Assembly: GCF_030384885.1 (NCBI RefSeq) | Contig: NZ_CP128613.1 | DNA: 64,000 bases | Source of the DNA: Escherichia coli | Lineage (GTDB): Bacteria; Pseudomonadota; Gammaproteobacteria; Enterobacterales; Enterobacteriaceae | Reading direction: 5' to 3' (one strand) | In this document: positions 1-64,000 of the stretch, one piece after another | Layout: every line of letters begins with the position of its first letter | Position numbering within the stretch: the stretch's first letter is position 1 | Program-made: the position numbers and the translations under genes | The notes under the pieces: model-generated | Database searches by the model: none | What the model was told of the DNA's origin: nothing | The model's input: the letters and a program-made list of their open reading frames with translations, nothing else

Positions 1-256
1 CAATAACCCGCGTCATCCGTACACCCAGGCGCTACTCTCCGCAACGCCGCGCCTGAACCCGGACGATCGCCGCGAGCGCATTAAGCTCACCGGTGAACTG
101 CCAAGCCCGCTCAATCCACCGCCGGGCTGCGCGTTTAACGCCCGCTGTCGTCGGCGCTTCGGCCCCTGCACCCAGTTGCAGCCGCAGCTAAAAGACTACG
201 GCGGTCAACTGGTAGCTTGTTTTGCTGTTGATCAGGATGAAAATCCGCAGCGGTAA
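1..256 (+). CDS. dppF: Dipeptide ABC transporter ATP-binding protein DppF, C-terminal fragment (5' end outside window)
   Basis: Open frame from window edge ending at TAA 254-256; position convergent with yhjV matches known dpp-yhjV neighbourhood; C-terminal peptide consistent with oligopeptide ABC ATPase tail. Confidence 0.75.
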   Translation, partial: NNPRHPYTQALLSATPRLNPDDRRERIKLTGELPSPLNPPPGCAFNARCRRRFGPCTQLQPQLKDYGGQLVACFAVDQDENPQR

Positions 257-285
257 CTCACAAAACCGGGGCCATGCGCTCCGGT

Positions 286-1557
286 TTACTCAATCAGCTT
301 CAACAGTGGCGACAAGCATAACAAAATGCCGTACAGCAGAATCATCCAGGCTTTAAACCCGCGAAGTTTTTCCAGTTGTGAGACTTTTGAGATCAGGAAA
401 AACGGAATGAGGCACGACACAATGCCATATAACGGGCTTCCCAACTGAAAGAACACCAGCACCGATACACGAAACGAAACCCAAATCGTCAACGTAATGA
501 CGATAAAAGCGCAGATCGCCAGAGTCAGCATACGTGAGTTAATTTTCTGGGTATCAATAATTCGGCTTAACAGATTGAGAATAATGCCTTTAATGGCCTC
601 GTGGAAACCGAGATAAATGCCAAAGAATGCGGTCAGTACGGCAAAGATATTCAGCACCGTAGAGGTGATATGAATGATATGCCCAGGGATCACCTGCGCG
701 GCCAGTGCCAGTGCCGAGATATTTTGTTCAAAGGCAGAAACGGCTTCTTCGTGGCTAATTGAGAAGGTAAACGAAAAGGCAAAAAACAGGATCACCGCGA
801 TGAGCGTGACATAACTAATTCGGTGGGTGCGCAGCGCGAGCCGGGTTGCCAGTACTTTATCCGCTTCCCGTTTACGATAGGCAATATTCATTGGGTTAAG
901 TACCTGAATAAATACCGCAGAAAAGAAGCAAAAGGGAATGGTAAGCAGGACATCGCGGAAAAAGACGGAGGCTTGCGGGAAGGCGGTTATATTGGCGAAA
1001 TTCCAGTGCGGGATCATCGCAAAACCGAACACGACGATAATCCCTACTTTGACCACCACCATTGGCCCGGAAATCTTAAACAGTAATCGTTCACCACCAG
1101 ACGCAATTGCCACCAGTACGGCGAAAATGGCGACTTTATAAAGTAGAGATTGTGAAAGATCGGCATCGGTTAAACCGAAGGTTTTCAGGTACGAGGCGCT
1201 GTCGAAAACCACGGAGAGAGAGTAGATAAAAATCCCGTGGATAATCATCAAAAAGTAGATAACCCCGAGGAAAATTCCCCAGTTCTTCCCCAGGTAATGA
1301 CTGATAATATCGGTGTAGTCATTACAGGAATCGCTTTCAGAAAGGGTTTTTAAATAAATGTCCTGCACTACCCAGGTGGCAGGATAAGCAATGATCGCTG
1401 CGGTAATAAATACCCAAATTCCCTTCAAGCCAATTTGTACTGGCATCAGCACGGTTCCGGCACCAATCGCCATGCCTATGCATAATAAAACCCAGCCGAA
1501 GTCGTAGCGTGTAAACGGCATTTTCTGATCGTGTTTCGGTAGTGTGTTGTGCTGCAT
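286..1557 (-). CDS. yhjV: Inner-membrane transporter YhjV (HAAAP-family amino-acid permease-like), 423 aa
   Basis: ORF track 286..1620; start trimmed to internal ATG ([15 protein letters not shown]...) to give the 423-aa product; highly hydrophobic multi-TM sequence. Confidence 0.85.
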
Positions 1558-1915
1558 AAAGTCCTGTCCAGAAAGAAGTCGGCCTCGCAAAAATGAATAA
1601 ACCCAGTTTCTCTTGCGCAACAGGTGGAGAAGTCGAATACGCAGTATGTAAAAAATGAGGCAACAGATTCACTGGGGAGGTCGCGAGGAGGCGCAATTCT
1701 ACAAAATTGCGCATTTCACTACCAGTCTGGAGTCAGCCCGGATATGAACTGCAACTATTGCAAATAAAGAAATTAAGCTGGAAGGCATCACGCAATGAGG
1801 AAGATTGCCGGGTGCTGACGGTAAAAAGCAATCGTAAAAGCAGCGGCAAGCCGGAAAGGTTCCGGTGAGGCGCAATGTTGCGAGGGCTTAATCCCTGGTG
1901 GCATTGGTTGCTGGA

Positions 1916-1984
1916 GAGAGAAAACCCCCGCACGTTGCAGATATTCACCTGACAACATCACGGGGGCTAATCTTGAACCTAGAC
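1916..1984 (-). ncRNA. rdlD: Rdl-type antisense sRNA (antitoxin of Ldr), copy 1; ends approximate
   Basis: Minus-strand sequence 'GTCTAGGTTCAAGATTAGCCCCCGTGATGTTGTCAGGTG...CTGCAACGTGCGGGGGTTTTCTCTC' matches recalled Rdl RNA; lies antisense in ldr 5' leader. Confidence 0.5.
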
Positions 1985-2032
1985 CACTCAAGAATAGCCG
2001 CGAAACGTTGTCATTACAACACAGGCGGCTAT

Positions 2033-2140
2033 ATGACGCTCGCAGAACTGGGCATGGCCTTCTGGCATGATTTAGCGGCTCCGGTCATTGCTGGCATTCT
2101 TGCCAGCATGATCGTGAACTGGCTGAATAAGCGGAAGTAA
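2033..2140 (+). CDS. ldrD: Type I toxin Ldr (35 aa, MTLAELGMAFWHDLAAPVIAGILASMIVNWLNKRK), copy 1
   Basis: 35-codon ORF at C-terminus of track ORF 1898..2140; sequence matches Ldr family small hydrophobic toxin; followed by hairpin+T-run. Confidence 0.8.
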   Translation: MTLAELGMAFWHDLAAPVIAGILASMIVNWLNKRK

Positions 2141-2190
2141 CGTGTCAGACGGGCGTCAGGCTGCCGTAATGGCAATTTGCGCCCGGACCA

Positions 2191-2222
2191 GGCCGCAGGG
2201 ATAAAACTCTGCGGCCTTTTTC
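2191..2222 (+). terminator. Rho-independent terminator of ldr copy 1
   Basis: GC stem ggccgcag / ctgcggcc followed by TTTTT. Confidence 0.6.
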
Positions 2223-2396
2223 GTAAGAAAAATGCAACGGTTGCAAGCGGATAATATTCTGCGGAATGCGCAGCACAGAGTGAAGAAGTGATGGATTCCG
2301 GAACAGAAAAACAGTCGTAGAATCAGCGGCAAGCCGGAAGGGTTCCGGTGAGGCGCAATGTTGCGGGGGCTTAATCCCTGGTGGCATTGGTTGCTG

Positions 2397-2465
2397 GAGA
2401 GAGAAAACCCCCGCACGTTGCAGGTATGCACCTGACAACATCACGGGGGCTAATCTTGAACCCAA
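2397..2465 (-). ncRNA. rdlD: Rdl-type antisense sRNA, copy 2; ends approximate
   Basis: Second copy of the Rdl-like sequence (GCATACCTGCAACGTGCGGGGGTTTTCTCTC on minus strand). Confidence 0.5.
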
Positions 2466-2515
2466 ACAACTCAAGAATAGCCGCGAAACGTTGTCATTAC
2501 AACAGAGGCGGCTAT

Positions 2516-2623
2516 ATGACGCTCGCAGAACTGGGCATGGCCTTCTGGCATGATTTAGCGGCTCCGGTCATTGCTGGCATTCTTGCCAGTCTGATCGTGA
2601 ACTCGCTGAATAAGCGGAAGTAA
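2516..2623 (+). CDS. ldrD: Type I toxin Ldr (35 aa), copy 2 (differs at 2 residues from copy 1)
   Basis: MTLAELGMAFWHDLAAPVIAGILASLIVNSLNKRK at C-terminus of track ORF 2381..2623. Confidence 0.8.
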   Translation: MTLAELGMAFWHDLAAPVIAGILASLIVNSLNKRK

Positions 2624-2673
2624 CGTGTCATGCGGGCGTCAGGCTGCCGTAATGGCAATTTGCGCCCGGATCA

Positions 2674-2705
2674 GGCCGCAGGGGTGAAACTCTGCGGCCT
2701 TTTTC
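2674..2705 (+). terminator. Rho-independent terminator of ldr copy 2 (possibly bidirectional with bcsG end)
   Basis: ggccgcag...ctgcggcc hairpin followed by T-run, 5 nt from bcsG stop. Confidence 0.55.
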
Positions 2706-2709
2706 GTTC

Positions 2710-4389
2710 TTATTGCGGGTAAGGCACCCAGTCGCCGCCGTTCAGGCGAACGTACGGTTTATCCTGGTATTGAATAACTACTGCATTTGAGTTCTCGGAG
2801 ACCGGTGCTGTTTGTGGCAACCCACTGGTGAGTTTTTTCCAGTCAACATTGTCTTCGGTGAAAATCTTACCATCAAGAACGCGAACCACCAGATCGGAGA
2901 TAGCCAGGAAGCTGCTCGGTTGGTTGATGACAATCGGTGCCCCCTGATGTGGTGCCTTCATGCCGAAGAATTTCACCCCAACGGGGACGTCTGTGATAGA
3001 CGGGCTAGGGATATCACGTAGGCCAGATACCTGCATTCTGTCGCCCTTCAGCGCGCCACCGTGTTCCGGCACCACTACCACCATCACTTTACGACCCGAT
3101 TTCTCCAGTTCAGTAAAGAAGGCGTCCAGCTCATCAAAGAATTTCTGCGCTCGCGCTTTGTAATCCGCTGTTTTGCTGACGCCCGGATAATGGTTGCCGT
3201 CATGCAGTGGAAGCGTGTTGTAGAACGTGGCACTACGGCTGTTTTTATCTTTTTCGGTAACGTCCAGCCAGCGGTTAAGCACGGCGGTATCGTCATAAAC
3301 CGGCGAACCATCAAAGCCCAACAAAATAACCGGCAGATTTGTTTGATCCATCAATTCGGTCTGCATGCCGCCATTTTCGCGAACTTCTTTCAAAAAACCG
3401 CCGAACTGGCCGTTATGTCCCATCATCAGGTGCTGGGTAAAGCCCAGTTTCGACAGGTTATCAAACAGATAGCAGTCGTTATTTGCCGGTTGATACAGAT
3501 TAGTGTGCGAAGTCTGCCCGCAGCTGGCGCGCAGTAAACGGATCGCTGCCGGGCCACTGTAGGAGGTGGCGGAGTTAAAGTTCTTGAACTCAATATCGAA
3601 ATGCGACCACAGCGGATGCGACATCAACCCGGCGGCTTCAATATCCGACCAGGAAAGCGAACAGATATTAATCACCAGTAGTTCAAATGGCTGAGCATCA
3701 GCGGGCAGCGAAGACGGGAAGGTCGATTTACGTTTCGCCTCCGCGTTATAGAAATTATTCAGCCAGGCGTTAAGGTTCGCCGTTGTTGGCGGTGCAGTTT
3801 GTGCGGGCATATCACCCACTACCGGTGCGCCACCCGTCGCCGCAACGGTTGCCGCTGCGTTACCACCCGTCGTTGTTACAGTGGTCGTCGGTTGACCGGC
3901 AGGCCACAAGGAGAAACTTGGTCCCGCCAGGGTAAGTACGTTCAGCCATAGCAGAATGGCAACCACAAAAACGGTAATGCGAATCCATTGTGATAGGAAT
4001 AACCAGGCCACTAATAAAACAAAAATGGCCCCAATCATCTGCCAGTTAATAAAGCGTGTGACAAGGTCGATTAAATAATCGGTACTGAACCCCGCCACCT
4101 GCGAACCCTGGCTCATTATGCTTTCCGGGCCAGGCAACCAGGTGTCATGCCAGAACAAAGCAAAGCCGATCGGCAGGGCAATCCAGTGGCGTAAGCGATG
4201 CAGGCTGTAGCGCGGAATGGGCATCAGCAGAAACGCGGCAAACACCAGATTGAGGAGCGGATGGAAGTTAAGATATCCCGCCCACAACAGGCCGAACTTA
4301 ACCAGAAAATAGAAGTTCCAGCCGGAAAGGCCGCGCCAGTATTGCCAGAGGGAAGAAGGCATGGCGGTATTTTGCGTAAATTGAGTCAT
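2710..4389 (-). CDS. bcsG: Cellulose phosphoethanolamine transferase BcsG (559 aa)
   Basis: ORF track; N-terminal TM helices plus alkaline-phosphatase-like periplasmic domain; size and position (bcsEFG operon) match. Confidence 0.9.
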
Positions 4390-4577
4390 TTTTTGGTTGC
4401 CCTGGCTTTTTCCGTGCGGCGTAACGTCCCGGCCGGTTTAACATAACGAGGTTTAGCAAAGAACAAACGTAAGGTGTCGCGAATGCGTCGCAAAGAGTGC
4501 CGCGCCAGATAGCCCAGCGGGAAAAATATCAGTGCGCAAACGACAATAATTTCAATGATATCGCTGATGGTCATCAT
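4386..4577 (-). CDS. bcsF: Cellulose biosynthesis small membrane protein BcsF (63 aa)
   Basis: 63-aa ORF overlapping bcsG start by 4 nt and bcsE stop by 4 nt (translational coupling); single TM helix. Confidence 0.85.
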
Positions 4578-6145
4578 GATGAGCGCTCCACAGTATCATC
4601 TAACAGTCGCATTGGTTCTGGTATTCTTCGCCAGTGGCGACCATCGTGCTCGGCATTGATGACCGGTTTAGAACTTTGCGTTAAAGGCAGCGGCATGCCC
4701 CATTGTTCTGGAGCAAGCAGGCGCATCTGCACCAGCTCGGCACTGATTTGATCATCTTCAAACCAGACCATACGGTTTGAGAAAATGTCGCCAGTCGGCA
4801 ATGGGAAAATATGATTCAACGCGGTATCCAGATCGTTAATCCGACAGAATGAGAGAAACAGCACCAGCCGATTACCGCCAATGGTCATGATATCGCCGGT
4901 ACGGTTAGGGCGACACAGCGTCAGGGCTTGCTCAACGCGGATACCCGGTACCGGACGTAGGGCAACCAGAACGCCTTTACCATGTGCAGGCAAGAGAGGG
5001 TTATTCATCATGTTGTTAACGGCATTACAGAACACATCCCACTTCTGGAAACCACGTAGTTTGAGCGGCTGGGTCATTGACAGCAAGGTAGTGATATCTT
5101 CCGGCACATAGCGACTAAACTTCTGCCCTTGCACGCTTTCGATCATCGTCAGACAGCGGGAGAGTGGCGCATTCCACGGGATAACCATATTTGCACCGCA
5201 GGCCAATAACAAACGTTCATCGGTGGCGCGCAAGCTTGCGGTATTTTCCCGTACGAGGATTTTCATCGCACTACCGCGCTGGCGACGCAGAGTATGAATG
5301 CTGCGGGCCAGTGGCTCGATTTGCGCATTTTGCTGTAAAGAAAAGACCACCGTTGCCGCCTGAGCGGTACGGGCTTCATTGAACAGAATTTCGTTATTGT
5401 TGAACAGTTGCCAGTGTTCCGATAGCGGCGGCGCACCTTCCAGTACAGCAACATTACTCAGAATGCGTTTTTCGTCGCTGCGTGGTTGGATCTCCGCCTC
5501 TTCGCTTTGAACTAATGTCCAGATACCTTTTTGTTGCTGAACGCTAAGCTGCTGACGGGCGCTGACCCCTTTTTCGTTGCACCAGAAGGCAATATCCAGC
5601 AAATGTTGGTCGCCCTGAAAACGCAAACTGGCAAGACCAAAAAGTGAACGGTATTCCTCAAGCAACAATGAAAATTGTTTATCGTTATTATTTCCGGGAT
5701 TAATTACCAAAAGCGAACAATGGTTTAACCTGCTCCATTTATTCATTTTATCCAACCATGAGCGAAGCCGCTCGGCAGGAATGTTTTGCCATGCGTTATT
5801 TGCGCAAACAAGAATAAAAAGGTAATTATTGGGAACAATAGAACACTGCAAATCACGGGCCAAATAGTATAGACCTTTTTCATGATTTAGCATTGAAAAT
5901 AATTTTATTTTTTCCGGCCCTTGAGAATCATCTAATTGAAAGATTTTCGCCGGATCGCTGTCCATGCTAATGACCGCGACGTGTGCGGTTTCAGCCTGGG
6001 ATGCAATTGTTTGATTCGCCAGACTGATAGCATCTTCATGGCGATCGACGTTAAACCACCAGACGCCGCCTGCTGGCATATGTCGCAGCTCATCCCATAA
6101 TGATGAGATACCGATAGAGAATACAGGGTCCACAATGTCCCTCAT
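4574..6145 (-). CDS. bcsE: c-di-GMP-binding cellulose biosynthesis protein BcsE (523 aa)
   Basis: ORF track 523 aa; first gene of bcsEFG, divergent from bcsR. Confidence 0.9.
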
Positions 6146-6416
6146 GTCACCATTTTGTCTGATTATCAGTTTACTAGCGAAAGCTAAGAAATAAACCTAC
6201 CATTGAAATTAAAACTTATCAGATTTAGCATGTGAATCAATTTAGCAGGTCACAAGACGTGTGATTTTAGTCTTTTCGTTTTTAACTTTTTTTGTTGCGT
6301 AACGGAAAGTCAAAAAGTGAGCAAATTCCCGTCTCGCCGTAAACAATAAACCGGCGAAATGCTCACGGTTAGAATTGTCTCATGAACGGTGCGGTTATTT
6401 CATAGGGATCAAGCAA

Positions 6417-6605
6417 ATGAATAACAATGAACCAGATACTCTGCCTGATCCCGCGATAGGCTATATCTTCCAGAATGATATTTTGGCGTTAAAGCAGGCG
6501 TTTTCACTGCCTGATATTGATTATGCCGATATTTCCCAACGCGAACAGTTGGCCGCGGCATTAAAACGCTGGCCGTTGCTGGCAGAGTTTGCGCAACAAA
6601 AGTAG
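6417..6605 (+). CDS. bcsR: Cellulose biosynthesis protein BcsR (62 aa)
   Basis: ATG at 6417 inside track ORF 6375..6605 (MNNNEPDTLPDP...); immediately upstream of bcsQ. Confidence 0.8.
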   Translation: MNNNEPDTLPDPAIGYIFQNDILALKQAFSLPDIDYADISQREQLAAALKRWPLLAEFAQQK

Positions 6606-6616
6606 GGGATTGGTGA

Positions 6617-7369
6617 ATGGCCGTACTGGGATTGCAGGGGGTGCGGGGAGGCGTGGGAACAACAACCATCACTGCCGCATTAGCCTGGTCATTACAAATG
6701 TTGGGAGAAGATGTCCTGGTGGTCGATGCCTGCCCGGACAACTTGTTGCGCCTGTCATTTAACGTTGATTTTACCCACCGTCAGGGCTGGGCCAGAGCCA
6801 TGCTGGACGGTCAGGACTGGCGTGACGCCGGGTTGCGCTATACCTCGCAACTCGATTTGCTGCCTTTTGGTCAGTTATCCATTGAAGAACAAGAAAATCC
6901 ACAGCACTGGCAAACCCGGCTGAGCGATATTTGCTCCGGCTTACAGCAACTAAAAGCCAGCGGGCGTTACCAGTGGATTTTAATCGACTTACCGCGTGAT
7001 GCCTCGCAGATAACCCACCAGCTGCTGAGTTTGTGCGATCACTCGCTGGCAATCGTCAATGTGGATGCCAACTGCCATATCCGGCTGCATCAGCAGGCGC
7101 TGCCGGATGGCGCGCATATTTTGATTAATGACTTCCGCATTGGCAGTCAGGTTCAGGACGATATTTACCAGCTTTGGTTGCAAAGCCAGCGCCGATTACT
7201 GCCAATGCTCATTCATCGTGATGAAGCGATGGCTCAATGCCTGGCGGCTAAGCAACCAGTCGGTGAATACCGCAGTGATGCGCTGGCGGCTGAAGAGATA
7301 CTGACGCTGGCTAACTGGTGCCTGTTGAACTATTCCGGGCTGAAAACGCCAGTCGGGAGTGCATCATGA
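6617..7369 (+). CDS. bcsQ: Cellulose synthase operon protein BcsQ (ParA/MinD-like ATPase), intact 250 aa
   Basis: Full-length ORF; codon 6 is TTG (Leu), not the TAG stop found in K-12. Confidence 0.9.
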   Translation: MAVLGLQGVRGGVGTTTITAALAWSLQMLGEDVLVVDACPDNLLRLSFNVDFTHRQGWARAMLDGQDWRDAGLRYTSQLDLLPFGQLSIEEQENPQHWQTRLSDICSGLQQLKASGRYQWILIDLPRDASQITHQLLSLCDHSLAIVNVDANCHIRLHQQALPDGAHILINDFRIGSQVQDDIYQLWLQSQRRLLPMLIHRDEAMAQCLAAKQPVGEYRSDALAAEEILTLANWCLLNYSGLKTPVGSAS

Positions 7370-9984
7370 GTATCCTGACCCGGTGGTTGCTTATCCCGCC
7401 GGTCAACGCGCGGCTTATCGGGCGTTATCGCGATTATCGTCGTCACGGCGCGTCGGCTTTCAGCGCGACGCTCGGCTGTTTTTGGTTGATCCTGGCCTGG
7501 ATTTTTATTCCGCTGGAGCACCCGCGCTGGCAGCGTATTCGCGCAGAACATAAAAACCTGTATCCGCATATCAACGCCTCGCGTCCGCGTCCGCTGGACC
7601 CGGTCCGTTATCTCATTCAAACATGCTGGTTACTGATCGGTACATCGCGCAAAGAAACGCCGAAACCGCGCAGGCGGACATTTTCAGGTCTGCAGAATAT
7701 TCGTGGACGTTACCATCAATGGATGAACGAGCTGCCTGAGCGCGTTAGCCATAAAACACAGCATCTCGATGAGAAAAAAGAACTCGGCCATTTGAGCGCC
7801 GGGGCGCGGCGGTTGATCCTCGGTATCATCGTCACCTTCTCGCTGATTCTGGCGTTAATCTGCGTTACCCAGCCGTTTAACCCGCTGGCGCAGTTTATCT
7901 TCCTGATGCTGCTGTGGGGTGTAGCGCTGATCGTACGGCGGATGCCGGGGCGCTTCTCGGCGCTAATGTTGATTGTGCTGTCGCTGACCGTTTCTTGCCG
8001 TTATATCTGGTGGCGCTACACCTCTACGCTGAACTGGGACGATCCGGTCAGTCTGGTGTGCGGGCTTATACTGCTGTTCGCTGAAACGTACGCGTGGATT
8101 GTGCTGGTGCTCGGCTACTTCCAGGTGGTATGGCCGCTGAATCGTCAGCCAGTACCGTTGCCGAAAGATATGTCGCTGTGGCCGTCGGTAGATATCTTTG
8201 TCCCGACTTACAACGAAGATCTCAACGTGGTGAAAAATACGATTTACGCCTCGCTGGGTATCGACTGGCCGAAAGACAAGCTGAACATCTGGATCCTCGA
8301 TGACGGCGGCAGGGAAGAGTTTCGCCAGTTTGCACAAAACGTGGGGGTGAAATATATCGCCCGTACCACTCATGAACATGCGAAAGCAGGCAACATCAAC
8401 AATGCGCTGAAATATGCCAAAGGCGAGTTCGTGTCGATTTTCGACTGCGACCACGTGCCGACGCGCTCATTCCTGCAAATGACCATGGGCTGGTTCCTGA
8501 AAGAAAAACAGTTGGCGATGATGCAGACGCCGCACCACTTCTTCTCACCGGATCCGTTTGAACGTAACTTGGGGCGTTTTCGTAAAACGCCAAACGAAGG
8601 CACGCTGTTTTATGGTCTGGTGCAGGACGGCAATGATATGTGGGATGCCACTTTCTTCTGCGGTTCCTGTGCGGTGATTCGTCGTAAGCCGCTGGATGAG
8701 ATTGGCGGCATTGCTGTCGAAACGGTAACCGAAGATGCGCATACTTCTCTGCGTTTGCACCGTCGTGGCTACACCTCTGCATATATGCGTATTCCGCAGG
8801 CGGCGGGGCTGGCGACCGAAAGTCTGTCGGCGCATATCGGTCAGCGTATTCGCTGGGCGCGCGGGATGGTGCAAATCTTCCGTCTCGATAACCCGCTCAC
8901 CGGTAAAGGGCTGAAGTTTGCTCAGCGGCTGTGCTACGTCAACGCCATGTTCCATTTCTTGTCGGGCATTCCACGACTGATCTTTCTGACTGCGCCGCTG
9001 GCGTTCCTGCTGCTGCATGCCTACATCATCTACGCGCCTGCGTTAATGATCGCTCTGTTTGTGCTGCCGCATATGATTCACGCCAGCCTGACCAACTCGA
9101 AGATTCAGGGTAAATATCGCCACTCTTTCTGGAGCGAAATCTACGAAACGGTACTGGCGTGGTATATCGCACCACCGACGCTGGTGGCGCTGATTAACCC
9201 GCACAAAGGCAAATTTAACGTCACCGCCAAAGGTGGACTGGTGGAAGAAGAGTACGTCGACTGGGTGATCTCACGGCCCTACATTTTCCTGGTATTGCTC
9301 AACCTGGTCGGTATTGCGGTCGGTATCTGGCGTTACTTCTACGGCCCGCCAACCGAGATGCTCACTGTCATCGTCAGTATGGTGTGGGTGTTCTACAACC
9401 TGATTATTCTCGGTGGTGCGGTAGCGGTATCGGTAGAAAGCAAACAGGTTCGCCGATCGCACCGCGTGGAGATGACGATGCCCGCGGCAATTGCCCGCGA
9501 AGATGGTCACCTCTTCTCGTGTACCGTTCAGGATTTCTCCGACGGTGGTTTGGGGATCAAGATCAACGGTCAGGCACAGATTCTGGAAGGGCAGAAAGTG
9601 AATCTGTTGCTTAAACGCGGTCAGCAAGAATACGTCTTCCCGGCCCAGGTGGCGCGCGTGATGGGTAATGAAGTTGGGCTGAAATTAATGCCGCTCACCA
9701 CCCAGCAACATATCGATTTTGTGCAGTGTACGTTTGCCCGTGCGGATACATGGGCGCTCTGGCAGGACAGCTATCCGGAAGATAAGCCGCTGGAAAGTCT
9801 GCTGGATATTCTGAAGCTCGGCTTCCGTGGCTACCGCCATCTGGCGGAGTTTGCGCCTTCTTCGGTGAAGGGCATATTCCGTGTGCTGACTTCTCTGGTT
9901 TCCTGGGTTGTATCGTTTATTCCGCGCCGCCCGGCGCGGAGCGAAACGGCACAACCATCGGATCAGGCTTTGGCTCAACAATGA
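7366..9984 (+). CDS. bcsA: Cellulose synthase catalytic subunit BcsA (872 aa, GT2 + PilZ)
   Basis: ATG at 7366 (MSILTRWLL...) overlapping bcsQ stop (ATGA); GT2 motifs (DDG, DCD, QTPH, QRIRW) and C-terminal PilZ. Confidence 0.95.
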   Translation: MSILTRWLLIPPVNARLIGRYRDYRRHGASAFSATLGCFWLILAWIFIPLEHPRWQRIRAEHKNLYPHINASRPRPLDPVRYLIQTCWLLIGTSRKETPKPRRRTFSGLQNIRGRYHQWMNELPERVSHKTQHLDEKKELGHLSAGARRLILGIIVTFSLILALICVTQPFNPLAQFIFLMLLWGVALIVRRMPGRFSALMLIVLSLTVSCRYIWWRYTSTLNWDDPVSLVCGLILLFAETYAWIVLVLGYFQVVWPLNRQPVPLPKDMSLWPSVDIFVPTYNEDLNVVKNTIYASLGIDWPKDKLNIWILDDGGREEFRQFAQNVGVKYIARTTHEHAKAGNINNALKYAKGEFVSIFDCDHVPTRSFLQMTMGWFLKEKQLAMMQTPHHFFSPDPFERNLGRFRKTPNEGTLFYGLVQDGNDMWDATFFCGSCAVIRRKPLDEIGGIAVETVTEDAHTSLRLHRRGYTSAYMRIPQAAGLATESLSAHIGQRIRWARGMVQIFRLDNPLTGKGLKFAQRLCYVNAMFHFLSGIPRLIFLTAPLAFLLLHAYIIYAPALMIALFVLPHMIHASLTNSKIQGKYRHSFWSEIYETVLAWYIAPPTLVALINPHKGKFNVTAKGGLVEEEYVDWVISRPYIFLVLLNLVGIAVGIWRYFYGPPTEMLTVIVSMVWVFYNLIILGGAVAVSVESKQVRRSHRVEMTMPAAIAREDGHLFSCTVQDFSDGGLGIKINGQAQILEGQKVNLLLKRGQQEYVFPAQVARVMGNEVGLKLMPLTTQQHIDFVQCTFARADTWALWQDSYPEDKPLESLLDILKLGFRGYRHLAEFAPSSVKGIFRVLTSLVSWVVSFIPRRPARSETAQPSDQALAQQ

Positions 9985-9994
9985 TGATAACGCG

Positions 9995-12334
9995 ATGAAA
10001 AGAAAACTATTCTGGATTTGTGCAGTGGCTATGGGGATGAGTGCGTTCCCCTCTTTCATGACGCAGGCGACGCCAGCAACGCAACCACTGATCAATGCTG
10101 AGCCAGCTGTAGCCGCCCAGACGGAACAAAATCCGCAGGTGGGGCAAGTGATGCCGGGCGTGCAGGGCGCTAATGCCCCCATCGTGGCGCAGAACGGTCC
10201 TTCGCGTGATGTGAAGCTGACCTTTGCGCAAATTGCGCCACCGCCGGGCAGCATGGTGCTACGTGGCATTAACCCGAACGGCAGCATTGAGTTTGGTATG
10301 CGCAGCGATGAAGTGGTGACGAAGGCGATGCTCAACCTCGAATACACGCCATCGCCATCGTTACTGCCTGTCCAGTCGCAGTTAAAGGTTTATCTCAATG
10401 ATGAACTGATGGGCGTGCTGCCAGTGACCAAAGAACAGTTGGGTAAAAAAACGCTGGCACAAATGCCAATTAACCCACTGTTTATTACCGACTTCAACCG
10501 TGTGCGGCTGGAGTTTGTCGGTCATTATCAGGACGTGTGCGAAAACCCGGCCAGCACCACGCTTTGGCTGGATGTTGGGCGGAGCAGTGGACTGGATCTG
10601 ACCTATCAGACCCTGAATGTGAAGAATGATCTGTCACACTTCCCGGTACCATTCTTTGACCCGCGTGATAACCGCACCAACACCTTGCCGATGGTCTTTG
10701 CGGGTGCGCCGGATGTTGGGCTGCAACAAGCATCTGCCATTGTCGCCTCGTGGTTTGGTTCGCGTTCTGGCTGGCGTGGGCAGAACTTCCCGGTGCTCTA
10801 TAACCAACTGCCGGATCGCAATGCCATCGTTTTTGCCACTAATGACAAACGCCCGGACTTCCTGCGCGATCATCCGGCGGTAAAAGCCCCGGTGATTGAG
10901 ATGATCAACCATCCACAGAATCCTTACGTCAAACTGCTGGTGGTCTTTGGTCGTGACGACAAAGACCTGTTGCAGGCAGCAAAAGGTATCGCTCAGGGTA
11001 ACATTCTGTTCCGTGGTGAAAGCGTGGTAGTGAATGAAGTAAAACCGCTGCTACCGCGTAAGCCGTACGATGCGCCGAACTGGGTGCGTACCGATCGCCC
11101 GGTCACCTTTGGTGAACTAAAAACCTATGAAGAACAGTTACAATCCAGCGGTCTTGAGCCAGCAGCGATTAACGTTTCGCTAAACCTGCCGCCGGATCTC
11201 TACCTGATGCGCAGTACCGGCATTGATATGGATATCAACTATCGCTACACCATGCCGCCGGTGAAAGACAGTTCGCGGATGGATATCAGCCTGAATAACC
11301 AGTTCCTGCAATCCTTCAACCTGAGCAGTAAACAGGAGGCGAACCGCCTGCTGCTGCGTATTCCGGTATTACAAGGTTTGCTGGATGGCAAAACGGATGT
11401 CTCTATTCCGGCGCTGAAACTGGGCGCGACCAACCAGTTGCGGTTCGACTTTGAGTATATGAACCCGATGCCGGGCGGTTCGGTGGATAACTGTATTACC
11501 TTCCAGCCGGTGCAGAATCATGTGGTGATTGGTGACGACTCCACCATCGACTTCTCGAAGTATTACCACTTCATCCCGATGCCGGATCTACGCGCCTTTG
11601 CTAACGCGGGCTTCCCGTTCAGCCGGATGGCGGATCTGTCACAAACCATCACCGTGATGCCGAAAGCGCCTAACGAAGCACAGATGGAAACCTTGCTGAA
11701 TACCGTTGGCTTTATCGGTGCGCAGACGGGCTTCCCGGCGATTAACCTGACGGTGACCGATGATGGCAGCACCATTCAGGGCAAAGATGCCGACATCATG
11801 ATCATCGGTGGTATCCCGGACAAACTGAAAGACGACAAGCAGATCGACCTGTTGGTGCAGGCGACCGAAAGCTGGGTGAAAACGCCGATGCGCCAGACCC
11901 CGTTCCCCGGCATTGTGCCGGACGAGAGCGATCGCGCGGCAGAAACTCAATCAACGCTGACCTCTTCCGGTGCGATGGCAGCGGTGATTGGCTTCCAGTC
12001 GCCGTATAACGACCAGCGTAGCGTGATTGCGCTGCTGGCAGATAGCCCACGCGGTTATGAAATGCTTAACGATGCGGTGAACGATAGCGGCAAACGCGCC
12101 ACCATGTTCGGCTCGGTCGCGGTGATCCGCGAGTCCGGTATCAATAGCCTGCGTGTTGGCGACGTCTATTACGTTGGCCATCTGCCGTGGTTCGAACGCT
12201 TATGGTATGCGCTGGCAAACCATCCGATTCTGCTGGCAGTGCTGGCGGCAATCAGCGTCGTGCTGCTGGCCTGGGTACTGTGGCGTTTGCTGCGTATTAT
12301 CAGCCGTCGTCGTCTTAACCCGGATAACGAGTAA
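9995..12334 (+). CDS. bcsB: Cellulose synthase periplasmic subunit BcsB (779 aa)
   Basis: ATG at 9995 (MKRKLFWICAVAMGMSA... signal peptide) within track ORF 9908..12334. Confidence 0.9.
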   Translation: MKRKLFWICAVAMGMSAFPSFMTQATPATQPLINAEPAVAAQTEQNPQVGQVMPGVQGANAPIVAQNGPSRDVKLTFAQIAPPPGSMVLRGINPNGSIEFGMRSDEVVTKAMLNLEYTPSPSLLPVQSQLKVYLNDELMGVLPVTKEQLGKKTLAQMPINPLFITDFNRVRLEFVGHYQDVCENPASTTLWLDVGRSSGLDLTYQTLNVKNDLSHFPVPFFDPRDNRTNTLPMVFAGAPDVGLQQASAIVASWFGSRSGWRGQNFPVLYNQLPDRNAIVFATNDKRPDFLRDHPAVKAPVIEMINHPQNPYVKLLVVFGRDDKDLLQAAKGIAQGNILFRGESVVVNEVKPLLPRKPYDAPNWVRTDRPVTFGELKTYEEQLQSSGLEPAAINVSLNLPPDLYLMRSTGIDMDINYRYTMPPVKDSSRMDISLNNQFLQSFNLSSKQEANRLLLRIPVLQGLLDGKTDVSIPALKLGATNQLRFDFEYMNPMPGGSVDNCITFQPVQNHVVIGDDSTIDFSKYYHFIPMPDLRAFANAGFPFSRMADLSQTITVMPKAPNEAQMETLLNTVGFIGAQTGFPAINLTVTDDGSTIQGKDADIMIIGGIPDKLKDDKQIDLLVQATESWVKTPMRQTPFPGIVPDESDRAAETQSTLTSSGAMAAVIGFQSPYNDQRSVIALLADSPRGYEMLNDAVNDSGKRATMFGSVAVIRESGINSLRVGDVYYVGHLPWFERLWYALANHPILLAVLAAISVVLLAWVLWRLLRIISRRRLNPDNE

Positions 12335-12340
12335 TTGAAG

Positions 12341-13447
12341 ATGAATGTGTTGCGTAGTGGACTCGTGACGATGCTGCTGCTGGCTGCCTTTAGTGTTCAG
12401 GCAGCCTGCAACTGGCCTGCCTGGGAGCAGTTCAAAAAGGATTACATCAGTCAGGAAGGGCGCGTCATCGACCCCAGCGACGCGCGCAAAATCACCACCT
12501 CCGAAGGGCAAAGTTACGGCATGTTCTTTGCCCTGGCGGCTAACGACCGTGCAGCTTTCGATAATATTCTCGACTGGACGCAGAACAATCTCGCTCAGGG
12601 TTCTTTAAAAGAACATTTGCCCGCCTGGCTGTGGGGCAAGAAAGAGAACAGTAAGTGGGAAGTGCTGGACAGCAATTCGGCCTCTGATGGTGATGTCTGG
12701 ATGGCCTGGTCACTGCTGGAGGCGGGGCGTTTGTGGAAAGAGCAGCGTTATACCGACATCGGCAGCGCGTTGTTAAAACGTATTGCGCGGGAGGAAGTGG
12801 TGACGGTGCTTGGGCTGGGTTCCATGTTGTTGCCGGGCAAAGTGGGATTTGCTGAGGATAACAGCTGGCGTTTTAACCCCAGCTACCTGCCGCCGACGCT
12901 GGCGCAGTATTTCACCCGCTTTGGCGCGCCGTGGACTACGCTGCGCGAAACCAATCAACGTTTATTGCTGGAAACCGCCCCGAAAGGCTTTTCGCCAGAC
13001 TGGGTGCGCTATGAGAAAGACAAAGGCTGGCAGCTAAAAGCCGAAAAAACATTGATCAGCAGCTACGACGCTATCCGTGTTTACATGTGGGTAGGCATGA
13101 TGCCTGACAGCGATCCGCAAAAAGCGCGGATGCTCAACCGGTTTAAACCGATGGCGACATTCACCGAGAAAAACGGCTATCCGCCGGAAAAAGTCGATGT
13201 GGCTACGGGGAAAGCGCAGGGTAAAGGACCGGTCGGTTTTTCTGCCGCCATGCTGCCCTTTTTACAAAACCGCGATGCACAGGCCGTTCAGCGCCAGCGC
13301 GTGGCCGATAACTTTCCCGGCAGCGATGCCTATTACAACTATGTGCTGACCCTGTTTGGACAAGGCTGGGATCAACACCGTTTCCGCTTCTCGACAAAAG
13401 GTGAGTTATTACCTGACTGGGGCCAGGAATGCGCAAATTCACACTAA
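12341..13447 (+). CDS. bcsZ: Endo-1,4-beta-glucanase BcsZ (GH8, 368 aa)
   Basis: [21 protein letters not shown] signal peptide; GH8 family sequence; position after bcsB. Confidence 0.9.
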
Positions 13448-16400
13448 ACATATTCACGCTTTCCCTCGGTCTGGCCGTCATTCCGATGGTTGAGGCAGCA
13501 CCAACCGCTCAGCAACAGTTGCTGGAGCAAGTTCGGTTAGGCGAAGCGACCCATCGTGAAGACCTGGTGCAACAGTCGTTGTATCGGCTGGAACTTATTG
13601 ATCCGAATAACCCGGACGTCGTTGCCGCCCGTTTCCGTTCTCTGTTACGTCAGGGCGATATTGATGGCGCGCAAAAACAGCTCGATCGGCTGTCGCAGTT
13701 AGCGCCGAGTTCAAATGCGTATAAATCGTCGCGGACCACAATGTTACTTTCTACGCCGGATGGTCGTCAGGCACTGCAACAGGCAAGATTGCAGGCGACT
13801 ACCGGTCATGCAGAAGAAGCTGTGGCGAGTTACAACAAGCTGTTCAACGGTGCGCCGCCAGAAGGTGATATTGCCGTCGAGTACTGGAGTACGGTGGCGA
13901 AAATTCCGGCTCGCCGTGGCGAAGCGATTAATCAGCTAAAACGCATTAATGCGGATACGCCGGGCAATACGGGCCTGCAAAACAATCTGGCGCTATTGCT
14001 GTTTAGTAGCGATCGGCGTGATGAAGGTTTTGCTGTACTGGAGCAGATGGCGAAATCGAACGCCGGGCGCGAGGGAGCCTCTAAAATCTGGTACGGGCAG
14101 ATTAAAGACATGCCTGTCAGCGATGCCAGCGTGCAGGCGCTGAAAAAATATCTCTCTATCTTTAGCGATGGCGACAGCGTAGCTGCTGCGCAATCGCAAC
14201 TGGCAGAACAGCAAAAACAGCTGGCCGACCCTGCTTTCCGCGCTCGTGCGCAAGGTTTAGCGGCAGTGGACTCTGGCATGGCGGGTAAAGCCATTCCCGA
14301 ACTACAACAGGCAGTGCGGGCGAACCCGAAAGACAGTGAGGCACTGGGGGCGCTGGGCCAGGCGTATTCTCAGAAAGGCGATCGCGCCAATGCGGTGGCG
14401 AATCTGGAAAAAGCCCTCGCACTGGACCCGCACAGCAGCAACAACGACAAATGGAACAGTCTGCTGAAAGTAAACCGCTACTGGCTGGCGATCCAGCAGG
14501 GTGATGCCGCGCTGAAAGCCAATAATCCTGACCGGGCAGAACGCCTGTTCCAGCAGGCGCGTAACGTTGATAATACTGACAGCTATGCAGTGTTGGGGCT
14601 GGGCGATGTGGCGATGGCGCGAAAAGATTATTCCGCCGCCGAACGCTATTACCAGCAGACCTTGCGTATGGACAGCGGCAACACTAACGCCGTGCGCGGG
14701 CTGGCGAATATTTACCGCCAGCAGTCGCCAGAAAAAGCAGAAGCGTTTATCGCCTCGCTCTCTGCCAGCCAGCGGCGCAGCATTGATGATATCGAACGTA
14801 GCCTGCAAAACGATCGTCTGGCACAGCAGGCAGAGGCACTGGAAAACCAGGGCAAATGGGCGCAGGCAGCAGCACTTCAGCGGCAACGACTGGCACTGGA
14901 CCCCGGCAGTGTATGGATTACTTACCGACTTTCGCAGGATCTCTGGCAGGCCGGACAACGCAGCCAGGCTGATACATTAATGCGCAATCTGGCACAGCAG
15001 AAGCCGAACGACCCGGAGCAGGTTTACGCTTACGGGCTGTACCTCTCAGGTCACGACCAGGACAGAGCGGCACTGGCTCATATCAACAGCCTGCCGCGCG
15101 CGCAGTGGAACAGCAATATTCAGGAGCTGGTTAATCGGCTGCAAAGCGACCAGGTGCTGGAAACCGCTAATCGCCTGCGAGAAAACGGTAAAGAGGCAGA
15201 AGCAGAAGCGATGCTGCGCCAGCAACCGCCTTCCTCGCGTATTGATCTGACGCTGGCTGACTGGGCGCAACAACGACGTGATTACGCTGCTGCCCGTGCT
15301 GCATATCAGAATGTCCTGACGCGGGAGCCAACTAACGCTGATGCCATTCTTGGCCTGACGGAAGTGGATATCGCTGCCGGTGACAAAGCGGCGGCACGTA
15401 GCCAACTGGCGAAACTGCCTGCCACCGATAACGCCTCCCTGAACACACAGCGGCGCGTGGCGCTGGCGCAGGCGCAGCTTGGCGATACCGCAGCGGCGCA
15501 GCAGACATTTAACAAGCTGATCCCGCAGGCAAAATCTCAGCCACCGTCGATGGAAAGCGCGATGGTACTGCGCGACGGTGCGAAGTTTGAAGCGCAGGCG
15601 GGCGATCCAAAGCAGGCGCTGGAAACCTACAAAGACGCGATGGTCGCATCCGGTGTGACCACGACGCGTCCGCAGGATAACGACACCTTTACCCGGCTGA
15701 CCCGTAACGACGAGAAAGATGACTGGCTGAAACGCGGCGTGCGCAGCGATGCAGCGGACCTCTATCGCCAGCAGGATCTTAACGTCACCCTCGAGCACGA
15801 TTACTGGGGGTCGAGCGGCACCGGTGGTTACTCCGATCTGAAAGCGCACACCACCATGTTGCAGGTGGACGCACCGTATTCTGACGGGCGGATGTTCTTT
15901 CGCAGTGATTTCGTCAATATGAACGTCGGCAGTTTCTCCACTAATGCCGATGGCAAATGGGATGACAACTGGGGCACCTGTACATTACAGGACTGTAGCG
16001 GCAACCGCAGCCAGTCGGATTCCGGTGCCAGCGTGGCGGTCGGCTGGCGAAATGACGTCTGGAGCTGGGATATCGGCACCACGCCGATGGGCTTCAACGT
16101 GGTGGATGTGGTCGGCGGCATCAGTTACAGTGATGATATCGGGCCGCTGGGTTACACCGTTAACGCCCATCGTCGGCCCATTTCCAGTTCTTTGCTGGCC
16201 TTTGGCGGGCAAAAAGACTCCCCGAGCAATACCGGGAAAAAATGGGGTGGCGTGCGTGCTGATGGCGTAGGACTAAGCCTGAGCTACGATAAAGGTGAAG
16301 CAAACGGCGTCTGGGCATCGCTTAGCGGCGACCAGTTAACCGGTAAAAATGTTGAAGATAACTGGCGTGTGCGCTGGATGACGGGCTATTACTATAAGGT

Positions 16401-16902
16401 CATCAACCAGAACAATCGCCGCGTGACAATCGGCCTGAACAACATGATCTGGCATTACGACAAAGACCTGAGTGGGTACTCACTCGGTCAGGGCGGTTAC
16501 TACAGCCCGCAGGAATACCTGTCGTTTGCCATTCCGGTGATGTGGCGTGAGCGGACAGAAAACTGGTCGTGGGAGCTGGGGGCGTCTGGTTCGTGGTCGC
16601 ATTCGCGCACCAAAACCATGCCGCGGTATCCGCTGATGAATCTGATCCCGACTGACTGGCAGGAAGAAGCTGCGCGGCAATCCAACGATGGCGGCAGCAG
16701 TCAGGGCTTTGGCTATACGGCGCGGGCATTACTTGAGCGTCGCGTCACATCCAACTGGTTTGTCGGTACGGCAATTGATATCCAGCAGGCGAAAGATTAC
16801 GCGCCCAGCCATTTCCTGCTCTACGTACGTTATTCCGCCGCCGGATGGCAGGGTGACATGGATTTACCGCCGCAGCCGCTGATACCTTACGCCGACTGGT
16901 AA
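13429..16902 (+). CDS. bcsC: Cellulose synthase outer-membrane/TPR subunit BcsC (1157 aa)
   Basis: ORF track; signal peptide, long TPR region, C-terminal beta-barrel; overlaps bcsZ end by 19 nt. Confidence 0.95.
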
Positions 16903-16983
16903 GTTTTCAGATAGCGCCTCTCTTAATGCCGCTGCGATCGGGTATACTCGGGCGGCAATCTGGGATTTCCGGGGGGAGACAAT

Positions 16984-18972
16984 TTGCGCGTAAGTCGCTC
17001 GTTAACAATCAAGCAGATGGCAATGGTGGCAGCCGTTGTCCTGGTGTTCGTTTTTATTTTTTGCACCGTTTTGCTGTTCCATCTGGTCCAGCAGAATCGC
17101 TATAACACGGCTACGCAACTGGAAAGCATTGCTCGCTCTGTCCGCGAACCCTTATCTTCTGCCATTTTGAAAGGCGATATTCCCGAAGCGGAAGCTATTC
17201 TTGCCAGCATTAAACCGGCAGGCGTGGTCAGCCGTGCCGATGTGGTGCTGCCTAACCAGTTCCAGGCGCTGCGTAAAAGTTTTATTCCAGAGCGTCCGGT
17301 GCCGGTAATGGTTACTCGCATGTTTGAGCTACCGGTGCAAATCTCGCTGGGCGTTTACTCGCTGGAACGTCCGGCAAACCCGCAGCCAATTGCCTATCTG
17401 GTGCTACAGGCGGATTCCTTCCGCATGTATAAGTTCGTGATGAGCACCCTCTCAACGTTAGTGACCATTTACTTACTTTTGTCGTTAATATTGACGGTGG
17501 CGATTAGCTGGTGCATTAACCGCCTGATTTTGCATCCGTTACGCAATATTGCTCGTGAACTTAACGCCATCCCAGCCCAGGAGCTTGTTGGTCACCAACT
17601 GGCATTACCACGTCTGCATCAGGACGATGAAATCGGTATGCTGGTGCGCAGTTACAACCTCAACCAGCAATTGCTGCAGCGCCATTATGAAGAACAGAAC
17701 GAAAATGCGATGCGCTTCCCGGTGTCGGATTTGCCGAACAAAGCCTTGCTGATGGAGATGCTGGAGCAGGTTGTCGCGCGTAAACAAACCACCGCGCTGA
17801 TGATTATCACCTGTGAAACCCTGCGTGATACTGCGGGCGTGCTGAAAGAGGCGCAACGAGAAATTCTGCTGCTGACGCTGGTGGAAAAACTCAAATCGGT
17901 ACTGTCGCCACGTATGATCCTCGCGCAAATTAGTGGTTATGACTTTGCTGTCATTGCCAACGGTGTACAGGAACCGTGGCATGCTATTACTTTAGGTCAG
18001 CAAGTGCTCACTATCATGAGCGAGCGCCTGCCGATTGAACGTATTCAACTTCGTCCGCACTGTAGCATTGGCGTGGCGATGTTCTACGGCGATCTCACCG
18101 CCGAACAGCTTTACAGTCGCGCTATTTCTGCGGCATTTACCGCTCGCCATAAAGGTAAGAATCAGATTCAGTTCTTTGATCCGCAGCAGATGGAAGCCGC
18201 CCAACAGCGGTTGACGGAAGAGAGCGATATCCTTAATGCACTGGAAAATCATCAGTTTGCGATTTGGTTACAGCCACAGGTCGAGATGACCAGCGGTAAA
18301 CTGGTCAGTGCGGAAGTGTTACTGCGTATCCAGCAACCGGATGGCAGTTGGGATCTGCCGGATGGCTTAATCGATCGCATTGAGTGCTGTGGGCTGATGG
18401 TTACCGTCGGTCACTGGGTGCTGGAAGAGTCCTGTCGACTGCTGGCTGCCTGGCAAGAGCGCGGCATTATGTTGCCCTTGTCGGTAAACCTCTCAGCGCT
18501 GCAACTGATGCACCCGAATATGGTAGCGGATATGCTGGAACTGTTAACCCGCTATCGCATTCAGCCGGGAACACTGATTCTGGAAGTGACAGAAAGCCGA
18601 CGTATTGACGACCCTCATGCAGCGGTGGCAATCCTCCGCCCGTTGCGTAATGCCGGCGTTCGGGTGGCGCTGGATGATTTCGGCATGGGCTACGCAGGGC
18701 TGCGTCAGCTGCAGCATATGAAATCGTTGCCAATCGACGTGTTAAAAATCGACAAAATGTTTGTTGAAGGCTTGCCGGAAGATAGCAGCATGATTGCTGC
18801 AATTATCATGTTGGCGCAAAGCCTGAACTTACAAATGATTGCCGAAGGCGTGGAGACTGAAGCACAACGCGACTGGCTGGCAAAAGCGGGCGTTGGTATT
18901 GCCCAGGGCTTCCTTTTTGCTCGCCCACTCCCTATTGAAATCTTCGAAGAGAGTTACCTGGAAGAAAAGTAG
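16984..18972 (+). CDS. pdeK: c-di-GMP phosphodiesterase PdeK/YhjK (HAMP - degenerate GGDEF - EAL), start probably TTG
   Basis: ORF track 662 aa beginning at TTG 16984 preceded by gggggga RBS; EAL motifs present (ELTE..., DDFGMGYAG); alternative ATG starts at 17017/17023. Confidence 0.8.
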
Positions 18973-19118
18973 CTACCCCAAACTGATTACAAAACTTTAA
19001 AAAGTGCTGGTTTGTGCGAGCCAGCTCAAACTTTTTAACCTTTTTGTTTCAATTATGATCCAGGTACATTTCTGTGATGTTGTCTGGGTGTTATTTTAAG
19101 GCCGCAGGTACCCCATAA

Positions 19119-20441
<1,323 letters not shown>

Positions 20442-20448
20442 TCTCACC

Positions 20449-20486
20449 ACTTATGCCCGCACTCCCTTCCCCGAGTGCGGGTGTTT
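20449..20486 (+). terminator. Putative intrinsic terminator after dctA
   Basis: Inverted repeat cccgcactc / gagtgcggg followed by gtgtttg. Confidence 0.45.
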
Positions 20487-20660
20487 GCGCATAATTGACC
20501 CCTGTGCCTGAACTTACCACCTGGGTGAGTTCAGGTTTATTTCACTTCTTCCGTGACATTTTCATGTTCTTGCGGTCTAACACGAAGTGTTTTTAATGTC
20601 ATTTAGACTGACCGACAACGGGCAGTTTTTTATTACCAGGATAGTTGATCAGGGGTTCAC

Positions 20661-22157
20661 ATGCAGGGCACAAAAATTCGACTTTTAGCGGGCGGTTTGC
20701 TGATGATGGCCACTGCTGGCTATGTGCAGGCAGATGCGCTCCAGCCTGATCCAGCATGGCAACAGGGGACGCTTTCCAACGGTTTACAGTGGCAAGTGCT
20801 GACCACGCCCCAGCGTCCCAGCGATCGCGTTGAAATTCGCCTGCTGGTTAATACCGGTTCGCTCGCCGAAAGTACACAACAGAGCGGTTACAGTCACGCC
20901 ATCCCTCGTATTGCGTTAACGCAAAGCGGTGGCCTTGAAGCAGCACAGGCGCGTTCATTGTGGCAGCAGGGGATCGACCCTAAACGCCCGATGCCGCCGG
21001 TAATTGTCTCTTATGACACCACGCTGTTTAATCTGAGTTTGCCCAATAACCGTAACGACTTGCTGAAAGAAGCGCTCTCTTATCTGGCAAATGCCACTGG
21101 CAAACTGACTATCACGCCAGAAACCATCAACCACGCGCTGCAAAGTCAGGACATGGTGGCAACCTGGCCTGCCGATACTAAAGAGGGCTGGTGGCGCTAT
21201 CGTCTGAAAGGATCAACCTTGTTAGGTCACGATCCTGCCGATCCGCTGAAACAACCCGTTGAAGCGGAAAAGATTAAAGATTTCTATCAGAAATGGTACA
21301 CCCCGGATGCAATGACGCTGCTGGTGGTGGGAAACGTGGATGCGCGCTCGGTTGTCGACCAAATCAACAAAACGTTTGGCGAACTGAAAGGCAAACGTGA
21401 AACACCGGCTCCGGTGCCGACGCTTTCTCCGCTGCGTCCTGAAGCGGTGAGTATTATGACCGATGCGGTACGTCAGGACCGGTTATCTATCATGTGGGAT
21501 ACGCCGTGGCAGCCTATTCGTGAATCAGCCGCACTGCTGCGCTACTGGCGTGCGGACCTGGCCCGTGAGGCGCTGTTCTGGCACGTTCAGCAAGCGTTAA
21601 GCACCAGTAACAGCAAAGACATCGGTCTTGGATTTGACTGCCGTGTGCTGTATCTGCGTGCGCAGTGTGCCATCAACATCGAATCACCAAACGACAAGCT
21701 GAACAGCAACCTTAATTTGGTAGCGCGTGAGCTGGCAAAGGTTCGCGATAAAGGTCTGCCGGAAGAAGAGTTCAATGCGTTAGTGGCGCAAAAGAAACTG
21801 GAGCTGCAGAAACTGTTTGCCGCCTATGCGCGAGCTGATACCGATATTTTGATGGGTCAGCGGATGCGTTCGTTGCAAAATCAGGTCGTTGATATCGCGC
21901 CGGAGCAATATCAGAAACTGCGCCAGGACTTCCTTAACAGCCTGACGGTGGAGATGTTAAATCAGGATCTGCGTCAGCAGTTGTCGAACGATATGGCGTT
22001 AATTCTTCTGCAGCCGAAAGGCGAGCCAGAATTTAACATGAAAGCGTTGCAGGCGGCCTGGGATCAAATCATGGCCCCATCTACTACTGCTGCCACAACC
22101 TCAGTTGCCACGGATGACGTACATCCTGAAGTGACGGATATTCCACCCGCACAGTAA
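20661..22157 (+). CDS. yhjJ: Periplasmic M16-family peptidase-like protein YhjJ (498 aa)
   Basis: ORF track; signal peptide; size and position match yhjJ. Confidence 0.85.
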   Translation: MQGTKIRLLAGGLLMMATAGYVQADALQPDPAWQQGTLSNGLQWQVLTTPQRPSDRVEIRLLVNTGSLAESTQQSGYSHAIPRIALTQSGGLEAAQARSLWQQGIDPKRPMPPVIVSYDTTLFNLSLPNNRNDLLKEALSYLANATGKLTITPETINHALQSQDMVATWPADTKEGWWRYRLKGSTLLGHDPADPLKQPVEAEKIKDFYQKWYTPDAMTLLVVGNVDARSVVDQINKTFGELKGKRETPAPVPTLSPLRPEAVSIMTDAVRQDRLSIMWDTPWQPIRESAALLRYWRADLAREALFWHVQQALSTSNSKDIGLGFDCRVLYLRAQCAINIESPNDKLNSNLNLVARELAKVRDKGLPEEEFNALVAQKKLELQKLFAAYARADTDILMGQRMRSLQNQVVDIAPEQYQKLRQDFLNSLTVEMLNQDLRQQLSNDMALILLQPKGEPEFNMKALQAAWDQIMAPSTTAATTSVATDDVHPEVTDIPPAQ

Positions 22158-22360
22158 TAAATCACCCGGCAGCGTTTCTTCTGCGCTGCCGGGATTAACG
22201 GTAATAAATTAGTTACCGTGATATAACCGCAGATATTTTTCCTGGCACGGCGGTAGCGCGCAGATAACCATTCATTATTAAAATAAACTTACCGTAGAGT
22301 GGGTTTAATTATTTATTAGCTGAATAAATTATACCGGTGCCTCCTGGAAGGAGTGAGTTT

Positions 22361-22786
22361 ATGCTTGTGTTAAAATCACAATCGATTGGATTCAGGATTT
22401 CCACAGCTTATTTATCTTTAACATATACAGAGTCTGATGGCGTCAAGATTAAAGTAGATGCTCTGGAGTTAATATCAACAGAGAGAGATTATGTTCAAAT
22501 TGAACTGGTCTTCACTACTGTTGCTGAAGTTAAGTGTGCTACCGTCAATTTTTATGAAGCCAACTATAACAATATTGTTATTAAGAAGGTTGATGGTGAA
22601 AATCTGGACTCCGGTATATATCAAGTAATGAATTCTGTACCGCTTGAAGAAAAAGAGAAATTATATGATCCTAAAAAACGGTTGAAGTTAAAACATTATA
22701 TTATAGCAGGTTATGATAGTTATGTTGAGATTTTAGCTACTGGTTTTAGCTGTATACGATGCCAGGCAATAGATGGTGTTAAATAA
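22361..22786 (+). CDS. Hypothetical protein (141 aa), AT-rich accessory ORF 1
   Basis: ATG at 22361 preceded by ggaaggagtg RBS (track ORF 22337..22786); low GC; no recognised family. Confidence 0.5.
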   Translation: MLVLKSQSIGFRISTAYLSLTYTESDGVKIKVDALELISTERDYVQIELVFTTVAEVKCATVNFYEANYNNIVIKKVDGENLDSGIYQVMNSVPLEEKEKLYDPKKRLKLKHYIIAGYDSYVEILATGFSCIRCQAIDGVK

Positions 22787-23040
22787 TGGCCTATCATATA
22801 GAAATATTGAAAATTGAAGAAACTGATAAAGTAGTAAAATATGAATTTGGACCTACATCTTCTGACTATTGTAGATCTGATTACGGCGAATTCGTGATAG
22901 ATAAAAGAACGGGTGAGATGACATTAGTCAGAATGGTTAAAAACGATTCAGCTAATAAATTTTATTTGCGAGCGAGTTTTAAGATTCTGACCTGTTGGCG
23001 AAAGGGCTATTTGCCAAAAAATGAGGAATGGGCTTCTTAA
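22786..23040 (+). CDS. Hypothetical protein (84 aa), AT-rich accessory ORF 2
   Basis: ATG overlaps stop of ORF 1 (TAATG), suggesting translational coupling. Confidence 0.45.
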   Translation: MAYHIEILKIEETDKVVKYEFGPTSSDYCRSDYGEFVIDKRTGEMTLVRMVKNDSANKFYLRASFKILTCWRKGYLPKNEEWAS

Positions 23041-23139
23041 TAAGTAACTTTGCAGAATAAGTGAATTTTCCCATTTTTTTGGGGGCAGTCGTTGATTCTT
23101 ACACAGTTTATGTTATGGGTGCCAAATTTAGGATAGGCT

Positions 23140-23619
23140 ATGGATTTTCACTTGGATATTTTGCTCCCTACACAATTCGCTCCAGAGGAACTAGATCTAC
23201 AAGAGGTTATGATTCACTGGGGTGGGGAAACCTTTCATCGCGACCCTCCGGTATACGCCTGGTGTAATCATCATCTTTTGCAGAGATGCAATCTACCGAT
23301 TACTTATGGCCCACCTTTAGATGAGCACATAGACTTTAATGAATATCATGTTTACAACTTCAATGGTTCTTTAGTCGATGACCTGGAAATGGCTGTGAAT
23401 AAAGGAAAGGATATTTCAACCAATCCTATAATTAAATTTATTAACAACCTGGTTAGCAAAAATTACGGGGGGTGGGTAATCTTGTCATTAGATGATGAAA
23501 AAATAGAAGTGATTAAAAATATAAGCTTCCAGTATTCTTTTCTATCATTATTAGTTGATGGACTAAAATGGGAAAGACCGCATGGGGTGGCAATATTATA
23601 TAATTCACACTTAATTTAA
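23140..23619 (+). CDS. Hypothetical protein (159 aa), AT-rich accessory ORF 3
   Basis: ORF track; low GC; no recognised family. Confidence 0.45.
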   Translation: MDFHLDILLPTQFAPEELDLQEVMIHWGGETFHRDPPVYAWCNHHLLQRCNLPITYGPPLDEHIDFNEYHVYNFNGSLVDDLEMAVNKGKDISTNPIIKFINNLVSKNYGGWVILSLDDEKIEVIKNISFQYSFLSLLVDGLKWERPHGVAILYNSHLI

Positions 23620-23640
23620 TTAATTAATGAATGGAAACAT

Positions 23641-23943
23641 ATGTATCGTGTAAAGGTTGTTTGGCTTACAGAAAATGAAGGTGGCAGAAGGAGCGCACCT
23701 CCTATCGGTAGATATTATCCCGTCTCCAGGTTTCCAGAGGAGAAAACTGACTGGCAAAATAATGCATGGAGTGTTGTTTTTGAATTGGAAAAACCTAATG
23801 TAACCGATGGACGTATCGTTTCAATGGGGTGCGTTCAGTTCCTTTTCGATACCGCCCCTGAACAATGGATGACTAAGTACGAGGCATTTGAGATCTACGA
23901 AGGACCAAGAAAAGTCGCAGATGTATTATTGATAGGGAATTAA
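23641..23943 (+). CDS. Hypothetical protein (100 aa), AT-rich accessory ORF 4
   Basis: ORF track; 21 nt after ORF 3; low GC. Confidence 0.45.
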   Translation: MYRVKVVWLTENEGGRRSAPPIGRYYPVSRFPEEKTDWQNNAWSVVFELEKPNVTDGRIVSMGCVQFLFDTAPEQWMTKYEAFEIYEGPRKVADVLLIGN

Positions 23944-24004
23944 TTTTATTTATGTCAGGCTATTTAATTATATTTGCGACCTCAACGCATTTTCAGGAGT
24001 ATAA

Positions 24005-24538
24005 ATGCGTAACAAAAAACGCATACTATTCTTGCTAACAGTCATTTTTTGCTTAACAGGTCTTTATTCCTGCAACAAAAATTTTCTCTTACTCTGGGAT
24101 GCCAATAATATGTATGTCAGCACAAGAAATAATATCGATAAAGACAAGGTAAAAATAGAATTCGGTATCAGCGTCAACACGATCAACCGAGAAACGGATG
24201 CCGAATTATTTGCTGACAGAGATAAGTATGCAGTGCTCTTCGATGGTAGCCTGAAAAATAAGATGATAAGCGAATACGGAGAAAATGATTTTTTAATTAC
24301 CTACGATAACCGCTGCTATTTATCATTTCGTCAATTTAAAACAAATCGTCGTCATCAACATGACTATTATTTTGACTTCTTTAACAAGGATGGGAATGTC
24401 TTCGTCACGGTCGAAATTAAAGGTGAGAACCCGCTTAAATTTACGCGTAGTTTTAATGATATGCGTCAGCAGTTTTCACCATTCCGTAAGGGTAGCCCTT
24501 CTCACTCCTGCAAGGTTATTTCTTCAGATCCTTCTTAA
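24005..24538 (+). CDS. Hypothetical exported protein, possible lipoprotein (177 aa), AT-rich accessory ORF 5
   Basis: N-terminal signal peptide MRNKKRILFLLTVIFCLTGLYSC with Cys after hydrophobic core; ggagt RBS upstream; 3' end overlaps convergent gene by 23 nt. Confidence 0.5.
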   Translation: MRNKKRILFLLTVIFCLTGLYSCNKNFLLLWDANNMYVSTRNNIDKDKVKIEFGISVNTINRETDAELFADRDKYAVLFDGSLKNKMISEYGENDFLITYDNRCYLSFRQFKTNRRHQHDYYFDFFNKDGNVFVTVEIKGENPLKFTRSFNDMRQQFSPFRKGSPSHSCKVISSDPS

Positions 24539-26510
24539 ACACTGGTTCTGGACAATCACGACCAAAATGCGCCGCCCAGTCAAAAGATTTACCGTTTTTC
24601 ACGTAGCGTTGATAAATTAATGCACCGGTTTCTGGATCAAGATATCTGATCCAACTTGCAGCATGGCATAACACGGCAGCCCAAGCCTGGGTTTTAGGGT
24701 GAAGTAAATCGGCTGATTGTCCGGCCCATTCCGCAGCCTGCCAGCGGTAATGCAAAAAATGCTCATCAACAGTGGGGATTGCGTGGCGGAAACGTTGTTT
24801 TTCTTTACGACTTATCCACTGATCGTTATTGCTGTATTCAAAGGGTTCTGAATACTGCCCGCTGGTAATGGCATAATCGGGATACATTTCATAAGCCGCC
24901 AATTCGATACCACTGAAACGCAAAAGCCGCGCAGCTTCGTATTGCGCCTGGGCGCGTTGCTTATCAGGGATGTTTTTATTTTTTGCTATCGCCATTAAAT
25001 CAGCCAGTTTTTGTGCGGCCTGGCGATAATTGGGAATATCAAACCAATTGATGGCCTGCTGGTACTGGCCATGACGAATTAATCGTCTACCCAATAACGC
25101 CCGTAATTTAACATCCGTTGGAATGATATCTGGCGAAAGATAATAACCGTCATTGTTATTATTTAAATCTACAGGTTTTAAAGGGTGCTGAGGTACCGGT
25201 ACGTTTTTTTCAACAAACGCCTGTAACTCCGGTAAGGTCAAAACGTTTTCTGCAACCCAGGCTAAATCGGCCCAATAGAGATCTTTGGCCTGGTAAAACA
25301 ATGCGGTGGCCTGAAGATAATCATCGCGTTTTAATGCCAAAATCGCCTGCTCACTGGCAATACGGCAAGATGGGATAATAACTTTATCTCCATGATAATA
25401 AGGACTTTCCGGGTCCATACTTCCCCACACTTCATCGGTCGGGAACATCGGGGCTGCGCGAGCATAGTGACGCGTTGCCAGTGGAATATCTCCGGCTCGT
25501 AATGCCATTTTTGCTTTTAACCATTCGCTTAATCCACTTTCTGGCGCATCCTGCAACAGCGTTTGTGCTAACGAATAATTTCCTGCCCGATACGCCAGTG
25601 CTGCCAGGCGATCGCTATAACTAAATCCTTTAACTCTGTGTTGACTTAGCAACTTAATTAAACGGTCGCGATGCGTTGGACAGGTATAATCTACAAGGTC
25701 CTTAGTACAGGCTTCGCTAACATACCCCCAGTCATGACGAATAAAGAGCTCTGCGATTACCAGTTGCTGAACCAGAGAATCATTAATAACCGACTCCAGC
25801 AGTGGTAAATTTTTCTCCCTGGTTATATACAGCGAAATCATCCGTAGCGACGCTTTCCCGGAGGGCGAACCCTGGGCCGCTTGCCGGGCATACATTTTTA
25901 CTGCCGCAGCGACATCACCTTTTTTCAGATAATAATGCCCAATCTGACCGAGACTGGCGAGAGAGAGCAATTCAGGATCGGCTGCGCCATTACGCACTTC
26001 TTCAATGATTTGCTGATAACGCTGTATGGCCTGCTCAGCAAGTTCCTGATTAAAGCCACCTTTATTGATTATAAGATCGAGATCGTCGTCAGAGGCATCA
26101 AATCCCCCCCTTGCCAGACTATATAGCGCAGCCAGCCGCCATTCTCCTTGCTCTGTTTTCGGCAAGGCTAATAATTGCTGAAAGTATGGGCTATCGTATT
26201 TTCCCTGATGGAAATCCTTAGCTCCTGAATAATAAAGTTCCAGTGCCCGATTTTGCACAGGAGGTTCAGCATCTGTATCTGTCTGCGTTGCCTCTTCAGG
26301 CGTATTTTCTTGCCATACTGGTAAACCAGGATCGCGTTTAACCAACTGTTGTACTTCAAAGACAAAACTGCCATTTGGCATTTCCAGCAGTGCGCTATTG
26401 CGGTCAGTTAACAGATGATTGGGAATAAATGGTCCACAGGCATTAACGTTGGCGCTAATTAGCGAGAGAAATACAACAACGGAAAGCCGCGATATTTTAG
26501 GGGATAACAT
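24516..26510 (-). CDS. Secreted helical-repeat (TPR/Sel1-like) protein of unknown function (~664 aa)
   Basis: Track ORF 24516..26735 trimmed to ATG at 26510 (MLSPKISRLSVVVFLSLISANVNA signal peptide, ggagag RBS, 8 nt after stop of upstream gene); Sel1/TPR-like segments (e.g. VKMYARQAAQG) seen by eye. Confidence 0.6.
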   Translation of the reverse strand: MLSPKISRLSVVVFLSLISANVNACGPFIPNHLLTDRNSALLEMPNGSFVFEVQQLVKRDPGLPVWQENTPEEATQTDTDAEPPVQNRALELYYSGAKDFHQGKYDSPYFQQLLALPKTEQGEWRLAALYSLARGGFDASDDDLDLIINKGGFNQELAEQAIQRYQQIIEEVRNGAADPELLSLASLGQIGHYYLKKGDVAAAVKMYARQAAQGSPSGKASLRMISLYITREKNLPLLESVINDSLVQQLVIAELFIRHDWGYVSEACTKDLVDYTCPTHRDRLIKLLSQHRVKGFSYSDRLAALAYRAGNYSLAQTLLQDAPESGLSEWLKAKMALRAGDIPLATRHYARAAPMFPTDEVWGSMDPESPYYHGDKVIIPSCRIASEQAILALKRDDYLQATALFYQAKDLYWADLAWVAENVLTLPELQAFVEKNVPVPQHPLKPVDLNNNNDGYYLSPDIIPTDVKLRALLGRRLIRHGQYQQAINWFDIPNYRQAAQKLADLMAIAKNKNIPDKQRAQAQYEAARLLRFSGIELAAYEMYPDYAITSGQYSEPFEYSNNDQWISRKEKQRFRHAIPTVDEHFLHYRWQAAEWAGQSADLLHPKTQAWAAVLCHAASWIRYLDPETGALIYQRYVKNGKSFDWAAHFGRDCPEPVFKKDLKK

Positions 26511-27705
26511 TGAACTCTCCTTGTAAATTTGGGGTGCATCGCGCCCATCCCAGCGCACTGCTTTCACCAGCACGCAACTGCCTGGTACTGATGCGAATAA
26601 AACGTAACGAGGATGCGTTGGTTTGTGCCTGATAATGGCCTGCGCCATCAGCATATGTGCATTGAGCAGCAGGCAGCTCGATCTGTTGTGGCAATGGCGC
26701 GTCAATATCACCATTGTTTTTAATGGCCAAATCAATAAGTTGCTTGTCAGCCTGTGGCGAAATTATCAAAGACCAGCGCGGCGTCAAAGGTTTATGGTGA
26801 ATAACGGCATCTAAAGTAGACAGGGACCAGGCGCGGCGATCATTTGCCAGCGGGAGTCGGAACCAGATAAATCCCTGTAACCCTGAGGGCGGTTTTTGTT
26901 CCAGCTGTTGGGTAAAATCAGCCAACGTTTGTGGCGCCACACTCAGCTCCCGCAACTCTTGTGCAATATACAGTGGGGCTTCGCTTTCAATACGGTTATC
27001 GCGCGTCAGCGCAGAACCGTAAGCCGGCAGAGCGATGTAAAAAGGATGGGGAGAAATACGTGCATATTGCGTGCTCCAGCGCTTAGCCAGTTTACTGTCG
27101 AATAATCCCTGTTGCGGCGATAACACCGTATGCACCTGCAAAACAGAAATATCGGCGTCAGCCAGCAGCGCAGGCAGATGTGGTGAATTCAGCCAGTCAG
27201 GTAATGCAGTAATACTGAGTTTTAATTCTGCAGGAAGATTCTGGCGCAATGTCCTTAGCAACTGTTGGTATTCCACCAGTTTTGCCGTTGGCGCATCGAA
27301 ATCAATTTCAATGCCAGCCAGCTTAATACCCGCCTCTTTCCACTCATTCATTGTTCGTACAATGTTCTGCACAACATTTTGTTGATTAATATGAGAGAGC
27401 TTACCGTCCAGTCGCGCAACCAGCCAGACGGGGCGATCATCTTGTTTTATAAATGTTTTATTAACGGCGGTGTAGCGTATACCTTCCTGAGGATGAACTT
27501 GTAGCTCCAGAATGCGTAGCGTTGAGAACAGATTACGGCTCTGTTTTAGTGCGTGCTCATGTTGCGCGGTCCACAAACGCTGCCAGATATAGACTTGTTG
27601 ATCGAGGGGGCGTGTTTTTTGCGGCATAAGCCGGGTCAGCAGCCCATATCCAGAGCCGATAAAAACGATGAGTGAAATGGCAAAAATCCATTTGCGAGAG
27701 GGCAT
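26497..27705 (-). CDS. Membrane-anchored periplasmic protein of unknown function (402 aa)
   Basis: ORF track; single N-terminal TM helix (WIFAISLIVFIGSGYGLL) then soluble domain; first gene of two-gene operon. Confidence 0.6.
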   Translation of the reverse strand: MPSRKWIFAISLIVFIGSGYGLLTRLMPQKTRPLDQQVYIWQRLWTAQHEHALKQSRNLFSTLRILELQVHPQEGIRYTAVNKTFIKQDDRPVWLVARLDGKLSHINQQNVVQNIVRTMNEWKEAGIKLAGIEIDFDAPTAKLVEYQQLLRTLRQNLPAELKLSITALPDWLNSPHLPALLADADISVLQVHTVLSPQQGLFDSKLAKRWSTQYARISPHPFYIALPAYGSALTRDNRIESEAPLYIAQELRELSVAPQTLADFTQQLEQKPPSGLQGFIWFRLPLANDRRAWSLSTLDAVIHHKPLTPRWSLIISPQADKQLIDLAIKNNGDIDAPLPQQIELPAAQCTYADGAGHYQAQTNASSLRFIRISTRQLRAGESSALGWARCTPNLQGEFNVIP

Positions 27706-27759
27706 TTGAACCCGGAATCCATGTGGTCAATAACAGAAAGTATACTGCGGAACTATTTA

Positions 27760-27789
27760 GCGGAGAAATTATTCCATTAATTTCTCCGC
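27760..27789. terminator. Perfect hairpin between kdgK 3' end and accessory operon start
   Basis: gcggagaaatta-ttcc-ttaatttctccgc inverted repeat. Confidence 0.4.
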
Positions 27790-27806
27790 TATGATTGATG
27801 TGTTAT

Positions 27807-28736
27807 TTACTGAGGCATGGCTTCGCGAGGAATAATCGCGCCGCGATACTGAATAACGGTACTTGCGGTCAGGTGCCCGCGTTTCGCCGCATTTTCCGCA
27901 CTGGCGCCCGTCAAACGTACCGCCAGATAACCGGCACTGAAAGAGTCGCCAGCTGCAGTGGTATCGATCACTTTTTCTTTTGGCAGTTTCACCGCCGGAA
28001 CATCCACTAACCCCTCGCCAGCAATGGACACCAGGCAAGAATCCGCCCCGCGTTTCACCACCACTTCTTTCACGCCCGCGTTATGGGTGCGCGCAATGAC
28101 GTCTTCCACCGGTTGTTGACCCCACAGCGCGTCTTCGTCGTCCAGCGTCAGGAAGGCGATATCCGTGCATTCCAGCATTTGCTGGTACATCTGCTGTGTC
28201 TCTTCTTTGCTGGCCCACAAGCGCGGACGGTAGTTATTGTCGAAAATCACTTTTCCACCGTTAGTGCGGCATTCGCGCAGCAGGGAAAGCAGCTTTTCGC
28301 GGCTGGTCGGGCTTAAGATTGCCAGGCTAATCCCGCTCAGGTAGAGATAATCAAAATTCGCCAGCTCTGCACAAATCGCTGCGGATTGCTCACTCTCCAG
28401 CCAAAATTTGGCGGCGGCTTCGTTACGCCAGTAGTAGAACGTACGTTCGCCAGTGCTGTCGGTTTCAATGTAGTAAAGACCCGGCAGACGGTTTTCCATC
28501 CGCTGGGTCAGGGAAGTATCAACGTTCTCGCCGTGCCAGGCGTCCAGCATCTGCTGACTAAAACTGTCCGTTCCCAGCGCCGTCACGTAATGAACGGTTA
28601 ATGCCGCAGGATCGACCTGACGGGCGATATAGACGGAAGTGTTCAGGGTATCGCCGCCGAAACCGCGCTTAACGTCCGCGCCTTTCTCGGAAAGCTCAAT
28701 CATGCATTCGCCAATCACGGCAATCTTTTTGGACAT
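27807..28736 (-). CDS. kdgK: 2-dehydro-3-deoxygluconokinase KdgK (309 aa)
   Basis: ORF track; PfkB-family sugar kinase sequence; size matches. Confidence 0.9.
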   Translation of the reverse strand: MSKKIAVIGECMIELSEKGADVKRGFGGDTLNTSVYIARQVDPAALTVHYVTALGTDSFSQQMLDAWHGENVDTSLTQRMENRLPGLYYIETDSTGERTFYYWRNEAAAKFWLESEQSAAICAELANFDYLYLSGISLAILSPTSREKLLSLLRECRTNGGKVIFDNNYRPRLWASKEETQQMYQQMLECTDIAFLTLDDEDALWGQQPVEDVIARTHNAGVKEVVVKRGADSCLVSIAGEGLVDVPAVKLPKEKVIDTTAAGDSFSAGYLAVRLTGASAENAAKRGHLTASTVIQYRGAIIPREAMPQ

Positions 28737-28966
28737 AGTCGTGAACCTGATCTGTAAAAATTAGCGTTAGTTTGCGCTGTGGTGGTTTGCTGGTCAACCA
28801 TATTAAAACAGTGTTCCATTATTTTTTTGAGCCAGAACGTATTCCTGAAAGATTCCGTAGTGGAGTGGGGAAATTTAACCCGGTCAGGCGGTAAAGTTCT
28901 GCTCTTGCGCGCCGATAATCTTTGTCAAGTCCGGGCAGCATCACTTTTAAACACAGGACATCTTTG

Positions 28967-29734
28967 ATGATAAGGCAGGTTATCCAGCGAATAAGCAACC
29001 CTGAAGCAAGCATCGAGAGCTTGCAGGAACGGCGTTTTTGGTTGCAGTGTGAGCGTGCTTACACCTGGCAGCCGATCTATCAAACCTGCGGACGGTTAAT
29101 GGCCGTGGAGCTATTAACGGTGGTCACGCATCCCTCGAACCCTTTACAACGTCTGCCGCCGGATCGCTATTTTACTGAAATCACCGTCAGCCATCGGATG
29201 GAGGTTGTGAAAGAGCAGATTGATTTGCTGGCGCAAAATGCCGACTTCTTTGTCGAGCACGGCCTGCTGGCATCGGTCAATATTGATGGTCCTACGCTCA
29301 TCGCCCTGCGTCAGCAACCAAAAATCCTGCGCCAGATTGAGCATCTTCCCTGGCTGCGTTTCGAACTGGTAGAACACATCCGCCTGCCAAAAGACTCAAC
29401 CTTTGCCTCGATGTGTGAATTTGGTCCGCTGTGGCTGGATGATTTCGGCACTGGGATGGCAAATTTCTCTGCGCTAAGTGAAGTACGTTACGACTACATC
29501 AAAATCGCCCGTGAGCTGTTTGTGATGCTGCGTCAGTCGCCGGAAGGACGCACGCTCTTTTCTCAGCTTTTACATCTAATGAATCGCTATTGTCGCGGGG
29601 TGATTGTCGAAGGTGTGGAAACGCAGGAAGAGTGGCGCGATGTACAAAATTCGCCTGCATTTGCCGCACAAGGCTGGTTTCTTTCACGCCCGGCACCGAT
29701 AGAAACGCTGAATTCGGCAGTTCTGGCGCTATAA
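28967..29734 (+). CDS. pdeH: c-di-GMP phosphodiesterase PdeH/YhjH (EAL only, 255 aa)
   Basis: ATG at 28967 (MIRQVIQRISNPEA...) inside track ORF 28922..29734; EAL domain motifs. Confidence 0.9.
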   Translation: MIRQVIQRISNPEASIESLQERRFWLQCERAYTWQPIYQTCGRLMAVELLTVVTHPSNPLQRLPPDRYFTEITVSHRMEVVKEQIDLLAQNADFFVEHGLLASVNIDGPTLIALRQQPKILRQIEHLPWLRFELVEHIRLPKDSTFASMCEFGPLWLDDFGTGMANFSALSEVRYDYIKIARELFVMLRQSPEGRTLFSQLLHLMNRYCRGVIVEGVETQEEWRDVQNSPAFAAQGWFLSRPAPIETLNSAVLAL

Positions 29735-29804
29735 GCTGCCTCATTTTCTGCCTGGCTGGACTATCTTTAGGACTGGCACAGGAAGAAATATGAGGAAGCG
29801 AATG

Positions 29805-31865
29805 ATGAGCAAGGCAGGCAAAATAACCGCTGCGATTTCAGGGACTTTCTTGTTGTTGATTGTCGTGGCGATCATTTTGATTGCAACATTTGACTGGAAT
29901 CGACTCAAACCGACCATCAACCAGAAAGTCTCTGCGGAGTTGAATCGTCCATTCGCTATCCGTGGCGATCTGGGCGTGGTGTGGGAGCGGCAAAAACAAG
30001 AAACCGGCTGGCGCAGCTGGGTGCCGTGGCCTCATGTGCATGCAGAAGACATCATTCTTGGCAATCCGCCGGATATTCCCGAAGTAACAATGGTGCATTT
30101 GCCGCGGGTAGAAGCGACGCTGGCCCCGCTGGCGTTGCTGACCAAAACGGTCTGGCTGCCGTGGATAAAACTGGAGAAGCCCGACGCGCGTCTGATTCGT
30201 CTCTCTGAAAAGAACAATAACTGGACCTTTAATCTCGCCAATGATGACAACAAAGACATGAATGCAAAGCCGTCTGCGTGGTCGTTTCGACTGGATAATA
30301 TTCTGTTCGATCAAGGGCGGATCGCTATTGATGACAAAGTAAGCAAAGCGGATCTGGAAATTTTTGTCGATCCGTTAGGCAAGCCGCTGCCGTTCAGTGA
30401 AGTTACCGGATCGAAAGGTAAAGCGGACAAAGAAAAGGTGGGCGATTACGTTTTTGGTCTGAAGGCGCAGGGACGTTATAACGGTGAACCGCTCACGGGC
30501 AAAGGTAAAATCGGCGGTATGCTGGCACTACGCGGCGAAGGTACACCGTTTCCGGTACAGGCTGATTTCCGCTCCGGGAATACTCGCGTCGCTTTTGATG
30601 GCGTCGTGAATGACCCAATGAAGATGGGCGGTGTCGATTTACGGCTTAAATTTTCTGGCGATTCGCTGGGTGATCTCTATGAACTGACGGGCGTTCTGCT
30701 GCCCGATACCCCGCCGTTTGAAACGGATGGTCGGCTGGTAGCGAAAATCGACACTGAAAAATCGTCGGTCTTTGATTATCGCGGTTTTAATGGGCGCATT
30801 GGCGATAGCGATATCCACGGTTCTCTGGTCTACACCACCGGCAAGCCACGACCAAAACTGGAAGGTGATGTCGAATCGCGGCAATTGCGGCTGGCAGATT
30901 TAGGGCCATTGATTGGCGTTGATTCTGGAAAAGGTGCAGAAAAGTCGAAACGGTCTGAGCAGAAGAAAGGCGAAAAAAGCGTTCAGCCTGCGGGCAAAGT
31001 GCTGCCTTATGACCGCTTCGAAACCGATAAATGGGACGTCATGGATGCCGATGTCCGCTTCAAAGGTCGGCGCATTGAACATGGTAGTAGCTTGCCGATT
31101 AGCGATCTCTCTACCCATATCATTCTCAAAAATGCTGACCTGCGCCTGCAACCGCTGAAATTTGGCATGGCAGGCGGCAGCATTGCGGCGAATATTCATC
31201 TGGAAGGCGATAAAAAGCCGATGCAAGGGCGGGCTGATATTCAGGCGCGTCGGCTGAAACTCAAAGAACTGATGCCCGATGTAGAACTGATGCAGAAGAC
31301 GCTGGGGGAAATGAACGGTGACGCGGAACTACGCGGTAGCGGTAACTCGGTGGCGGCGCTTTTAGGCAACAGTAACGGCAACCTGAAACTGTTGATGAAT
31401 GACGGGCTGGTGAGCCGCAACCTGATGGAGATTGTCGGCCTGAATGTCGGCAACTACATTGTCGGTGCGATATTTGGTGATGATGAGGTGCGGGTGAACT
31501 GCGCGGCAGCGAATCTGGATATTGCCAACGGTGTAGCGCGTCCGCAGATTTTTGCTTTTGATACTGAGAATGCGTTGATCAATGTTACCGGCACGGCAAG
31601 TTTTGCTTCGGAGCAACTGGATTTGACTATCGATCCAGAAAGTAAAGGGATTCGGATTATCACACTGCGTTCGCCGCTGTATGTGCGTGGGACATTTAAA
31701 AATCCGCAGGCTGGGGTGAAAGCCGGACCGTTGATTGCTCGCGGAGCCGTCGCGGCGGCACTGGCAACGCTGGTAACACCGGCGGCGGCGTTACTGGCGC
31801 TGATCTCTCCTTCCGAAGGGGAGGCTAATCAGTGTCGGACGATTTTGTCGCAGATGAAGAAGTGA
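29805..31865 (+). CDS. yhjG: AsmA-family inner-membrane protein YhjG (686 aa)
   Basis: ATG at 29805 with gaggaag RBS; N-terminal TM anchor, long periplasmic domain. Confidence 0.85.
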   Translation: MSKAGKITAAISGTFLLLIVVAIILIATFDWNRLKPTINQKVSAELNRPFAIRGDLGVVWERQKQETGWRSWVPWPHVHAEDIILGNPPDIPEVTMVHLPRVEATLAPLALLTKTVWLPWIKLEKPDARLIRLSEKNNNWTFNLANDDNKDMNAKPSAWSFRLDNILFDQGRIAIDDKVSKADLEIFVDPLGKPLPFSEVTGSKGKADKEKVGDYVFGLKAQGRYNGEPLTGKGKIGGMLALRGEGTPFPVQADFRSGNTRVAFDGVVNDPMKMGGVDLRLKFSGDSLGDLYELTGVLLPDTPPFETDGRLVAKIDTEKSSVFDYRGFNGRIGDSDIHGSLVYTTGKPRPKLEGDVESRQLRLADLGPLIGVDSGKGAEKSKRSEQKKGEKSVQPAGKVLPYDRFETDKWDVMDADVRFKGRRIEHGSSLPISDLSTHIILKNADLRLQPLKFGMAGGSIAANIHLEGDKKPMQGRADIQARRLKLKELMPDVELMQKTLGEMNGDAELRGSGNSVAALLGNSNGNLKLLMNDGLVSRNLMEIVGLNVGNYIVGAIFGDDEVRVNCAAANLDIANGVARPQIFAFDTENALINVTGTASFASEQLDLTIDPESKGIRIITLRSPLYVRGTFKNPQAGVKAGPLIARGAVAAALATLVTPAAALLALISPSEGEANQCRTILSQMKK

Positions 31866-31872
31866 TGGAAAC

Positions 31873-31970
31873 TGCCGGATGCGGCGTGAACGCCTTATCC
31901 GGCCTACAAATCCTTGCGAATTCAATATATTTTATGGAAATTCAGGCCTGATAAGCGTAGCGCATCAGGC
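31873..31970. repeat. REP/BIME palindromic element
   Basis: gccggatgcggcgtgaacgccttatccggcctac and inverted partner aggcctgataagcgtagcgcatcaggc. Confidence 0.75.
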
Positions 31971-31982
31971 TTTTCACTCTTA

Positions 31983-33305
31983 TTACAACGACTGATGTCG
32001 CGTTTCATGGGTCAGCAGCAGGGCGATTAACGTCAAGCCAGCCATCGCCGCCAGATATAACCCCACCGCACCTAACCCGTAGTTAGTCTGCAACCAGGCT
32101 GCGATATATGGCGCAACGGAAGCCCCAAGAATCGACGATACGTTGTAAGAGAACGATGCTCCGGTGTAACGCACTTCTGTCGGGAACAGCTCTGGTAACA
32201 GCGCGCCCATCGGCCCGAAGGTCAGTCCCATCAGACTTAACCCCAGCAGCAGGAAGGCAAAAACCAGAATCGGGTTGCCAGAACCGAGCAGCGGGTTAAA
32301 GGCGAACAGCGCGAACAGGATGATCAGCGTGGTGATGATTACCATGCTTTTACGGCGACCAAAGGCATCAGCCAGTAATCCGGCGACTGGCACCATCACG
32401 CCAAAACCAATCACTGCCATCATCAGCATCCACAACACTTCGTTACGCGGCAGGCCAAGCCCAACTGGCGCGGCGGCGGTACTAAAGGTCATAGAGTAGA
32501 CCGTCATGATGTAAAACAGCGTATAGGTTGCCAGCATAATGAACGTACCCAGTACGGTTACGCGAACATGTTTGGTCAGCAGCGTACCCAGCGGGATCTT
32601 CACCTGTTTTTTCGCTTTAGCGACTTTCTCAAACACCGGCGACTCATGCAGCGATACGCGAACATACAGGCCGATAATGACCAGCACCGCCGAGAAGATA
32701 AATGGCACCCGCCAGCCCCAGCTCATAAACTGCTCGTCGGTCAGTAGCCAGGAAAGCAGTAAGAAAGTGCCGTTGGCAAAGAAGAAGCCAATCGGTGCGC
32801 CCAGCTGCGGGAAGGAGCCGTACAATGCACGTTTGCGCGGTGGTGCGTTCTCGGTTGCCAGCAGCGCCGCTCCGCCCCATTCGCCGCCTAAGCCCAGACC
32901 CTGACCAAATCGAGCCAGTGCCAGCAGCAGCGGGGCGAAAATACCAATCGTGGCATAGCCCGGCAGCAGACCAATCACCACGGTCGAAATCCCCATCGTT
33001 AGCAACGAGGCGACCAGCGTCGCTTTACGCCCAACGCGATCGCCAAAATGACCAAAGACGGCAGAGCCAATAGGGCGCGCGACGAAGGCGATGGCGAAGG
33101 TGGCAAGCGACTGTAGCGTTGCTGCCGTAGGATCACCCTGTGGGAAGAAGATATGCGGGAACACAATAACGGCTGCCGTTGCGTAAATATAGAAGTCGAA
33201 GAACTCAATGGCTGTACCGATGAGTGAGGCAACCAGAACTTTATTACGTGAGTTTACCGGCGTAAATTCCTGGTTATTTTCGAGTGTTGTGGCTGTTGCT
33301 TGCAT
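31983..33305 (-). CDS. yhjE: MFS transporter YhjE (440 aa)
   Basis: ORF track; 12-TM MFS-like sequence. Confidence 0.9.
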   Translation of the reverse strand: MQATATTLENNQEFTPVNSRNKVLVASLIGTAIEFFDFYIYATAAVIVFPHIFFPQGDPTAATLQSLATFAIAFVARPIGSAVFGHFGDRVGRKATLVASLLTMGISTVVIGLLPGYATIGIFAPLLLALARFGQGLGLGGEWGGAALLATENAPPRKRALYGSFPQLGAPIGFFFANGTFLLLSWLLTDEQFMSWGWRVPFIFSAVLVIIGLYVRVSLHESPVFEKVAKAKKQVKIPLGTLLTKHVRVTVLGTFIMLATYTLFYIMTVYSMTFSTAAAPVGLGLPRNEVLWMLMMAVIGFGVMVPVAGLLADAFGRRKSMVIITTLIILFALFAFNPLLGSGNPILVFAFLLLGLSLMGLTFGPMGALLPELFPTEVRYTGASFSYNVSSILGASVAPYIAAWLQTNYGLGAVGLYLAAMAGLTLIALLLTHETRHQSL

Positions 33306-33614
33306 AATCTTTTCTTATTTTTTGGCTAACGAATAGCCATATTACGCACAGCAAAAGTGATATTTCAATGTGTAACAAATCGCGGAGTTGGTCGAAAATC
33401 AGCCAAAAAGGGAATAATGTTTAAGCTGGTGATTTTTCTTCTATGAAATGCTTCACATAATTTCATAAATGGTGGATAAAACTGGTTTTAGGTTAAATAA
33501 AAGTTACCAACTGGATTTATATGCTGGAGTAATGAGTTGGAATGAAATTGTTTGCTCCTAAGAGATGACAGAAAAGGCTCTGGGGAAGAGTTTAAGTGGT
33601 TATGTGCGCATGAT

Positions 33615-33708
33615 AGCCGGATGCGATGCTGGCGCATTTTATCCGGCCTACGGGGAGCCAGGCCGAATAAATTCGTAGGCCGGATAAGGCGTTACGCTGC
33701 ATCCGGCA
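33615..33708. repeat. REP/BIME palindromic element pair
   Basis: agccggatgcg...atccggcctac and gtaggccggataaggcgttacgctgcatccggca. Confidence 0.75.
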
Positions 33709-33712
33709 TATT

Positions 33713-34726
33713 TTAAGACTGCGTTTTCCCCGGCATTCTCGGGTCGTCTTTGTATTCGGCGGTGGCAATCCACGCCGCGCAAAACAGCGTCAGACGAGCG
33801 AAGAAGTAGAAAAACGCCATCAGTCCCAGCACGGAGCCAAATGCTGCGCCAGACGGAGATTTCATCAGCGATGGCAGTGTGTAGGTCATCACGATTTTAA
33901 TCACTTCAAAACCTATAGCAGCAAGAAATGTTCCGCGAATTAGCGCTTTTTTGCGCGGACGGTGGCGCGGCAATCGCCAAAAGATCCAGAAGAAAAGCAG
34001 ATAGTTGGCGAAGATGGAAATCGCAAGACCAATCAACCGCCACGTTGGTTTCAGCCACTCAATGCTGTTCAGGTGCAGGGCGCTAATAATCATTTGCTGC
34101 GCCGAACCGGCAACCGAGGTGATCGAAAGCGTCACAATGAGCGCAATCAACAAACCAATCAGCGAAATAAAATCACGCAGATATTTAACCCAAAATTTTT
34201 CCTGATCCTGTGGCGAACGTTCCCAGACATCGCGCGATTGAGCGCGAATCGCTTCACGCAGGTTACCCATCCAGTTGATGCCGGAATAAAGCGCCACCGC
34301 CAGGCCGACAAGCCCTACCGTCGTACGCTGTTGAACGGCGGTATTGATGGTGTTTTTCAATGTAGCTGCCAGCGTCGGATCGCTAATATTTTGCAGAATT
34401 TTGTCGAAGATATCCTGCAGCAGCATCGGATGGGAGGCCAGAACGAAACCAGCGGCGGCAAACGACACCATCAAAATCGGAATCATCGACAAAAATGAGA
34501 AATAGGTGATAGCCGCACCAAACTGATTACCCAGCCGATCGTTAAAGCGTTCAGTCGCGCGAATCAGGTGCGCAATAATCGGTTGGCGTTGGACTTTTTC
34601 GGCAGTAGTGGTGACGGTTTCCAGCGCCTGGCTAACTTTGCCGCCTTTCTCGCTATTATCCAGCGGTTTAATCGGCTCGAGCTCCAGATCCTGGGTGGGA
34701 CGTTTAATCTCGTTTTCCTGCGTCAT
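33713..34726 (-). CDS. yhjD: Inner membrane protein YhjD (YihY/BrkB family, 337 aa)
   Basis: ORF track; multi-TM. Confidence 0.85.
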   Translation of the reverse strand: MTQENEIKRPTQDLELEPIKPLDNSEKGGKVSQALETVTTTAEKVQRQPIIAHLIRATERFNDRLGNQFGAAITYFSFLSMIPILMVSFAAAGFVLASHPMLLQDIFDKILQNISDPTLAATLKNTINTAVQQRTTVGLVGLAVALYSGINWMGNLREAIRAQSRDVWERSPQDQEKFWVKYLRDFISLIGLLIALIVTLSITSVAGSAQQMIISALHLNSIEWLKPTWRLIGLAISIFANYLLFFWIFWRLPRHRPRKKALIRGTFLAAIGFEVIKIVMTYTLPSLMKSPSGAAFGSVLGLMAFFYFFARLTLFCAAWIATAEYKDDPRMPGKTQS

Positions 34727-34774
34727 CCGCTCATTTATCCTTCTGTCTTTATCATTCTTAAAAAGTATAGTCTG

Positions 34775-35674
34775 TCAGTCTAGGTACTCTTTCATTACGC
34801 CAGCCAGCCACTGCATAAACAGGTTTACACGCCGGGAAAGCTCCCGACGCTGCGGATAAACCAGCGAAAGGGAGAGCGGCTCGGCACGGTAGCCAGGTAA
34901 TACTTCAATAAGCCGCCCGGCACGCAGGGCTTCGCGCACGGCAATGCGCGGGATCTGGATAATCCCCAGACCGGCAAGACCGGCGGCGAGATAGTTTTCG
35001 CTACTGTTTACCGTCAACATGCCGCCAGACTTAAACCACTGGACACCATTAACGCTGGCAACCTCAAAACCTAACGGATGTACGCCCAGGTGCGGTGTGT
35101 AACGCACTATTGCGTGTGAAGTCAGATCATCGGGGCTTTGCGGATAACCAAAGCGCGTCAGATAGTGCGGACTGGCACAGTTGACCATGGTCAGTTTGCC
35201 GAGGGGACGGGCGATAACGCCATCTTCCGATAACGCGCCAGTGCGTATCACGCAATCAAAACCATCATGAAGAATATCTACCGGACGGTCATGGCTACTC
35301 AGTTCCAGCTCAATTCCCGGATGCTGATAGAGAAATTCCGACAGGCGCGGCAGTAACAGGCTTTTCGCGATTCCTGGTGGGATGTCGATGCGTAATTTAC
35401 CGCTGATACTGGTGGCATCCTGTTGAAACAGACCGTCCAGTTCGTTGAGATTACTCAACACATCTTTTGCCCGTTGATAATAGGTCATGCCTTCTGGCGT
35501 GAGTTTGACCCGTCGCGTGGTGCGCTGGAGAAGCTGGGTGCCAAGTTGATGTTCCAGTGCCTGTATCTGGCGCGAAACGCTTCCCTTTGGCAAAGCAAAG
35601 AAATCCGCTGCGCGGGAAAAACTTTCCAGCTCCGCGACTTTGATGAACAACTGCATTGCGTGAATTTTATCCAT
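34775..35674 (-). CDS. yhjC: LysR-family transcriptional regulator YhjC (299 aa)
   Basis: N-terminal HTH (MDKIHAMQLFIKVAELESFSRAAD...) typical of LysR family. Confidence 0.9.
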   Translation of the reverse strand: MDKIHAMQLFIKVAELESFSRAADFFALPKGSVSRQIQALEHQLGTQLLQRTTRRVKLTPEGMTYYQRAKDVLSNLNELDGLFQQDATSISGKLRIDIPPGIAKSLLLPRLSEFLYQHPGIELELSSHDRPVDILHDGFDCVIRTGALSEDGVIARPLGKLTMVNCASPHYLTRFGYPQSPDDLTSHAIVRYTPHLGVHPLGFEVASVNGVQWFKSGGMLTVNSSENYLAAGLAGLGIIQIPRIAVREALRAGRLIEVLPGYRAEPLSLSLVYPQRRELSRRVNLFMQWLAGVMKEYLD

Positions 35675-36192
35675 TTCTTTGGCCGATTGTTGTTCACAGC
35701 GAAACAGTAACGCGCATATCGCATTGTTTATTGTTTTTCTAACATCTAATGCTGGGTTTCACAATGTTGTCATGACGAATGTGGCGATTTCTCAGTAGGA
35801 AAAGGGTGGAATAGCTTTATGAGAAAGGTGAATCCCCTTAAACAGAGCGTATTTTTCAGCGATTCCCTTTAAAGTGAACAGAGGACGTATTGGCTATTTG
35901 TGCTTATTTTTGTCTCATTGCCGTTTGTTATTTTGGCTTGTGGTCGCGGAATTTCATTTTTAATTGCATGCGTACTAGCCATCAATATAAGGAAATCCTC
36001 AAAATTGTTTTAAATAATGCCCTCGACATGTAATTTCAGGCGCTTAGCTGTAACTATTTATATCGGTAACTATTTTCTACGCGTCATCTCTGTAGAATGG
36101 CCACCGCCAAATGGCGAATTCTTATTTTTTCTCGCGGGTAATACCCTTCCACTACTTAAGTCTTTTTAACGTATTCAGGTGGAGATTCAGTT

Positions 36193-36795
36193 ATGCAAAT
36201 AGTCATGTTTGACAGGCAGTCAATATTTATTCATGGAATGAAAATCAGTTTACAGCAACGTATTCCAGGAGTGAGTATTCAGGGGGCCAGTCAGGCAGAC
36301 GAGTTATGGCAAAAGCTGGAAAGTTACCCTGAAGCCTTAGTGATGCTCGATGGCGATCAGGATGGTGAGTTTTGCTACTGGTTGCTGCAAAAAACCGTGG
36401 TGCAATTTCCTGAGGTTAAGGTGTTAATTACGGCGACGGATTGCAATAAACGGTGGTTACAGGAAGTTATTCATTTTAATGTGCTGGCCATTGTGCCTCG
36501 TGATTCAACCGTCGAGACATTTGCGTTGGCGGTCAATAGTGCGGCGATGGGGATGATGTTTCTGCCTGGAGACTGGCGAACGACGCCGGAAAAGGACATT
36601 AAAGATCTCAAATCGTTAAGCGCCCGCCAGCGGGAGATTTTAACCATGTTAGCGGCGGGCGAATCAAATAAAGAGATCGGCAGGGCGCTGAATATCAGTA
36701 CCGGAACGGTAAAAGCGCATCTGGAATCACTGTATCGCCGTCTGGAAGTGAAAAATCGCACCCAGGCGGCAATGATGTTAAATATCTCCTCCTGA
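36193..36795 (+). CDS. yhjB: LuxR/FixJ-family response-regulator-like protein YhjB (200 aa)
   Basis: C-terminal LuxR HTH (LSARQREILTMLAAGESNKEIGRALNISTGTVKAH). Confidence 0.9.
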   Translation: MQIVMFDRQSIFIHGMKISLQQRIPGVSIQGASQADELWQKLESYPEALVMLDGDQDGEFCYWLLQKTVVQFPEVKVLITATDCNKRWLQEVIHFNVLAIVPRDSTVETFALAVNSAAMGMMFLPGDWRTTPEKDIKDLKSLSARQREILTMLAAGESNKEIGRALNISTGTVKAHLESLYRRLEVKNRTQAAMMLNISS

Positions 36796-36805
36796 AGAGG
36801 ATAAT

Positions 36806-36840
36806 TTTACAGCCAGCAGGAAGTTAGCGGCTGGCTGTAA
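36806..36840. terminator. Bidirectional terminator between convergent yhjB and treF
   Basis: cagccagc...gctggctg hairpin flanked by A/T runs. Confidence 0.55.
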
Positions 36841-36845
36841 AAATA

Positions 36846-38525
<1,680 letters not shown>

Positions 38526-38899
38526 TTATCGGGCTTTTCTTTAAGGGTAGTCATTCGCTCCGCCTGGTGGGCGACAAAGCGTGCGGTGGATCACGTTTAT
38601 TAACTTGTCAAAAAATATAACGCACTAATATCAATAGAATTTATAAAAATACGGATTCCGTGTTGTTTTTCATTTTCAGAACATTCAATCCTGCTCTCGT
38701 CGCAATCATGATATGCCATCCCTGCTCTTTATAATAGGCACAGGCTATCTTATTGATAGTTTATATTCATGTAATTGATTGATTCCTATCAAAAAGCGTA
38801 TTTCCCTGTTTTTTATGATGGCTTTGTCTCGCAGAGACGTTTGCAGCATTCTGGAAAATTTTCTGGGTCACAATAACTCACCACCGTGAGGGAAGAATA

Positions 38900-40297
38900 A
38901 TGAAAATGGTCTCACGTATTACCGCGATCGGCCTGGCTGGCGTCGCGATTTGCTATTTAGGGTTATCTGGTTATGTGTGGTACCACGATAATAAACGCAG
39001 TAAACAGGCCGATGTTCAGGCATCTGCTGTCAGTGAAAATAATCAGGTTTTAGGTTTTCTTCGCGAAAAAGGATGCGACTATTGTCATACGCCTTCGGCA
39101 GAATTACCCGCCTATTATTATATTCCTGGCGCGAAACAGTTGATGGATTACGACATTAAGCTTGGATATAAATCTTTTAACCTCGAGGCCGTGCGTGCGG
39201 CTCTGTTGGCAGATAAACCCGTTTCGCAAAGCGATCTGAATAAGATTGAATGGGTGATGCAGTATGAAACTATGCCGCCAACGCGTTACACCGCGCTACA
39301 CTGGGCGGGTAAGGTGAGTGATGAAGAGCGGGCGGAAATACTTGCCTGGATTGCAAAACAGCGCGCGGAATATTACGCCAGTAATGATACTGCTCCGGAG
39401 CATCGCAATGAACCGGTGCAGCCTATTCCGCAAAAACTGCCTACCGATGCGCAAAAAGTGGCGTTGGGTTTTACGCTGTATCATGATCCCCGTTTATCGG
39501 CTGATAGCACCATTTCATGTGCACATTGCCATGCGTTAAATGCGGGTGGCGTTGATGGCAGAAAAACGTCGATTGGTGTTGGTGGTGCCGTTGGACCGAT
39601 TAACGCACCGACGGTCTTTAACTCAGTATTTAACGTTGAGCAGTTCTGGGATGGTCGTGCGGCAACATTGCAGGATCAGGCGGGGGGACCGCCGTTGAAC
39701 CCGATTGAAATGGCGTCGAAATCCTGGGACGAAATTATTGCTAAGCTGGAAAAAGATCCGCAGCTTAAAGCGCAGTTCCTCGAAGTCTATCCGCAAGGTT
39801 TCAGTGGCGAAAATATTACTGATGCTATTGCTGAATTTGAGAAAACATTAATTACGCCGGATTCCCCATTTGATAAATGGTTGCGTGGAGATGAGAATGC
39901 GCTGACGGTGCAACAGAAAAAAGGCTATCAATTATTTAAAGATAATAAATGTGCAACTTGTCATGGTGGTATTATTCTCGGCGGACGTTCTTTCGAGCCG
40001 TTGGGGCTGAAAAAAGACTTTAACTTTGGGGAAATTACGGCGGCGGATATTGGTCGTATGAATGTTACTAAAGAAGAGCGTGATAAATTGCGTCAGAAAG
40101 TACCCGGTTTACGTAACGTTGCTTTAACGGCACCGTACTTCCATCGCGGTGACGTGCCGACGCTGGACGGGGCGGTAAAACTGATGCTGCGCTATCAGGT
40201 AGGCAAAGAGCTGCCGCAGGAGGATGTGGATGATATCGTAGCTTTCCTGCACAGTCTGAACGGGGTATATACGCCGTATATGCAGGATAAACAATAA
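38900..40297 (+). CDS. yhjA: Cytochrome c peroxidase YhjA/Ccp (465 aa)
   Basis: Multiple CxxCH haem motifs (CDYCH, CAHCH, CATCH). Confidence 0.9.
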   Translation: MKMVSRITAIGLAGVAICYLGLSGYVWYHDNKRSKQADVQASAVSENNQVLGFLREKGCDYCHTPSAELPAYYYIPGAKQLMDYDIKLGYKSFNLEAVRAALLADKPVSQSDLNKIEWVMQYETMPPTRYTALHWAGKVSDEERAEILAWIAKQRAEYYASNDTAPEHRNEPVQPIPQKLPTDAQKVALGFTLYHDPRLSADSTISCAHCHALNAGGVDGRKTSIGVGGAVGPINAPTVFNSVFNVEQFWDGRAATLQDQAGGPPLNPIEMASKSWDEIIAKLEKDPQLKAQFLEVYPQGFSGENITDAIAEFEKTLITPDSPFDKWLRGDENALTVQQKKGYQLFKDNKCATCHGGIILGGRSFEPLGLKKDFNFGEITAADIGRMNVTKEERDKLRQKVPGLRNVALTAPYFHRGDVPTLDGAVKLMLRYQVGKELPQEDVDDIVAFLHSLNGVYTPYMQDKQ

Positions 40298-40507
40298 TTA
40301 ATTTGATCGCCTGAACAGGAATGTTTGGGCGATTTTTATTACGACAATAAAGTCTGTTTTTAATATTATCATGTTAAATGTTTATATTATAAAAAGTCGT
40401 TTTTCTGCTTAGGATTTTGTTATTTAAATTAAGCCTGTAATGCCTTGCTTCCATTGCGGATAAATCCTACTTTTTTATTGCCTTCAAATAAATTTAAGGA
40501 GTTCGAA

Positions 40508-41908
40508 ATGGACCAGAAGCTGTTAACGGATTTCCGCTCAGAACTACTCGATTCACGTTTTGGCGCAAAGGCCATTTCTACTATCGCGGAGTCAAAACGA
40601 TTTCCGCTGCACGAAATGCGCGATGATGTCGCATTCCAGATTATCAATGATGAATTATATCTTGATGGCAACGCTCGTCAGAACCTGGCCACTTTCTGCC
40701 AGACCTGGGACGACGAAAACGTCCATAAATTGATGGATTTGTCGATCAACAAAAACTGGATCGACAAAGAAGAATATCCGCAATCTGCAGCTATCGACCT
40801 GCGTTGCGTAAATATGGTTGCTGACTTGTGGCATGCGCCTGCGCCGAAAAATGGTCAGGCCGTTGGCACCAACACCATTGGCTCTTCCGAGGCCTGTATG
40901 CTCGGCGGGATGGCGATGAAATGGCGTTGGCGCAAGCGTATGGAAGCCGCAGGCAAGCCAACGGATAAACCTAATCTGGTGTGCGGCCCGGTACAAATCT
41001 GCTGGCATAAATTCGCCCGTTACTGGGATGTGGAGCTGCGTGAAATCCCTATGCGCCCCGGTCAGTTGTTTATGGATCCGAAACGCATGATTGAAGCCTG
41101 CGACGAAAACACCATCGGCGTGGTGCCGACTTTCGGCGTGACCTACACCGGTAACTATGAATTCCCGCAACCGCTGCACGATGCACTGGATAAATTCCAG
41201 GCCGACACCGGTATCGACATCGACATGCACATCGACGCCGCCAGCGGTGGCTTCCTGGCACCGTTCGTCGCCCCGGATATCGTCTGGGACTTCCGCCTGC
41301 CTCGTGTGAAATCGATCAGTGCTTCAGGCCACAAATTCGGTCTGGCTCCGCTGGGCTGCGGCTGGGTTATCTGGCGTGACGAAGAAGCGCTGCCGCAGGA
41401 ACTGGTATTCAACGTTGACTACCTCGGTGGTCAGATTGGCACTTTCGCCATCAACTTCTCCCGTCCGGCGGGCCAGGTAATTGCACAGTACTACGAGTTC
41501 TTGCGCCTCGGTCGTGAAGGCTATACCAAAGTACAGAACGCTTCCTACCAGGTAGCTGCCTATCTGGCAGATGAAATCGCCAAACTGGGGCCGTATGAGT
41601 TCATCTGTACCGGTCGCCCGGATGAAGGCATCCCGGCGGTTTGCTTCAAACTGAAAGATGGTGAAGATCCGGGATACACCCTGTATGACCTCTCTGAACG
41701 TCTGCGTCTGCGCGGCTGGCAGGTTCCGGCCTTCACCCTCGGCGGTGAAGCCACCGACATCGTGGTGATGCGCATTATGTGCCGTCGTGGCTTCGAAATG
41801 GACTTTGCTGAACTGTTACTGGAAGACTACAAAGCCTCCCTGAAATACCTCAGCGATCACCCGAAACTGCAGGGTATAGCCCAGCAGAACAGCTTTAAAC
41901 ACACCTGA
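40508..41908 (+). CDS. gadA: Glutamate decarboxylase alpha GadA (466 aa)
   Basis: ATG at 40508 ([19 protein letters not shown]...); PLP-dependent decarboxylase; adjacent to gadX, hence gadA rather than gadB. Confidence 0.95.
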
Positions 41909-42276
41909 TAACATAATTTTGTAAAAACCGAATGCCCCGACCTTAAAAAACAGGTGGGGTATTCGGTTACTTATTCATGCAATAATATATTGGCTGTTTA
42001 TTCATCGTGTTGATAAGATATATGTTATATGAATGTTATTAAGGGTGGCAGGACCGTTTAATATCACAATAAGGGATTATTTGCTTACTAATAATTTCTC
42101 TGCGTTTTTAACGCCTTTTTTTGTATTATAAATCCAGTTATCCAGCCCGATTATCATCACACATCATCATCCTGTTTTCCCGCTTCGTTTAAATTTATTT
42201 ATCAATCAATTTGACTTAAGAGGGCGGCGTGCTACATTAATAAACAGTAATATGTTTATGTAATATTAAGCCGACT

Positions 42277-43101
42277 ATGCAATCACTACATGGTAATTGT
42301 CTAATTGCGTACGCAAGACATAAATATATTCTCACCATGGTTAATGGTGAATATCGCTATTTTAATGGCGGTGAACTGGTTTTTGCGGATGCAAGTCAAA
42401 TTCAAGTGGATAAGTGTGTCGAGAATTTTGTATTAGTTTCAAGGGACACGCTTTCATTATTTCTCCCGATGCTCAAGGAGGAGGCATTAAATCTTCATGC
42501 ACATAAAAAAGTTCCTTCGTTACTCGTTCATCACTGTACCAGAGATATTCCTGTTTTTCAGGAGGTTGCGCAACTATCGCAGAATAAGAATCTGCGCTAT
42601 GCAGAAATGCTCCGTAAAAGAGCATTAATCTTTGCGTTGTTATCTGTTTTCCTGGAGGACGAGCAGTTTATACCGCTGCTTCTGAACGTTTTGCAACCGA
42701 ACATGCGAACACGAGTTTGTACGGTCATCAATAATAATATCGCCCATGAGTGGACATTAGCCCAAATCGCCAGCGAGCTGTTGATGAGTTCAAGCCTGTT
42801 AAAGAAAAAATTGCGCGAAGAAGGTACGTCATATTCACAGTTGCTTACTGAGTGTAGAATGCAACGTGCTTTACAACTTATTGTTATACATGGGTTTTCA
42901 ATTAAAAGAGTCGCAGTGTCCTGTGGTTATCACAGCGTGTCGTATTTCATTTACGTTTTTCGAAATTATTATGGGATGACGCCCACAGAGTATCAGGAGC
43001 GATCGGCACAAGAATTGCCGAACCGTGACTCGGTGGCAAGTATTGTTGCACAAGGGAATTTTTACGGCACTGACCGTTCTGCGGAAGAAATAAGATTATA
43101 G
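42277..43101 (+). CDS. gadX: AraC-family acid-resistance regulator GadX (274 aa)
   Basis: ORF track; C-terminal AraC HTH. Confidence 0.95.
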   Translation: MQSLHGNCLIAYARHKYILTMVNGEYRYFNGGELVFADASQIQVDKCVENFVLVSRDTLSLFLPMLKEEALNLHAHKKVPSLLVHHCTRDIPVFQEVAQLSQNKNLRYAEMLRKRALIFALLSVFLEDEQFIPLLLNVLQPNMRTRVCTVINNNIAHEWTLAQIASELLMSSSLLKKKLREEGTSYSQLLTECRMQRALQLIVIHGFSIKRVAVSCGYHSVSYFIYVFRNYYGMTPTEYQERSAQELPNRDSVASIVAQGNFYGTDRSAEEIRL

Positions 43102-43116
43102 TTTTTACCCAGACAT

Positions 43117-43222
43117 AAAAAAAACCCGGCATAGGGGACCGGGAAGAGGATAGTCTGCCGTCTCCAGACTAATAAACCGTTATAACACTCCCTGTTGGCA
43201 CGGGAAACTTTGTGCTCTCAGT
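43117..43222 (-). ncRNA. gadY: GadY small RNA (antisense to gadX 3' end)
   Basis: Minus-strand sequence ACTGAGAGCACAAAGTTTCCCGTGCCAACAGGGAGTGTTATAACGG...CCTATGCCGGGTTTTTTTT matches recalled GadY, ending in a hairpin and T-run. Confidence 0.8.
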
Positions 43223-43468
43223 AAGTTAAATATAACTTTTACTGGAGATAAGATCAGCCATTTTTTTATAAACATAAGCTATGCGCTGTGTGAAAATATA
43301 TTCTTCTTGCATTTTCTTATTATCAATTAACTGTTATGTCAAACTACTTTTTGGATAACTTTTGGTCCTACCAAATATGGCAGTTTATGCACGAAGAAGC
43401 GGTCTGGCATCATTTCATTAGTATACTGAAATTGAAATAATCGCAGTAATGAAATATAAGGGATAGTC

Positions 43469-44197
43469 ATGACTCATGTCTGCTCGGTGATCCTCGTTCG
43501 TCGTTCATTGGATATTCATCATGAACAGCAAAAAATATCGTTGCACAACGAAAGTATTCTACTGCTGGATAAAAATTTGGCAGACGATTTTGCGTTTTGT
43601 TCACCGGATACGCGACGACTGGATATCGATGAGCTGACAGTTTGCCATTACTTACAAAATATTCGTCAGTTACCGCGCAATTTAGGGTTACATAGCAAAG
43701 ACCGTTTGTTAATTAACCAGTCCCCGCCCATGCCTCTGGTGACGGCGATTTTTGATAGTTTCAATGAATCCGGAGTAAATTCGCCGATACTGAGCAATAT
43801 GCTCTACCTTTCCTGTTTATCTATGTTTTCTCATAAGAAAGAACTAATCCCCTTACTTTTCAATAGTATCAGCACTGTTTCAGGAAAAGTTGAACGCCTT
43901 ATTAGCTTTGATATCGCTAAACGTTGGTATCTACGCGATATCGCGGAAAGAATGTATACCAGCGAGAGTCTAATCAAAAAAAAGTTGCAGGACGAAAATA
44001 CCTGTTTCAGTAAAATATTACTCGCTTCCAGGATGTCGATGGCCAGACGATTACTCGAGTTACGTCAAATTCCTTTGCATACTATTGCTGAAAAATGTGG
44101 GTATAGCAGTACGTCATACTTTATAAACACATTTCGACAATATTATGGTGTAACGCCACATCAGTTTGCGCAACATTCGCCGGGTACCTTTTCCTGA
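43469..44197 (+). CDS. gadW: AraC-family regulator GadW (242 aa)
   Basis: ORF track; AraC HTH. Confidence 0.95.
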   Translation: MTHVCSVILVRRSLDIHHEQQKISLHNESILLLDKNLADDFAFCSPDTRRLDIDELTVCHYLQNIRQLPRNLGLHSKDRLLINQSPPMPLVTAIFDSFNESGVNSPILSNMLYLSCLSMFSHKKELIPLLFNSISTVSGKVERLISFDIAKRWYLRDIAERMYTSESLIKKKLQDENTCFSKILLASRMSMARRLLELRQIPLHTIAEKCGYSSTSYFINTFRQYYGVTPHQFAQHSPGTFS

Positions 44198-44558
44198 CCT
44201 ATTTCGTATTTGAATATTGGTCAGGATCTCGCACCTGCTTCATGTGAAACTCTTTCCTGATGATTTTGCCGGGCTACCGGCAAGATCTCTTTCGCAGTAT
44301 GCCAGGCGGTATAGGTATTTTCAGGAGGAAAAGACTCGGCATGTTTGGGATTATTAAGCTGACAATTCATACGATTACGGGAATGTGGGTCAGTATTGTG
44401 CTGTTCAAATTGATGACGAATGGCTGGAGTGGCTTCTACTTTCAGTGCTGTGTACTAAGCCTGGTATTCCTGACGGTCAGCTGGTTGTTGAGTGGTGAAT
44501 GGTTAGCAGGAAAGAGTAAGGCTGAACCCTCACGTTCAACCTTACTCTCATTTACACG

Positions 44559-47500
44559 TTACGCTTTTTTAAAGCGGGCAAAGAGATGTTCCACTACAAC
44601 GAAAAAGACTGGAACGAAGTAAATGGCCAGCACTGTTGCGGCAAACATCCCGCCCATCACGCCGGTACCTACCGCGTTTTGCGCGCCGGAACCGGCACCA
44701 TGACTGATTACCAGCGGCAGCACGCCGAGAATAAAGGCCAGAGAGGTCATCAGGATTGGGCGTAAACGCATTCGCGCCGCTTCGATGATCGCCTCTATCG
44801 GCGTTTTCCCTTCTTTCTGCATCATCTCAACGGCAAATTCGACGATCAGGATGGCGTTCTTGGCGGAAAGCCCGATGGTAGTCAGCAAACCAACCTGGAA
44901 GTAGACGTCATTACTTAAGCCGCGCAGATCGGTGGCCAGTAATGCGCCAACGACGCCTAACGGTACAACCAACATCACCGAGAACGGAATTGACCAGCTC
45001 TCATAAAGTGCGGCAAGGGCGAGGAACACCACGACCAGTGAAATGGCATACAGCGCGGGAGCCTGATTTGAGGATAACGCTTCCTGATACGACAGTCCGG
45101 TCCATGAGTAGCCGACGCCTGCCGGAAGTTTAGCGACCAGGTCTGCCATAAATTTCATGGCGTCACCGGTACTTTTCCCGGCCGCCGCTTCACCTAAAAT
45201 CTCCATTGACGGGATGCCGTTGTAGCGTTCCAGTCGCGGTGAACCATAGGTCCATTCGGTAGACGAATAGGCCGAAAGCGGTGCCATCGTGCCAGAGGCG
45301 TTGCGTACATACCACTGGTTGATGTTATCCGGCAACATACGGAACGGCGTGCCTGCCTGGACATACACTTTTTTCACCCGCCCCTGGTTGAGGAAGTCGT
45401 TCACGTAGCTGCTGCCGAAGGCGGTGGAAATTGTCTGGTTGATATCAGACAGCGCCACACCCATTGCCTCGGCTTTCGCGGCGTTGACGTTCACTTTGAA
45501 CATCGGCGTATCTTCCAGTCCGTTCGGGCGTACCCCGGTGACCTGATTCGGTGATTGCGCTGCCAGTGATAATAGCTCGTTTCGCGCCTGGGTCAGTTTT
45601 TCGTGCCCCAGGTTACCGTTGTCCAGCAGTTCCATATCAAAACCTGACGCGGTACCCAGTTCAGCCACCGCGGGTAAGTTGAACGGGAAGACGACGGCTT
45701 TATTGATACTGCTTAACGCAATCATTGCCCGCTGAATGATCGCGGTAACCGAGTTTTCCTCACCGACACGTTCAGACCACGGTTTGAGGCTGATAAACGC
45801 CAGACCGTTGTTTTGCCCCTGGCCACTGAAGCCAAAGCCGCCAACGGTAAACACCGACTGAACATTATCTTTCTCTTTTGTCAGATAATAATCAGTCACC
45901 TGTTGCAGCACTTTCGTGGTGTTAACCATGGTTGCACCGGAAGGTAACTGCGCGGTGGTCATAAATACCCCCTGATCCTCTTCTGGTAAGAAAGAGGTCG
46001 GCGTACGCAGGAACAGCACCGCCATCCCGGCGCAAATCAGCAGGTAGACCACCATGTAGCGACCGGTACAACGCAACAGCGAGCGGGTGCTGTCGGTATA
46101 GTGATGAGTCGATTTTTCAAACAGCGTGTTGAAGCGTGCGAACAGGGCGTTAGGTTTGTGACCGCCTTCCGGCGCGGCTTTCAGAATGGTGGCGCACAGG
46201 GCAGGGGTCAGGCTCATTGCCACAAATACTGAAAGCAGCATGGAGGAGATCAGCGTGATGGAGAACTGTCGGTAGATCTCCCCGGTTGCACCGCTCATAA
46301 AGGCCATCGGCATAAACACTGCGGAAAGAACAACGGCAATCCCGACCAGCGCACGTTGGATCTGCCCCATCGATTTATGCGTCGCTTCCTTCGGCGGTAG
46401 TTTATCTTCCGCAATGACACGCTCGACGTTCTCCACCACCACGATGGCGTCATCCACCAGTAACCCTATCGCCAGCACCATCCCGAACATAGTTAACGTG
46501 TTGATGGTGAAACCGACCGCCGACAAGATCGCAAACGTCCCGAGAATAACCACCGGTACGGCAATCGTCGGGATGATTGTGGCGCGGAAATTCTGCAAAA
46601 ACAGATACATGACCAGGAAGACGAGGATGATAGCCTCAACCAGCGTTTTGAAAACTTCCTGAATAGAAATTTTGATAAACGGTGTGGTGTCGTAAGGATA
46701 AACCGTCTTCAGGCTTGTGGGGAAATAAGCCGATAAACGGTTCAGCTCCTCTTTCACCGCTCGCGAGGTATCCAGGGCGTTTGCTCCGGTAGCCAGTTTG
46801 ATGGCGATCCCGGCAGCAGGTTTGCCGTTATAGCGCGCCACGGTGGAATAATCTTCCGCCCCAAGTTCGACGCGGGCGACATCACGCAGCAGTACTTGCG
46901 AACCATCTTGCTGAACTTTCAACAGGATTTTGCCAAATTCTTCCGGCGTTTGCAGACGCGTCTGCACAATGATCGAGGCGTTCAGTTGCTGGTCTGCCGC
47001 CTGTGGCATGCCACCCAGTTGACCACCGGAAATCTGGTTGTTTTGCACCTTAATCTGGGAAATAACATCGGAAGGTACCAGGTTATATTTATTGAGTTTT
47101 TGCGGGTCCAGCCAGATACGCATGGCGTACTCGGAACCAAAGAGTTGTACGCTACCAACGCCCGCGGTACGGCTTAGCGGGTCTTTGATATTAGACGCTA
47201 CATAGTCCGCGATATCGTACTGGTTGAGACTGCCGTTATCAGAAATGAACGCCGCTACCATCAGGATATTACTGCTCGACTTATCGACGCTAATACCCTG
47301 CTGCTGCACCGCTTCAGGTAATGAAGGCATAGCGAGTTGCAGTTTATTTTGCACCTGAACCTGCGCGATATCAGGCGATGTCCCCGTCTCAAAGGTCAGA
47401 GTGATGGAGGCATTACCCGCCGCATCGCTGGTTGAAGACATGTACATCAGGCCATCAAGCCCATTCATATTTTGCTCAATCACCTGAGTGACCGAGTCTT

Positions 47501-47672
47501 CTACCGTTTGCGCATCGGCACCCGGATAGGTTGCGCTGACGGTAATGGTTGGTGGCGCAATCTGCGGATATTGCGCAACCGGTAAGTTCATGATCGCCAG
47601 ACCACCTGCAAGCATCATAATAATGGCAAGTACCCAGGCAAAAACCGGGCGATCAATAAAATAGTTAGCCAT
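44559..47672 (-). CDS. mdtF: RND multidrug efflux pump MdtF (1037 aa)
   Basis: ORF track; AcrB-like RND transporter. Confidence 0.95.
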
Positions 47673-47696
47673 GAAAGTCCCCTTAAGCCTGCAACG

Positions 47697-48854
47697 TTAT
47701 TGTTTCGATTCGGTGCTGGCGTTTTCCTGGCTGGAGGAAATTGCACGTGCTTTGATACCCGGACGAATGCGTTGCAACCCGGAAACGATCACCCGATCGC
47801 CAGCCTGCAAGCCAGAGGTGACAACCCACTGGTCGCCGATGGCTTTGCTGGCTTCAATTTCGCGTAGCTGCACAACATCGTCTTTATCCAGAATGAGCGC
47901 CGTTGCTTTACCCTGCGCGTTGTGGGTGACGCCTTCCTGCGGCACCAGTAATACATTCTGGCGGCTACCTTCATCCACTAATGCCGTGACATACATACCT
48001 GGCAGCAAGTCACCATTTGGGTTGGGGAAAATCGCCCGTAACGTCACGGAGCCCGTGGTTTCATCCACCGTCGGGTCGGAGAATTTCAGCGTGCCGGTCT
48101 GGCTGTAACGTTTACCATTTTCCAGATTGAGCTGTACTGGCGTACTGCCCTGAACCTGTTTGATTTGTCCACTGGCGACCTCTTCTTTCATGCGCAAAAA
48201 ATCCTGCACCGACTGCGTGAGATCGACATAAATCGGGTCCAGACGTTGTACGGTAACCAGCGAATCTGCCTGATTAGCGGTAACGAGTGCGCCGACGGTC
48301 ACCGACGATTTCCCGCTGACGCCCGTAATCGGCGAGGTGACATTTGCGTATTGCAGGTTGATAGTCGCCTGTTCAACAGCCGCTTTGGCGACGGTGACAT
48401 TGGCTTCTGCTTCATTCAGCTGGGTGCGCGCGGTGTCGTAATCCTGACGGCTAACGTAGTTGGTCTTCAGCAATGATGCCTGGCGGTTGAAGGTGATGCG
48501 GGCATTGCTGGCGGTAGAGAGCGCTTTCGCCAGCGTGCCTTTGGCGGAGTTTAGATCGGCCTGTAAAGGCGCAGGATCAATCTGATACAGCGAATCGCCC
48601 TGGTTCACTTTATCGCCTTCGATAAAGTTGCGTTTAATGATAATACCGCCCACCTGGGGGCGTATCTCGGCAACTTCATAAGGAACGGTTCTACCGGGCA
48701 ATTCGCTCAACACATTGACCGAACCGGGGGAGAGTGTGACGACACCGACCTCAGGCGTCATGGCGGCGGCGTTTTCCGTCGATTTGTCATCGCAGGCGGT
48801 GAGCATCGTGCCGCAGAATAACAACGGTATTAACAGTTTTCTTCTTCTGTTCAT
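47697..48854 (-). CDS. mdtE: RND efflux membrane fusion protein MdtE (385 aa)
   Basis: ORF track; lipoprotein signal (LTAC) and MFP fold sequence. Confidence 0.95.
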   Translation of the reverse strand: MNRRRKLLIPLLFCGTMLTACDDKSTENAAAMTPEVGVVTLSPGSVNVLSELPGRTVPYEVAEIRPQVGGIIIKRNFIEGDKVNQGDSLYQIDPAPLQADLNSAKGTLAKALSTASNARITFNRQASLLKTNYVSRQDYDTARTQLNEAEANVTVAKAAVEQATINLQYANVTSPITGVSGKSSVTVGALVTANQADSLVTVQRLDPIYVDLTQSVQDFLRMKEEVASGQIKQVQGSTPVQLNLENGKRYSQTGTLKFSDPTVDETTGSVTLRAIFPNPNGDLLPGMYVTALVDEGSRQNVLLVPQEGVTHNAQGKATALILDKDDVVQLREIEASKAIGDQWVVTSGLQAGDRVIVSGLQRIRPGIKARAISSSQENASTESKQ

Positions 48855-49192
48855 TTTAGTCCCTGAAAATTCTTGAGATATAACGGTTCTTTAAATTGCG
48901 CGCGAGGAGAGGTATGAGGGATTTACAGACCAGCGGCATAGTGGGGTTGTCAGCCAGTAAGATGGGATGCAAGCACAGTGATCGACATGGTGAGGTCAAC
49001 GACAAAAAAAATGTTGCCGTTCTGCCAACAGTTCCTGCCAGCATTCGGGCAACGAAGGGTTCTACTGGTGGATACACATACCAGGGGAATAAAGTCGTTT
49101 TCGCCTCTCCTTTAGTCATCACCGGGGATAATGAAATCAGCATCTGCATCCCTCTTCATGCCTGCCATCATTTTCAGTTAATTATGTCCTGA

Positions 49193-49720
49193 CTAAAAAT
49201 AAGATGTGATACCCAGGGTGACGATGTCGCTCATACGTCTTAGTTTCAGCTTGTACATAATGTTGAATTTCTGAATCTTTAATGTTTGTTGCGAAATATT
49301 GAGCGTTGACGTGATATTGCTTTCGTTTTTGTTTTTCAGAATCAGCTGCATAATTTTGAACTGATTATGTGAAAAACATAATTGTGAATTCTTATGGGGC
49401 AAGTGTTTACCATAAGTAATCTCAAGAAGATTTTTGATACTTTCTTTGCGGCTGACAAAATAAATAGGCGCTTTAGCTTTTAGTTTACTGATGTGATAAG
49501 GTGCCAAAACAATAATTCTCTCGGCGTCTAATTTCTCCAGAAATTTAATCGCTTCTTCATCAAGGATATGGTTGTGATAGGTATCAATGATAACCTTGAA
49601 GGGTTTATTACCTACTTTTTTGATCTCTGACAGGGAATTGATTTTTATCATTTCGTGATTATCTTTCAACTGCCAAAAGCCCTGTAAAAGAAAAGAATCT
49701 TTCGTCATGAGAAAAATCAT
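49193..49720 (-). CDS. gadE: LuxR-family acid-resistance master regulator GadE (175 aa)
   Basis: ATG at 49720 (MIFLMTKDSFLLQGFW...) with ggag RBS, inside track ORF 49193..49798. Confidence 0.9.
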   Translation of the reverse strand: MIFLMTKDSFLLQGFWQLKDNHEMIKINSLSEIKKVGNKPFKVIIDTYHNHILDEEAIKFLEKLDAERIIVLAPYHISKLKAKAPIYFVSRKESIKNLLEITYGKHLPHKNSQLCFSHNQFKIMQLILKNKNESNITSTLNISQQTLKIQKFNIMYKLKLRRMSDIVTLGITSYF

Positions 49721-50518
49721 AACTTGCTCCTTAGCCGTTATCGTTTCGAACATGTCATCCTTTTCATTATTTACATCCCTGTCCGAATCGTTGTTCAATA
49801 TAGTAAACGCCTATAAGAACCTTGCCCTTCGTGAACTAATACGTCTATTAACACTAATCAATAATTCAGATTTATCCATCACGCACTCCATATATTGATC
49901 CTAAGTAAAATTCCTGGTTGTTATCAGATTGTAAACTGCAAACAAAAAATTAACGTTTGCGGATTACTGCCCAAGAATAAGTTATCAATAACCAGTTTGT
50001 GATCTCTGAAGAATATTACTAAAGTTAAAATGTAATCCGATTTAAATATCGAGTCTCCTTGTTTCGACTTAAGCTGGCAATTGGATTGCCAGCTTTCTTT
50101 TAACGCATTGAAATTACCTGAGTAAATAACTCATTCATGTCTTCAGGTTATTATATAGCGTCTGGAGACACGGATATTTATGCAATGTAATCAACGCCAA
50201 TTGCAAAAAAATGAACCCGGATTACTTATTTAACCGCCCATAGCATCAACGCCTACGGAACTCTTTGTTCACTTTCCCACAGCACTTTTAAAACATTAAA
50301 CCTGACTACGGAAAATATCAGCCATGATAATGTTTGAAATGGCTAATTTGCCATGCAATGAAAAAAATCAGATAAAATTCAGTAGGTTGAAATACTTATC
50401 AGCAGGTAATTATTTCAATGATAGCGCGCAATTGATCTAAAATGCTGTGTAGCGGAGAGAGTATTAATTGGATCATAGTCACATCAAGTGACTATGATCC
50501 AGGTGGCAATAGGGATAA
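49721..50518 (-). promoter_or_regulatory. Long AT-rich gadE upstream control region
   Basis: ~800 bp non-coding AT-rich tract between hdeD 3' end and gadE start; established knowledge that gadE has an extended multi-promoter regulatory region. Confidence 0.6.
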
Positions 50519-51091
50519 TTATTGCTTTTTAACAAACAAACTGGCGAAGCTGAACAGGCTAGCGGCGCTAAATATCAGTTCAATTCCCACTAGTGTGGAA
50601 ACCAGCGTTACAGAAACCATCGGCGTTGCGCCAAGGAATATCCAGGCAATGACGATATCCAGCACACCAATAACGAGCTGTAGCCAACTGCCTTTCATTG
50701 AACGCTGACGATACCAACTCATCAGACGAATAACTCCTGCCACACAGAACAAACCGGCAATAAATGCCGCAATGGCAAAAATGCCCAGCTCCGGTGCGCG
50801 GATGAAGAAATAGCCGATCAATAAATAGGCGATTGCGACGAGGAAACCGGATAATACAGGCCAGAAATTATGACTGCGGTTGCTGAATAACCCGACAATA
50901 AGCGCAATACCTGAGCAGATTAATAATGCACCCACTACTGTGCTTAAAATGTCGCCAGAGACGAACGGGAAACTGATACACAGCAACCCGACGATAAACA
51001 GCAGCACGGCAATAAACTGGATTGCTCTACGGTGCTTTTTAAGCATCTCCAGATCAAACTTCAAAATTGTTGCCTTATCTATATATAACAT
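50519..51091 (-). CDS. hdeD: Acid-resistance membrane protein HdeD (190 aa)
   Basis: ORF track; multi-TM. Confidence 0.9.
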   Translation of the reverse strand: MLYIDKATILKFDLEMLKKHRRAIQFIAVLLFIVGLLCISFPFVSGDILSTVVGALLICSGIALIVGLFSNRSHNFWPVLSGFLVAIAYLLIGYFFIRAPELGIFAIAAFIAGLFCVAGVIRLMSWYRQRSMKGSWLQLVIGVLDIVIAWIFLGATPMVSVTLVSTLVGIELIFSAASLFSFASLFVKKQ

Positions 51092-51345
51092 ATAACCACC
51101 CTATAAAATTAAGAAGAAAATCCCCTGCTATCAATCTATGCCAAAAACGCGTCTAAGAATGCAGTCGATTTAATAAAAATTTCCTAATTACAGTATCTGA
51201 TGCATCTGTAACTCATTGTATTGAAATAAAAATATCTGATTTTGATATTTTCCATCAACATGACATATACAGAAAACCAGGTTATAACCTCAGTGTCGAA
51301 ATTAATTCGTGACGGCTCTTTCACTTTATAGTTGAGGATATTACG

Positions 51346-51678
51346 ATGAAAAAAGTATTAGGCGTTATTCTTGGTGGTCTGCTTCTTCTGCCAGTGGTGA
51401 GCAATGCAGCGGATGCACAAAAAGCAGCTGATAACAAAAAACCGGTCAACACCTGGACCTGTGAAGATTTTCTGGCTGTGGACGAATCCTTCCAGCCAAC
51501 TGCAGTTGGTTTTGCTGAAGCACTGAACAATAAAGATAAACCAGAAGATGCGGTTTTAGATGTTCAGGGTATTGCAACCGTAACCCCAGCGATCGTTCAG
51601 GCTTGTACTCAGGATAAACAAGCCAACTTTAAAGATAAAGTTAAAAGCGAATGGGACAAAGTTAAGAAAGATATGTAA
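51346..51678 (+). CDS. hdeA: Periplasmic acid stress chaperone HdeA (110 aa)
   Basis: ORF track; signal peptide; aggata RBS. Confidence 0.95.
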   Translation: MKKVLGVILGGLLLLPVVSNAADAQKAADNKKPVNTWTCEDFLAVDESFQPTAVGFAEALNNKDKPEDAVLDVQGIATVTPAIVQACTQDKQANFKDKVKSEWDKVKKDM

Positions 51679-51793
51679 TTCCGGGAATACGTTACATCGT
51701 ACTTCCTTGCATATTGAACAGGTAGGAATACCTTCTTCAAAAGCAGCTATTCCTTCTGTTCATATTTAATCTCTATATTGAATGGGTTACAAA

Positions 51794-52120
51794 ATGAATA
51801 TTTCATCTCTCCGTAAAGCGTTTATTTTTATGGGCGCTGTAGCGGCTTTGTCACTGGTGAACGCACAATCTGCGCTGGCAGCCAATGAATCCGCTAAAGA
51901 TATGACTTGCCAGGAATTTATTGATCTGAATCCAAAAGCAATGACACCGGTTGCGTGGTGGATGCTGCATGAAGAAACAGTTTATAAAGGTGGTGATACT
52001 GTTACTTTAAATGAAACCGATCTTACTCAAATTCCTAAAGTGATCGAATACTGCAAAAAAAATCCGCAGAAAAATTTGTATACTTTCAAAAATCAAGCAT
52101 CTAATGACTTGCCGAATTAA
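51794..52120 (+). CDS. hdeB: Periplasmic acid stress chaperone HdeB (108 aa)
   Basis: ATG at 51794 (MNISSLRKAFIFMGAVAALSLVNA...) within track ORF 51782..52120. Confidence 0.9.
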   Translation: MNISSLRKAFIFMGAVAALSLVNAQSALAANESAKDMTCQEFIDLNPKAMTPVAWWMLHEETVYKGGDTVTLNETDLTQIPKVIEYCKKNPQKNLYTFKNQASNDLPN

Positions 52121-52183
52121 TGGGGCACAAGTAAAAAGGAGTAGCAAGTTGAGCCATCTTGCTGCTCCTTTTTGCATTTTTAT

Positions 52184-52831
52184 ATGACAGCAGAATTTAT
52201 TATACGTCTTATACTCGCAGCAATTGCCTGTGGCGCTATTGGCATGGAAAGGCAAATGCGCGGCAAAGGAGCAGGGTTACGCACACATGTATTAATTGGC
52301 ATGGGAAGCGCCCTGTTTATGATTGTTTCGAAATATGGTTTTGCTGACGTGCTGTCTTTAGATCACGTCGGACTGGACCCCAGCCGTATTGCTGCTCAGG
52401 TGGTGACGGGCGTCGGGTTTATCGGTGCAGGTAACATTCTCGTTCGTAACCAAAATATTGTGGGTCTGACGACGGCAGCCGATATCTGGGTGACTGCGGC
52501 TATTGGTATGGTGATTGGCAGCGGTATGTATGAGCTGGGCATTTATGGTTCAGTAATGACCTTGCTGGTGCTGGAAGTCTTCCATCAATTAACCTTCCGC
52601 CTGATGAATAAAAATTACCATTTACAGCTGACATTAGTGAACGGTAATACGGTATCAATGCTCGACTGGTTTAAGCAGCAAAAAATAAAAACGGATTTAG
52701 TTTCGTTGCAGGAAAATGAAGATCATGAAGTGGTCGCCATTGATATCCAGCTTCATGCCACGACGTCGATAGAAGATCTGTTGCGATTATTAAAAGGTAT
52801 GGCAGGGGTGAAAGGCGTTTCAATTAGCTAA
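52184..52831 (+). CDS. yhiD: MgtC-family inner membrane protein YhiD (215 aa)
   Basis: ATG at 52184 (MTAEFIIRLILAAIACGAIGMERQ...) - MgtC/SapB signature. Confidence 0.9.
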   Translation: MTAEFIIRLILAAIACGAIGMERQMRGKGAGLRTHVLIGMGSALFMIVSKYGFADVLSLDHVGLDPSRIAAQVVTGVGFIGAGNILVRNQNIVGLTTAADIWVTAAIGMVIGSGMYELGIYGSVMTLLVLEVFHQLTFRLMNKNYHLQLTLVNGNTVSMLDWFKQQKIKTDLVSLQENEDHEVVAIDIQLHATTSIEDLLRLLKGMAGVKGVSIS

Positions 52832-52873
52832 TCTGTGTGGTAGCGAAATCACACTCGCCACCCTACTGGAAAT

Positions 52874-53404
52874 TCACACCAGATAATCAATATGCTGATG
52901 GCGTACCAACTCATTGATCCGCTTAAGATTGAGGATCATCATGATATTGTGTTTATGGCAGTAGAACGTTTTTAGCGATATTTTCAGTTTCTCCAGAATA
53001 TCTTCCGTTGTCATTTGATTCGCAATACAGCTTAGAACCTGATGCTGCTTGCGCGAAAGGGACACATCCGCTTCAGGCACAGAGCAGTAACTGCCATTGA
53101 TGAGTGCGACAAAGTCGATGATGGTGATAGTTCGCGGAACAAAGGTCACCGGTACTTTCCCCAGGCAGCGTTTAATATTAAAGGGAGAGAAAATAATCAC
53201 ATGGACAGGTTTTAATCGTTCAATCTGAGTGAGCAAATTAGAATGAAATACATTATTCATTAATGTATCAATAATGACGAAGGCATGCTGATGCAACATT
53301 ACGTCGATCTCTTCTTCGTTCTGTATATGAACGACATTACCTTTGCTCAGAATGTTTTTCATCGCAGTGAAGAACATCGTATCCCTGGTAATTATAAGAA
53401 ACAT
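52874..53404 (-). CDS. dctR: LuxR-family regulator DctR/YhiF (176 aa)
   Basis: ORF track; C-terminal LuxR HTH. Confidence 0.9.
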   Translation of the reverse strand: MFLIITRDTMFFTAMKNILSKGNVVHIQNEEEIDVMLHQHAFVIIDTLMNNVFHSNLLTQIERLKPVHVIIFSPFNIKRCLGKVPVTFVPRTITIIDFVALINGSYCSVPEADVSLSRKQHQVLSCIANQMTTEDILEKLKISLKTFYCHKHNIMMILNLKRINELVRHQHIDYLV

Positions 53405-53556
53405 AACCGACTCCTGGTGCGGACATTAACTTTATAATCAGTTTGCCAAAGGTAATTAACAGGACAGGGCTTATAATAATAGTTAGCTGGCTGTGTATTA
53501 ATTTGATGCAATGCATGATGCAGATGCTGAGAAAGCATCTGCATCTCTCGGTGGTG

Positions 53557-54123
53557 TTATTTGACCAGCTCAGGTGTTACTTGACTCACCGCATTGGTGT
53601 AGTAAGGCGCGCCCCAGCCCGGTTCCGGCCAGAATGCACCATAGCCGTAATCCCACAGGTTATAGGTGGTATTAACCACTTCTCTCAAATGCCACACCTG
53701 GATGCCCTGCATATTCACTTCCAGGAAGTTATACGGGACTTTATTGATAAAGCCAGGTTGTTCACCCTGAATGGTACCGAGGATGGTAACAAAGTGATTA
53801 CGATAGTTCACTGGATCAAGGAAGCCGCTTTGTCTGGCGAGCAGTCGGCCCTGATAGTTGGCTTCAATATCAGGCTTCGCATAGCTATCCAACGGTAATA
53901 CAGCGATTTCTAACAACGTATCCGTTTTGCCATTGATAACGTTGATAACCTTCCCGCCAAAGCGCGCTTGTTGACCAACATATAACCCCGGCTGGTTATG
54001 AACAGCAACAAAACTTTTTTGAATATCAGGTTGGTTATTGCCTTTGATATTTTGCGGAATTGAACTACATGCGGCAAGCAAAAATGAAAGGCTGAGGATG
54101 AGTGCACCTTTTGTCATGTTCAT
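53557..54123 (-). CDS. slp: Outer-membrane starvation lipoprotein Slp (188 aa)
   Basis: ATG at 54123 (MNMTKGALILSLSFLLAACSS lipobox) inside track ORF 53557..54342. Confidence 0.9.
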   Translation of the reverse strand: MNMTKGALILSLSFLLAACSSIPQNIKGNNQPDIQKSFVAVHNQPGLYVGQQARFGGKVINVINGKTDTLLEIAVLPLDSYAKPDIEANYQGRLLARQSGFLDPVNYRNHFVTILGTIQGEQPGFINKVPYNFLEVNMQGIQVWHLREVVNTTYNLWDYGYGAFWPEPGWGAPYYTNAVSQVTPELVK

Positions 54124-54368
54124 GTTACTATCCTTATCAACAAATATTAAAACCATAATAGATATTTCTTTATAGTTTTCATCTGATTCTGAGGCGATAT
54201 GCCTGATAGTAACGTAAACCTGTCTGATGTTTATATCCATTCTGTTTAGTTTAATTCTGTTAATTTTGGGGCGTGACATGAGTATCCATCGCCCCATAAA
54301 ATAGCCTTTTTTTAAAGGTACATAAAATCTATTTTTATTCAATGCTTATAAAGCGCTAATGTTCAATA

Positions 54369-55592
54369 TTATGGGATTATATTCTGGTAATGATTTGATA
54401 AGCGAATTCTTTTGCCAGTTGATATTTCTATTTCCACCCCATAATTTATAGTTTTTTCATCAGGTAGCGATCTCTTTAAATAAGGTGCGTATGACATTTT
54501 TTTAGGATGAAACGTATCGTGTTGAAATATTTCGAATTGATATTCAGACATTTGTGCCCATGTTTGAATTTTATTGTATCGGGAGAGTGTCGTAAAGGCT
54601 TTAACTTGCTTATAACATTGTTTTTGGAATTCTTGCTGATATTTTAATATGTCGTTGTATGAAAGATTGGTTATCCTGGCCTCTAAAAACTTAATTATCG
54701 TCGAAGCAACTTCAGCTTTTGCTCGTAAAAAGTTGTCATTAATGGTTAATAATGTTGAAAATAAACCTTCAATTTGTTTGTCAAGATATTGTTCATCTTT
54801 ATATAATTTATGGGTAGGGTGTTCCTTATGTGAAAAAATAGTGTCACATAAATTTGCGTCAGTGAAATTTATATTAAGTAGATCTTCGAAATAAAACCTT
54901 GACAAGGTTAGAACGAACCCGGACAGGTTCTGTCCTGTCATATTGAAATCAATAAAGTTGGTTCCGGCAAAGACTTTCATTCTGTTTTTATTTTCACTGT
55001 GCTCAATATATAACTTCGTCATTTTTTGATACAGGCTTTGAATATCTTTTATATTAGTTGGTAAGTCAGCTCGTTGTTCAGCAATAAAATTAGTATCTGA
55101 AAACATGGTTTGGACACTGAATGTTATGGGTATTCCCTCTTCTACGCTAATTTTAGTTATGATTGCCTTGTCGGGTTTAGGATTAGCGACAACAATGATT
55201 CGACATTCAGCACTTTTGTTCTTTTCGTATCTAATGTTATTAATCTGATTAAGTATTGATTGTGTCTGTTGCGTAAGTGGTGTCGAACTTATCGTTTCAA
55301 TGTTATTAATAAGTTTTACAAGTTGAGCCACAACTTTTGAGTAGTCTGCATTTGTATATGTGGTGTTCGTGTGGCACGCATTAATTTGTTGGAGTTGTTG
55401 TTGCGCTAAATCAAATTGTTCAGCGTTATATCCTTCTTCAGACAATGAAAAATTAATGGGTTGCTGTTCTTCCTGATTATCACAAGGCCACATCGGTGTG
55501 TTTGGTGTTTTAATATTGTCGGTATCTGTTGTGCGGTTATAAATATCGCCGTGATATGTATTTATCATACCTGGGGTAAAGTCAATTGACAT
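54369..55592 (-). CDS. yhiS: YhiS-like protein, intact (407 aa), pentapeptide-repeat-like central region
   Basis: ORF track; AT-rich; position between slp and ars region corresponds to yhiS, which in K-12 is split by IS5; no IS seen here. Confidence 0.7.
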
Positions 55593-56172
55593 AACATTCC
55601 TTATTGTTCATCTATTTCGCTAAATTTTTGCAAATCGGAGAATTAGAACAGGAATGGATTTTCTTCTACGCGGAAATAAACACAATGCGTCATATCTTCC
55701 TGATATAATTACCTTTAACTTCCCTTTCATTTCCACCCGGTAATATTTGTGTATAAAAAAAGGGCAGTGATAGTATCGTAAAGGAAAACATTAACAACTA
55801 TCAAAAAGCGCTCATTTTAAAAAGTTATGATGTTCTCCGATAGTGTGTGAAGTGATATTTTTGTGATGTTTTAGATGTGTAATAATGAACCAGGTTAAAG
55901 TGTATTTAAAAATGTGTTGTATTGGCGACTGAAATCTGCCCTTTAAAAGGGGGGATAGCACTGAGACAAAGAGGCATTGCTTCTCCGATAAAATGTCAGA
56001 GAAGCATGATTGCGTGGTGATTGTCGATTGATGACTTACTGACGGATCCGTCATCATTCTCAAAGCATTAGTTAAGTTATTTGTGATTTTTAAGGATTAT
56101 CCTATCTATGATTTTCTACTCAGAAGGATAAGGCACTCACAATGCTCCTTATAGTTTACTGCTGGCATCTAT

Positions 56173-57186
56173 TTAAAATAGCATTTGAGTCAAATAGCCC
56201 ATCAAGATAGCCATACCTAAGATAACCGTCAGGAATGCAACTATCATCGGTATTCTGAACATTGATTTAAGTAATATCACTTCCGTCAGACTTGCGCCGG
56301 CACTGCCGATGATTAATGCCATTAATGCTCCCAGACCCATTCCTTTTGTCATCAGAACAGATGCCAGAGGGATAACCGCCTCTGCCCGGATATACAGCGG
56401 GATTCCGACAACGGCGCTCAATGGGATGGCGAAGGGATTATCTGCCCCTGCATGAGCGGCAATCCACGCTGAGGGAATAAAGCCATAAATAAAAGAGCCT
56501 ATTAATACCCCTAACAAAAGATATGGCAGTACATCTTTAAACTGTTGCAACGCATCTTTGGTGGCTAGTTTTATGGGATTAATACTTACCACAGCTTTGG
56601 TACTGCAACAGTTTACTACCGGTTTCTCAATGGCTTTAGCCGCTGGACTACAGCAACTCACTTTTATTGGCGTATATGTCGTCCCCGGCGAAGTTTTGGC
56701 TGGAGAGCAACAATTTGCTGATGAGCTTTTACTGGCAATGATATGACGTTCAAATCTCAGAGAATCCAGGATAATACTGGCAAGTACGGAGACGCCGGCG
56801 GCGATAATCGCGTACAACAAGGTAACTTTCCAACCAAAGGTCACCCACATTAACCCGACGATAATGGGATTAAGTAACGGTGAAACAAATAAAAAAGTGA
56901 GAGTCGGACCAAACCCGGCTTTCGCTGACAACAATCCACGTAGCATGGGTATTGTCGAGCAACTACAGAACGGGGTAACGGCTCCCAACAGAGCAGCCAG
57001 GAGATAGCCTCTCCCTTTTCTGGCCCCCATCATCTGCTGGATTTTATGGTCTGGCACCTTTTGTCTTATCAGGCTGACACCGGCACTAATCACCATAAAC
57101 AGCAAAGAAAGCTCGACGGCGAGAAACACAAACATCTCTGCGGCATCTTGCAGCATCGCAAGCCAACTACTCATAAGTAACCTCAT
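56173..57186 (-). CDS. DUF318/ArsP-like permease with TPFCSCS motif and Cys-rich loop (337 aa)
   Basis: ORF track; multi-TM; motif GAVTPFCSCSTIPM; loop with three CC pairs; divergent from an ArsR-family regulator. Confidence 0.65.
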   Translation of the reverse strand: MRLLMSSWLAMLQDAAEMFVFLAVELSLLFMVISAGVSLIRQKVPDHKIQQMMGARKGRGYLLAALLGAVTPFCSCSTIPMLRGLLSAKAGFGPTLTFLFVSPLLNPIIVGLMWVTFGWKVTLLYAIIAAGVSVLASIILDSLRFERHIIASKSSSANCCSPAKTSPGTTYTPIKVSCCSPAAKAIEKPVVNCCSTKAVVSINPIKLATKDALQQFKDVLPYLLLGVLIGSFIYGFIPSAWIAAHAGADNPFAIPLSAVVGIPLYIRAEAVIPLASVLMTKGMGLGALMALIIGSAGASLTEVILLKSMFRIPMIVAFLTVILGMAILMGYLTQMLF

Positions 57187-57281
57187 TGAATAAAACTATA
57201 TTTCCAGAATAATCGAAATGAAGTTCAGATCAAGATATTTCTGGTATTATCGAAATATCAACCAGACAGAGGGGGTGACAC

Positions 57282-57602
57282 ATGCAATTGGAAGAGGTCG
57301 CTAAGGCACTGAAAGAGTTAGGTCATCCGACCCGTTTGTTCATATTTAAGCATCTGGTCAAAGCGGGGGAACAAGGGTTGCCGGTCGGTGAGTTGCAAAA
57401 GCAGCTTGGGATACCCGGCTCTACACTCAGTCACCATATTTCAGCACTGGTATCGGTAGGGTTGGTCAAACAAAACCGTGAGAGTCGGACGCTGATGTGT
57501 GTTTCGCAATACGCAATGCTGGAAGCGATAATTGAATTTTTATGTGAGGAGTGCTGCGTAAACAGCAAAACAGATGGCGAAGGAGCCACGAAGAACAAAT
57601 AA
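57282..57602 (+). CDS. ArsR/SmtB-family metalloregulatory transcriptional repressor (106 aa)
   Basis: HTH signature (LGHPTRLFIFKHL...VGELQKQLGIPGSTLSHHISAL) and C-terminal CEECC cysteine cluster. Confidence 0.7.
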   Translation: MQLEEVAKALKELGHPTRLFIFKHLVKAGEQGLPVGELQKQLGIPGSTLSHHISALVSVGLVKQNRESRTLMCVSQYAMLEAIIEFLCEECCVNSKTDGEGATKNK

Positions 57603-57622
57603 GGGGGCATATCCCCCTATAG

Positions 57623-58048
57623 TTATTTCAGGCGTTTACCCGCTTCATCAACCACTTTTTCGCCATCTTCCTTGGTGAACGCGCCTTGTTGCGCATCTGG
57701 CAGAATTTCCAGCACCACTTCTGAAGGGCGGCACAGGCGAGTTCCTAGCGGCGTCACCACAATCGGGCGATTAATCAGAATCGGGTGCTGAAGCATAAAG
57801 TCGATTAACCGATCGTCAGTAAATTTATCTTCTGCAAGGCCCAGTTCCTCATACGGCTCGACGTTTTTACGCAACAGCGCGCGTACGGAAATCCCCATAT
57901 CGGCAATGAGTTTGACCAGCTCATCGCGCGTTGGCGGTGTTTCCAGATAATAGATAATGGTCGGTTCTGTACCGCTGTTGCGGATCATCTCCAGCGTATT
58001 ACGCGACGTGCCGCAGGCCGGGTTGTGATAAATAGTAATGTTGCTCAT
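57623..58048 (-). CDS. arsC: Arsenate reductase ArsC (141 aa)
   Basis: ORF track; MSNITIYHNPACGTSRNTLEMIR - glutaredoxin-coupled ArsC catalytic Cys motif. Confidence 0.95.
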   Translation of the reverse strand: MSNITIYHNPACGTSRNTLEMIRNSGTEPTIIYYLETPPTRDELVKLIADMGISVRALLRKNVEPYEELGLAEDKFTDDRLIDFMLQHPILINRPIVVTPLGTRLCRPSEVVLEILPDAQQGAFTKEDGEKVVDEAGKRLK

Positions 58049-58060
58049 ATCAGTATCTCA

Positions 58061-59350
58061 TTACGATGTGAAAGAGAGACGAAGCGCCAGCGCGGTAAGC
58101 GTCACAAACAGCACCGGCAGGGTCATGATAATCCCTGTACGGAAGTAATATCCCCAGCTGATAGTCATATTCTTCTGCGAAAGTACGTGCAGCCAGAGCA
58201 GCGTTGCCAGGCTACCAATCGGTGTAATTTTCGGCCCCAAATCGCAGCCAATCACGTTGGCATAAACCATCGCTTCTTTGATGACACCAGATGCCGTGCT
58301 GCCATCAATGGACAACGCGCCAACCAGTACCGTCGGCATATTGTTCATAATAGAAGAGAGGAAGGCGGTGAGGAATCCGGTGCCGAGCGTCGCCGCCCAC
58401 AGGCCGTGATCCGCCAGCACGTTGAGTACGCCAGAAAGATATTCCGTTAGTCCGGCATTGCGCAGGCCGTAAACCACCAGATACATGCCGAGCGAGAAGA
58501 TGACAATCTGCCAGGGGGCACCGCGCAGCACTTTACCCGTATTAATCGCATGGCCGCGTTTAGCGACGGCAAATAATATCAGCGCGCCTACTGCCGCAAT
58601 GGCGCTTACCGGAATGCCGAGCGGTTCCAGGACGAAAAATCCCACCAGCAGAAGCAGTAAAACAACCCAGCCAGTTTTGAAGGTGGCAGGATCTTTAACC
58701 GCTTCTACGGGAGATTTAAGCAGCGCCATGTCGTAGTTCTGCGGAATATCTTTGCGGAAATAGAGATGCAACATCACCAGGGTAGCCAGTATTGCAGCGA
58801 TATCCACCGGCACCATCACCGAGGCATATTCGCGAAAACCAAGGCCAAAGAAATCTGCTGAAACGATATTCACCAGGTTAGAGACAATAAGCGGCAGACT
58901 GGCGGTATCGGCAATGAATCCGGCCGCCATAACAAACGCCAGCGTAGTGCCTTTGCTGAACCCTAAAGCCAGCAGCATGGCGATGACAATCGGCGTCAAA
59001 ATAAGCGCCGCACCATCATTGGCAAACAGGGCAGCAACGGTAGCACCGAGCAGGACAATCCAGGTAAACAGCAAGCGACCGCGCCCATTGCCCCAGCGTG
59101 AGACGTGCAGTGCCGCCCATTCAAAAAAGCCGGACTCATCCAGCAGCAGGCTGATGATAATGACGGCAATAAACGCAGCCGTCGCGTTCCAGACGATATT
59201 CCACACCACCGGAATATCGCCCGGATGGACCACGCCAGTAACTAACGCCAGTACGGCGCCCAGTGTCGCACTCCAGCCGATGCCTAAACCTTTCGGCTGC
59301 CAGATAACCAATACGATGGTCAGGACAAAGATAGCGCCCGCCAGTAACAT
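58061..59350 (-). CDS. arsB: Arsenite efflux pump ArsB (429 aa)
   Basis: ATG ([11 protein letters not shown]...) inside track ORF 58061..59371. Confidence 0.9.
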
Positions 59351-59404
59351 CATGCCTCCTGGATAAAACACATTCGAATATTCATATGTGTTTAGATAAA
59401 TTTT

Positions 59405-59758
59405 TTAACTACAAATATTCTTACTGTCTGCGGAACAATTTTGTCTGACGAGGTTACGGACAATCACCTGAACCTTTTCCTGTTCGCATCGCCAGGCCTG
59501 CTCAATAATTTTCGCCGCCCATGCTGGAATATGCGGCGATAAGCGATAATGAACCCACTTACCCTGCTTGCGGTCCAGCAATAGCCCACTTTCACGCAGT
59601 AATGCCAGATGGCGGGAGATCTTGGGCTGCGACTGATCGAGGGCAGTGCAGAGATCGCAGACGCATAACTCTCCCAGTTCGCTGAGCAGTAAAACGATGC
59701 CCAGACGGGTTTCATCGGCAAGAATTTTGAACAATTGGATGGGTAACAGAAATGACAT
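59405..59758 (-). CDS. arsR: Arsenical resistance operon repressor ArsR (117 aa)
   Basis: ORF track; ELCVCDLC metal-binding motif plus HTH. Confidence 0.95.
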   Translation of the reverse strand: MSFLLPIQLFKILADETRLGIVLLLSELGELCVCDLCTALDQSQPKISRHLALLRESGLLLDRKQGKWVHYRLSPHIPAWAAKIIEQAWRCEQEKVQVIVRNLVRQNCSADSKNICS

Positions 59759-59911
59759 ATTGCGCTCCTGATTGTTGCAGGTAGTGTCTCTCTTCGAAGC
59801 GGATAAGTCAAAAACATATATGTTTTAACGAATGTGTAAGTGCAGAGGAAGGTAATAGGTGTGAATTAAGCGTTGGGTGTTCATTTGAAAGGAAGTCTGA
59901 ATCAGGATGTA

Positions 59912-60005
59912 AAAAAACCGACTTTGCGTCGGTTTTTTACTCTTCAGCCAGAGTTGGTGGCTCTGGCTGGAGTGAGAATGCCCACATCTAACGGTTCAAT
60001 ACTAT
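59912..60005 (-). ncRNA. agrB: AgrB-like sRNA (antisense regulator of dinQ); ends approximate
   Basis: Repeat unit 'ggctctggctggagtgaga-tgcccacatctaac' whose minus-strand transcript is complementary to the dinQ leader copy at ~60395-60430; ends in hairpin ccgac-gcaaa-gtcgg plus T-run. Confidence 0.45.
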
Positions 60006-60147
60006 TAGCCAGTGGCTAACATTGCAAGCGTTAGCGATTTCTTCAGCTGGCGAAGGGACAGTTTGCTATACATGGTGGTGAAAGAGGATTGATATACTTT
60101 CATCGGGTCGCTGCCGTACCAAGCCTTGTCCGAATCCGGACGTAAAA

Positions 60148-60240
60148 AAACCGACTTCGCGTCGGTTTTTTTACTCTTCAGCCCAGAATTGGTGGCTCTG
60201 GCTGGAGTGAGATAGCCATCATCTAACACATCAATGCTAA
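60148..60240 (-). ncRNA. agrA: AgrA-like sRNA (antisense regulator of dinQ); ends approximate
   Basis: Second copy of the repeat plus the same terminator hairpin. Confidence 0.45.
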
Positions 60241-60291
60241 TACCATACTGAAACTATTGCAAGGACGTGCTGGTTTTATAACCCGCAAGTA

Positions 60292-60307
60292 CTGTATAAT
60301 TATCCAG
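60292..60307 (+). promoter_or_regulatory. LexA (SOS) box overlapping a TATAAT -10 element, upstream of dinQ
   Basis: CTGTATAATTATCCAG matches CTGT-N8-ACAG with one mismatch; TATAAT at 60295-60300. Confidence 0.6.
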
Positions 60308-60500
60308 TTAGCTCTGAGGCATTTTCACTCTGGTAATGCGCATAAACGCTTTCAAAGTCCTGGTCAGAAGTACGGGTGGTGCCGTTAACTGATGCTCTGG
60401 CCGGAGTGAGATTGCCCACATCTAACAATGAGGCATGCGCCGTGACAGGCAGTGGATGAGTAAGCGGATGCATTCTCACTCCATCGCATGGAGAAAACGG

Positions 60501-60584
60501 GTGATTGATAAAGCAATCATCGTTCTTGGGGCGTTAATTGCGCTGATGGAACTGATCCGCTTCCTGCTTCAGCTTCTGAACTGA
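60501..60584 (+). CDS. dinQ: SOS-induced type I toxin peptide DinQ (27 aa, GTG start)
   Basis: GTG-initiated ORF VIDKAIIVLGALIALMELIRFLLQLLN, hydrophobic single helix; followed by terminator hairpin. Confidence 0.7.
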   Translation: MIDKAIIVLGALIALMELIRFLLQLLN

Positions 60585-60601
60585 TAGCGGAAACGTAACT
60601 A

Positions 60602-60637
60602 AGGGCAAAGAGCACACCACTCTTTGCCCTTTAACAT
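60602..60637. terminator. Bidirectional terminator between dinQ and gor
   Basis: gggcaaagag-cacaccac-tctttgccc hairpin followed by T-rich tract. Confidence 0.55.
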
Positions 60638-61990
60638 TTAACGCATGGTAACGAACTCTTCTGCCGCCGTTGGGTGAATGGCGACGGTATTGTCGAAGTC
60701 TTTTTTGGTTGCGCCCATCTTCAGCGCCACTGCGAAGCCCTGCAACATTTCATCCATACCAAAGCCAATGCCGTGAATACCGACAATCTTCTCTTCCGGT
60801 CCAACGCACACCAGTTTCATGCGGCACGGCTGGCGGTGCGTGGTGACGGCGGTATACATCGCGGTGAAAGAGGATTTATACACTTTCACCTGATCGTCGC
60901 CGTATTGCTCGCGCGCCTGCGGTTCCGTTAAACCAACAGTCCCAATCGGCGGATGGCTGAAGACCACGGTCGGAATATTGCTGTAATCCAGATGCTCATC
61001 CGGCTTGTTATTAAACAGGCGTTCAGAGAGGCGGCGGCCTGCTGCAACTGCCACCGGTGTCAGTTCCACTGCGCCCGTGTTATCGCCCACCGCGTAAATA
61101 CCTTCAACGCTGGTATTTTGATATTTATCGACGACGATATAGCCTTTTTCGTTGGTTTTTACGCCAGCGGCTTCGAGGTTAATGTTGTCATTGGCAGGCT
61201 CACGACCAATCGCCCAAATCAGGCAATCCACCGTTTCACTGCGACCATCTTCCAGCTCCAGCGTCAGGCTGCCATCAGCATTTTTCACGACCGCTTTCGG
61301 GATGGCGTTGGTGTGCAACTGCGGACCTTCGGCGTTCATCACTTCGACCAGCGTTTCAGAGATCATCGGGTCGAAGCTGCGCAGCGGCGCATGTTTACGA
61401 ACAAACAGATGCGTCTTTGCGCCGAGGCCGTTAATCACACCCGCCAGTTCAACGGCGATGTAACCCGCGCCAACAACCGCTACACGCTCTGGCAAAGCAG
61501 GAAGGGCGAAGAAGCCATCGGAATCAATACCGTATTCCACGCCCGGAATATCCGGGTGGCTCGGGCGACCGCCGGTGGCGATCAGGATATGATCGGCCGT
61601 GATGGTTTCGCCGTTTACTTCAATGGTTTTGGCATCAACGAAGCGGGCAAAGCCTTTGATTACATCAACGTTATTTTTACCGAGCACGTTTTCATAGGAG
61701 GTATGAATACGGTCGATATAGGCGGTACGGCTGGCGATCAACGTTTCCCAGTTGAACTTATTGATGGTGGTATCGAAACCATAATCCGGGCCGTACATGT
61801 GGATCGCTTCACGGATTTGCGCCGCGTGCCACATCACTTTTTTCGGCACGCAGCCAACATTCACGCAGGTGCCGCCCAGTTCTTTGGCTTCAATCAGCGC
61901 GCATTTCTGACCGTACATAGCCGCGCGGTTGATGGAGGCGATACCGCCGCTGCCGCCGCCGATGGCGATGTAATCATAGTGTTTAGTCAT
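60638..61990 (-). CDS. gor: Glutathione reductase Gor (450 aa)
   Basis: ORF track; FAD/NAD-binding GxGxxG motifs and redox-active CVNVGC. Confidence 0.95.
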
Positions 61991-62061
61991 GACATATTGT
62001 CCTTATCGTTGATTACCGCGATTGTAGCGCGAGACGTAATAGGTGCCAGCAATGGCTGCAA

Positions 62062-62904
62062 TTACTCTGGCACGATCCAGCTTACGGTGGCATGTCCGGT
62101 GCCAGCCGGAACCAGTTTGCTATGCAACCACGGCAACACGTTATTCATCTGCTGTTCCAGCTTCCACGGCGGGTTAATCACAATCATGCCGGAAGCGGTC
62201 ATGCCACGGCGATCGCTGTCTGGCAATACTGCCAGTTCAATTTGCATAATCTTGCGAATACCGGTCGCTTCCAGATCGTGGATCATGCGCTTGATTTGCT
62301 GACGCAGCACCACTGGATACCACAGCGCGTAGACGCCTGTGGCAAAACGTTTATACCCCTCGTTAATGCCGCTGACCACCGCCTGATAGTCGGTTTTCAT
62401 TTCATACGGCGGGTCGATAAGGATTAAACCACGGCGAGAAACCGGCGGCAGCTTGGCTTTAAGCTGCTGGAAACCGTCGGCTTTTTCCACGCGCGCACGG
62501 CTGTCTTTCTGAAATTCAGAGCGCAGCAACGGGTAATCGCTCGGGTGCAGCTCGGTCAGTTGTAGACTGTCCTGCTCGCGCAGTAGCTGGCGAGCAATCA
62601 ACGGCGAACCTGGGTAGTAACGTAACTGCCCGCTACGGTTAAAATGTTCCACCACGCTGATGTACGGTTCCAGCTCCGCAGGCAGATCGTCCTGCTGCCA
62701 GATACGGGCGATACCTTCGAGATATTCGCCGGTACGCTCGGCATGTTCACTGCCTAACTGATAACGCCCCGCACCCGCGTGGGTATCCAGATAGAGAAAC
62801 GGTTTATCTTTCTCTTTCAGTGACTCGATGATCAGGCTCTGAACGGTATGTTTAAGGACGTCGGCGTGGTTGCCAGCGTGAAAGCTGTGGCGATAACTGA
62901 GCAT
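62062..62904 (-). CDS. rlmJ: 23S rRNA m6A2030 methyltransferase RlmJ/YhiR (280 aa)
   Basis: ATG at 62904 (MLSYRHSFHAGNHADVLKH...) inside track ORF 62062..62955. Confidence 0.85.
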   Translation of the reverse strand: MLSYRHSFHAGNHADVLKHTVQSLIIESLKEKDKPFLYLDTHAGAGRYQLGSEHAERTGEYLEGIARIWQQDDLPAELEPYISVVEHFNRSGQLRYYPGSPLIARQLLREQDSLQLTELHPSDYPLLRSEFQKDSRARVEKADGFQQLKAKLPPVSRRGLILIDPPYEMKTDYQAVVSGINEGYKRFATGVYALWYPVVLRQQIKRMIHDLEATGIRKIMQIELAVLPDSDRRGMTASGMIVINPPWKLEQQMNNVLPWLHSKLVPAGTGHATVSWIVPE

Positions 62905-63106
62905 GGGTAAAGGTGTTCCGGTAAGTAAAAATCGGCCCGTATTCGGGGCGCACAAAAGCCTATCAGGACAGTATACCGAAAAGAGGCCGTCGCCGCGAAA
63001 GCGTAACGTTTCTCATTGAAATTCACTACACTTAACCCCATGCTACACACATTATGTAAAGCGCCTGTTGAGCGCTTCCTTAACCTCTTTAACCAGGACT
63101 GCGCTA

Positions 63107-64000
63107 ATGACGAATCCGTTACTGACTCCCTTTGAATTGCCTCCGTTTTCTAAAATTCTCCCGGAACATGTGGTTCCAGCCGTGACGAAGGCATTGAATG
63201 ACTGCCGCGAAAATGTGGAGCGCGTAGTAGCGCAAGGGGCACCGTACACCTGGGAAAATCTCTGCCAGCCGCTGGCGGAAGTGGACGATGTGTTGGGGCG
63301 TATCTTCTCCCCGGTCAGCCACCTGAACTCGGTGAAAAATAGCCCGGAACTGCGTGAAGCCTACGAACAAACCCTGCCACTGCTGTCGGAATACAGCACC
63401 TGGGTAGGGCAACATGAAGGGCTGTATAAAGCGTACCGCGATCTGCGCGATGGCGATCATTACGCCACGCTGAATACGGCGCAGAAGAAAGCGGTTGATA
63501 ACGCCCTGCGTGATTTTGAACTCTCTGGCATCGGTCTGCCGAAAGAGAAACAGCAACGCTACGGCGAAATTGCTACCCGTCTTTCCGAGCTGGGCAACCA
63601 GTACAGCAACAACGTCCTTGATGCGACGATGGGCTGGACCAAACTCGTTACCGACGAAGCGGAACTGGCGGGTATGCCAGAAAGCGCGCTGGCGGCGGCA
63701 AAAGCCCAGGCCGAAGCGAAAGAACTGGAAGGCTACTTGCTGACGCTGGATATCCCAAGCTATTTGCCGGTAATGACCTACTGCGACAACCAGGCCTTGC
63801 GTGAAGAGATGTATCGCGCTTACAGCACCCGCGCTTCCGATCAAGGCCCGAACGCCGGTAAGTGGGACAATAGCAAGGTGATGGAAGAGATCCTCGCTCT
63901 GCGTCACGAACTGGCGCAACTGCTGGGCTTTGAAAACTACGCCTTTAAATCTCTGGCTACCAAAATGGCGGAGAACCCGCAGCAGGTGCTTGATTTCTTA
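63107..64000 (+). CDS. prlC: Oligopeptidase A PrlC, N-terminal fragment (3' end outside window)
   Basis: ATG at 63107 (MTNPLLTPFELPPFSKI...) open to window end; divergent from rlmJ as expected. Confidence 0.85.
   Translation, partial: MTNPLLTPFELPPFSKILPEHVVPAVTKALNDCRENVERVVAQGAPYTWENLCQPLAEVDDVLGRIFSPVSHLNSVKNSPELREAYEQTLPLLSEYSTWVGQHEGLYKAYRDLRDGDHYATLNTAQKKAVDNALRDFELSGIGLPKEKQQRYGEIATRLSELGNQYSNNVLDATMGWTKLVTDEAELAGMPESALAAAKAQAEAKELEGYLLTLDIPSYLPVMTYCDNQALREEMYRAYSTRASDQGPNAGKWDNSKVMEEILALRHELAQLLGFENYAFKSLATKMAENPQQVLDFL

Follow-up and report, generated by a model that had tools for sequence, protein, structure and literature searches.

The window, that is, the whole 64,000-nucleotide stretch of DNA analysed here, carries two head-to-tail LDR-D (ldrD/rdlD) units at positions 1824-2707, repeated with a period of 483 nt between yhjV and bcsG. 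Ldr/rdl is a textbook type I toxin-antitoxin family, in which a small toxin is paired with an antisense RNA. The features of the locus, in window coordinates, are the following.

286-1557, minus strand: yhjV (aromatic amino acid transporter family), the left flank, from the open reading frame (ORF) list and the RefSeq annotation of NZ_CP027579.1
1824-2306, plus strand: LDR-D unit 1, the full 483-nt period including the 81-nt inter-unit spacer at 2226-2306, from the direct repeat and the alignment
1835-1840, plus strand: predicted ldr-1 -10 hexamer, TAAAAG, from the promoter-region alignment of 49 units
1847-2221, plus strand: putative ldr-1 mRNA with long 5' UTR, toxin ORF and terminator, its 5' end predicted, from the predicted -10 and the terminator
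1875-1952, plus strand: 25-codon leader ORF of ldr-1, MLRGLNPWWHWLLERENPRTLQIFT, ending within the Rdl-complementary region, from the ORF list
1919-1984, minus strand: rdl-1, a 66-nt antisense antitoxin RNA complementary to the ldr-1 5' UTR (Rfam RF01813, 85.5 bits, full length)
1991-2019, minus strand: predicted rdl-1 promoter, read by eye, with -35 TTGTAA (2019 to 2014), a 17-nt spacer, -10 TATTCT (1996 to 1991) and start at 1984
2033-2140, plus strand: ldr-1 toxin ORF, 35 aa, MTLAELGMAFWHDLAAPVIAGILASMIVNWLNKRK, WP_001295224.1, from the ORF list (Pfam Ldr_toxin PF13940, 93.1 bits)
2190-2221, plus strand: ldr-1 intrinsic terminator, an 11-pair GC-rich stem (hairpin 2190-2217) followed by a T run
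2307-2707, plus strand: LDR-D unit 2, the last unit, abutting the bcsG stop codon, from the direct repeat and the alignment
2318-2323, plus strand: predicted ldr-2 -10 hexamer, TAGAAT, from the promoter-region alignment
2402-2467, minus strand: rdl-2 antisense antitoxin RNA (Rfam RF01813, 90.4 bits, full length)
2516-2623, plus strand: ldr-2 toxin ORF, 35 aa, MTLAELGMAFWHDLAAPVIAGILASLIVNSLNKRK, WP_000170736.1, from the ORF list (Pfam Ldr_toxin PF13940, 83.3 bits)
2673-2704, plus strand: ldr-2 intrinsic terminator, a hairpin (2673-2700) followed by a T run
2710-4389, minus strand: bcsG (cellulose biosynthesis), the right flank, from the ORF list and RefSeq annotation

A repeat search returned one direct repeat in two copies, 300 nt at 95% identity (1824-2123 and 2307-2606), whose starts lie 483 nt apart. 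In the pairwise alignment, homology begins at about 1824/2307 and continues through the terminator tail, which ends at 2224/2707. Past this end, copy 1 is followed by the inter-unit spacer and copy 2 by the 3' end of bcsG. A repeat of about 400 nt at about 95% identity is far beyond chance. Tandem Repeats Finder reported no repeat at the array, presumably because fewer than two full periods are present. A preliminary description of this DNA had proposed two direct repeats of about 483 bp at 1838-2708, each with a complete ldr/rdl module, and M/L and W/S differences between the two peptides. The repeat search and the alignment confirm the repeats and leave the coordinates essentially right, with the repeat beginning about 14 nt earlier; the ORFs, Rfam and Pfam matches and hairpins support a toxin ORF, an antisense RNA and a terminator in each unit, and the ORF translations reproduce both residue differences. 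The RefSeq record NZ_CP027579.1 (E. coli 2013C-4282), which is 100% identical here and whose locus coordinates equal those of the window plus one, likewise annotates two Ldr-family toxins. No further LDR-like sequence was found within the 64-kb window. A weak similarity of 20 nt at 1678-1697 (repeat family D2) was considered as a degenerate LDR remnant and rejected, as it yielded chance-level matches only.

The Pfam matches to PF13940 are full-length for both peptides, that of copy 2 being 10 bits lower, and LdrD in PDB 5LBJ was matched with E = 1e-16. The NCBIfam HMMs gave no match for any of three 35-aa peptides, though RefSeq still names both window toxins as Ldr family. The assignment to LDR-D is based on the yhjV/bcsG flanks together with the LdrD-type peptide (...AELGMAFWHDLAAPVIAGILAS...NKRK), in which 32-34 of the 35 residues are as in K-12 LdrD. 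Compared with K-12 LdrD, copy 1 carries F3L only and copy 2 carries F3L, M26L, and W30S, so that ldr-2, which contains ...ASLIVNSLNKRK, departs from ldr-1 by M26L and W30S. The superfamily has as its signature a conserved Trp located after the transmembrane helix and before the charged C-terminus (PMC2887945; PMC7472228). This residue is present in copy 1 (...IVNWLNKRK), as Trp30 between the helix and the charged C-terminus, and absent from copy 2 (...IVNSLNKRK), where TGG has become TCG at window position 2604. Trp occupies position 30 or 31 in every one of the approximately 45 Ldr peptides of other genera. The loss of Trp in copy 2 weakens the case for a typical active toxin, but not the case for homology.

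Both Rdl RNAs score well over the gathering score of 50 set for Rfam rdlD (RF01813) and share the same predicted fold, with energies of -29.1 kcal/mol for rdl-1 and -31.7 kcal/mol for rdl-2 (z = -5.0 each). The rdl genes lie 49-114 nt upstream of each toxin ATG and do not overlap the start codon. Relative to rdl-1, rdl-2 differs at positions 3 and 5 in the 5' tail, at position 40 in the apical loop, and at position 44, where a stem G.U pair becomes G-C. The computed energies of the Rdl/target duplexes are -135 and -138 kcal/mol for the cognate pairs and -121 and -123 kcal/mol for the non-cognate pairs. The four positions at which the Rdl RNAs differ are in the 5' tail, in the loop, and in a single stem pair, so specificity would be set by kinetics and not by thermodynamics. 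In the zor/orz and sib/ibs systems, experiments have shown that cognate RNAs are told apart from non-cognate ones. The predicted rdl-1 promoter agrees with the consensus at 8 of 12 positions, under the scan threshold of 9 of 12.

A consensus sigma-70 scan found no promoter in the array, and the promoters were instead read by eye or from conservation. Of 49 units, some of them from other Escherichia species, 48 have TA(A/G)AAT as the predicted -10 of the toxin mRNA; the sole deviant is window copy 1, in which the last base has changed from T to G. K-12 has TAGAAT as its predicted -10, compared with TAAAAG in window copy 1. The hexamer is taken as a probable -10 because it is conserved and lies some 375 nt before the terminator. 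The exact 91-nt context of TAAAAG was found in this strain only, the related strain RMDEC465 being one mismatch away and having the same G at 1840. A long 5' UTR has been described for ldr mRNA (PMC4147584). Within it, the 25-codon leader ORF is intact in 38 of 40 units from 16 strains. As a candidate for the proposed ldrX, this ORF, at -158, was not an unambiguous fit and stops before the toxin translation initiation region. A long in-frame upstream extension was no clearer a candidate, and a stop interrupts it in four of the 40 units.

According to the established family model, each unit would be transcribed into a stable mRNA, about 375 nt in length, that encodes a 35-aa membrane-active toxin behind a long 5' UTR, while the opposite strand of the UTR would yield an unstable 66-nt Rdl, which by pairing with this UTR prevents translation of the toxin (reviewed in PMC4147584, PMC8309996, PMC8167048). 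The block may work via a leader ORF, a hypothesis unconfirmed in the literature. The proposed logic comes from hok/sok/mok of plasmid R1, where the antisense RNA binds the 5' UTR at a distance from the toxin ribosome-binding site and a coupled leader ORF, mok, is the counterpart of the proposed ldrX; however, the ldrX coupling model is unconfirmed and the toxin family differs. For LdrD/RdlD of K-12, it is reported that toxin overexpression kills or arrests cells and that the cognate Rdl represses toxin translation (PMC4147584, PMC8309996). Similar toxicity and Rdl repression may be expected in the strain studied here. Copy number at the locus, from one to four units and occasionally more, very probably arises and shifts through gene conversion and unequal homologous recombination between units of 483 nt.

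LDR-D of K-12 (Kawano et al. 2002, as cited in PMC4147584 and PMC8309996) occupies the same yhjV-bcsG locus with the same architecture of long 5' UTR, 66-nt Rdl, 35-aa toxin, and terminator, but has one unit in place of two and keeps Trp30, which window copy 2 lacks. In the B strains, BL21(DE3) included, a triple array of the same unit-variant family lies at the same site with the same 483-nt period (PMC5435950); it has three units as opposed to two, in another order and combination of variants, and its bcsG-adjacent unit is a K-12-type LdrD. Across approximately 5,420 complete E. coli genomes, one unit was counted in 2,093, two in 534, three in 1,811, four in 827, and other numbers in 156. 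These counts were obtained by titration with flank-only queries on RefSeq complete genomes, a phylogenetically unbalanced sample. An even-step sample of 54 genomes (23, 5, 17, and 9 genomes with one to four units) agrees with the full titration, as does the mean of 2.26 D-type ORFs per genome. Two or more units are thus found in about 61% of complete E. coli genomes, and the K-12-like single copy in 39%. K-12 has one unit at the locus, whereas B/T7Express and M1 have three. The three ldrD/rdlD pairs between bcsG and yhjV of BL21(DE3) were published in 2017 (PMC5435950), and tandem, lineage-specific ldr duplications were described in 2010 (PMC2887945). The preliminary description was right that K-12 has a single ldrD-rdlD copy (locus comparison; PMC5435950), and the contrast stands, as the K-12 reference shows one unit and not the same two. 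Its suggestion of a noteworthy expansion in this strain is not supported, given that about 61% of complete genomes have at least two units and 534 have exactly two. Its expectation that tandem copies can recombine unequally is realised in the single unit of RMDEC465.

That single unit is an exact chimera of copies 1 and 2 with no other differences, having the copy 1 state at 5 of 5 informative sites up to 1857 and the copy 2 state at 15 of 15 from 1883, and it shows contraction of the array by unequal crossover. The 40 units of 16 strains are mosaic, with 70 variable columns. The four-unit strain MFDS1019527 has flanks 99.5% identical to those of the window, and its units 1 and 4 resemble window units 1 and 2, respectively. 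A single-crossover origin of the window array from this strain was considered and rejected, because the pattern of informative sites was not clean.

The tandem array between yhjV and bcsG is very probably a pair of autonomous, diverged LDR-D type I toxin-antitoxin units, forming one allele of a widespread copy-number polymorphism. An alternative that would modify rather than replace this explanation, and that we consider unlikely without being negligible, is that, within a genuine array, the toxin parts are degenerating or becoming attenuated in this lineage and the antitoxin RNAs are retained. Pointing in this direction are the TAAAAG of copy 1 alone against a hexamer otherwise invariant among the 49 units, the near restriction of this variant to the present strain and RMDEC465, the W30S change of copy 2 at a site where the Ldr peptides of other genera retain Trp30/31, the Pfam score of copy 2, and the normal fold and high scores of both rdl genes. 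Given the T-to-G change of copy 1 and the Trp loss of copy 2, either toxin, or both, may be poorly expressed or attenuated. However, the -10 identity of the hexamer is itself predicted, and in Fst of pAD1, the toxic prototype, Val replaces the signature Trp, hence Trp is not essential for toxicity (PMC7472228). In addition, the intact, exact W30S allele of ldr-2 occurs in 296 records, suggesting maintenance over degeneration, and the ORFs, Shine-Dalgarno regions, and terminators are intact in both units. The two rdl genes of the window are intact, and the RMDEC465 crossover joins TAAAAG and W30S in the sole remaining unit. It seems improbable that the lineage is shifting from two toxin-antitoxin pairs to attenuated toxins with full antitoxin output; if true, this would be a natural case in which mutations in a promoter and in a signature residue disarm a chromosomal type I toxin step by step before recombination contracts the array.

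A recent, strain-specific duplication of a single K-12-like ldrD/rdlD unit would fit the one unit of K-12 against the two of the window, but it is effectively refuted by the divergence of the copies and is very unlikely. The window units differ at 17 of 387 positions (about 4.4%), compared with 1-2% for orthologous flanks between strains. Over these 387 nt, unit 2 is identical to the last unit (unit 2) of the unrelated two-unit strain S1-CHI-01-A, and unit 1 is closest to the first units of other strains. The 17 differences and the identity with the S1-CHI-01-A unit indicate old paralogous units and no fresh duplication. Against a recent event also stand the 534 genomes with two units and the approximately 2,790 with three or more, and the presence of two units at this locus in other Escherichia species. 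Hardly any credence can be given to an assembly artefact, whether by false expansion of one unit or by collapse of a longer array. Repeats of about 0.5 kb in tandem can be mis-assembled, but false expansion would not create 17 distinguishing positions, and collapse would as a rule be expected to leave behind a unit that is chimeric or ambiguous. The record is of a circular chromosome that has been finished, and the same two-unit spacing recurs in 534 independent complete assemblies, among them S1-CHI-01-A with its identical second unit.

As two autonomous, diverged units, the array is an already known phenomenon of little discovery value, for multi-copy arrays at this exact locus have been published (PMC5435950), and tandem duplication is a recognised hallmark of ldr/rdl that has even served as a criterion when new type I systems were sought (PMC2887945). 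The variation from one to four units at yhjV-bcsG is common and already published, which makes the finding ordinary. Three by-products may be of use. The copy-number distribution for approximately 5,400 complete genomes places the single-copy state of K-12 in a minority (39%). The RMDEC465 unit shows cleanly and at base resolution how unequal crossover contracts an array. The two candidate attenuating variants are potential natural mutants for studies of LdrD expression and toxicity, the determinants of which have been named as a subject for mutagenesis (PMC8309996).

Beyond E. coli, an ldr unit adjoins bcsG and/or yhjV in other Escherichia species, Citrobacter, Salmonella, Kluyvera, and Pseudocitrobacter, and Kluyvera has independent arrays of two or three units. 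Tandem organization is also seen in LDR-A/B/C of K-12 (chaA-kdsA), an array of the same family with 35-aa toxins sharing the FWHDLAAP core and with Rdl; it differs in locus, which does not lie within the 64-kb window, and in subgroup, the LdrA-type ending in ...SWWRNRK and having about 57% identity to LdrD (PMC8309996). The ibs/sib, zorO-orzO/zorP-orzP, and dinQ/agrAB systems likewise combine small hydrophobic toxins, cis-antisense RNAs, intergenic duplication, and strain-variable copy number (PMC2887945), but their toxin and RNA families are unrelated to Ldr/Rdl. Ldr matches in 'plasmid' records were found at 26 places; the one examined is a chromosomal chaA-ldr-kdsA segment within a 195-kb plasmid record, unrelated to the locus described here.

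At 1824-2707, the window carries two head-to-tail units with a period of 483 nt between yhjV and bcsG. The 483-nt repeat, the ORFs, the rdlD matches and the terminators agree with the preliminary description, which had claimed a tandem ldr/rdl duplication at this site. A repeat search of the window aligned 1824-2123 with 2307-2606 as a direct repeat (95% identity over 300 nt), and pairwise alignment showed the two copies to be homologous up to the last bases of the terminator tail at 2224/2707, starting at about 1824/2307; past the tail, copy 1 is followed by an 81-nt spacer and copy 2 by the 3' end of bcsG. RefSeq locus coordinates equal those of the window plus one (annotation 2034-2141 is window 2033-2140). 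The features are as follows, with an Rfam RF01813 gathering score of 50.

286-1557, minus strand: yhjV, flanking gene (ORF list and RefSeq annotation)
1919-1984, minus strand, opposite to ldr: rdlD antisense RNA of copy 1 (RF01813, full length, 85.5 bits)
2033-2140, plus strand: ldr-1 ORF, 35 codons (ORF list)
2190-2217, plus strand: GC-rich hairpin followed by a T run, copy 1
2402-2467, minus strand, opposite to ldr: rdlD antisense RNA of copy 2 (RF01813, full length, 90.4 bits)
2516-2623, plus strand: ldr-2 ORF, 35 codons (ORF list)
2673-2700, plus strand: GC-rich hairpin followed by a T run, copy 2
2710-4389, minus strand: bcsG, flanking gene (ORF list and RefSeq annotation)

The array site is the K-12 LDR-D locus, and the array belongs to a well-known type I toxin-antitoxin family for which multi-copy arrays at this locus have already been published. 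The encoded peptides, MTLAELGMAFWHDLAAPVIAGILASMIVNWLNKRK (copy 1) and MTLAELGMAFWHDLAAPVIAGILASLIVNSLNKRK (copy 2), differ at M/L and W/S, as previously described. Both match Pfam Ldr_toxin (PF13940) over the full length (93.1 and 83.3 bits) and the solved LdrD structure 5LBJ (E = 1e-16). It is reported that overproduction of LdrD is toxic, quickly arresting growth and condensing the nucleoid, and that RdlD, which lies opposite the long 5' UTR of the ldrD mRNA and not opposite the ribosome-binding site, blocks LdrD translation; a proposed hok/mok-like coupling via a leader ORF, 'ldrX', is still unconfirmed (PMC4147584, PMC8309996, PMC8167048). In K-12, the ldrD/rdlD overlap yields RNase III-dependent dsRNA (PMC7373196). 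In the window, a 25-codon ORF beginning MLRGL(N/Y)PWWHWLLERENPRTLQ is present in the ldr 5' UTR of both copies (1875-1952 and 2358-2435, plus strand), and ends inside the Rdl-complementary region. Among 40 units taken from 16 strains, 38 keep this ORF intact.

The rdlD matches sit 49-114 nt upstream of the ldr ATG in each copy, and the two Rdl RNAs fold alike and stably (-29.1 and -31.7 kcal/mol for copies 1 and 2; z = -5.0 against shuffles). They differ at positions 3 and 5 in the 5' tail, 40 in the loop and 44, where G.U becomes G-C. Duplexes are computed to have energies of -135 and -138 kcal/mol with the cognate partner and of -121 and -123 kcal/mol with the non-cognate one, so that cross-pairing of an Rdl with the non-cognate ldr is predicted to be thermodynamically possible.

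The unit number at the locus was counted with queries made of the unique flanks only. Two aligned pieces are joined if they are no farther apart than 500 bases plus half of the query length; the joining distance therefore scales with the query, whose length caps the unit number that still gives a single joined match. The 300-nt query (ceiling one unit) joined 2,093 genomes, the 1,000-nt query (up to two) 2,627, the 2,000-nt query (up to three) 4,438, and the 3,000-nt query (up to four) 5,265 of 5,421.

Table. Units at the LDR-D locus in RefSeq complete E. coli genomes, an unbalanced sample in which the percentages are descriptive only
One unit: 2,093 genomes (38.6%)
Two units: 534 genomes (9.9%)
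Three units: 1,811 genomes (33.4%)
Four units: 827 genomes (15.3%)
Other (five or more, or disrupted locus): 156 genomes (2.9%)

Two independent checks agree with this distribution. The spans of 54 clean rows sampled in even steps are quantised at 6,017, 6,500, 6,983 and 7,466 bp (23, 5, 17 and 9 genomes, respectively), and the D-type ldr ORF occurs 12,221 times in 5,403 genomes (mean 2.26, maximum 6). K-12 derivatives have one unit, whereas three each are present in strain M1 and in T7Express, which is of the B lineage. One ldrD/rdlD pair in K-12 and three in BL21(DE3) have been reported between bcsG and yhjV (PMC5435950). The single K-12 copy given in the preliminary description is corroborated; the novelty that it implies for the expansion in this strain does not hold, since two units are the state of some 10% of the complete E. 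coli genomes and multi-copy loci are the majority and published. Tandem duplication of ldr-rdl loci, with lineage-specific duplications and losses, has been reported (PMC2887945). The record NZ_CP026085.1, labelled 'DH5alpha', has a 4.83-Mb chromosome with a three-unit span (6,983 bp), although K-12 derivatives have one unit, and its strain label looks doubtful. In some strains, among them 131 (NZ_CP093011.1) and CMZE065, three genes of a HipA-type type II toxin-antitoxin system are inserted between dppF and yhjV (strain 131 locus 490-2116), adjoining a three-unit ldr array; the strain 131 bcsG (locus 5039-6718) has an internal stop and a pseudogene annotation.

The units belong to a mosaic family: 70 of 389 columns are variable among the 40 units, and variant blocks recur in differing combinations, a pattern as expected if recombination or gene conversion had operated. 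Comparison of units 1 and 2 of the window gives 17 differences in 387 positions. Unit 2 has exactly the sequence of the last unit in S1-CHI-01-A, an unrelated strain with two units, the nearest relatives of unit 1 in the set are the first units of E20 (6 differences) and CFSAN018748 (8 differences), and two-unit arrays of other strains show different allele combinations. From these comparisons, the window array is composed of old, diverged units and is not a fresh duplication. A false expansion in assembly, which would give identical copies, is made very unlikely by the divergence. The array is 100% identical to that of E. coli 2013C-4282 (human stool isolate, USA), a finished chromosome with two Ldr-family toxins annotated in its RefSeq record.

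RMDEC465, which has the DppF and BcsG protein alleles of the window strain, carries a single ldr unit (NZ_CM177019.1, fetched locus 2530-2930). Over its 401 nt, this unit agrees with copy 1 at 5/5 informative sites as far as 1857 and with copy 2 at 15/15 from 1883 onwards, and it differs nowhere else. It is exactly what one unequal crossover within 1858-1882/2341-2365 that deletes one period yields, and it gives the clearest evidence for the mechanism, a base-resolved contraction of a window-like array. Because a single chimera cannot re-create two diverged units by duplication, the two-unit state is ancestral to the one-unit state of RMDEC465. The earlier expectation that tandem copies can undergo unequal recombination finds its support in this chimera. 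In MFDS1019527, a four-unit relative with 99.5% identical flanks, the first and last units are similar to those of the window; the unit comparison found no clean single-crossover derivation of the window array from it.

The copy 2 toxin carries W30S, and its Pfam score is 10 bits below that of copy 1. The Ldr/Fst signature is a Trp located after the transmembrane helix and before the charged tail (PMC2887945), and it is found at position 30 or 31 in all of about 45 Ldr peptides from other genera. The toxic Fst prototype has Val at this position, so the signature Trp is not essential (PMC7472228). Since 296 records contain the exact W30S allele, in most cases in the unit that adjoins bcsG, W30S is probably a maintained variant and not a private lesion. 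In copy 1, the hexamer directly 5' of the conserved CAGCGGCAAGCC is TAAAAG (1835-1840, G at 1840), against TA(A/G)AAT in 48/48 other units from E. coli and two other Escherichia species. It is the predicted -10 of the toxin promoter because its position suits an mRNA that has a length of about 375 nt and stops at the terminator; a consensus promoter scan found no promoter. The exact 91-nt hexamer context occurs only in the window strain, with RMDEC465 one mismatch away and sharing the G at 1840. That the toxin halves are being attenuated in the window lineage while the antitoxins are kept seems improbable, and would be of modest interest if true.

A single scan for the motif that encodes FWHDLAAP, run on species-representative genomes, placed an ldr ORF beside bcsG and/or yhjV in members of several genera; the presence of the module here is therefore older than those genera. 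One unit was found in E. albertii, E. whittamii, each of several Citrobacter species, Salmonella enterica subsp. arizonae and diarizonae, and Pseudocitrobacter; two in Escherichia sp. E1V33 and another E. coli representative; and two or three in Kluyvera. Outside Escherichia, the module is mostly single-copy and tandem arrays have arisen independently. The Kluyvera arrays are independent, and array formation at the syntenic site recurs outside Escherichia. This distribution is consistent with the conclusion of lineage-specific duplication, not horizontal transfer (PMC2887945). The Kluyvera units, spaced about 500-530 nt apart, adjoin bcsG in tandem, three in K. sichuanensis (fetched locus 6743-7820) and two in K. 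ascorbata (fetched locus 37-680).

Plasmid p23AR0151A (NZ_CP195449.1, 195 kb; fetched locus 1-8363) contains the chromosomal segment ychO-chaCBA-ldr-kdsA-sirB-prmC-prfA. This is the LDR-A/B/C locus, here with only one Ldr gene, and its presence reflects either an F-prime-like capture or mis-assignment. A 503-bp contig (0.66x coverage) of Bacillus sp. EB106-08-02-XG196 encodes an E. coli-type LdrD (MPFAELGMAFWHDLAAPVIAGILASMIVNWLNKRK) and is almost certainly E. coli contamination.

Elsewhere in the window, two tandem Rfam AgrB-family antisense RNAs (59909-59991 and 60142-60226, minus strand; 90 and 86.6 bits) are agrA/agrB, the antitoxin RNAs that belong to the dinQ type I toxin system, and give the window a second type I antitoxin in tandem repeat. 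The sRNAs GadY (43112-43225, minus strand, 150 bits) and ES205 (49004-49075, minus strand, 105 bits) are also present, and the window therefore reaches the acid-fitness-island region.

Follow-up and report, generated by a model that had tools for sequence, protein, structure and literature searches.

Overlapping gene junctions in the divergent bcsRQABZC and bcsEFG operons of Escherichia coli are real, previously annotated and conserved in related bacteria

Short overlaps between neighboring genes are a textbook signature of operons. Genome-wide in E. coli, and in all prokaryotes, the commonest intergenic distance is −4 nt; short distances are enriched 4.5-fold for genes of heteromeric complexes, and reinitiation drops by 40 to 80% at a distance of +14 nt (PMC10666635). 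Of five native overlapping pairs tested in E. coli, four showed strict coupling (PMC6728339). The coupled pairs of Huber et al. (2019, 2023) are co-directional, lie at −4, have a Shine-Dalgarno (SD) sequence within the upstream gene and encode subunits of heteromeric complexes; such an internal SD is usual in E. coli without being essential. For bcsABCD of acetic-acid bacteria, coupled translation is an old proposal (review, PMC8964354); apart from this Acetobacter proposal, a literature search for coupling specific to bcs or for control of bcsB by small RNAs gave nothing relevant. The distantly related, plasmid-borne bcsO-bcsABCD cluster (e.g., pDX6A) also contains overlaps, with distances of −4 for bcsA/bcsB (with a GGAGG SD), −4 for bcsB/bcsC and −1 for bcsC/bcsD.

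We analyzed a 64,000-nt stretch of E. coli DNA (the window) carrying a bcs locus of the E. coli type (type II). It shares with that type the nine genes, their order, the divergent arrangement and the protein lengths, and we found no structural difference. Annotation, full-length translations and Protein Data Bank (PDB) matches place bcsA and bcsB side by side with bcsZ and bcsC downstream; bcsR and bcsQ lie upstream of bcsA, and the bcsEFG operon is divergent. The genes were located by RefSeq mapping, supplemented by translation for bcsG and bcsB:

Positions 2710 to 4389, minus strand: bcsG, phosphoethanolamine transferase, 559 aa
Positions 4386 to 4577, minus strand: bcsF, single-pass membrane peptide, 63 aa
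Positions 4574 to 6145, minus strand: bcsE as annotated, 523 aa
Positions 6417 to 6605, plus strand: bcsR, 62 aa
Positions 6617 to 7369, plus strand: bcsQ, intact, 250 aa
Positions 7366 to 9984, plus strand: bcsA, catalytic synthase, 872 aa
Positions 9995 to 12334, plus strand: bcsB, periplasmic crown subunit, 779 aa
Positions 12341 to 13447, plus strand: bcsZ, endoglucanase, 368 aa
Positions 13429 to 16902, plus strand: bcsC, outer-membrane porin with a TPR scaffold, 1157 aa

All nine models are the same as in the RefSeq/PGAP annotation of an E. coli chromosome of 99.5% identity, a comparison that the sequence-only reading of this DNA had put forward as a check on its gene starts. None of the nine translations contains an internal stop, and the region has 95 to 99% identity with almost every complete E. 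coli genome. The proteins match chains of the solved Bcs macrocomplex in the PDB: the 9fmv_A alignment covers BcsA residues 1 to 872, 9b8v_B and 9fmv_B align from BcsG residue 1 onward, and 9fnn_F is the identical 63-aa BcsF chain. A further PDB chain, 9b8a_A, begins at BcsC residue 21, past the predicted signal peptide. Whereas bcsQ of K-12 has TAG at codon 6 through a single-nucleotide change (PMC5944007), bcsQ of the window has TTG there (6632 to 6634) and is intact, so that its junction with bcsA, unlike that of K-12, is functional.

Three of the junctions are 4-nt ATGA overlaps, read directly in the sequence:

Positions 4574 to 4577, minus strand: bcsE stop and bcsF start (bcsF ATG, 4577 to 4575; bcsE TGA, 4576 to 4574)
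Positions 4386 to 4389, minus strand: bcsF stop and bcsG start
Positions 7366 to 7369, plus strand: bcsQ stop and bcsA start

The sequence-only reading had described these three overlaps correctly, together with the 19-nt overlap of bcsZ and bcsC (bcsC ATG at 13429, bcsZ TAA at 13445 to 13447) and the start of bcsB (ATG at 9995) 10 nt after bcsA (stop at 9982 to 9984). Two further junctions, absent from that account, are gaps of 11 nt (bcsR/bcsQ) and 6 nt (bcsB/bcsZ, after the TAA of bcsB). The supplement of Huber et al. (2023), in which a bcsABZC transcription unit has an entry, gives the same distances for K-12 (−4, −4, +10, +6 and −19); bcsQ/bcsA is absent from its K-12 table because bcsQ is a pseudogene in that strain. 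With the coordinates in RefSeq and the distances in this published table, the junctions were already known, and the finding in its original form contributes nothing beyond this.

Overlaps were found in 4 of the 7 co-directional bcs pairs versus 2 of 25 in the neighboring region (Fisher P = 0.012), and gaps of 12 nt or less in 7 of 7 versus 4 of 25 (P = 1e-4), the 25 comparison pairs coming from a closely related strain, whose annotated neighboring region is not fully collinear with the window. The bcs gaps leave no room for both a terminator and a promoter. This packing is the ordinary pattern of genes inside operons.

All nine bcs genes were present in 75 to 82 related loci, and we compared the junctions across approximately 75 to 80 species of Enterobacteriaceae, in which BcsA was 75 to 98% identical. 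The bcsE/bcsF distance was −4 in 69 of 75 species and −1 in 4; bcsQ/bcsA was −4 in 73 of 79; and bcsZ/bcsC was −19 in 70 of 75. The bcsF/bcsG overlap was −8 in 49 of 75 species, −4 in 23 and −11 in 3, with a gap in none. The nonoverlapping junctions were at +10 (bcsA/bcsB, 61 of 80 species) and +6 (bcsB/bcsZ, 59 of 76). Where an overlap had changed, it had become another overlap (−1, −8, −11 or −14) and almost never a gap. The junction overlaps are real, previously annotated and conserved in related bacteria; within a single family, such conservation could in part be phylogenetic inertia.

Overlaps of this kind might instead be neutral by-products of genome compaction without a role in expression, since any ATG followed by A already holds a TGA and a lost or displaced stop codon tends to give way to ATGA. 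The poorly conserved C-terminal tails of BcsE, BcsF, BcsQ and BcsA just before the junctions agree with this, as do the toggling of bcsF/bcsG among −4, −8 and −11 through frame changes in the BcsF tail and the prevalence of −4 in all prokaryotes. Against it, the bcsE/bcsF, bcsF/bcsG and bcsQ/bcsA junctions virtually never opened to a positive gap (a single +2 among 75 to 79 species) despite highly diverged flanks, SD-like motifs were retained inside the upstream genes, and experiments have shown coupling at comparable pairs in E. coli. We consider a purely neutral origin unlikely.

Some of the signals around the junctions are consistent with translational coupling. SD-like motifs precede bcsF, bcsQ and bcsA, with anti-SD ΔG values of −5.6 to −7.1 kcal/mol. 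The bcsF motif (GGAG, 4589 to 4586, 8 nt upstream of the ATG; −5.6) lies in the 3′ end of the upstream gene, as does that of bcsA (GGGAG, 7355 to 7359, 6 nt before the ATG and inside bcsQ). The bcsA start region was also the most structured of the nine (minimum free energy, −18.7 kcal/mol; mean P(unpaired), 0.28). SD sequences in the upstream gene were weak for bcsG (AGGG alone, 10 nt upstream; −3.4) and bcsZ, the bcsC SD was badly spaced, and bcsB had none. The distances of bcsE/bcsF, bcsF/bcsG and bcsQ/bcsA (−4), bcsB/bcsZ (+6) and bcsA/bcsB (+10) fall within the coupling range of about −8 to +10 nt, with bcsZ/bcsC (−19) and bcsR/bcsQ (+11) outside it. The locus resembles the cases of Huber et al. 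in being co-directional, in its −4 distances, in the upstream SD sequences of bcsF and bcsA and in encoding subunits of a heteromeric complex, but differs in that bcsG lacks a good SD and the subunit ratios are unequal. The −19 bcsZ/bcsC junction and the SD-less +10 bcsA/bcsB junction lie outside those well-characterized cases.

This is the ordinary architecture of two divergent operons, bcsRQABZC and bcsEFG, and its anatomy, its match to the annotation and its conservation are shown here. We infer, as the likely reading, that termination-reinitiation takes place at the ATGA junctions, a model that the conserved junction geometry fits. A ribosome ending at bcsE/bcsF, bcsF/bcsG or bcsQ/bcsA would most likely reinitiate on the spot, aided at bcsF and bcsA by the internal SD sequence, and translation of the upstream gene would open local mRNA structure. 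Each operon would thereby be translated in a coordinated, gap-free manner rather than with a fixed 1:1 output. At bcsR/bcsQ, bcsA/bcsB and bcsB/bcsZ, initiation is likely to be independent or mixed. The 19-nt overlap is beyond the range of known efficient reinitiation: at bcsZ/bcsC a reinitiating ribosome must reach back 16 to 19 nt, so that unwinding by upstream ribosomes combined with de novo initiation may serve there. Cellulose production is lost through premature stops in bcsQ (K-12) and in bcsE (ATCC 8739), both of which have been suggested to act in a polar manner on the genes downstream (PMC5944007). In an overexpression construct, the result of a stop after BcsE residue 217 was consistent with that of a deletion keeping the bcsF ribosome-binding site (PMC7439463); bcsF need not, then, depend strictly on bcsE translation.

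The proposed polar effects, in both operons, also bear on the idea that the main benefit is transcriptional, with gap-free ribosome cover of long operons blocking Rho-dependent premature termination instead of tuning ratios. The bcsRQABZC operon is about 10.5 kb long and no gap at any of the seven bcs junctions exceeds 11 nt; according to Zouhir et al., the bcs operons contain putative terminators and BcsE binds S10/NusE, which suggests that antitermination matters here. Protection from polarity does not, however, require exact ATGA overlaps, and the idea goes together with translational coupling instead of competing with it. As the main explanation we regard it as improbable.

The sequence-only reading had gone further, proposing that the dense packing supports stoichiometric co-translation of the synthase complex. 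Coupling itself is plausible, given the SD-like motifs, the structured bcsA start, the conserved overlaps and the four of five literature pairs, but the stoichiometric part fails. The cryo-EM macrocomplex is BcsR2Q2A1B6E2F2G3, giving ratios of 2:1 for Q:A, 2:3 for F:G and 1:6 for A:B, and BcsZ and BcsC, whose genes share the longest overlap, are not subunits of it (PMC11470070). BcsE and BcsF are the only equimolar pair across an overlap; BcsR and BcsQ are 1:1, but their genes do not overlap. Overlapping neighbors thus do not have equal copy numbers, and the published composition is not the expected product of simple coupling. With subunit numbers so unequal, dense packing is not readable as a stoichiometry device, and the overlaps alone do not set the ratios. 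Because BcsB is required at an approximately sixfold excess over BcsA, coupling alone would be insufficient for BcsB.

The SD-less bcsB start is predicted to lack structure, and its nucleotide sequence is unusually well conserved. By sequence reading, conservation, anti-SD ΔG and folding we delimited the following region:

Positions 9971 to 10024, plus strand: conserved SD-less bcsB translation-initiation region

Within it lie the bcsA end, a TGA TGA TAA run of in-frame stops (9982 to 9990), the 10-nt spacer (9985 to 9994), the bcsB ATG and A-rich first codons, with the stretches GGCTCAACAATGATGA and AAAAGAAAA. An out-of-frame mini-ORF of 5 codons (9981 to 9998; ATG ATG ATA ACG CGA TGA) shares an ATGA with the bcsA stop at its beginning and another with the bcsB start at its end. 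Mean pairwise identity was 0.87 at positions −24 to −1, and third codon positions scored 0.79 in codons 2 to 11 versus 0.41 in codons 12 to 100. A search for a bcsB SD gave an anti-SD duplex of +0.5 kcal/mol for the window, equal to the median over 82 loci. Pairing of UGAU to a GAUCA stretch of 16S rRNA was, by eye, too weak and badly spaced, and RNAalifold on 54 sequences found essentially no conserved RNA structure at bcsA/bcsB (−0.5 kcal/mol). In pDX6A-type clusters, by contrast, a strong SD precedes bcsB, which overlaps bcsA; the chromosomal type II junction has a 10-nt spacer and no SD.

Tentatively, and with less than even probability, the enterobacterial type II bcsA-bcsB junction could be a dedicated, sequence-specific translation-initiation element of about 45 to 55 nt, GGCUCAACAAUGAUGA-N7-AUGAAAAGAAAAC..., conserved across the family at synonymous and noncoding positions. 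Its mode of action might be that of an S1- or A-rich-dependent entry site, of a site bound by a factor or small RNA, or of a 5-codon relay ORF. If real, it could uncouple BcsB synthesis from that of BcsA, permitting the 6:1 crown. How the sixfold excess of BcsB arises from an SD-less, highly conserved start is one of two issues raised by this locus, the other being the real start codon of bcsE; both are set in a well-studied biofilm system.

The overlaps had also been taken as independent confirmation of the chosen starts. They are no such proof, because of the TGA inherent in any ATG followed by A. Apart from that of bcsE, the bcs starts are supported instead by RefSeq agreement, by conservation of the ATG position (73 to 80 of approximately 75 to 80 species; 80 of 80 for bcsB), by upstream in-frame stops and by the signal-peptide-like N termini of BcsB (MKRKLFWICAVAMGMSAFPSFMTQA), BcsZ and BcsC. 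The same evidence bears on whether the overlaps are artifacts of start codon choice, with true starts downstream and genes that do not overlap. A second bcsF ATG lies 3 nt downstream, and the bcsE start, which is at no junction, looks misplaced by 12 nt. In 18 species, however, bcsF has only the overlapping ATG, the basic n-regions of the BcsC and BcsB signal peptides require these starts, in-frame stops lie 15 to 21 nt upstream of bcsC and bcsF, and PDB entries carry the same sequences. Together with the ATG conservation, this leaves an artifact very improbable.

Candidate upstream starts were also considered. GTG 7318 for bcsA is not conserved, 22 of 81 species having an in-frame stop no more than 30 nt from the ATG; TTG 9908 (bcsB) and TTG 6375 (bcsR) are likewise not conserved, in-frame stops intervening in many species. 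The in-frame stop 15 nt upstream of the bcsC ATG leaves no alternative upstream start for that gene. For bcsZ, which is in the same frame as bcsB, TTG 12335 could be an alternative start.

The first gene of its operon, bcsE, has a doubtful start that lies at no junction. Only 9 of 75 species have a start codon at the position of its annotated codon 1, and 74 of 75 have GTG or ATG at codon 5. In the window codon 5 is a GTG (6133 to 6131, minus strand) 12 nt downstream of the annotated ATG and preceded by GAGGG at 6143 to 6139, and it looks to be the conserved start.

At the gathering threshold, Rfam gave no RNA family between 2.5 and 43 kb; its only matches elsewhere in the window were rdlD, GadY, ES205 and AgrB. 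The sole match in a 5.6-kb island at 22 to 28 kb, scanned with NCBIfam, Pfam and PADLOC, was DUF3142. In the ldr region, where Tandem Repeats Finder reported none, a separate repeat search found a duplication.

Between nucleotides 4000 and 14000, the window is 99.5% identical to E. coli strain EC42405 and 95 to 99% identical to almost all of the 5,426 complete E. coli genomes. Gene models were obtained by mapping the RefSeq/PGAP annotation of the EC42405 record onto the window, which placed the cellulose-synthesis genes as follows:

bcsG, 2710-4389, minus strand
bcsF, 4386-4577, minus strand
bcsE, 4574-6145, minus strand
bcsR, 6417-6605, plus strand
bcsQ, 6617-7369, plus strand
bcsA, 7366-9984, plus strand
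bcsB, 9995-12334, plus strand
bcsZ, 12341-13447, plus strand
bcsC, 13429-16902, plus strand

All nine translations begin with ATG and lack internal stops. bcsQ is intact, with TTG at codon 6; TAG at this codon causes the cellulose-negative state of K-12 (PMC5944007). We then compared the junctions with those of 80 Enterobacteriaceae loci found in a BcsA scan of one genome per species (BcsA identity, 75 to 98%). Each Bcs protein was located by tblastn and extended to its stop, and the start codon closest to the homologous position was taken as its start.

Junctions read directly in the window, and distances among the Enterobacteriaceae loci (minus, overlap in nucleotides; plus, gap)
bcsE/bcsF, minus strand: ATGA 4577-4574; −4 in 69/75, −1 in 4, −14 in 1, +2 in 1
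bcsF/bcsG, minus strand: ATGA 4389-4386; −8 in 49/75, −4 in 23 (Escherichia, Citrobacter, Raoultella and others), −11 in 3
bcsR/bcsQ, plus strand: +11; +11 in 39/77, the rest mostly +9 to +18
bcsQ/bcsA, plus strand: ATGA 7366-7369; −4 in 73/79
bcsA/bcsB, plus strand: stop 9982-9984, start 9995, 10-nt spacer; +10 in 61/80, +13 in 12
bcsB/bcsZ, plus strand: +6; +6 in 59/76
bcsZ/bcsC, plus strand: ATG 13429, TAA 13445-13447, 19-nt overlap; −19 in 70/75

The sequence-only reading had given all of these window distances except those of bcsR/bcsQ and bcsB/bcsZ; every figure was correct by direct reading, and comparison with the annotated RefSeq starts gave identical junctions. In their supplement, Huber et al. 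2023 tabulate the distances −19, +6, +10, −4, and −4 for K-12, where bcsQ is a pseudogene and the bcsQ/bcsA distance is missing for that reason alone. The observation is thus confirmed and was already on record. The packing is correct and conserved, yet ordinary and previously documented. The commonest single distance genome-wide in E. coli is −4, and 24% of 2,987 unidirectional pairs lie at −8 to +6 and 7% at +9 to +12 (PMC10666635). As a control, we took 25 other co-directional pairs from the EC42405 annotation of the neighbouring region, where that strain and the window are not fully collinear. Overlaps were found in 4/7 bcs pairs versus 2/25 controls (Fisher p = 0.012), and spacings of 12 nt or less in 7/7 versus 4/25 (Fisher p = 1e-4). 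Since many control pairs span different operons, the test mostly shows that the bcs genes belong to tight operons.

Directly 5' of the bcsE/bcsF and bcsQ/bcsA junctions, conservation is poor (per-column pairwise identity of about 0.2 to 0.5). Overlaps that had changed in the compared loci became other overlaps, not gaps (the single +2 bcsE/bcsF locus apart). Such changes amid poorly conserved flanks argue for constraint on junction geometry within the one family compared. bcsB and bcsZ share a reading frame (12332-12343, plus strand), separated only by TAA and the two codons TTG AAG, so that the TTG at 12335, directly 3' of the bcsB stop, is a possible alternative bcsZ start.

The overlaps had also been said to confirm the gene starts independently. 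Most starts are indeed well supported, but by other evidence. For bcsQ, bcsA, bcsB, and bcsC, ATG occupies the homologous position in 73 to 80 of about 75 to 80 species, and in the window sequence bcsF, bcsG, bcsQ, and bcsC have no in-frame alternative start upstream. Upstream candidates for bcsA (GTG 7318) and bcsB (TTG 9908) were unsupported by other species. The N-termini of BcsB, BcsZ, and BcsC appear to carry basic residues, a hydrophobic stretch, and an Ala-rich cleavage-like site. PDB entries for the Bcs macrocomplex have the same sequences from residue 1, and a full-length BcsC construct begins at residue 21.

The starts were not equally secure, however, and that of bcsE is in doubt. 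Its annotated ATG (6145-6143) is preceded only by GGTGA, 1 nt upstream (predicted anti-Shine-Dalgarno duplex energy, −2.8 kcal/mol), and the position is a start codon in just 9/75 species, being AAG, ACG, GCG, CAA, CCG, or even TAG elsewhere. Codon 5 (GTG, 6133-6131, minus strand) is GTG or ATG in 74/75 species, and AGGGA/AGGA (GAGGG/AGGA) is conserved 5 nt before it. GTG 6133, which lies 12 nt downstream of the annotated ATG, is therefore probably the conserved start, giving 519 amino acids. A three-codon open reading frame, ATG GTG ACA TGA (6153-6142, minus strand), ends in an ATGA shared with the annotated ATG.

The dense packing had further been taken to support stoichiometric co-translation. 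Coupling itself is plausible. Shine-Dalgarno-like sequences lie inside the upstream gene 8 nt before bcsF (GGAG, −5.6 kcal/mol) and 6 nt before bcsA (GGGAG, −6.9 kcal/mol); weak ones precede bcsG (−3.4 kcal/mol) and bcsZ (−3.3 kcal/mol), and bcsC has an AGGA that directly abuts its ATG. Of the nine start regions, that of bcsA is predicted to be the most structured (MFE of −18.7 kcal/mol from −30 to +30; mean probability unpaired, 0.28). A study of native E. coli overlapping pairs, four of five of which proved strictly coupled, proposed that such structure prevents de novo initiation and enforces coupling (PMC6728339). Reinitiation falls by 40 to 80% at +14 nt (PMC10666635). Cellulose is no longer made with nonsense alleles of bcsQ (K-12) or bcsE (ATCC 8739), for which polarity on downstream genes has been proposed (PMC5944007). 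An overexpression experiment suggests that bcsF does not strictly depend on bcsE translation (PMC7439463). We consider it likely that bcsE/bcsF, bcsF/bcsG, and bcsQ/bcsA would be coupled through termination-reinitiation and that initiation at bcsR/bcsQ, bcsA/bcsB, and bcsB/bcsZ would be independent or mixed.

The stoichiometric part fails against the cryo-EM composition, BcsR2Q2A1B6E2F2G3 (PMC11470070). Across overlaps, this gives E:F of 1:1, F:G of 2:3, and Q:A of 2:1; A:B is 1:6 across a 10-nt gap, an unexpected ratio remarked on earlier (PMC7840130), and R:Q is 1:1 without overlap. The longest overlap joins BcsZ and BcsC, both outside the macrocomplex. Under coupling, each termination on the upstream gene can lead to no more than one initiation on the next, which cannot account for the excess of G over F or the large excess of B over A. 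Overlaps are 4.5-fold enriched among complex subunits in E. coli (PMC10666635), which makes "coordinated expression of a complex" a fair description, but not "stoichiometric co-translation".

Only the conserved bcsB translation initiation region (9971-10024, plus strand), in which no Shine-Dalgarno sequence was found (+0.5 kcal/mol, both in the window and as the median of 82 loci), offers a mildly novel lead. No other bcs junction has so conserved a stretch: this one is nearly invariant in about 74 species and lies directly downstream of hypervariable BcsA tail coding sequence. Mean pairwise identity at −24 to −1 is 0.87 for bcsB versus 0.41 to 0.77 for the other genes, and third-position identity is 0.79 in codons 2 to 11 versus 0.41 in codons 12 to 100. 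The core reads GGCTCAACAATGATGA, then about 7 variable nucleotides, then ATGAAAAGAAAAC. It holds in-frame tandem stops, TGA TGA TAA (9982-9990), and an out-of-frame five-codon open reading frame (9981-9998) that shares one ATGA with the bcsA stop at its beginning and another with the bcsB start at its end; from the tandem stops alone, ATGs arise automatically. The motif is kept where bcsA reads it in another frame, overlapping bcsB by 4 nt (Mangrovibacter, loci L076, L078, and L080), where the bcsA stop lies 25 to 26 nt earlier (loci L029 and L032), and in the +13 genera, as TAATGATGA. No conserved RNA structure was predicted at this junction. Unlike this chromosomal start, the bcsA/bcsB junction of a distant plasmid-borne cluster has GGAGG and ATGA. 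The pattern suggests nucleotide-level selection on a Shine-Dalgarno-independent entry site for BcsB, which would be interesting given the 6:1 requirement; any mechanism is speculative.

A second, plasmid-borne bcs cluster is common in E. coli, with BcsB matches in 185 plasmid records (60 to 80% identity in 128). The cluster on pHFQ1 is flanked by IS elements and has a group II intron maturase gene between bcsB and bcsC, and pDX6A carries a bcsO-bcsABCD-type cluster with junctions of −4, −4, and −1.

Elsewhere in the window, a 5.6-kb island (22159-27805) between yhjJ and kdgK is absent from EC42405; of the 5,426 complete genomes, only 2 have it in full length and 200 have part of it. The island carries a gene for a DUF3142 protein (26497-27705, minus strand), an open reading frame of up to 739 amino acids with a weak TPR match (24516-26735, minus strand), and three small open reading frames without family or defence-system matches; annotations of relatives include a TriTu-family immunity protein. 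EC42405 has a 9-kb chu/shu heme-uptake locus that is absent here (~52834-52874), placing the window in a chuA-negative lineage, and 55910-57564 has no match in EC42405. At 1824-2606 there is a duplication of the ldr/rdlD type I toxin-antitoxin module: the two copies each span at least 300 nt, are 95% identical, and are spaced by 483 nt, with rdlD Rfam matches at 1919-1984 and 2402-2467. EC42405 carries five Ldr genes there. Rfam also matched known small RNAs:

GadY, 43112-43225
ES205, 49004-49075
AgrB, two adjacent copies by dinQ, 59909-60226

Follow-up and report, generated by a model that had tools for sequence, protein, structure and literature searches.

bcsQ is uninterrupted in an Escherichia coli cellulose secretion locus with nine intact bcs genes

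The window that we analysed, a 64-kb stretch of Escherichia coli DNA, carries bcsQ on the + strand at 6617..7369, as given by the open reading frame (ORF) and its translation: 250 codons followed by TGA. The 5' end of the gene reads ATG GCC GTA CTG GGA TTG CAG, the sense codons run unbroken to the TGA, and no other long ORF is present in the 6617-7369 frame. Codon 6 (6632..6634, + strand) is TTG, encoding leucine, in an alignment with K-12 C600 and in a codon display of eight strains. The chance of a 250-codon open frame is about (61/64)^250, roughly 6e-6, and the ORF is not due to chance. Immediately upstream (6603..6616, + strand, read from the sequence), the TAG stop codon of bcsR (6603-6605) merges into a GGGGA Shine-Dalgarno-like run (to 6609) that lies 7 nt 5' of the bcsQ ATG and is the same in all eight strains aligned. 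At the other end, the ORF coordinates place the bcsQ stop and the bcsA start in an ATGA overlap (7366..7369, + strand; GCATCATGAGT), an arrangement that fits those typical of translational coupling. The initial annotation had described bcsQ as uninterrupted over 250 codons, and this observation is confirmed: its coordinates, frame, length and TTG at codon 6 are all correct from the sequence and the ORF list.

The predicted product of 6617-7369 is BcsQ. In a profile search it scored 539 bits against the NCBIfam equivalog NF007460 (cut-off 399), with residues 1-250 of 250 covered, and 293.9 bits against TIGR03371 (cut-off 157.85). It matched PDB 6YBU with E = 4e-167 and 246/250 identical residues (98.4%), and no amino acid separates it from WP_032185391.1, the BcsQ annotated in the human isolate 2020CK-00188. 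The translation contains the deviant Walker A motif GVRGGVGTTT and keeps all of the ATP-sandwich residues R10, T16, T17, C39, D150, N152, R156 and N171, which are functionally important in BcsQ (PMC7840130). On the basis of the 98.4% identity to the crystallised protein, we would expect the same ATP-dependent dimerisation, binding to BcsR and BcsE, and requirement in secretion.

In the bcs operon, bcsQ lies between bcsR (yhjR; 6417..6605, + strand; 62 aa; NF040717, 75.8 bits, cut-off 46) and bcsA, which encodes the 872-aa cellulose synthase catalytic subunit (7366..9984, + strand; NF008558, 1792 bits, cut-off 992). Relative to K-12, bcsR has only two differences and a single substitution, V23L, and BcsA has eight substitutions, which are conservative. 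These genes are followed on the + strand by bcsB (9995..12334; 779 aa, the K-12 length; NF008325, 1387 bits, cut-off 922), the periplasmic endoglucanase gene bcsZ (12341..13447; 368 aa; NF008305, 592 bits, cut-off 299) and bcsC, for the outer-membrane TPR/porin subunit (13429..16902; 1157 aa; NF008520, 2200 bits, cut-off 858). BcsB of O157:H7 Gim1-1 is three residues longer, at 782 aa (13647-15995 in the record of that strain). The - strand carries bcsG, named cellulose phosphoethanolamine transferase after the MG1655 record (2710..4389; 559 aa; TIGR03368, 818 bits, cut-off 410), bcsF (4386..4577; 63 aa; TIGR03493, 116 bits, cut-off 56), with DNA identical to that of K-12, and bcsE, for the c-di-GMP-binding regulator (4574..6145; 523 aa; NF011619, 1183 bits, cut-off 929). 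The divergent intergenic control region between bcsE and bcsR (6146..6416, unstranded), viewed in an eight-strain alignment, has three SNPs and no indel relative to K-12. A G at 6391 (A-to-G), about 26 nt 5' of the bcsR ATG, is absent from all seven comparison strains, and strain 2020CK-00188 has a 1-bp deletion in the same region.

All nine bcs genes have exactly the K-12 lengths and start with ATG. The initial annotation had also held that bcsRQABZC and bcsEFG are intact; a stop or frameshift, which would have counted against that statement, was sought in all nine genes and none was found. The nine products all score above the NCBIfam curated cut-offs and seven match their profile end to end; the BcsR match runs from residues 20-61 over a 42-position profile, and the BcsG match spans residues 23-557. 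BcsA keeps DCD360, FFCGS430, TED455 and QRIRW493, the glycosyltransferase motifs (DxD, FFCGS, TED and QxxRW), as well as RRSHR696 and DFSDGG723, the PilZ c-di-GMP motifs RxxxR and DxSxxG. BcsG has its catalytic and zinc-site residues C243, S278, H396, E442 and H443, and BcsE has R415TGD, the I-site RxxD. Downstream of bcsC, pdeK (hmsP; 16984..18972, + strand) is a full-length ORF for a 662-aa c-di-GMP phosphodiesterase, as long as pdeK of K-12 and in agreement, in both position and length, with the hmsP annotated in strain 2013C-4282; pdeK acts locally on the cellulose synthase (PMC7397504).

The Bcs proteins each differ from those of K-12 by 0 to 11 amino acids, mostly conservatively, and dN/dS relative to K-12 is 0.02-0.08 for seven of the nine genes (bcsQ, A, B, C, Z, E and G), values that indicate strong, long-term purifying selection. 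A few substitutions (D104V and N206K in BcsE, D489N in BcsG, D60N in BcsB and M18I in BcsC) were found in none of the seven comparison strains, and none falls on a known functional residue. When bcsE was compared with its counterpart in the closest genome, 2013C-4282, three of four nucleotide differences were non-synonymous (D104V, N206K and V253I), numbers too small to interpret; differences in the other bcs genes were almost all synonymous. It is conceivable that one of the missense changes above, or N32D or E207Q in BcsQ, silently impairs secretion or phosphoethanolamine (pEtN) modification. At the changed positions, all or most of the seven comparison strains have another residue, the bcsE counts lean in this direction, and it has been suggested that missense changes may account for the missing cellulose of BL21 and H10407 (PMC5944007). 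Nevertheless, we consider such a defect very unlikely: the residues and motifs known to be required are all unchanged (PMC7840130 for BcsQ), most of the changes are conservative, relaxed selection could not be read from counts as small as those in bcsE, and an independent human isolate, 2020CK-00188, has the same BcsQ and BcsA proteins.

The two alleles of codon 6 differ greatly in frequency. Among 5426 complete E. coli genomes, bcsRQ DNA is present in 5303, a 31-mer with TTG at codon 6 matches exactly in 3582, and a 31-mer that matches only if codon 6 is TAG was found in 349. From the latter we sampled 60 genomes, all of which have K-12-like sizes of 4.52-4.70 Mb and most of which carry laboratory names or sources (MG1655, DH5alpha, BW25113, J53, HB101, MC4100 and TG1); a few record other sources, namely mouse gut, chicken and Coffea arabica. 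The 60 sampled genomes thus look like K-12-type laboratory derivatives. About 1300 genomes have no exact match to either 31-mer. One example, a phylogroup-B2-type strain of serotype O2:K2:H1, has TTG at codon 6 and a synonymous GTT at codon 9, and we infer that synonymous variation of this kind explains all of the approximately 1300 unmatched genomes. TTG is also found at codon 6 in seven of seven non-K-12 strains aligned. Because TAG is confined to 349 of 5426 genomes, of K-12-like appearance in the 60 sampled, the TTG in the window is the wild-type state of E. coli, and the window is ordinary in this respect.

The same TTG would be expected if the window came from a K-12 derivative with a repaired codon 6, such as AR3110, which has exactly TTG at this position (PMC7397504). 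However, the bcs genes other than bcsF are 1.1-4.5% apart from those of K-12 in nucleotides, two features of the window, a segment of 5.6 kb and a second copy of ldr/rdl, are missing from K-12, and the closest genome to the window is that of a clinical isolate, 2013C-4282 (99.46% over all 64 kb). A repaired-K-12 origin is therefore vanishingly improbable, and we rejected it on the bcs divergence (bcsF excepted) and on the 5.6-kb segment. The window is collinear with the genome of 2013C-4282 (NZ_CP027579.1; human stool, USA), from which it differs by 347 SNPs and one 1-bp indel; its identity to most other E. coli, K-12 among them, is about 97-98%.

The SNPs relative to 2013C-4282 are strongly clustered, with 20-40 per 2 kb in patches at 6000-16000, 32000-48000 and 62000-64000; the stretch at 16-26 kb is free of them and that at 48-62 kb nearly so. 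This pattern fits recombination tracts on a near-identical clonal background. One patch spans bcsQ to bcsC, and the bcsQ-bcsC region, where SNPs relative to the closest relative cluster, may be a recombinant tract. Such a tract, together with BcsE D104V and N206K, could in principle tune the 'activation-by-proxy' of the synthase by BcsE and BcsRQ, a speculation to which we give an extremely low probability; if it were true, cellulose output or the c-di-GMP threshold would be unlike those of reference strains.

The window has several other features. The segment absent from K-12 MG1655, of about 5.6 kb, lies between yhjJ and kdgK (22160-27810) and holds seven ORFs that are 'hypothetical' in the 2013C-4282 annotation: five small ones on the + strand, one for a 664-aa protein on the - strand with only sub-threshold TPR matches, and one for a 402-aa DUF3142 protein (Pfam). 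A search of the 22.2-27.8 kb segment against PADLOC and NCBIfam gave no matches, and many other E. coli seem to share at least the left part of it. An ldr/rdl type I toxin-antitoxin unit is tandemly duplicated at 1823-2707, with repeat units that are 95% identical and two rdlD antitoxin RNAs on the - strand (1919-1984 and 2402-2467). K-12 has one copy at this locus and the other strains compared have 1 to 4, so the copy number is strain-variable. The small RNAs GadY (43112-43225) and ES205 (49004-49075) and two AgrB-family copies adjoining dinQ (59909-60226) lie in the acid-fitness and dinQ regions, as expected. A 407-aa ORF at 54369-55592 (- strand) overlaps a gene flagged 'frameshifted' in the 2013C-4282 record (4477-5593); as there is no indel between the two sequences at this position, the window is probably in the same 'frameshifted' state.

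In a 141-nt alignment at the start of bcsQ, K-12 C600 and the window show three single-base differences: codon 6 is TAG in C600 and TTG in the window, a change of its middle base, and two synonymous third-position changes lie further downstream. The stop at codon 6 of K-12 bcsQ, stated in the initial annotation, is thus seen directly in C600; it accords with the MG1655 record (NC_000913.3), where bcsQ (b3534) is a pseudogene, and with the literature, which gives the K-12 mutation as 17T>A, TTG to TAG (PMC5944007). This TAG, the mark of the K-12-type pseudogene, is absent from the window. AR3110, obtained from W3110 by putting TTG in place of TAG at codon 6, is cellulose-proficient (PMC7397504, PMC5014196, PMC5944007); PMC7397504 and PMC5014196 cite Serra et al. 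2013 for the repair. Both the K-12 defect and the TAG-to-TTG repair are already published. We also noted that RefSeq/PGAP annotates C600 bcsQ (11293-12021) as a 242-aa coding sequence, WP_011310329.1, that starts at the GTG of codon 9 and bears no pseudogene flag, whereas the curated MG1655 record (15234-15986) lists the same gene as a pseudogene. Automated annotation can thus mask the K-12 bcsQ defect, and codon 6 needs to be read directly.

Taken together, the locus in the window is very probably the type II (E. coli-like) cellulose secretion locus that is normal for wild-type E. coli, with bcsRQABZC, a divergent bcsEFG and an uninterrupted bcsQ. BcsQ, whose Walker A motif is of the deviant kind, belongs to the SIMIBI class (MinD/ParA-like) of ATP-binding proteins, and cellulose secretion is 'absolutely dependent' on BcsR and BcsQ (PMC7840130, PMC11470070). 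In this strain, bcsQ would be translated from its own Shine-Dalgarno-like sequence just past bcsR, with its stop overlapping the bcsA start. As in published structural work, BcsQ and BcsR would form ATP-sandwiched BcsR2Q2 dimers, which would bind the c-di-GMP sensor BcsE and dock on the synthase BcsA, and BcsG, with BcsE and BcsF, would attach phosphoethanolamine to the glucan. The strain would accordingly be genetically competent for pEtN-cellulose, provided that regulators beyond the window are functional.

The same arrangement bears on how the K-12 stop acts. Given the Shine-Dalgarno-like sequence of bcsQ itself and the ATGA overlap, a stop at codon 6 would remove BcsQ and leave about 735 nt untranslated before bcsA. 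Besides removing BcsQ, it could plausibly lower BcsA, the overlap fitting translational coupling. The initial annotation had ascribed the K-12 defect to polarity on bcsA; this is one of two explanations given in secondary sources (PMC5944007), but it is not established. BcsQ is itself essential for secretion (PMC7840130), and its loss alone would therefore suffice for the K-12 defect.

Production of cellulose by this strain, as foreseen in the initial annotation, is a reasonable prediction from the genotype, but it takes more than an intact bcs locus, necessary as that is. In BL21 and H10407 every bcs gene is present and free of nonsense mutations, but no calcofluor signal was detected (PMC5944007). 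DgcC is specifically required for cellulose (PMC7397504, PMC8892547), and RpoS and CsgD act upstream in its control (PMC5014196); according to the annotation of matching regions, none of rpoS, csgD and dgcC is located within the 64-kb window. The strain may thus have an intact bcs locus and still be cellulose-negative or weak in standard assays, for reasons beyond the window: rpoS, csgD, dgcC or other c-di-GMP enzymes may be defective or differently wired, or csgD expression may be restricted by temperature. The precedent of BL21 and H10407, and the dependence on DgcC and on regulators that lie elsewhere in the genome, give this outcome some weight. Against it, every requirement internal to the locus is present, and the strong purifying selection on the bcs genes suggests that the pathway has been in use in the lineage. 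We therefore regard a cellulose-negative or weak phenotype as somewhat unlikely.

bcsQ is a gene already known, and the window carries it in the form usual for wild-type E. coli. Loss-of-function mutations in bcs genes have arisen often and convergently in E. coli: 74 of 76 common sequence types contain them, more than 80% of strains are affected in 14 sequence types, and every ST11 strain examined has one; in some clones, increased virulence has been associated with the loss of cellulose (PMC10881479). O157:H7 Gim1-1, whose bcsQ we found to have a nonsense mutation of independent origin at codon 66 (10269-11021 in its record, with the flag 'internal stop'), fits the published report of ST11 loss-of-function mutations (PMC10881479). 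Because such mutations are common, a fully intact locus is a modestly useful genotype call. With such a locus, the strain is a candidate for making pEtN-cellulose, which is part of the biofilm matrix and has been linked to persistence; beyond routine strain annotation, the call has little import.

Compared with known systems, BcsQ of the window is closest to proteins that are already described. That of E. coli 1094 (PDB 6YBU, 6YAR, 6YAY, 6YB3 and 6YB5; Abidi et al. 2021, PMC7840130) is likewise 250 aa long and has the same Walker A motif GVRGGVGTTT, ATP-sandwich residues and placement between bcsR and bcsA. The two differ by four substitutions, N32D, N172D, E207Q and K249A; D172 and A249 of the window are also the K-12 residues, and D32 and Q207 are common to strain 2020CK-00188. 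No functional difference would be expected from these changes. With K-12 (b3534) and AR3110 the window shares the gene, its length, the ribosome-binding region and the ATGA overlap with bcsA. The K-12 gene differs from that of the window at 21 nt (97.2% identity), and besides codon 6 two amino acids are changed (N32D and E207Q). At codon 6 itself, the window and the repaired allele of AR3110 agree in having TTG. The bcsQ of 2020CK-00188 (WP_032185391.1), which encodes the identical protein, differs from that of the window by only two nucleotides.

Follow-up and report, generated by a model that had tools for sequence, protein, structure and literature searches.

The window analysed here, a 64-kb stretch of the E. 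coli chromosome, carries the gene pdeK (also named yhjK and hmsP) on its forward strand, between bcsC, which ends at 16902, and dctA, at 19155. The sequence at 16971-16986 is almost certainly the ribosome-binding site and start codon of this gene, of which translation begins at a TTG codon (UUG in the mRNA, 16984..16986). This start is supported because three independent lines of evidence, namely the annotation record, a published experiment by tetracycline-inhibited ribosome profiling (TetRP), and comparative genomics, agree upon it, and together they bear out the original prediction that this TTG, rather than either of the ATG codons that follow it, heads pdeK. The coding sequence (16984..18972) comprises 662 codons and a stop, and specifies, in order, transmembrane helix 1, a GAPES3 domain, transmembrane helix 2, a HAMP domain, a degenerate GGDEF domain and an EAL domain. 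The TTG start of pdeK is already known from RefSeq, from EcoCyc-era records and from published start-site profiling.

The pdeK reading frame is closed on its 5' side by an in-frame TAA (16924..16926), and no ATG, GTG or TTG is found in frame between this stop and TTG 16984, so that no standard start codon further 5' could head the 662-codon open reading frame. Ahead of the TTG, in the sequence ...ttccGGGGGGAGAcaatTTGcgcgtaagtcgctcgttaacaatcaagcagATGgcaATGgtg..., six consecutive G and the AGA after them (GGGGGGAGA, 16971..16979) contain the Shine-Dalgarno core GGAG (16975-16978). The original prediction named this motif correctly but placed its beginning at 16972, whereas the run begins at 16971. 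The predicted distance of 4-5 nt to the TTG is accurate, there being 4 nt ('caat') after GGGGGGAGA and 5 nt ('acaat') after GGAG. We read the pairing as a GGAG core of 4 bp, to which one G.U pair may be added, so that a Shine-Dalgarno sequence is indeed present and its description as 'strong' is a slight overstatement. Likewise, the start codon is TTG as claimed, but 'non-canonical' is an imprecise term for a codon that is among the three standard bacterial starts. Pairing with the Shine-Dalgarno sequence is the established means of positioning the 30S subunit; at pdeK, GGAG 16975-16978 would pair with the anti-Shine-Dalgarno sequence, and the initiator tRNA would then read the UUG at 16984, five bases downstream, to begin a 662-residue protein with the N-terminus fMet-Arg-Val-Ser-Arg. 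As the first start-type codon of a long open reading frame, with a purine-rich site complementary to the 3' end of 16S rRNA 5 nt upstream, inside the usual range of about 4-9 nt, the pdeK start belongs to the class of Shine-Dalgarno-led UUG starts; it does not belong to the class of near-cognate starts typified by the AUU of infC, because UUG is a member of the AUG/GUG/UUG set. The motif GGAG-N4-8-TTG occurs 14 times in the 64-kb window versus approximately 35 times expected from shuffled sequences, which makes it rarer than chance but not rare, and it therefore carries no evidential weight without context; the copy at pdeK is real by virtue of its position, its conservation and a published footprint of initiating ribosomes.

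The PGAP annotation (WP_001266326.1) and the curated MG1655 record (NP_417986.4, b3529) both give a 1989-nt coding sequence beginning at this TTG. In MG1655, pdeK occupies 3683630..3685618 of NC_000913.3 (U00096.3) on the minus strand, its first bases being TTGCGCGTAAGT, and the K-12 start, which is both the annotated one and the TetRP call, lies at an identical codon within an initiation region identical to that of the window strain; the latter is not a K-12 strain, and its PdeK differs from that of MG1655 at four residues. In a PGAP-annotated genome, where the gene is named hmsP, the coding sequence opens exactly at the base equivalent to 16984. A 241-nt query around the site has matches of at least 99% identity in 5,424 of 5,426 complete E. 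coli genomes, always with 'hmsP' and 'bcsC'.

An older version of the record points elsewhere. The pdeK coding sequence in the 2006 K-12 record was 1950 nt long (649 aa) and therefore began at the ATG of codon 14 (17023..17025); some gene callers still make 649-aa calls from ATG 17023, and these circulate in public data. ATG being the commonest start codon, translation might be supposed to begin at ATG 17023 or at the ATG of codon 12 (17017..17019), with the TTG-led frame upstream serving as an untranslated leader. Neither ATG is preceded by a Shine-Dalgarno sequence: the claim that these first in-frame ATGs lack a ribosome-binding site is sound, no GGAG-like sequence being found ahead of 17017 or 17023 (TTAACAATCAAGCAG followed by ATG). 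We assign next to no probability to a start at either ATG, and consider the idea effectively refuted already by the profiling and conservation evidence that follows. The two ATGs at codons 12 and 14 are ordinary internal methionines of a protein begun at TTG 16984.

Direct evidence of initiation comes from the TetRP data of Nakahigashi et al. 2016 (PMC4909307), who list yhjK in row 51 of their Table S2 with a new start at a TTG located -39 nt from the 2006 ATG. Subtracting 39 nt from 17023 gives 16984, and so the TetRP site is the TTG discussed here. The TetRP signal in three samples is 37.6, 53.1 and 21.1 at the TTG, but 0, 0 and 0 at the 2006 ATG (PMC4909307), which argues against initiation at ATG 17023. 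The TetRP start of yhjK coincides with that of the 2014 re-annotation (difference zero); of the 95 starts re-annotated in that year, 63 agree with TetRP, yhjK among them (PMC4909307). Translation-initiation profiling had been proposed as a check on the TTG start; that check has in effect already been performed, with the signal at the TTG. The 'N'-peptide found' column of Table S2 is blank for yhjK (PMC4909307); a tryptic or Arg-only N-terminal peptide would probably escape detection, because Arg2 leaves just Met-Arg. There are no yhjK, pdeK or hmsP entries in the supplements of TRAINSPOTTER, Giess 2017 and Fijalkowski 2024, which concern start sites and N-terminomics, and a literature search found no paper devoted to the start codon of pdeK.

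The TetRP table also gives a '2nd initiation candidate' for yhjK at +21 (PMC4909307), which we infer to be the GTG of codon 21 (17044..17046). This raises the idea of dual initiation, with TTG 16984 as the main start and a minor internal start (17017, 17023 or GTG 17044) producing a shortened PdeK isoform. Nakahigashi et al. 2016 document other genes of E. coli with two starts, and the TTG-initiated cdsA is a further such case. The resemblance of cdsA to pdeK extends to a UUG start led by a good, conserved Shine-Dalgarno sequence, and to a history of mis-annotation at a downstream ATG that was later corrected; the two genes differ in that multiple functional initiation codons of cdsA have been demonstrated by experiment, whereas at pdeK the evidence supports one strong site. 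The absence of TetRP signal at ATG 17023 counts against an internal start there, and GTG 17044 is a poorly conserved codon inside transmembrane helix 1, without a Shine-Dalgarno sequence, the product of which would miss half of that helix. The limited specificity of second-candidate calls is conceded by Nakahigashi et al. themselves. A shortened isoform made alongside the full-length protein is very unlikely on this evidence.

The start was compared among Enterobacteriaceae by scanning one genome per species, which yielded 80 loci of 65-98% protein identity in Escherichia, Citrobacter, Salmonella, Enterobacter, Klebsiella, Raoultella, Kluyvera, Kosakonia, Leclercia, Buttiauxella, Cedecea and other genera. 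In all 80 loci, the tblastn match begins at query residue 1. An alignment anchored on the start codon shows the TTG to be invariant in 81 of 81 sequences, with GGAG kept 5-7 nt upstream of it; in Escherichia this GGAG occupies -9 to -6, and in most genera -11 to -8. No constraint is seen from -12 to -60. Within codons 2-15, the first and second positions are near-invariant, the exceptions being Leu codon 7, with synonymous TTA/CTN exchanges, and codon 14, with a single change; every degenerate third position varies. Parsimony counts of changes, made on a neighbour-joining tree of codons 31-400, give 2-11 for each third position in codons 2-11 and 2-16 in codons 2-15, 11-23 for each upstream non-coding site, and none for the three bases of the TTG. 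The three-base periodicity of substitutions begins exactly at the TTG (+1) and not before it. Judged from these alignments, the pattern is the one normally left by a coding region opening at TTG 16984. Codons 2-11 (16987..17016), which an ATG start would leave untranslated, show a purely coding signature, with many synonymous changes and no change at the protein level across the 80 species.

Part of this conservation has to be read with the retrieval of the loci in mind. The peptide TIKQMAMV (residues 8-15) was one of six peptide patterns used in the locus scan, and was the sole route to 56 of 79 loci, for which reason the conservation of residues 8-15 arises partly by construction. The same applies to the conservation of Met12 and Met14 in Enterobacteriaceae, which might otherwise favour a start at one of the ATGs but is partly a product of how the locus set was built, and to the placement of residues 2-15 at rank 1 of 635 conservation windows, which is partly circular through retrieval by TIKQMAMV. 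None of the six search patterns covers residues 2-7, the TTG or the Shine-Dalgarno sequence. The comparison of TTG with ATG or GTG at the start codon is unbiased by TIKQMAMV, because a switch of start codon leaves the peptide unchanged.

More distant orthologs, at 29-52% identity, were obtained by an exhaustive HMMER search of representatives of 50%-identity clusters. N-termini were listed for six of them, two of which read MRVRRSLTRKYIVIM and MQVQRSLTLTQLLYV, and the N-terminal tail is kept in orthologs down to 42% identity. At the homologous position, four orthologs (L083, L085, L086 and L088) have a TTG with a preceding GGAG, L087 has a GTG, and L089, which is possibly a paralog because it is not beside bcsC, has an ATG; in L090, the start is shifted 8 codons upstream, to ATGATG. 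A stop codon is found three codons upstream of the TTG in L088. Met12 is absent from L088 (replaced by Y) and from L089 (replaced by L), so that the alternative of starting at ATG12 or ATG14 is unavailable in these lineages, the proteins of which still begin at the same place. The absence of Met12 from distant orthologs that begin at the codon equivalent to the TTG is a further argument against the ATGs of pdeK as starts. The HmsP-family phosphodiesterases encoded beside bcsC have in common with pdeK the N-terminal peptide MR[VI][SR]RSLTIKQM and, mostly, the TTG start; they differ in that a GTG or ATG, or a start 8 codons further upstream, is used by some of the distant members.

The product of pdeK is a membrane-bound c-di-GMP phosphodiesterase encoded beside the cellulose synthase operon. 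Matches to Pfam profiles consist of GAPES3 (residues 36-155), HAMP (178-231, at 21.2 bits slightly below the 25-bit cutoff), a weak GGDEF match (247-394, 44 bits) and a strong EAL match (415-648, 204 bits), and the sequence SGYDF replaces GGDEF in the PdeK translation. The NCBIfam equivalog profile for HmsP (NF008807) matches PdeK with 780.6 bits (cutoff 733), residues 2-659 aligning with profile positions 1-663 of 670, so that position 1 of the profile falls on the second residue of the protein begun at the TTG; pdeK shares with the HmsP family both this equivalog match and the gene order bcsC-hmsP-dctA. Richter et al. 2020 described PdeK as a GAPES3-HAMP-GGDEF(degenerate)-EAL protein with an intact EAL domain, measured phosphodiesterase activity of the cytoplasmic part of E. 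coli PdeK in vitro, and found that PdeK docks with DgcC on BcsB, where it acts as a local sink of c-di-GMP for cellulose synthase. The characterization of the product in the original prediction as a degenerate GGDEF-EAL phosphodiesterase is thereby confirmed, by the Pfam architecture, by SGYDF and by the findings of Richter et al. 2020.

Residues 12-35 of PdeK are hydrophobic and GAPES3 is periplasmic, from which the N-terminus is predicted to be cytoplasmic. Codon 12, the first of the two ATGs, is the internal Met that opens transmembrane helix 1, and the 11 residues before it would, on the predicted topology, constitute a basic cytoplasmic tail. The tail bears three positive charges (R2, R5 and K10), and by the positive-inside rule, positive charges are expected in a cytoplasmic tail; its basic character is consistent with an N-in topology that would place GAPES3 in the periplasm. 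A start at either ATG would strip this tail from transmembrane helix 1, in agreement with the prediction that such a start would remove N-terminal sequence, and the part lost, with R2, R5 and K10, is highly conserved.

Given that pdeK starts at TTG 16984, a separate question is whether the identity of the codon matters. The reading towards which we lean, by slightly better than an even chance, is that it does not: PdeK output would not be limiting, and the conservation of the TTG would reflect chance, mutation bias or local context. Distant orthologs that carry GTG or ATG instead, and retain the gene, are consistent with this reading. The conservation of the first base is less easily accommodated. 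Both of the changes of the T in TTG that preserve a start (T->A and T->G) are transversions, and on the tree used above the fourfold-degenerate sites of pdeK, 63 in number, average 10.7 transversion events each; one of the 63 sites, like the T of the TTG, has none, and 0 of 63 are fully invariant. Approximately 10 changes would be expected at the T under neutrality, but 0 have occurred, and there are 0 switches from TTG to ATG or GTG among the 80 Enterobacteriaceae species. Within E. coli, the 61 nt around the start are identical in 5,367 of 5,424 complete genomes, no exact ATG or GTG version of this 61-nt region is present in the 5,424, and in the most divergent E. coli variant examined, the changes are solely upstream of the Shine-Dalgarno sequence. 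From sequence comparison, the absence of any switch from TTG to ATG or GTG hints at selection on the identity of the codon, and the invariant T could also be constrained for another reason.

The literature on start codons can be brought to bear on both sides. Belinky et al. 2017 found that selection genome-wide favours AUG, and that non-AUG starts have better-conserved Shine-Dalgarno sequences. The long retention of UUG at pdeK is mildly notable because it goes against this genome-wide trend towards AUG, which weighs against a codon identity without function, and the association of a non-AUG start with a well-conserved Shine-Dalgarno sequence matches the pdeK locus. On the other side, Hecht et al. 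regarded UUG as a standard start, used by approximately 3-4% of genes, with 10-100% of the output of AUG in reporters, and He et al. 2017 found that, in vitro and within an optimised initiation region, UUG performed about as well as AUG. The penalty for UUG may therefore be small, given this range in reporters and parity in vitro, and the ability of UUG to match AUG in a good context favours the reading that codon identity at pdeK is without function. In the literature searched, no report was found of PdeK abundance, of the level of PdeK as a function of the start codon, or of a dependence of pdeK expression on the level of IF3.

Several possible elements of the leader were considered. RNA structure that would mask the Shine-Dalgarno sequence and start codon was rejected, the fold of 16955-17045 (-26.2 kcal/mol) being unremarkable relative to shuffled sequences (z = -0.43), as was a small UUUCC/GGAGA hairpin in the role of a masking element, which is not conserved in other genera. 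An Rfam scan of 16700-17300 returned a chance-level match alone (E = 0.52, 12.8 bits versus a gathering score of 86.7 bits), and consensus scans detected no promoter or terminator in the spacer between bcsC and pdeK. A hairpin or palindrome with TATACT at 16927-16957 is conserved in Escherichia, Citrobacter and Salmonella only. A precedent for a regulatory start codon is infC, whose AUU start serves the autoregulation of IF3. The likeness to pdeK is that a sub-optimal start discriminated by IF3 could in principle tune pdeK output; the differences are that the AUU of infC is a near-cognate codon, whereas UUG is a standard one, and that the start region of pdeK is without significant RNA structure.

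Two selective interpretations of the conserved TTG may be set beside the reading that codon identity is without function. The first, which takes up the suggestion of the original prediction that the start codon may set low expression, and which is possible though we hold it with less than even confidence, is that the UUG has been kept by purifying selection, the combination of a sub-optimal start with a conserved Shine-Dalgarno sequence holding PdeK output at a modest level; modest output would suit an enzyme that acts locally, docked on the cellulose synthase complex. The second is more speculative, and we consider it rather doubtful: the UUG together with a fixed Shine-Dalgarno sequence would have been selected across the Enterobacteriaceae to cap or condition PdeK output, and the 11-residue basic tail, which is present only with the TTG start and is among the best-conserved parts of the protein, would have a function of its own, perhaps in docking to BcsB or DgcC, in signalling or in insertion into the membrane.

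The finding that pdeK starts at TTG 16984 is correct and ordinary, and its value is mainly one of annotation hygiene. The 649-aa models that begin at ATG 17023 drop a conserved cytoplasmic tail, and the 662-aa form is advisable for expression constructs of PdeK and for N-terminal fusions. Should selection prove to maintain the TTG, pdeK would neatly illustrate how a start codon can tune a locally acting c-di-GMP enzyme.

The window is not K-12 DNA, as a comparison of 16602-22602 with MG1655 (L002) shows: PdeK has four residue differences, and both bcsC and pdeK carry dispersed synonymous changes. The 61 nucleotides around the pdeK start are free of differences. The Shine-Dalgarno region (16971-16983, plus strand), compared with loci L009-L082, has a register that varies by genus: Escherichia has 5 nt between GGAG and the TTG, with GGAG inside a run of six G residues, and most other genera have 7 nt, with GGAG in the context tGGAGAg. 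G-run length varies within E. coli: at least one genome, L091, has five G residues. Distant HmsP-like genes exhibit start-codon turnover at the equivalent of the pdeK TTG (position 1501 of each locus): GTG in L087; ATG in L089, the gene of which does not adjoin bcsC; and CTG in L090, where the start has shifted eight codons upstream to ATGATG.

The bcsC-pdeK spacer contains a hairpin (16927-16957) with TGCCGC/GCGGCA arms, between which is a near-palindrome, CGGGTATACTCG, that includes TATACT. This hairpin is kept in Escherichia, Citrobacter and Salmonella, and is not present in the loci compared from Enterobacter, Klebsiella and Kluyvera. Consensus scans called neither a promoter nor a terminator here; the hairpin could be a stem-loop at the 3' end of bcsC, a -10 element of pdeK, or a protein-binding site.

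A table of Nakahigashi 2016 (PMC4909307) includes a second initiation candidate for yhjK at +21 from the 2006 ATG, which we infer to correspond to the GTG at codon 21 (17044-17046, plus strand), within transmembrane helix 1. This candidate is probably noise, because conservation of the codon is poor and no Shine-Dalgarno sequence precedes it.

PdeK residues 2-15 (16987-17028, plus strand), which comprise a short cytoplasmic tail and the beginning of transmembrane helix 1, are the top-scoring 14-residue window for conservation in the 80-species set (0.999, versus a mean of 0.834), a rank that is partly circular because TIKQMAMV was among the patterns used in the locus scan from which the set was built. 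The EAL catalytic motifs score below residues 2-15 in this comparison. Judged by residues 2-7 and by unbiased HMMER representatives, the tail is still conserved down to 42% overall identity. PdeK gene models of 649-650 aa without the first 12-13 residues (P0002, P0037, P0038, P0113-P0119), one of which is the "putative diguanylate cyclase" of E. fergusonii ATCC 35469, are still in circulation in public protein sets, and from these models the conserved tail is missing.

What the first reader, a model, noticed from the sequence alone, without database searches (positions are those of the whole stretch)
22163..22336. Palindromes at the left edge of the accessory insertion
Right after the yhjJ stop there is a GC hairpin (cccggcagcg...cgctgccggg) and then a short palindrome (cggtaataaattagttaccg), followed by an abrupt fall in GC. 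A perfect hairpin also sits at the right edge (27760-27789). These may mark the original convergent terminators and help define the insertion boundaries.
Basis: seen in the sequence. Interest (0 to 1): 0.25.

Follow-up and report, generated by a model that had tools for sequence, protein, structure and literature searches.

The report
Conserved hairpins bordering a mosaic islet
The palindromes are real, and two of them are conserved stem-loops sitting just after the yhjJ and kdgK stop codons in every strain that carries this small gene islet. They are absent from insertion-free strains, so they are ordinary gene-end hairpins that belong to the islet-bearing version of the locus, not relics of the original spacer.

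Summary
All four observations hold: the GC hairpin at 22165-22193, the short palindrome at 22198-22219, the GC drop, and a perfect 14-bp hairpin at 27758-27791.

Of 5426 complete E. coli genomes, 5221 carry a 95-bp yhjJ-kdgK spacer with two different hairpins and no detectable similarity to the islet edges. Another 200 carry the islet-type left edge. Homology with the empty allele stops at the yhjJ stop codon (22158) and resumes at the kdgK stop codon (27807-27809). The hairpins therefore lie inside the variable segment and are not the terminators seen in insertion-free strains.

The GC hairpin and the right hairpin are kept in every structural variant found, in E. coli, E. fergusonii and two unnamed Escherichia lineages. 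Both show compensatory stem changes (2 and 4 pairs). The short palindrome decays.

The islet is a nested mosaic:
- The GC drop marks an AT-rich leader (from 22265) and a four-gene low-GC cassette (from 22317), not the islet edge.
- The right block (~24800-27831), including the right hairpin, is 95-99% identical to E. fergusonii.
- The crossover of that block lies inside kdgK, at 27831-27840.

Best reading: these are transcript-end stem-loops (terminator, stabiliser or insulator) of an alternative spacer allele that is swapped by homologous recombination in the flanking genes. This is ordinary biology and of low interest.

The parts
22155..22160 (+). Tandem stop codons of yhjJ (TAA TAA). Homology with the insertion-free allele ends at 22158 (shared 'CAGTAAT'), which is the left junction.
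22165..22193 (+). Hairpin 1: a perfect 10-bp GC stem with a 9-nt loop. It is present in all islet-bearing alleles and absent from empty alleles. The tail is U-rich only on the - strand (TGATTTAT).
22198..22219 (+). Hairpin 2: a 7-bp palindrome ACGGTAA-N8-TTACCGT. It is not structurally conserved. It has mismatches in E. fergusonii and L155 and is cut by a deletion in L154.
22158..22316 (+). Left non-coding edge shared by islet-bearing alleles. It extends to 22267 in SMS-3-5 and to 22316 in Escherichia sp. E1V33. The AT-rich part starts at 22265.
22317..23975 (+). Nested low-GC cassette of four small ORFs (g1 22379-22786, g2 22786-23040, g3 23140-23619, g4 23641-23943). It is absent from SMS-3-5 and E1V33 type islets, and its content varies between strains. 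The right limit is approximate.
24005..24538 (+). g5, a predicted lipoprotein gene. Its 3' end overlaps g6 by 23 bp, which is the true convergence point of the locus.
24516..26510 (-). g6, a 664-aa protein with weak, below-threshold TPR similarity. It is the conserved partner of the DUF3142 gene across Gammaproteobacteria.
26497..27705 (-). g7, a DUF3142-domain protein. The window carries the E. fergusonii-type allele, which is only 66% amino-acid identical to the SMS-3-5 type.
24800..27831 (.). Block that is 95-99% identical to E. fergusonii, while the flanking core genes are only about 75-85% identical. The left crossover is at about 24740-24830. The right crossover is at 27831-27840, inside kdgK.
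27758..27791 (-). Right hairpin: a perfect 14-bp stem with a 6-nt loop, starting 15 nt downstream of the kdgK stop codon in kdgK sense. A structurally equivalent but sequence-divergent hairpin occupies the same place in all other islet types.
27807..27809 (-). kdgK stop codon. Homology with the insertion-free allele resumes here, but the last codon differs between alleles.

Best explanation
The yhjJ-kdgK gap exists in Escherichia as two unrelated alleles. One is a short 95-bp spacer with its own two hairpins. The other is an islet-bearing allele.

In the islet-bearing allele each core gene is followed, 7-15 nt after its stop codon, by one strong stem-loop: hairpin 1 after yhjJ and the right hairpin after kdgK. 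Islet genes co-oriented with that core gene follow (g1-g5 after yhjJ, g7-g6 after kdgK).

I infer that these two stem-loops act at the RNA level as 3'-end elements of the yhjJ and kdgK transcripts. They would terminate or pause transcription, protect the 3' end, and insulate the core genes from the islet genes. Selection keeps them for that reason while everything between them is reshuffled.

They are not insertion scars. The whole inter-gene segment, hairpins included, is exchanged by homologous recombination with crossovers in the flanking genes or inside the islet.

The short second palindrome is probably not functional. The GC drop reflects an AT-rich leader plus a nested four-gene low-GC cassette.

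Shown: presence, coordinates, conservation, compensatory changes, junction positions, mosaic structure. Inferred: RNA-level function and the recombination mechanism.
For: Junctions. The empty and islet alleles are mutually exclusive: 5221 and 200 of 5426 genomes. They share no spacer sequence.

Retention. Hairpin 1 and the right hairpin are the only non-coding elements kept in every variant I found:
- the 7-gene type (window; L160, L161, L163, L165)
- the 042 type, which lacks g6-g7; its deletion stops 4-7 nt from the right hairpin
- the SMS-3-5/E1V33 type, which lacks g1-g4
- L154, which lacks g5 and has hairpin 2 cut
- E. fergusonii

Hairpin 1. All of its stem cells are paired (69 of 69) across 7 alleles. 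E. fergusonii carries two compensatory pairs (C-G to U-A, G-C to A-U). L155 has a substitution plus 1-nt deletion that still gives a 10-bp stem. Energies stay at -23.5 to -24.3 kcal/mol. Among four close alleles, 0 of 11 variable sites fall in the 34 stem positions (P = 0.012).

Right hairpin. 112 of 112 cells are paired in kdgK sense, with 4 compensatory pairs between two alleles whose flanks are only about 60-65% identical. There are 20 G.U cells that would be A.C mismatches on the other strand. The SMS-type hairpin folds at -21.9 kcal/mol in kdgK sense and -15.5 on the opposite strand.

Recombination. The window's 24800-27831 block is 95-99% identical to E. fergusonii, while kdgK beyond 27840 is E. 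coli-like. There is no integrase, tRNA, flanking direct repeat or terminal inverted repeat.

Outgroups. Salmonella, Citrobacter, Pseudocitrobacter and E. albertii have short spacers, each with different hairpins. Hairpins at this convergent junction are the rule, and their sequences turn over.
Against: Neither hairpin has a U-tract on the sense strand. The tail of hairpin 1 is ATTAACGG and that of the right hairpin is AATAGTTC. The terminator scan called neither.

For hairpin 1 the U-rich tail lies on the antisense strand. Its sense of action is therefore unresolved.

Compensatory changes in hairpin 1 come from a single lineage, E. fergusonii. The shuffle control for the left structure is only moderate (26-32 of 500).

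There are no expression or 3'-end data.

Perfect Watson-Crick palindromes in the window allele are equally compatible with a DNA-level role.
Confidence: 0.6

Rival explanations
1. First reader's reading. The hairpins are the original convergent terminators of yhjJ and kdgK, inherited from the pre-insertion spacer. The islet dropped in between them, so they mark the insertion boundaries.
For: They abut the stop codons and are retained in all islet variants. Other genera also have hairpins in this spacer. An ancestral or donor lineage whose short spacer consisted of hairpin 1 plus the right hairpin cannot be excluded.
Against: The insertion-free spacer of E. coli (5221 genomes) and E. albertii has different hairpins and no similarity to the islet edges.

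No genome was found with hairpin 1 and the right hairpin but no islet. All 5 island-like metagenome hits carry islet genes.

The window's right hairpin sits on an E. fergusonii-type block whose breakpoint is inside kdgK.
Confidence: 0.2
2. The palindromes are recombination or attachment sites (attC-like, dif/Xer-like, or an IS target hairpin) through which the islet or its cassettes were inserted site-specifically.
For: The palindromes lie at segment edges. The small-gene array is cassette-like and variable. A 9-bp TTTAATTAT repeat occurs on both sides of the g1-g4 cassette.
Against: No recombinase, transposase or tRNA was found. The left and right hairpins share no sequence, and there are no flanking direct or inverted repeats. 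No palindromes lie between the small ORFs. Structural breakpoints fall elsewhere: 22316/22317, about 24740-24830, and 27831-27840. The 9-mer is AT-rich, and 31 bp are missing next to it, so it is not a clean target duplication.
Confidence: 0.04
3. They are members of a dispersed extragenic palindrome family (REP/BIME-type) that happens to sit here.
For: REP/BIME-like and boxC-like palindromes (my recognition by eye, not tested) fill the same spacer in Salmonella, Citrobacter and Pseudocitrobacter.
Against: The element is single-copy. There is 1 place per genome for the 191-bp left edge in 200 genomes and 1 match in the window even with 3 mismatches allowed. There is no GTAG/CTAC flank, and the palindrome is perfect rather than bulged. 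The same 10-bp stem in soil metagenomes has unrelated loops and flanks (119 of 124 hits).
Confidence: 0.03
4. They are DNA-level protein-binding palindromes, for example an upstream activator site for a sigma-54-like promoter (TGGCACGGCGGTAGCG, 22243-22258) that drives g1-g5.
For: The GG/GC spacing is correct, the motif is on the + strand, it lies about 120 nt upstream of g1, and it is downstream of both palindromes.
Against: The motif is not above chance: 7 matches against 13.6 expected at 2 mismatches. The GG is lost in E. fergusonii. Hairpin 2 decays. G.U pairing in the right hairpin argues for RNA. No activator gene lies in the islet.
Confidence: 0.05

Closest known systems
Intrinsic (Rho-independent) and bidirectional terminators between convergent genes
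   Same: A GC-rich stem-loop a few nucleotides after the stop codon. The stem is conserved with compensatory changes. One hairpin follows each of two converging core genes. Hairpin 1 has an A-rich 5' flank, which gives a U-rich tail on the opposite strand, as in bidirectional terminators.
   Different: There is no U-tract on the sense strand of either hairpin. The loop of hairpin 1 is 9 nt. In this allele the genes downstream are co-directional islet genes rather than the converging partner. Activity is untested.
REP/BIME extragenic palindromes (3'-end mRNA stabilisers)
   Same: An intergenic hairpin at a gene's 3' end. Palindromes that I judged REP/BIME-like by eye occupy the equivalent spacer in Salmonella and Citrobacter.
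   Different: These are single-copy, perfect palindromes with no GTAG/CTAC, and they are not repeated elsewhere in the genome.
Core-genome hotspots or islets with alternative gene content, exchanged through flanking homology (a concept from E. coli comparative genomics; cited from my own knowledge)
   Same: The flanking core genes are the same while the contents differ (at least 6 structural variants). There are no mobility genes. Crossovers lie in flanking or internal homologous sequence. There is an inter-species mosaic with E. fergusonii.
   Different: The islet is very small (2-6 kb). Both alleles are old enough to be shared across Escherichia species. The outermost hairpins are conserved as part of the allele.
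Integron attC sites and cassette arrays
   Same: Short variable ORFs in a row, next to imperfect palindromes.
   Different: There is no integrase, no attC-like element between ORFs, and no GTTRRRY core.

Membership tests
Intrinsic terminator | Stable GC-rich stem-loop just downstream of a stop codon | tested here: met
   Hairpin 1 folds at -24.2 kcal/mol and starts 7 nt after the first TAA. The right hairpin folds at -19.7 kcal/mol and starts 15 nt after the kdgK stop.
Intrinsic terminator | U-rich tract immediately 3' of the stem on the sense strand | tested here: not met
   The hairpin 1 tail on the + strand is ATTAACGG (2 of 8 T). The right hairpin tail in kdgK sense is AATAGTTC (3 of 8). 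The scan called neither. Only the - strand tail of hairpin 1 (TGATTTAT, 5 of 8) qualifies.
Intrinsic terminator | Transcripts end at the element | not testable with these tools
   Needs Term-seq or 3' RACE.
Conserved structured RNA element | Base pairs maintained through compensatory substitutions in relatives | tested here: met
   Hairpin 1: 2 compensatory pairs and 100% of cells paired. Right hairpin: 4 compensatory pairs, 112 of 112 cells paired, 0 of 500 shuffles reach the covariation score. Hairpin 2: no compensatory pairs and 5 unpaired cells, so not met. There are few independent lineages.
REP/BIME | Many dispersed copies per genome | tested here: not met
   1 place per genome. 1 match in the window at up to 3 mismatches.
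REP/BIME | Imperfect palindrome with a conserved GTAG/CTAC end | tested here: not met
   Perfect palindrome with flanks TAAATCA / ATTAACGG.
Site-specific island or integron cassette boundary | Recombinase gene and/or tRNA at the edge | tested here: not met
   Pfam and NCBIfam give only DUF3142 and weak TPR hits. No tRNA in 15000-35000.
Site-specific island or integron cassette boundary | Direct repeats or a common core at both ends | tested here: not met
   No edge-to-edge direct or inverted repeat. The left and right hairpins are unrelated.
Recombination-exchanged core-genome islet | Alternative contents between the same core genes in related genomes | tested here: met
   Empty, 042, SMS-3-5, window, L074, L154, L156 and E. 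fergusonii states.
Recombination-exchanged core-genome islet | Breakpoints of sequence ancestry inside flanking or internal homologous sequence | tested here: met
   The E. fergusonii-like block ends at 27831-27840 inside kdgK and at about 24740-24830 inside g6.
Sigma-54 promoter | -24 GG / -12 GC match stronger than chance | tested here: not met
   7 matches against 13.6 expected at 2 mismatches.

The most novel reading that the evidence does not exclude
The two outer stem-loops are selected insulators of a long-lived 'slot' between yhjJ and kdgK. The slot is maintained as a trans-species polymorphism (empty versus filled) in Escherichia. Foreign genes are plugged in co-oriented with the core genes and expressed by regulated read-through of the hairpins. 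The variable small-ORF array next to the lipoprotein / TPR-like / DUF3142 trio would then be an uncharacterised polymorphic module, for example an immunity-like or defence-like one.
Probability: 0.1. Interest if true: 0.4.

Novelty: new member of a known kind. Interest (0 to 1): 0.17.

Why it matters
It matters mainly for annotation. It fixes the true boundaries and the layered history of a small uncharacterised islet found in about 4% of complete E. coli genomes and in E. fergusonii.

It also shows that hairpins next to an insertion need not be relics of the empty site, and that a GC step can mark a nested cassette rather than the island edge.

The conserved stem-loops are candidates for gene-end or insulator elements, and this could be tested easily. 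The variable small-ORF array and the widely conserved DUF3142/g6 gene pair are uncharacterised (only DUF3142 matches any domain family) and might repay separate study. Nothing here challenges current understanding.

Tried and rejected
- **Metagenome scan with the stem pattern and a free loop.** The pattern was too generic. 119 of 124 hits were unrelated GC-rich palindromes, and only 5 were the yhjJ-linked element. The 4 viral-contig hits appear to be of the same unrelated kind.
- **An apparently near-isogenic 'empty' genome (L162, CP078573.1).** The spacer is a run of 116 N, which is an assembly gap and not an empty site.
- **Rfam on 21900-28000 at E <= 1.** Nothing relevant came up.
- **Promoter and terminator consensus scan.** No call at either edge.
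- **Residual homology between the empty spacer and the islet edges or the whole islet.** None above shuffles.
- **A hairpin upstream of DUF3142 genes in Pseudocitrobacter, Serratia, Pseudomonas and Moraxellaceae.** It is not conserved there, so the right hairpin goes with kdgK and not with the DUF3142 module.
- **'The islet is ancestral and the empty site is a deletion'.** I judge this unlikely. Outgroups are empty. Islet genes are more similar between species (93-100%) than the flanking core genes are (75-87%).
- **Sigma-54 motif.** Not above chance.
- **Pfam, NCBIfam and PADLOC on the small ORFs.** No hits.
- **EF-Tu domain III resemblance of g4.** Only a 17-aa BLASTP match, E = 0.017.
- **Literature searches for DUF3142 and for yhjJ+kdgK.** Nothing on this locus.

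Full report
**Source and gene content.** The window is E. coli 2013C-4282 (NZ_CP027579, 100% identity). yhjJ (20661-22157, +) and kdgK (27807-28736, -) converge on a 5.6-kb segment. That segment holds:
- five small + strand ORFs: g1-g4, and g5, which is a predicted lipoprotein
- two - strand ORFs: g6, a 664-aa protein with weak TPR similarity, and g7, a DUF3142 protein

**Observation.**
- Hairpin 1 is a perfect 10-bp GC stem at 22165-22193 (-24.2 kcal/mol, z = -6.8).
- The short palindrome is a 7-bp stem at 22198-22219 (-9.4 kcal/mol, z = -3.1).
- The right hairpin is a perfect 14-bp stem at 27758-27791 (z about -6.3 to -6.6).
- GC falls from about 0.52 to 0.31-0.36.
- Perfect hairpins with stems of at least 10 bp are rare in this window: 8 observed against 0.45 expected. 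Two of them flank the islet.
- The 7-bp palindrome is not remarkable on its own (49 such hairpins against about 28 expected).

**The proposed check: alignment to an insertion-free junction.**
- 5221 of 5426 complete E. coli genomes carry a 95-bp yhjJ-kdgK spacer (examples L003, K-12 L020, L158).
- 200 genomes carry the islet-type left edge, one copy each.
- These two sets add up to 5421, against 5422 genomes that matched the locus.
- The 95-bp spacer has its own two hairpins: GCCTGATGGT...ACCATCAGGT and GCTGGATAGAG...CTTTATCCAGC.
- It shows no similarity above shuffles to the left edge, the right edge or the whole islet.
- Homology ends after 'CAGTAAT' (22158) and resumes at the kdgK stop codon. 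Even the last kdgK codon differs between alleles.
- So the palindromes lie on the variable side of both junctions. The event is a replacement of the spacer, not an insertion between retained terminators.

**Outgroups.** Salmonella (53-bp spacer), Citrobacter (92 bp), Pseudocitrobacter (about 118 bp) and E. albertii (104 bp, homologous to the E. coli spacer) are all empty. Each genus has different hairpins there. By eye, these include REP/BIME-like and boxC-like ones. The empty state is therefore ancestral in the family. Hairpins at this convergent junction are the rule, but their sequences turn over.

**Islet variants.** The islet exists in many forms, always between yhjJ and kdgK:

| Form | Content | Evidence |
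|---|---|---|
| 042 type (about 170 genomes) | g1-g5 only | |
| SMS-3-5 type (about 29 genomes), Escherichia sp. E1V33, L155 | g5-g6-g7 | |
| Window type | all seven genes; 1 complete genome plus drafts and a metagenome (L160, L161, L163, L165) at 99.7-99.97% identity | |
| L074 | g3 and g4 replaced by other small ORFs | |
| L156, L157 | other small-ORF arrays, with 63%-identical g6 alleles | |
| L154 | g5 deleted | |
| E. fergusonii | 870 bp of AT-rich gene-less DNA, then g6-g7 | |

The g7-g6 pair alone also occurs at other loci in Pseudocitrobacter, Serratia, Pseudomonas and Moraxellaceae.

**Layered structure of the window's islet.**
1. The left non-coding edge (22158-22316) carries both palindromes. 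It is shared with 042, with SMS-3-5 (to 22267) and with E1V33 (to 22316).
2. The low-GC g1-g4 cassette begins at 22316/22317 relative to E1V33 and ends near 23975-23995. The GC drop starts at 22265, in an AT-rich leader that E1V33 also has. It therefore marks neither the islet edge nor exactly the cassette edge.
3. From about 24800 to 27831 the window is 95-99% identical to E. fergusonii. The adjacent kdgK and pdeH are only about 60-85% identical to E. fergusonii and 93-99% identical to SMS-3-5.
4. The right crossover lies between 27831 and 27840, which is 22-33 bp inside kdgK.
5. So the right hairpin of the window belongs to an E. fergusonii-type block. Among complete E. coli genomes, it is found only in the source strain.

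**Are the hairpins functional?**

Hairpin 1 is present in all seven distinct left-edge alleles.
- All of its stem cells are paired (69 of 69).
- E. fergusonii has two double (compensatory) changes.
- L155 has a substitution plus 1-nt deletion that re-forms a 10-bp stem.
- Energies stay at -23.5 to -24.3 kcal/mol.
- Among the four close alleles, all 11 variable sites of the 107-nt edge avoid the 34 stem positions (P = 0.012).

Hairpin 2 decays. It has mismatches in E. fergusonii and L155 (-4.0 and -5.9 kcal/mol), and a deletion in L154 removes its 3' arm.

The right hairpin occurs as two very different sequences at the same position: TAGCGGAGAAATTA/TAATTTCTCCGCTA and ACGGAGAACG(GG)/(TT)CGTTCTCCGT.
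- In kdgK sense, 112 of 112 cells pair, with 4 compensatory pairs.
- There are 20 G.U cells that would be A.C on the other strand.
- 0 of 500 shuffles reach the covariation score.
- The SMS-type hairpin is also more stable in kdgK sense (-21.9 against -15.5 kcal/mol).
- In the 042 type, the deletion of g6-g7 runs from the g6 stop codon to within 4-7 nt of this hairpin and spares it.
- It is not found upstream of DUF3142 genes in other genera, so it goes with kdgK and not with g7.

**Mechanism.** In the islet allele each core gene is followed by co-oriented islet genes. The real convergence point is the 23-bp overlap of g5 and g6, which has no hairpin. The most economical reading has three parts:
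- Hairpin 1 and the right hairpin are the 3'-end stem-loops of the yhjJ and kdgK transcripts. They would act in termination or pausing, in protection from 3' exonucleases, and in insulation from the islet genes.
- They are maintained by selection.
- The whole segment moves between genomes, and between species, by homologous recombination in the flanks.

Caveats:
- Neither hairpin has a sense-strand U-tract, and the terminator scan called neither.
- Hairpin 1 has its U-rich tail on the antisense strand, because of the tandem stop codons.
- No transcript data were available.

**Alternatives I considered.**
- Site-specific att or attC sites: no recombinase, no tRNA, no edge repeats.
- REP-type repeats: the element is single-copy.
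- Protein-binding palindromes upstream of a sigma-54-like motif at 22243-22258: the motif is not above chance.
- Chance: excluded for the two strong hairpins.
- Rfam has nothing here.
- Literature searches found nothing on this locus.

**Verdict.**
- The hairpins are real, and two of them are probably functional gene-end elements.
- They are not the original terminators of the insertion-free allele and do not mark the junctions.
- The junctions lie at the stop codons. For the latest exchange, the right junction lies inside kdgK.
- This is an ordinary kind of feature, new only as an instance, and of low interest.

Noticed in passing
window 22243-22258 (+): TGGCACGGCGGTAGCG resembles a sigma-54 -24/-12 promoter. 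The GG..GC spacing is correct, and it lies about 120 nt upstream of g1 and downstream of both palindromes. It is not above chance (7 matches against 13.6 expected at 2 mismatches), and the GG is lost in E. fergusonii.
   Followed up: partly
window 24800-27831; L153 8650-11690 (approx.): The g6 (most of it), g7 and right non-coding block is 95-99% identical to E. fergusonii, while flanking core genes are about 75-85% identical. This indicates a recent inter-species exchange, with crossovers inside g6 and inside the last 22-33 bp of kdgK. The window's KdgK C-terminus (…AMPQ) is the E. fergusonii type.
   Followed up: yes
window 22379-23943; L074 2771-3583; L156 7667-11044; L157 7366-8651: The small-ORF array between hairpin 1 and the lipoprotein gene is variable. 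g3 and g4 are replaced by 98-aa and 163-aa ORFs in L074. L156 and L157 carry other sets (163, 208, 113, 144, 103 aa). None of the window or L074 ORFs hits Pfam, NCBIfam or PADLOC. The function is unknown, and the layout resembles a polymorphic cassette array.
   Followed up: partly
window 23641-23943 (g4): The N-terminus 'YRVKVVWLTENEGGRRS' and the C-terminal end weakly recall EF-Tu domain III. BLASTP against E. coli EF-Tu domain III gives E = 0.017 over 17 aa only, and Pfam gives no hit.
   Followed up: partly
L162 8499-8614 (CP078573.1): A 'complete' genome whose flanks are 99.99% identical to the window has exactly 116 N between the yhjJ stop and kdgK. It looks like a reference-guided assembly that lost the islet. 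It could be miscounted as an empty site.
   Followed up: yes
window 24516-24538: g5 (+) and g6 (-) overlap by 23 bp at their 3' ends. The real convergence point of the locus has no intergenic hairpin at all.
   Followed up: no
window 27706-27757; L005 7352-7400: Between the right hairpin and the g7 start, a short block (AATAGTT.CG…GTATACT) is conserved between two otherwise about 60-65% identical alleles. TATACT could be a -10 box for g7-g6.
   Followed up: no
L004 9340-9400 (E. coli 042): In the 042-type islet the g6-g7 deletion fuses g5 to the right non-coding region. The g5 ORF is extended to 194 aa, runs through the right hairpin and overlaps the kdgK 3' end.
   Followed up: partly
window 26497-27705 (g7): A solved structure of a DUF3142 protein exists (PDB 8y6t/9vtv; phmmer E = 1.2e-6 over residues 112-182), but it has no functional name. 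Some sources label g6 homologues 'cellulose synthase operon protein C'-like. The bcs operon lies just upstream of dctA/yhjJ in this window.
   Followed up: no
window 50071-50095, 50469-50501, 53517-53545, 59912-59938, 60142-60174, 60601-60631: These are the six other perfect hairpins with stems of at least 10 bp in the window. The pair at 59912 and 60142 share the core AAAAAACCGAC…GTCGGTTTTTT and look like classical bidirectional terminators.
   Followed up: no

Follow-up and report, generated by a model that had tools for sequence, protein, structure and literature searches.

Tail-to-tail overlap of an accessory gene and a TPR-like gene in the Escherichia coli yhjJ-kdgK region as a probable by-product of locus history

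In the 64,000-nt stretch of E. coli DNA analysed here (hereafter, the window), two genes of opposite orientation share their last nucleotides. The accessory ORF5 (24005-24538, + strand, 177 aa) and a gene encoding a TPR-like protein (24516-26510, - strand, 664 aa) overlap convergently over the 23 nt from 24516 to 24538, with both strands coding. Is this shared end a regulatory device, a mistake in one of the two stops, or a relic of how the locus was put together? Our analysis favours, with reasonable confidence, a genuine and heritable tail-to-tail overlap that arose as an incidental by-product of the history of the locus and not as a regulatory device.

The gene order in this part of the window is dctA, yhjJ, five small + strand ORFs (22361-24538), a converging - strand operon, and kdgK. 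ORF5 is the last of the five AT-rich small ORFs downstream of yhjJ, and the four others (141/149, 84, 159 and 100 aa; 22361-23943, + strand) form a variable cassette array that extends from yhjJ to ORF5. The operon is composed of a DUF3142 protein gene (gene 1; 26497-27705, - strand, 402 aa; Pfam PF11340, E = 2e-73) and the TPR gene (gene 2). GC content is 31-42% in the five small ORFs, 43-53% in the operon and about 50-58% in the flanking core genes. E. coli K-12 has no array and no operon, but only a 95-nt yhjJ-kdgK spacer; this spacer is unrelated in sequence, and a simple insertion of the island into a K-12-type intergenic region was therefore rejected.

Two coding genes and their shared 23 nucleotides

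The stop codon of ORF5 is the TAA at 24536-24538 on the + strand, and that of the TPR gene is the TAA at 24518-24516 on the - strand; each is the earliest stop in its frame. On the + strand, the shared segment contains the last two nucleotides of V171, the codons through S177 and the stop; on the - strand, it contains two nucleotides of an F codon, the residues K-K-D-L-K-K and the stop. E. coli 2013C-4282 (NZ_CP027579.1) matches the window at 100%, and the PGAP ends of both coding sequences in that genome coincide exactly with the overlap ends read from the sequence. The 23-nt 3'-end overlap between a 177-aa + strand ORF and a 664-aa - strand ORF, as described in an earlier note on this DNA, is thus borne out by the coordinates and by PGAP.

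We compared six alleles of the junction, drawn from complete genomes, drafts and metagenomes: those of the window, GF4-3, SMS-3-5, a metagenome contig (L015) and a draft genome (L016), and a remnant in Escherichia sp. E4385. The 23-nt overlap is present in the four diverged full alleles GF4-3, SMS-3-5, L015 and L016 as well as in the window, while the E4385 remnant, which retains only the last ~30 codons of ORF5, shows the same 3' junction with the TPR stop. The position of the ORF5 stop is fixed across the alleles, with a TAA to TGA change, and the TPR protein ends in KKDLKK, RKELKK or RMELKK. The ORF5-TPR junction region is present in 30 RefSeq E. coli genomes.

The earlier note had also proposed that one of the two stops might be mis-called. 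This does not hold: both are first in-frame stops, PGAP concurs, and the six alleles keep the frames and the 23-nt overlap. Many long convergent overlaps in databases are indeed artefacts of 3' extension (PMC2478687), and a sequencing or frameshift error or a wrong stop could in principle produce a similar picture; the agreement of independent assemblies of six alleles makes such an artefact next to impossible here. With two real genes, consistent coordinates on opposite strands and conservation in at least two genomes, the ORF5/TPR pair is an ordinary convergent overlap, already present in the RefSeq annotation.

ORF5 is a real protein-coding gene under purifying selection, since its dN/dS among Escherichia alleles is 0.15-0.32, it has 169 homologues in the database, an AGGAG ribosome-binding site lies 5 nt upstream of its ATG, and its AlphaFold2 model is confident (pLDDT 86, pTM 0.80), with an N-terminal helix followed by a beta-sandwich. 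Based on the model and the sequence, the protein is composed of an N-terminal hydrophobic helix with the lipobox-like LTGLYSC, a beta-sandwich spanning residues ~35-149 and a disordered tail; it is listed as 'Lipoprotein' in one source. Among the homologues are Escherichia alleles and, at 45-60% identity, many proteins of Bacteroidota (Riemerella, Tenacibaculum and Cyclobacteriaceae), and the core of the family is strongly conserved from W31 to R148. Searches of ORF5 against Pfam and NCBIfam gave zero matches above threshold. In LR-58-2, ORF5 is interrupted by IS5.

The TPR gene is 664 codons long from the ATG at 26510, or 739 if the ORF is extended mechanically to an upstream TTG. Its product has a signal-peptide-like N-terminus and weak TPR matches in Pfam. 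On its dN/dS of 0.11-0.27 and its 55 homologues, which occur in Escherichia, Pseudocitrobacter, Serratia and relatives, and Xanthomonadales, it too is a real protein-coding gene under purifying selection.

The ORF5 stop and the junction

What the shared nucleotides encode can be judged from the two protein families. In the TPR family, a conserved C-terminal motif, FGxxCPxPxF, ends just before the overlap. Enterobacterales TPR proteins carry 0-20 variable residues after this motif, and in the window these residues, KKDLKK, and the stop constitute the overlap. In the ORF5 family, the 95 homologues from outside Escherichia have a conserved ...I-Y-N-M-I-E-L end at the positions that match the overlap; its Y, N, M and E each occur in 73-84 of these proteins, and none of them is kept in E. 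coli, where residues 173-177 (SSDPS) stand in the place of Y-N-M-I-E. The confidence of the AlphaFold2 model also declines towards this end, where the three final ten-residue blocks have pLDDT values of 69, 59 and 48. Taken together, the family alignments and the model indicate that the overlap double-codes only weakly constrained, apparently dispensable tails in both proteins.

Directly upstream of the overlap, codons 158-170 (24476-24515, + strand) form a fast-evolving tail that belongs to ORF5 only. Among the six alleles, 18 of the 40 columns in 24476-24515 are variable, compared with 4/30 just upstream, 4/23 within the overlap and 10/62 in the flank that codes for the TPR protein only. As measured from R148, the ORF5 tail is 29 aa long, and the family median is 33 aa. 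ORF5 therefore has terminal residues with no family homology and an orthologue that ends earlier, but it is not clearly longer than its orthologues, and the term 'extension' applies only to its last ~5 codons.

The position of the overlap coincides with a boundary between blocks of different distribution. A 3.3-kb block is present in SMS-3-5 (3742-7027) and absent from the THO-008 type. Its left edge is the first base of the TPR stop codon, and its other edge lies 51 nt upstream of the DUF3142 start. GC content rises at the junction from ~35% to ~46%. In the window, 98% identity with the THO-008 type gives way at 24476-24515 to the lineage that carries the DUF3142-TPR block.

ORF5 ends differently where its neighbour differs. 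In ~170 RefSeq genomes without the block, ORF5 is 194 aa long and has a convergent 29-nt overlap with kdgK; in the THO-008 type (L004), ORF5 occupies 6001-6585 and kdgK 6557-7486, and ORF5 runs through the hairpin downstream of kdgK. At the L006 locus, the ORF5 orthologue has 171 aa and its own TAA at the position of codon 173, five codons before the stop of the window; another cassette follows directly, and there is no overlap. Since the gene overlaps kdgK by 29 nt in one context and the TPR gene by 23 nt in another, and has its own stop in L006, ORF5 ends within whatever lies past the cassette boundary.

The most plausible reading of the 23-nt overlap is that the ORF5 stop was displaced at a mosaic junction, because the edge of the block coincides with the TPR stop and the end of ORF5 varies with its neighbour. 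By the same comparison of alleles, the ORF5 stop would be evolutionarily secondary. We propose that a horizontally acquired array of small, AT-rich genes downstream of yhjJ, with ORF5 as its final member, came to adjoin a separate and oppositely read two-gene DUF3142-TPR operon. Lacking a stop of its own before the junction, ORF5 reads seven codons of the antisense strand of the TPR gene up to a TAA. The double use of the 23 nt would persist at little cost because they encode only unconstrained C-terminal tails.

Counting against such an incidental origin, the overlap length and the position of the ORF5 stop are kept in every block-carrying allele, even where the overall identity of the TPR proteins is only about 63%. 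The constant length could reflect selection on the arrangement rather than inheritance together with recombination of the 3' end.

The length of the read-in is itself unremarkable. In the phase of ORF5, the antisense strand of the TPR gene contains 28 stops in 664 codons, at intervals that average 24 codons (median 15); the seven codons read by ORF5 are fewer than this median and not beyond chance. The window contains 10 convergent annotated pairs, of which ORF5/TPR is the sole overlapping one, the spacers of the others ranging from 0 to 362 nt. In E. coli K-12, 75 of 663 overlapping pairs are convergent (Huvet & Stumpf 2014, PMC4161906), and the convergent class accounts for about 7% of well-characterised overlaps (Palleja et al. 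2008, PMC2478687). A single overlap among 10 pairs is in line with the K-12 count of convergent overlaps. The second-tightest convergent pair of the window, a hypothetical ORF (48915-49193) facing gadE (49194-49721), has a zero-base spacer (L013 16915-17193/17194-17721).

Stop loss or displacement is a documented and common route to convergent overlaps (PMC2478687; PMC4161906). The pair described here shares with other bacterial convergent overlapping pairs its two real genes on opposite strands, a short 3' overlap (<60 nt) and conservation among close relatives only. Nothing essential sets it apart from them; its particular features are that one partner was horizontally acquired and that the overlap lies exactly on a presence/absence boundary. 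It also resembles the 'group iii' overlaps (3'-end extension) of Palleja et al. 2008, in that ORF5 reads to the next in-frame stop in the downstream gene. It differs from that group in that ORF5/TPR is no artefact and ORF5 as a whole does not exceed the usual length of the family, since the conserved C-terminus native to it was already degenerate.

In a further explanation, ORF5 and the AT-rich array are silent or decaying cargo in this strain, for example silenced by H-NS; the TPR gene alone would be expressed, and the overlap would have no consequence. This would agree with the GC content of the array (31-42%), the truncation of ORF5 by IS5 in LR-58-2 and the 3' remnant in E4385, the altered tail in about 170 genomes, the almost free evolution of codons 158-170 and the lack of a convincing promoter match upstream of the array. 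Nevertheless, the dN/dS of 0.15-0.32 among Escherichia alleles shows purifying selection on the ORF5 core, the frame is intact in six alleles with a good ribosome-binding site, and the invariant residues of the family are kept. We consider silent cargo an unlikely account of ORF5.

An obligate three-gene module formed by ORF5 and the DUF3142-TPR pair was rejected as well, each being found without the other. At the edges of the DUF3142-TPR indel, we found no convincing direct repeats. The octamer ATTAACGG immediately follows the terminator hairpin of yhjJ (at 22194-22201) and recurs at the edge of the DUF3142-TPR indel that faces kdgK (L003 7028-7035, L004 6514-6521), opening a hairpin each time. 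Its recurrence could be due to chance or could mark a recombination site.

Transcript ends and antisense effects

The earlier note stated that the two genes leave no room for terminators between them, and in this it was right: the coding regions overlap, and a scan for the intrinsic terminator consensus found no site within ~400 nt of the overlap on either strand. The nearest + strand candidates, at 24943 and 25185, are weak and lie inside the TPR gene, and the - strand has no candidate downstream of the TPR stop. Local folds of the two strands at the overlap have no extra stability relative to shuffled sequence (z = +0.70 and -0.48), and a search of 22000-28000 against Rfam returned no family match. 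The C/G ratio near the overlap, about 0.7-1.3, is uninformative for rut-like stretches.

Because no intrinsic terminator is available, transcripts probably end inside the opposing gene, through Rho-dependent termination of untranslated antisense RNA and/or RNA polymerase collision. In E. coli, Rho acting on untranslated RNA can end transcripts, and collision, which has been proposed for convergent genes (bioRxiv 10.1101/2022.10.23.513370), could add to this if both units are active. An antisense effect, if there is any, would be a side effect and not a selected function. Mutual antisense interference between ORF5 and the TPR gene, which the earlier note had raised, is possible in principle but unsupported, and the overlap can be explained without it. 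A selected antisense function is likewise unsupported, as nothing in the sequence points to one.

A selected regulatory arrangement would make convergent transcription the cause of mutual interference, by polymerase collision or by RNase III cleavage of the RNA duplex, in an excludon-like manner or through collision-driven termination. Such an arrangement could account for the absence of a terminator between or near the two genes and for the conservation of the overlap and of the ORF5 stop position in six alleles. Moreover, collision-driven bidirectional terminators, with a pausing hairpin, have been described between convergent E. coli genes (Ju et al. 2019, cited in bioRxiv 10.1101/2022.10.23.513370). 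By analogy with these, ORF5/TPR is a convergent pair without a canonical intrinsic terminator, and overlapping transcript 3' ends may be expected. It differs from them in that its two genes leave no intergenic space and that neither the folds, which are no more stable than shuffled sequence, nor the terminator scan reveals a pause-type hairpin. Additionally, ORF5 and the DUF3142-TPR operon each occur alone, which indicates that the two do not form a functional pair; where the operon is absent, ORF5 overlaps kdgK with equal ease; and a stop-less junction fully explains the overlap. On balance, selection for regulation is improbable.

Excludons of Listeria are defined by a long antisense transcript and by the demonstrated reciprocal expression of functionally opposed genes. 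The ORF5/TPR locus is similar to them in that it contains oppositely oriented neighbouring units whose transcripts could overlap, but the independent occurrence of ORF5 and the DUF3142-TPR operon in other genomes argues against a dedicated pair. The most specific form of this idea, in which the 23-nt terminator-less junction would be a collision or antisense switch that makes the expression of the ORF5 lipoprotein and of a DUF3142-TPR envelope operon mutually exclusive, is highly improbable. If true, it would provide an excludon-like link between an immunity-type cassette array and a conserved operon next to the cellulose (bcs) region.

As a regulatory finding, the overlap carries little weight, such short convergent overlaps numbering dozens per E. 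coli genome. Read as an incidental product of locus history, it offers a clean and datable example of how an overlap can originate, with a cassette gene that would have lost its stop at a mosaic junction.

The yhjJ-kdgK hotspot, its cassettes and the DUF3142-TPR operon

The surrounding locus is of more interest than the overlap, as it combines a hypervariable hotspot, whose immunity-like cassettes are shared with Bacteroidota, with a DUF3142-TPR operon that is uncharacterised. The region between yhjJ and kdgK (22158-27806 in the window; also L003, L004, L006, L007, L014 and L016) is hypervariable in Escherichia, and in non-K-12 strains it contains 1 to 10 AT-rich small cassette ORFs, with or without the DUF3142-TPR operon. 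The four cassette ORFs upstream of ORF5 in the window have no match in Pfam or NCBIfam.

A clue to the nature of the cassettes comes from sister arrays. TriTu, the immunity protein to the EF-Tu ADP-ribosylating Rhs toxin TreTu (PMC9825190), is encoded in the GF4-3 array and in the ten-cassette array of L006 (PF24689, E = 1e-16 to 1e-18; L002 3579-3827 and L006 3315-3611), and no toxin gene was found near the TriTu genes of these arrays. Similarly, no toxin gene lies beside ORF5 in the loci examined. ORF5 thus has no immunity-family match and no adjacent toxin, and it does belong to a variable array with known immunity genes. Its position in a variable, same-strand, AT-rich array whose sister alleles contain a TriTu-family gene is reminiscent of the orphan immunity arrays described for TriTu (PMC9825190). 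Judging from this context, the genes of the ORF5 array are probably orphan immunity-type genes.

The identity of ~50-60% between Escherichia and Bacteroidota members of the ORF5 family points to a cross-phylum transfer of what is predicted to be a small, membrane-anchored beta-sandwich protein. In Tenacibaculum, several ORF5 paralogues are present, and an array of small unannotated ORFs surrounds the ORF5 homologue (loci L010 and L011).

We found no functional literature on the DUF3142-TPR pair, and a single incidental mention of DUF3142. In the window, the DUF3142 stop and the TPR start overlap by 14 nt (26497-26510). Loci of Escherichia, Pseudocitrobacter and Serratia (L007, L008, L009 5001-5014) share this 14-nt overlap, and the DUF3142 gene precedes the TPR gene in every case. 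Conservation of this overlap from Escherichia to Pseudocitrobacter and Serratia suggests translational coupling of the two genes.

Synonymous divergence differs between the two operon genes. The DUF3142 allele of the window is very far from those of GF4-3, SMS-3-5 and E4385 (dS about 1.6-1.9), and its TPR allele is close to those of GF4-3 and SMS-3-5 (dS 0.12-0.15); to judge from such values, the operon is a mosaic. In the TPR gene of E4385, the 3' ~100 nt are nearly identical to the E. coli alleles, the whole protein being only 63% identical.

The TPR homologues of Xanthomonadales have a long C-terminal extension with a hydrophobic stretch resembling a membrane anchor. Outside the yhjJ-kdgK locus, the DUF3142-TPR pair is followed by an ordinary spacer of 72-305 nt, which in Serratia contains a strong palindromic, bidirectional hairpin/terminator.
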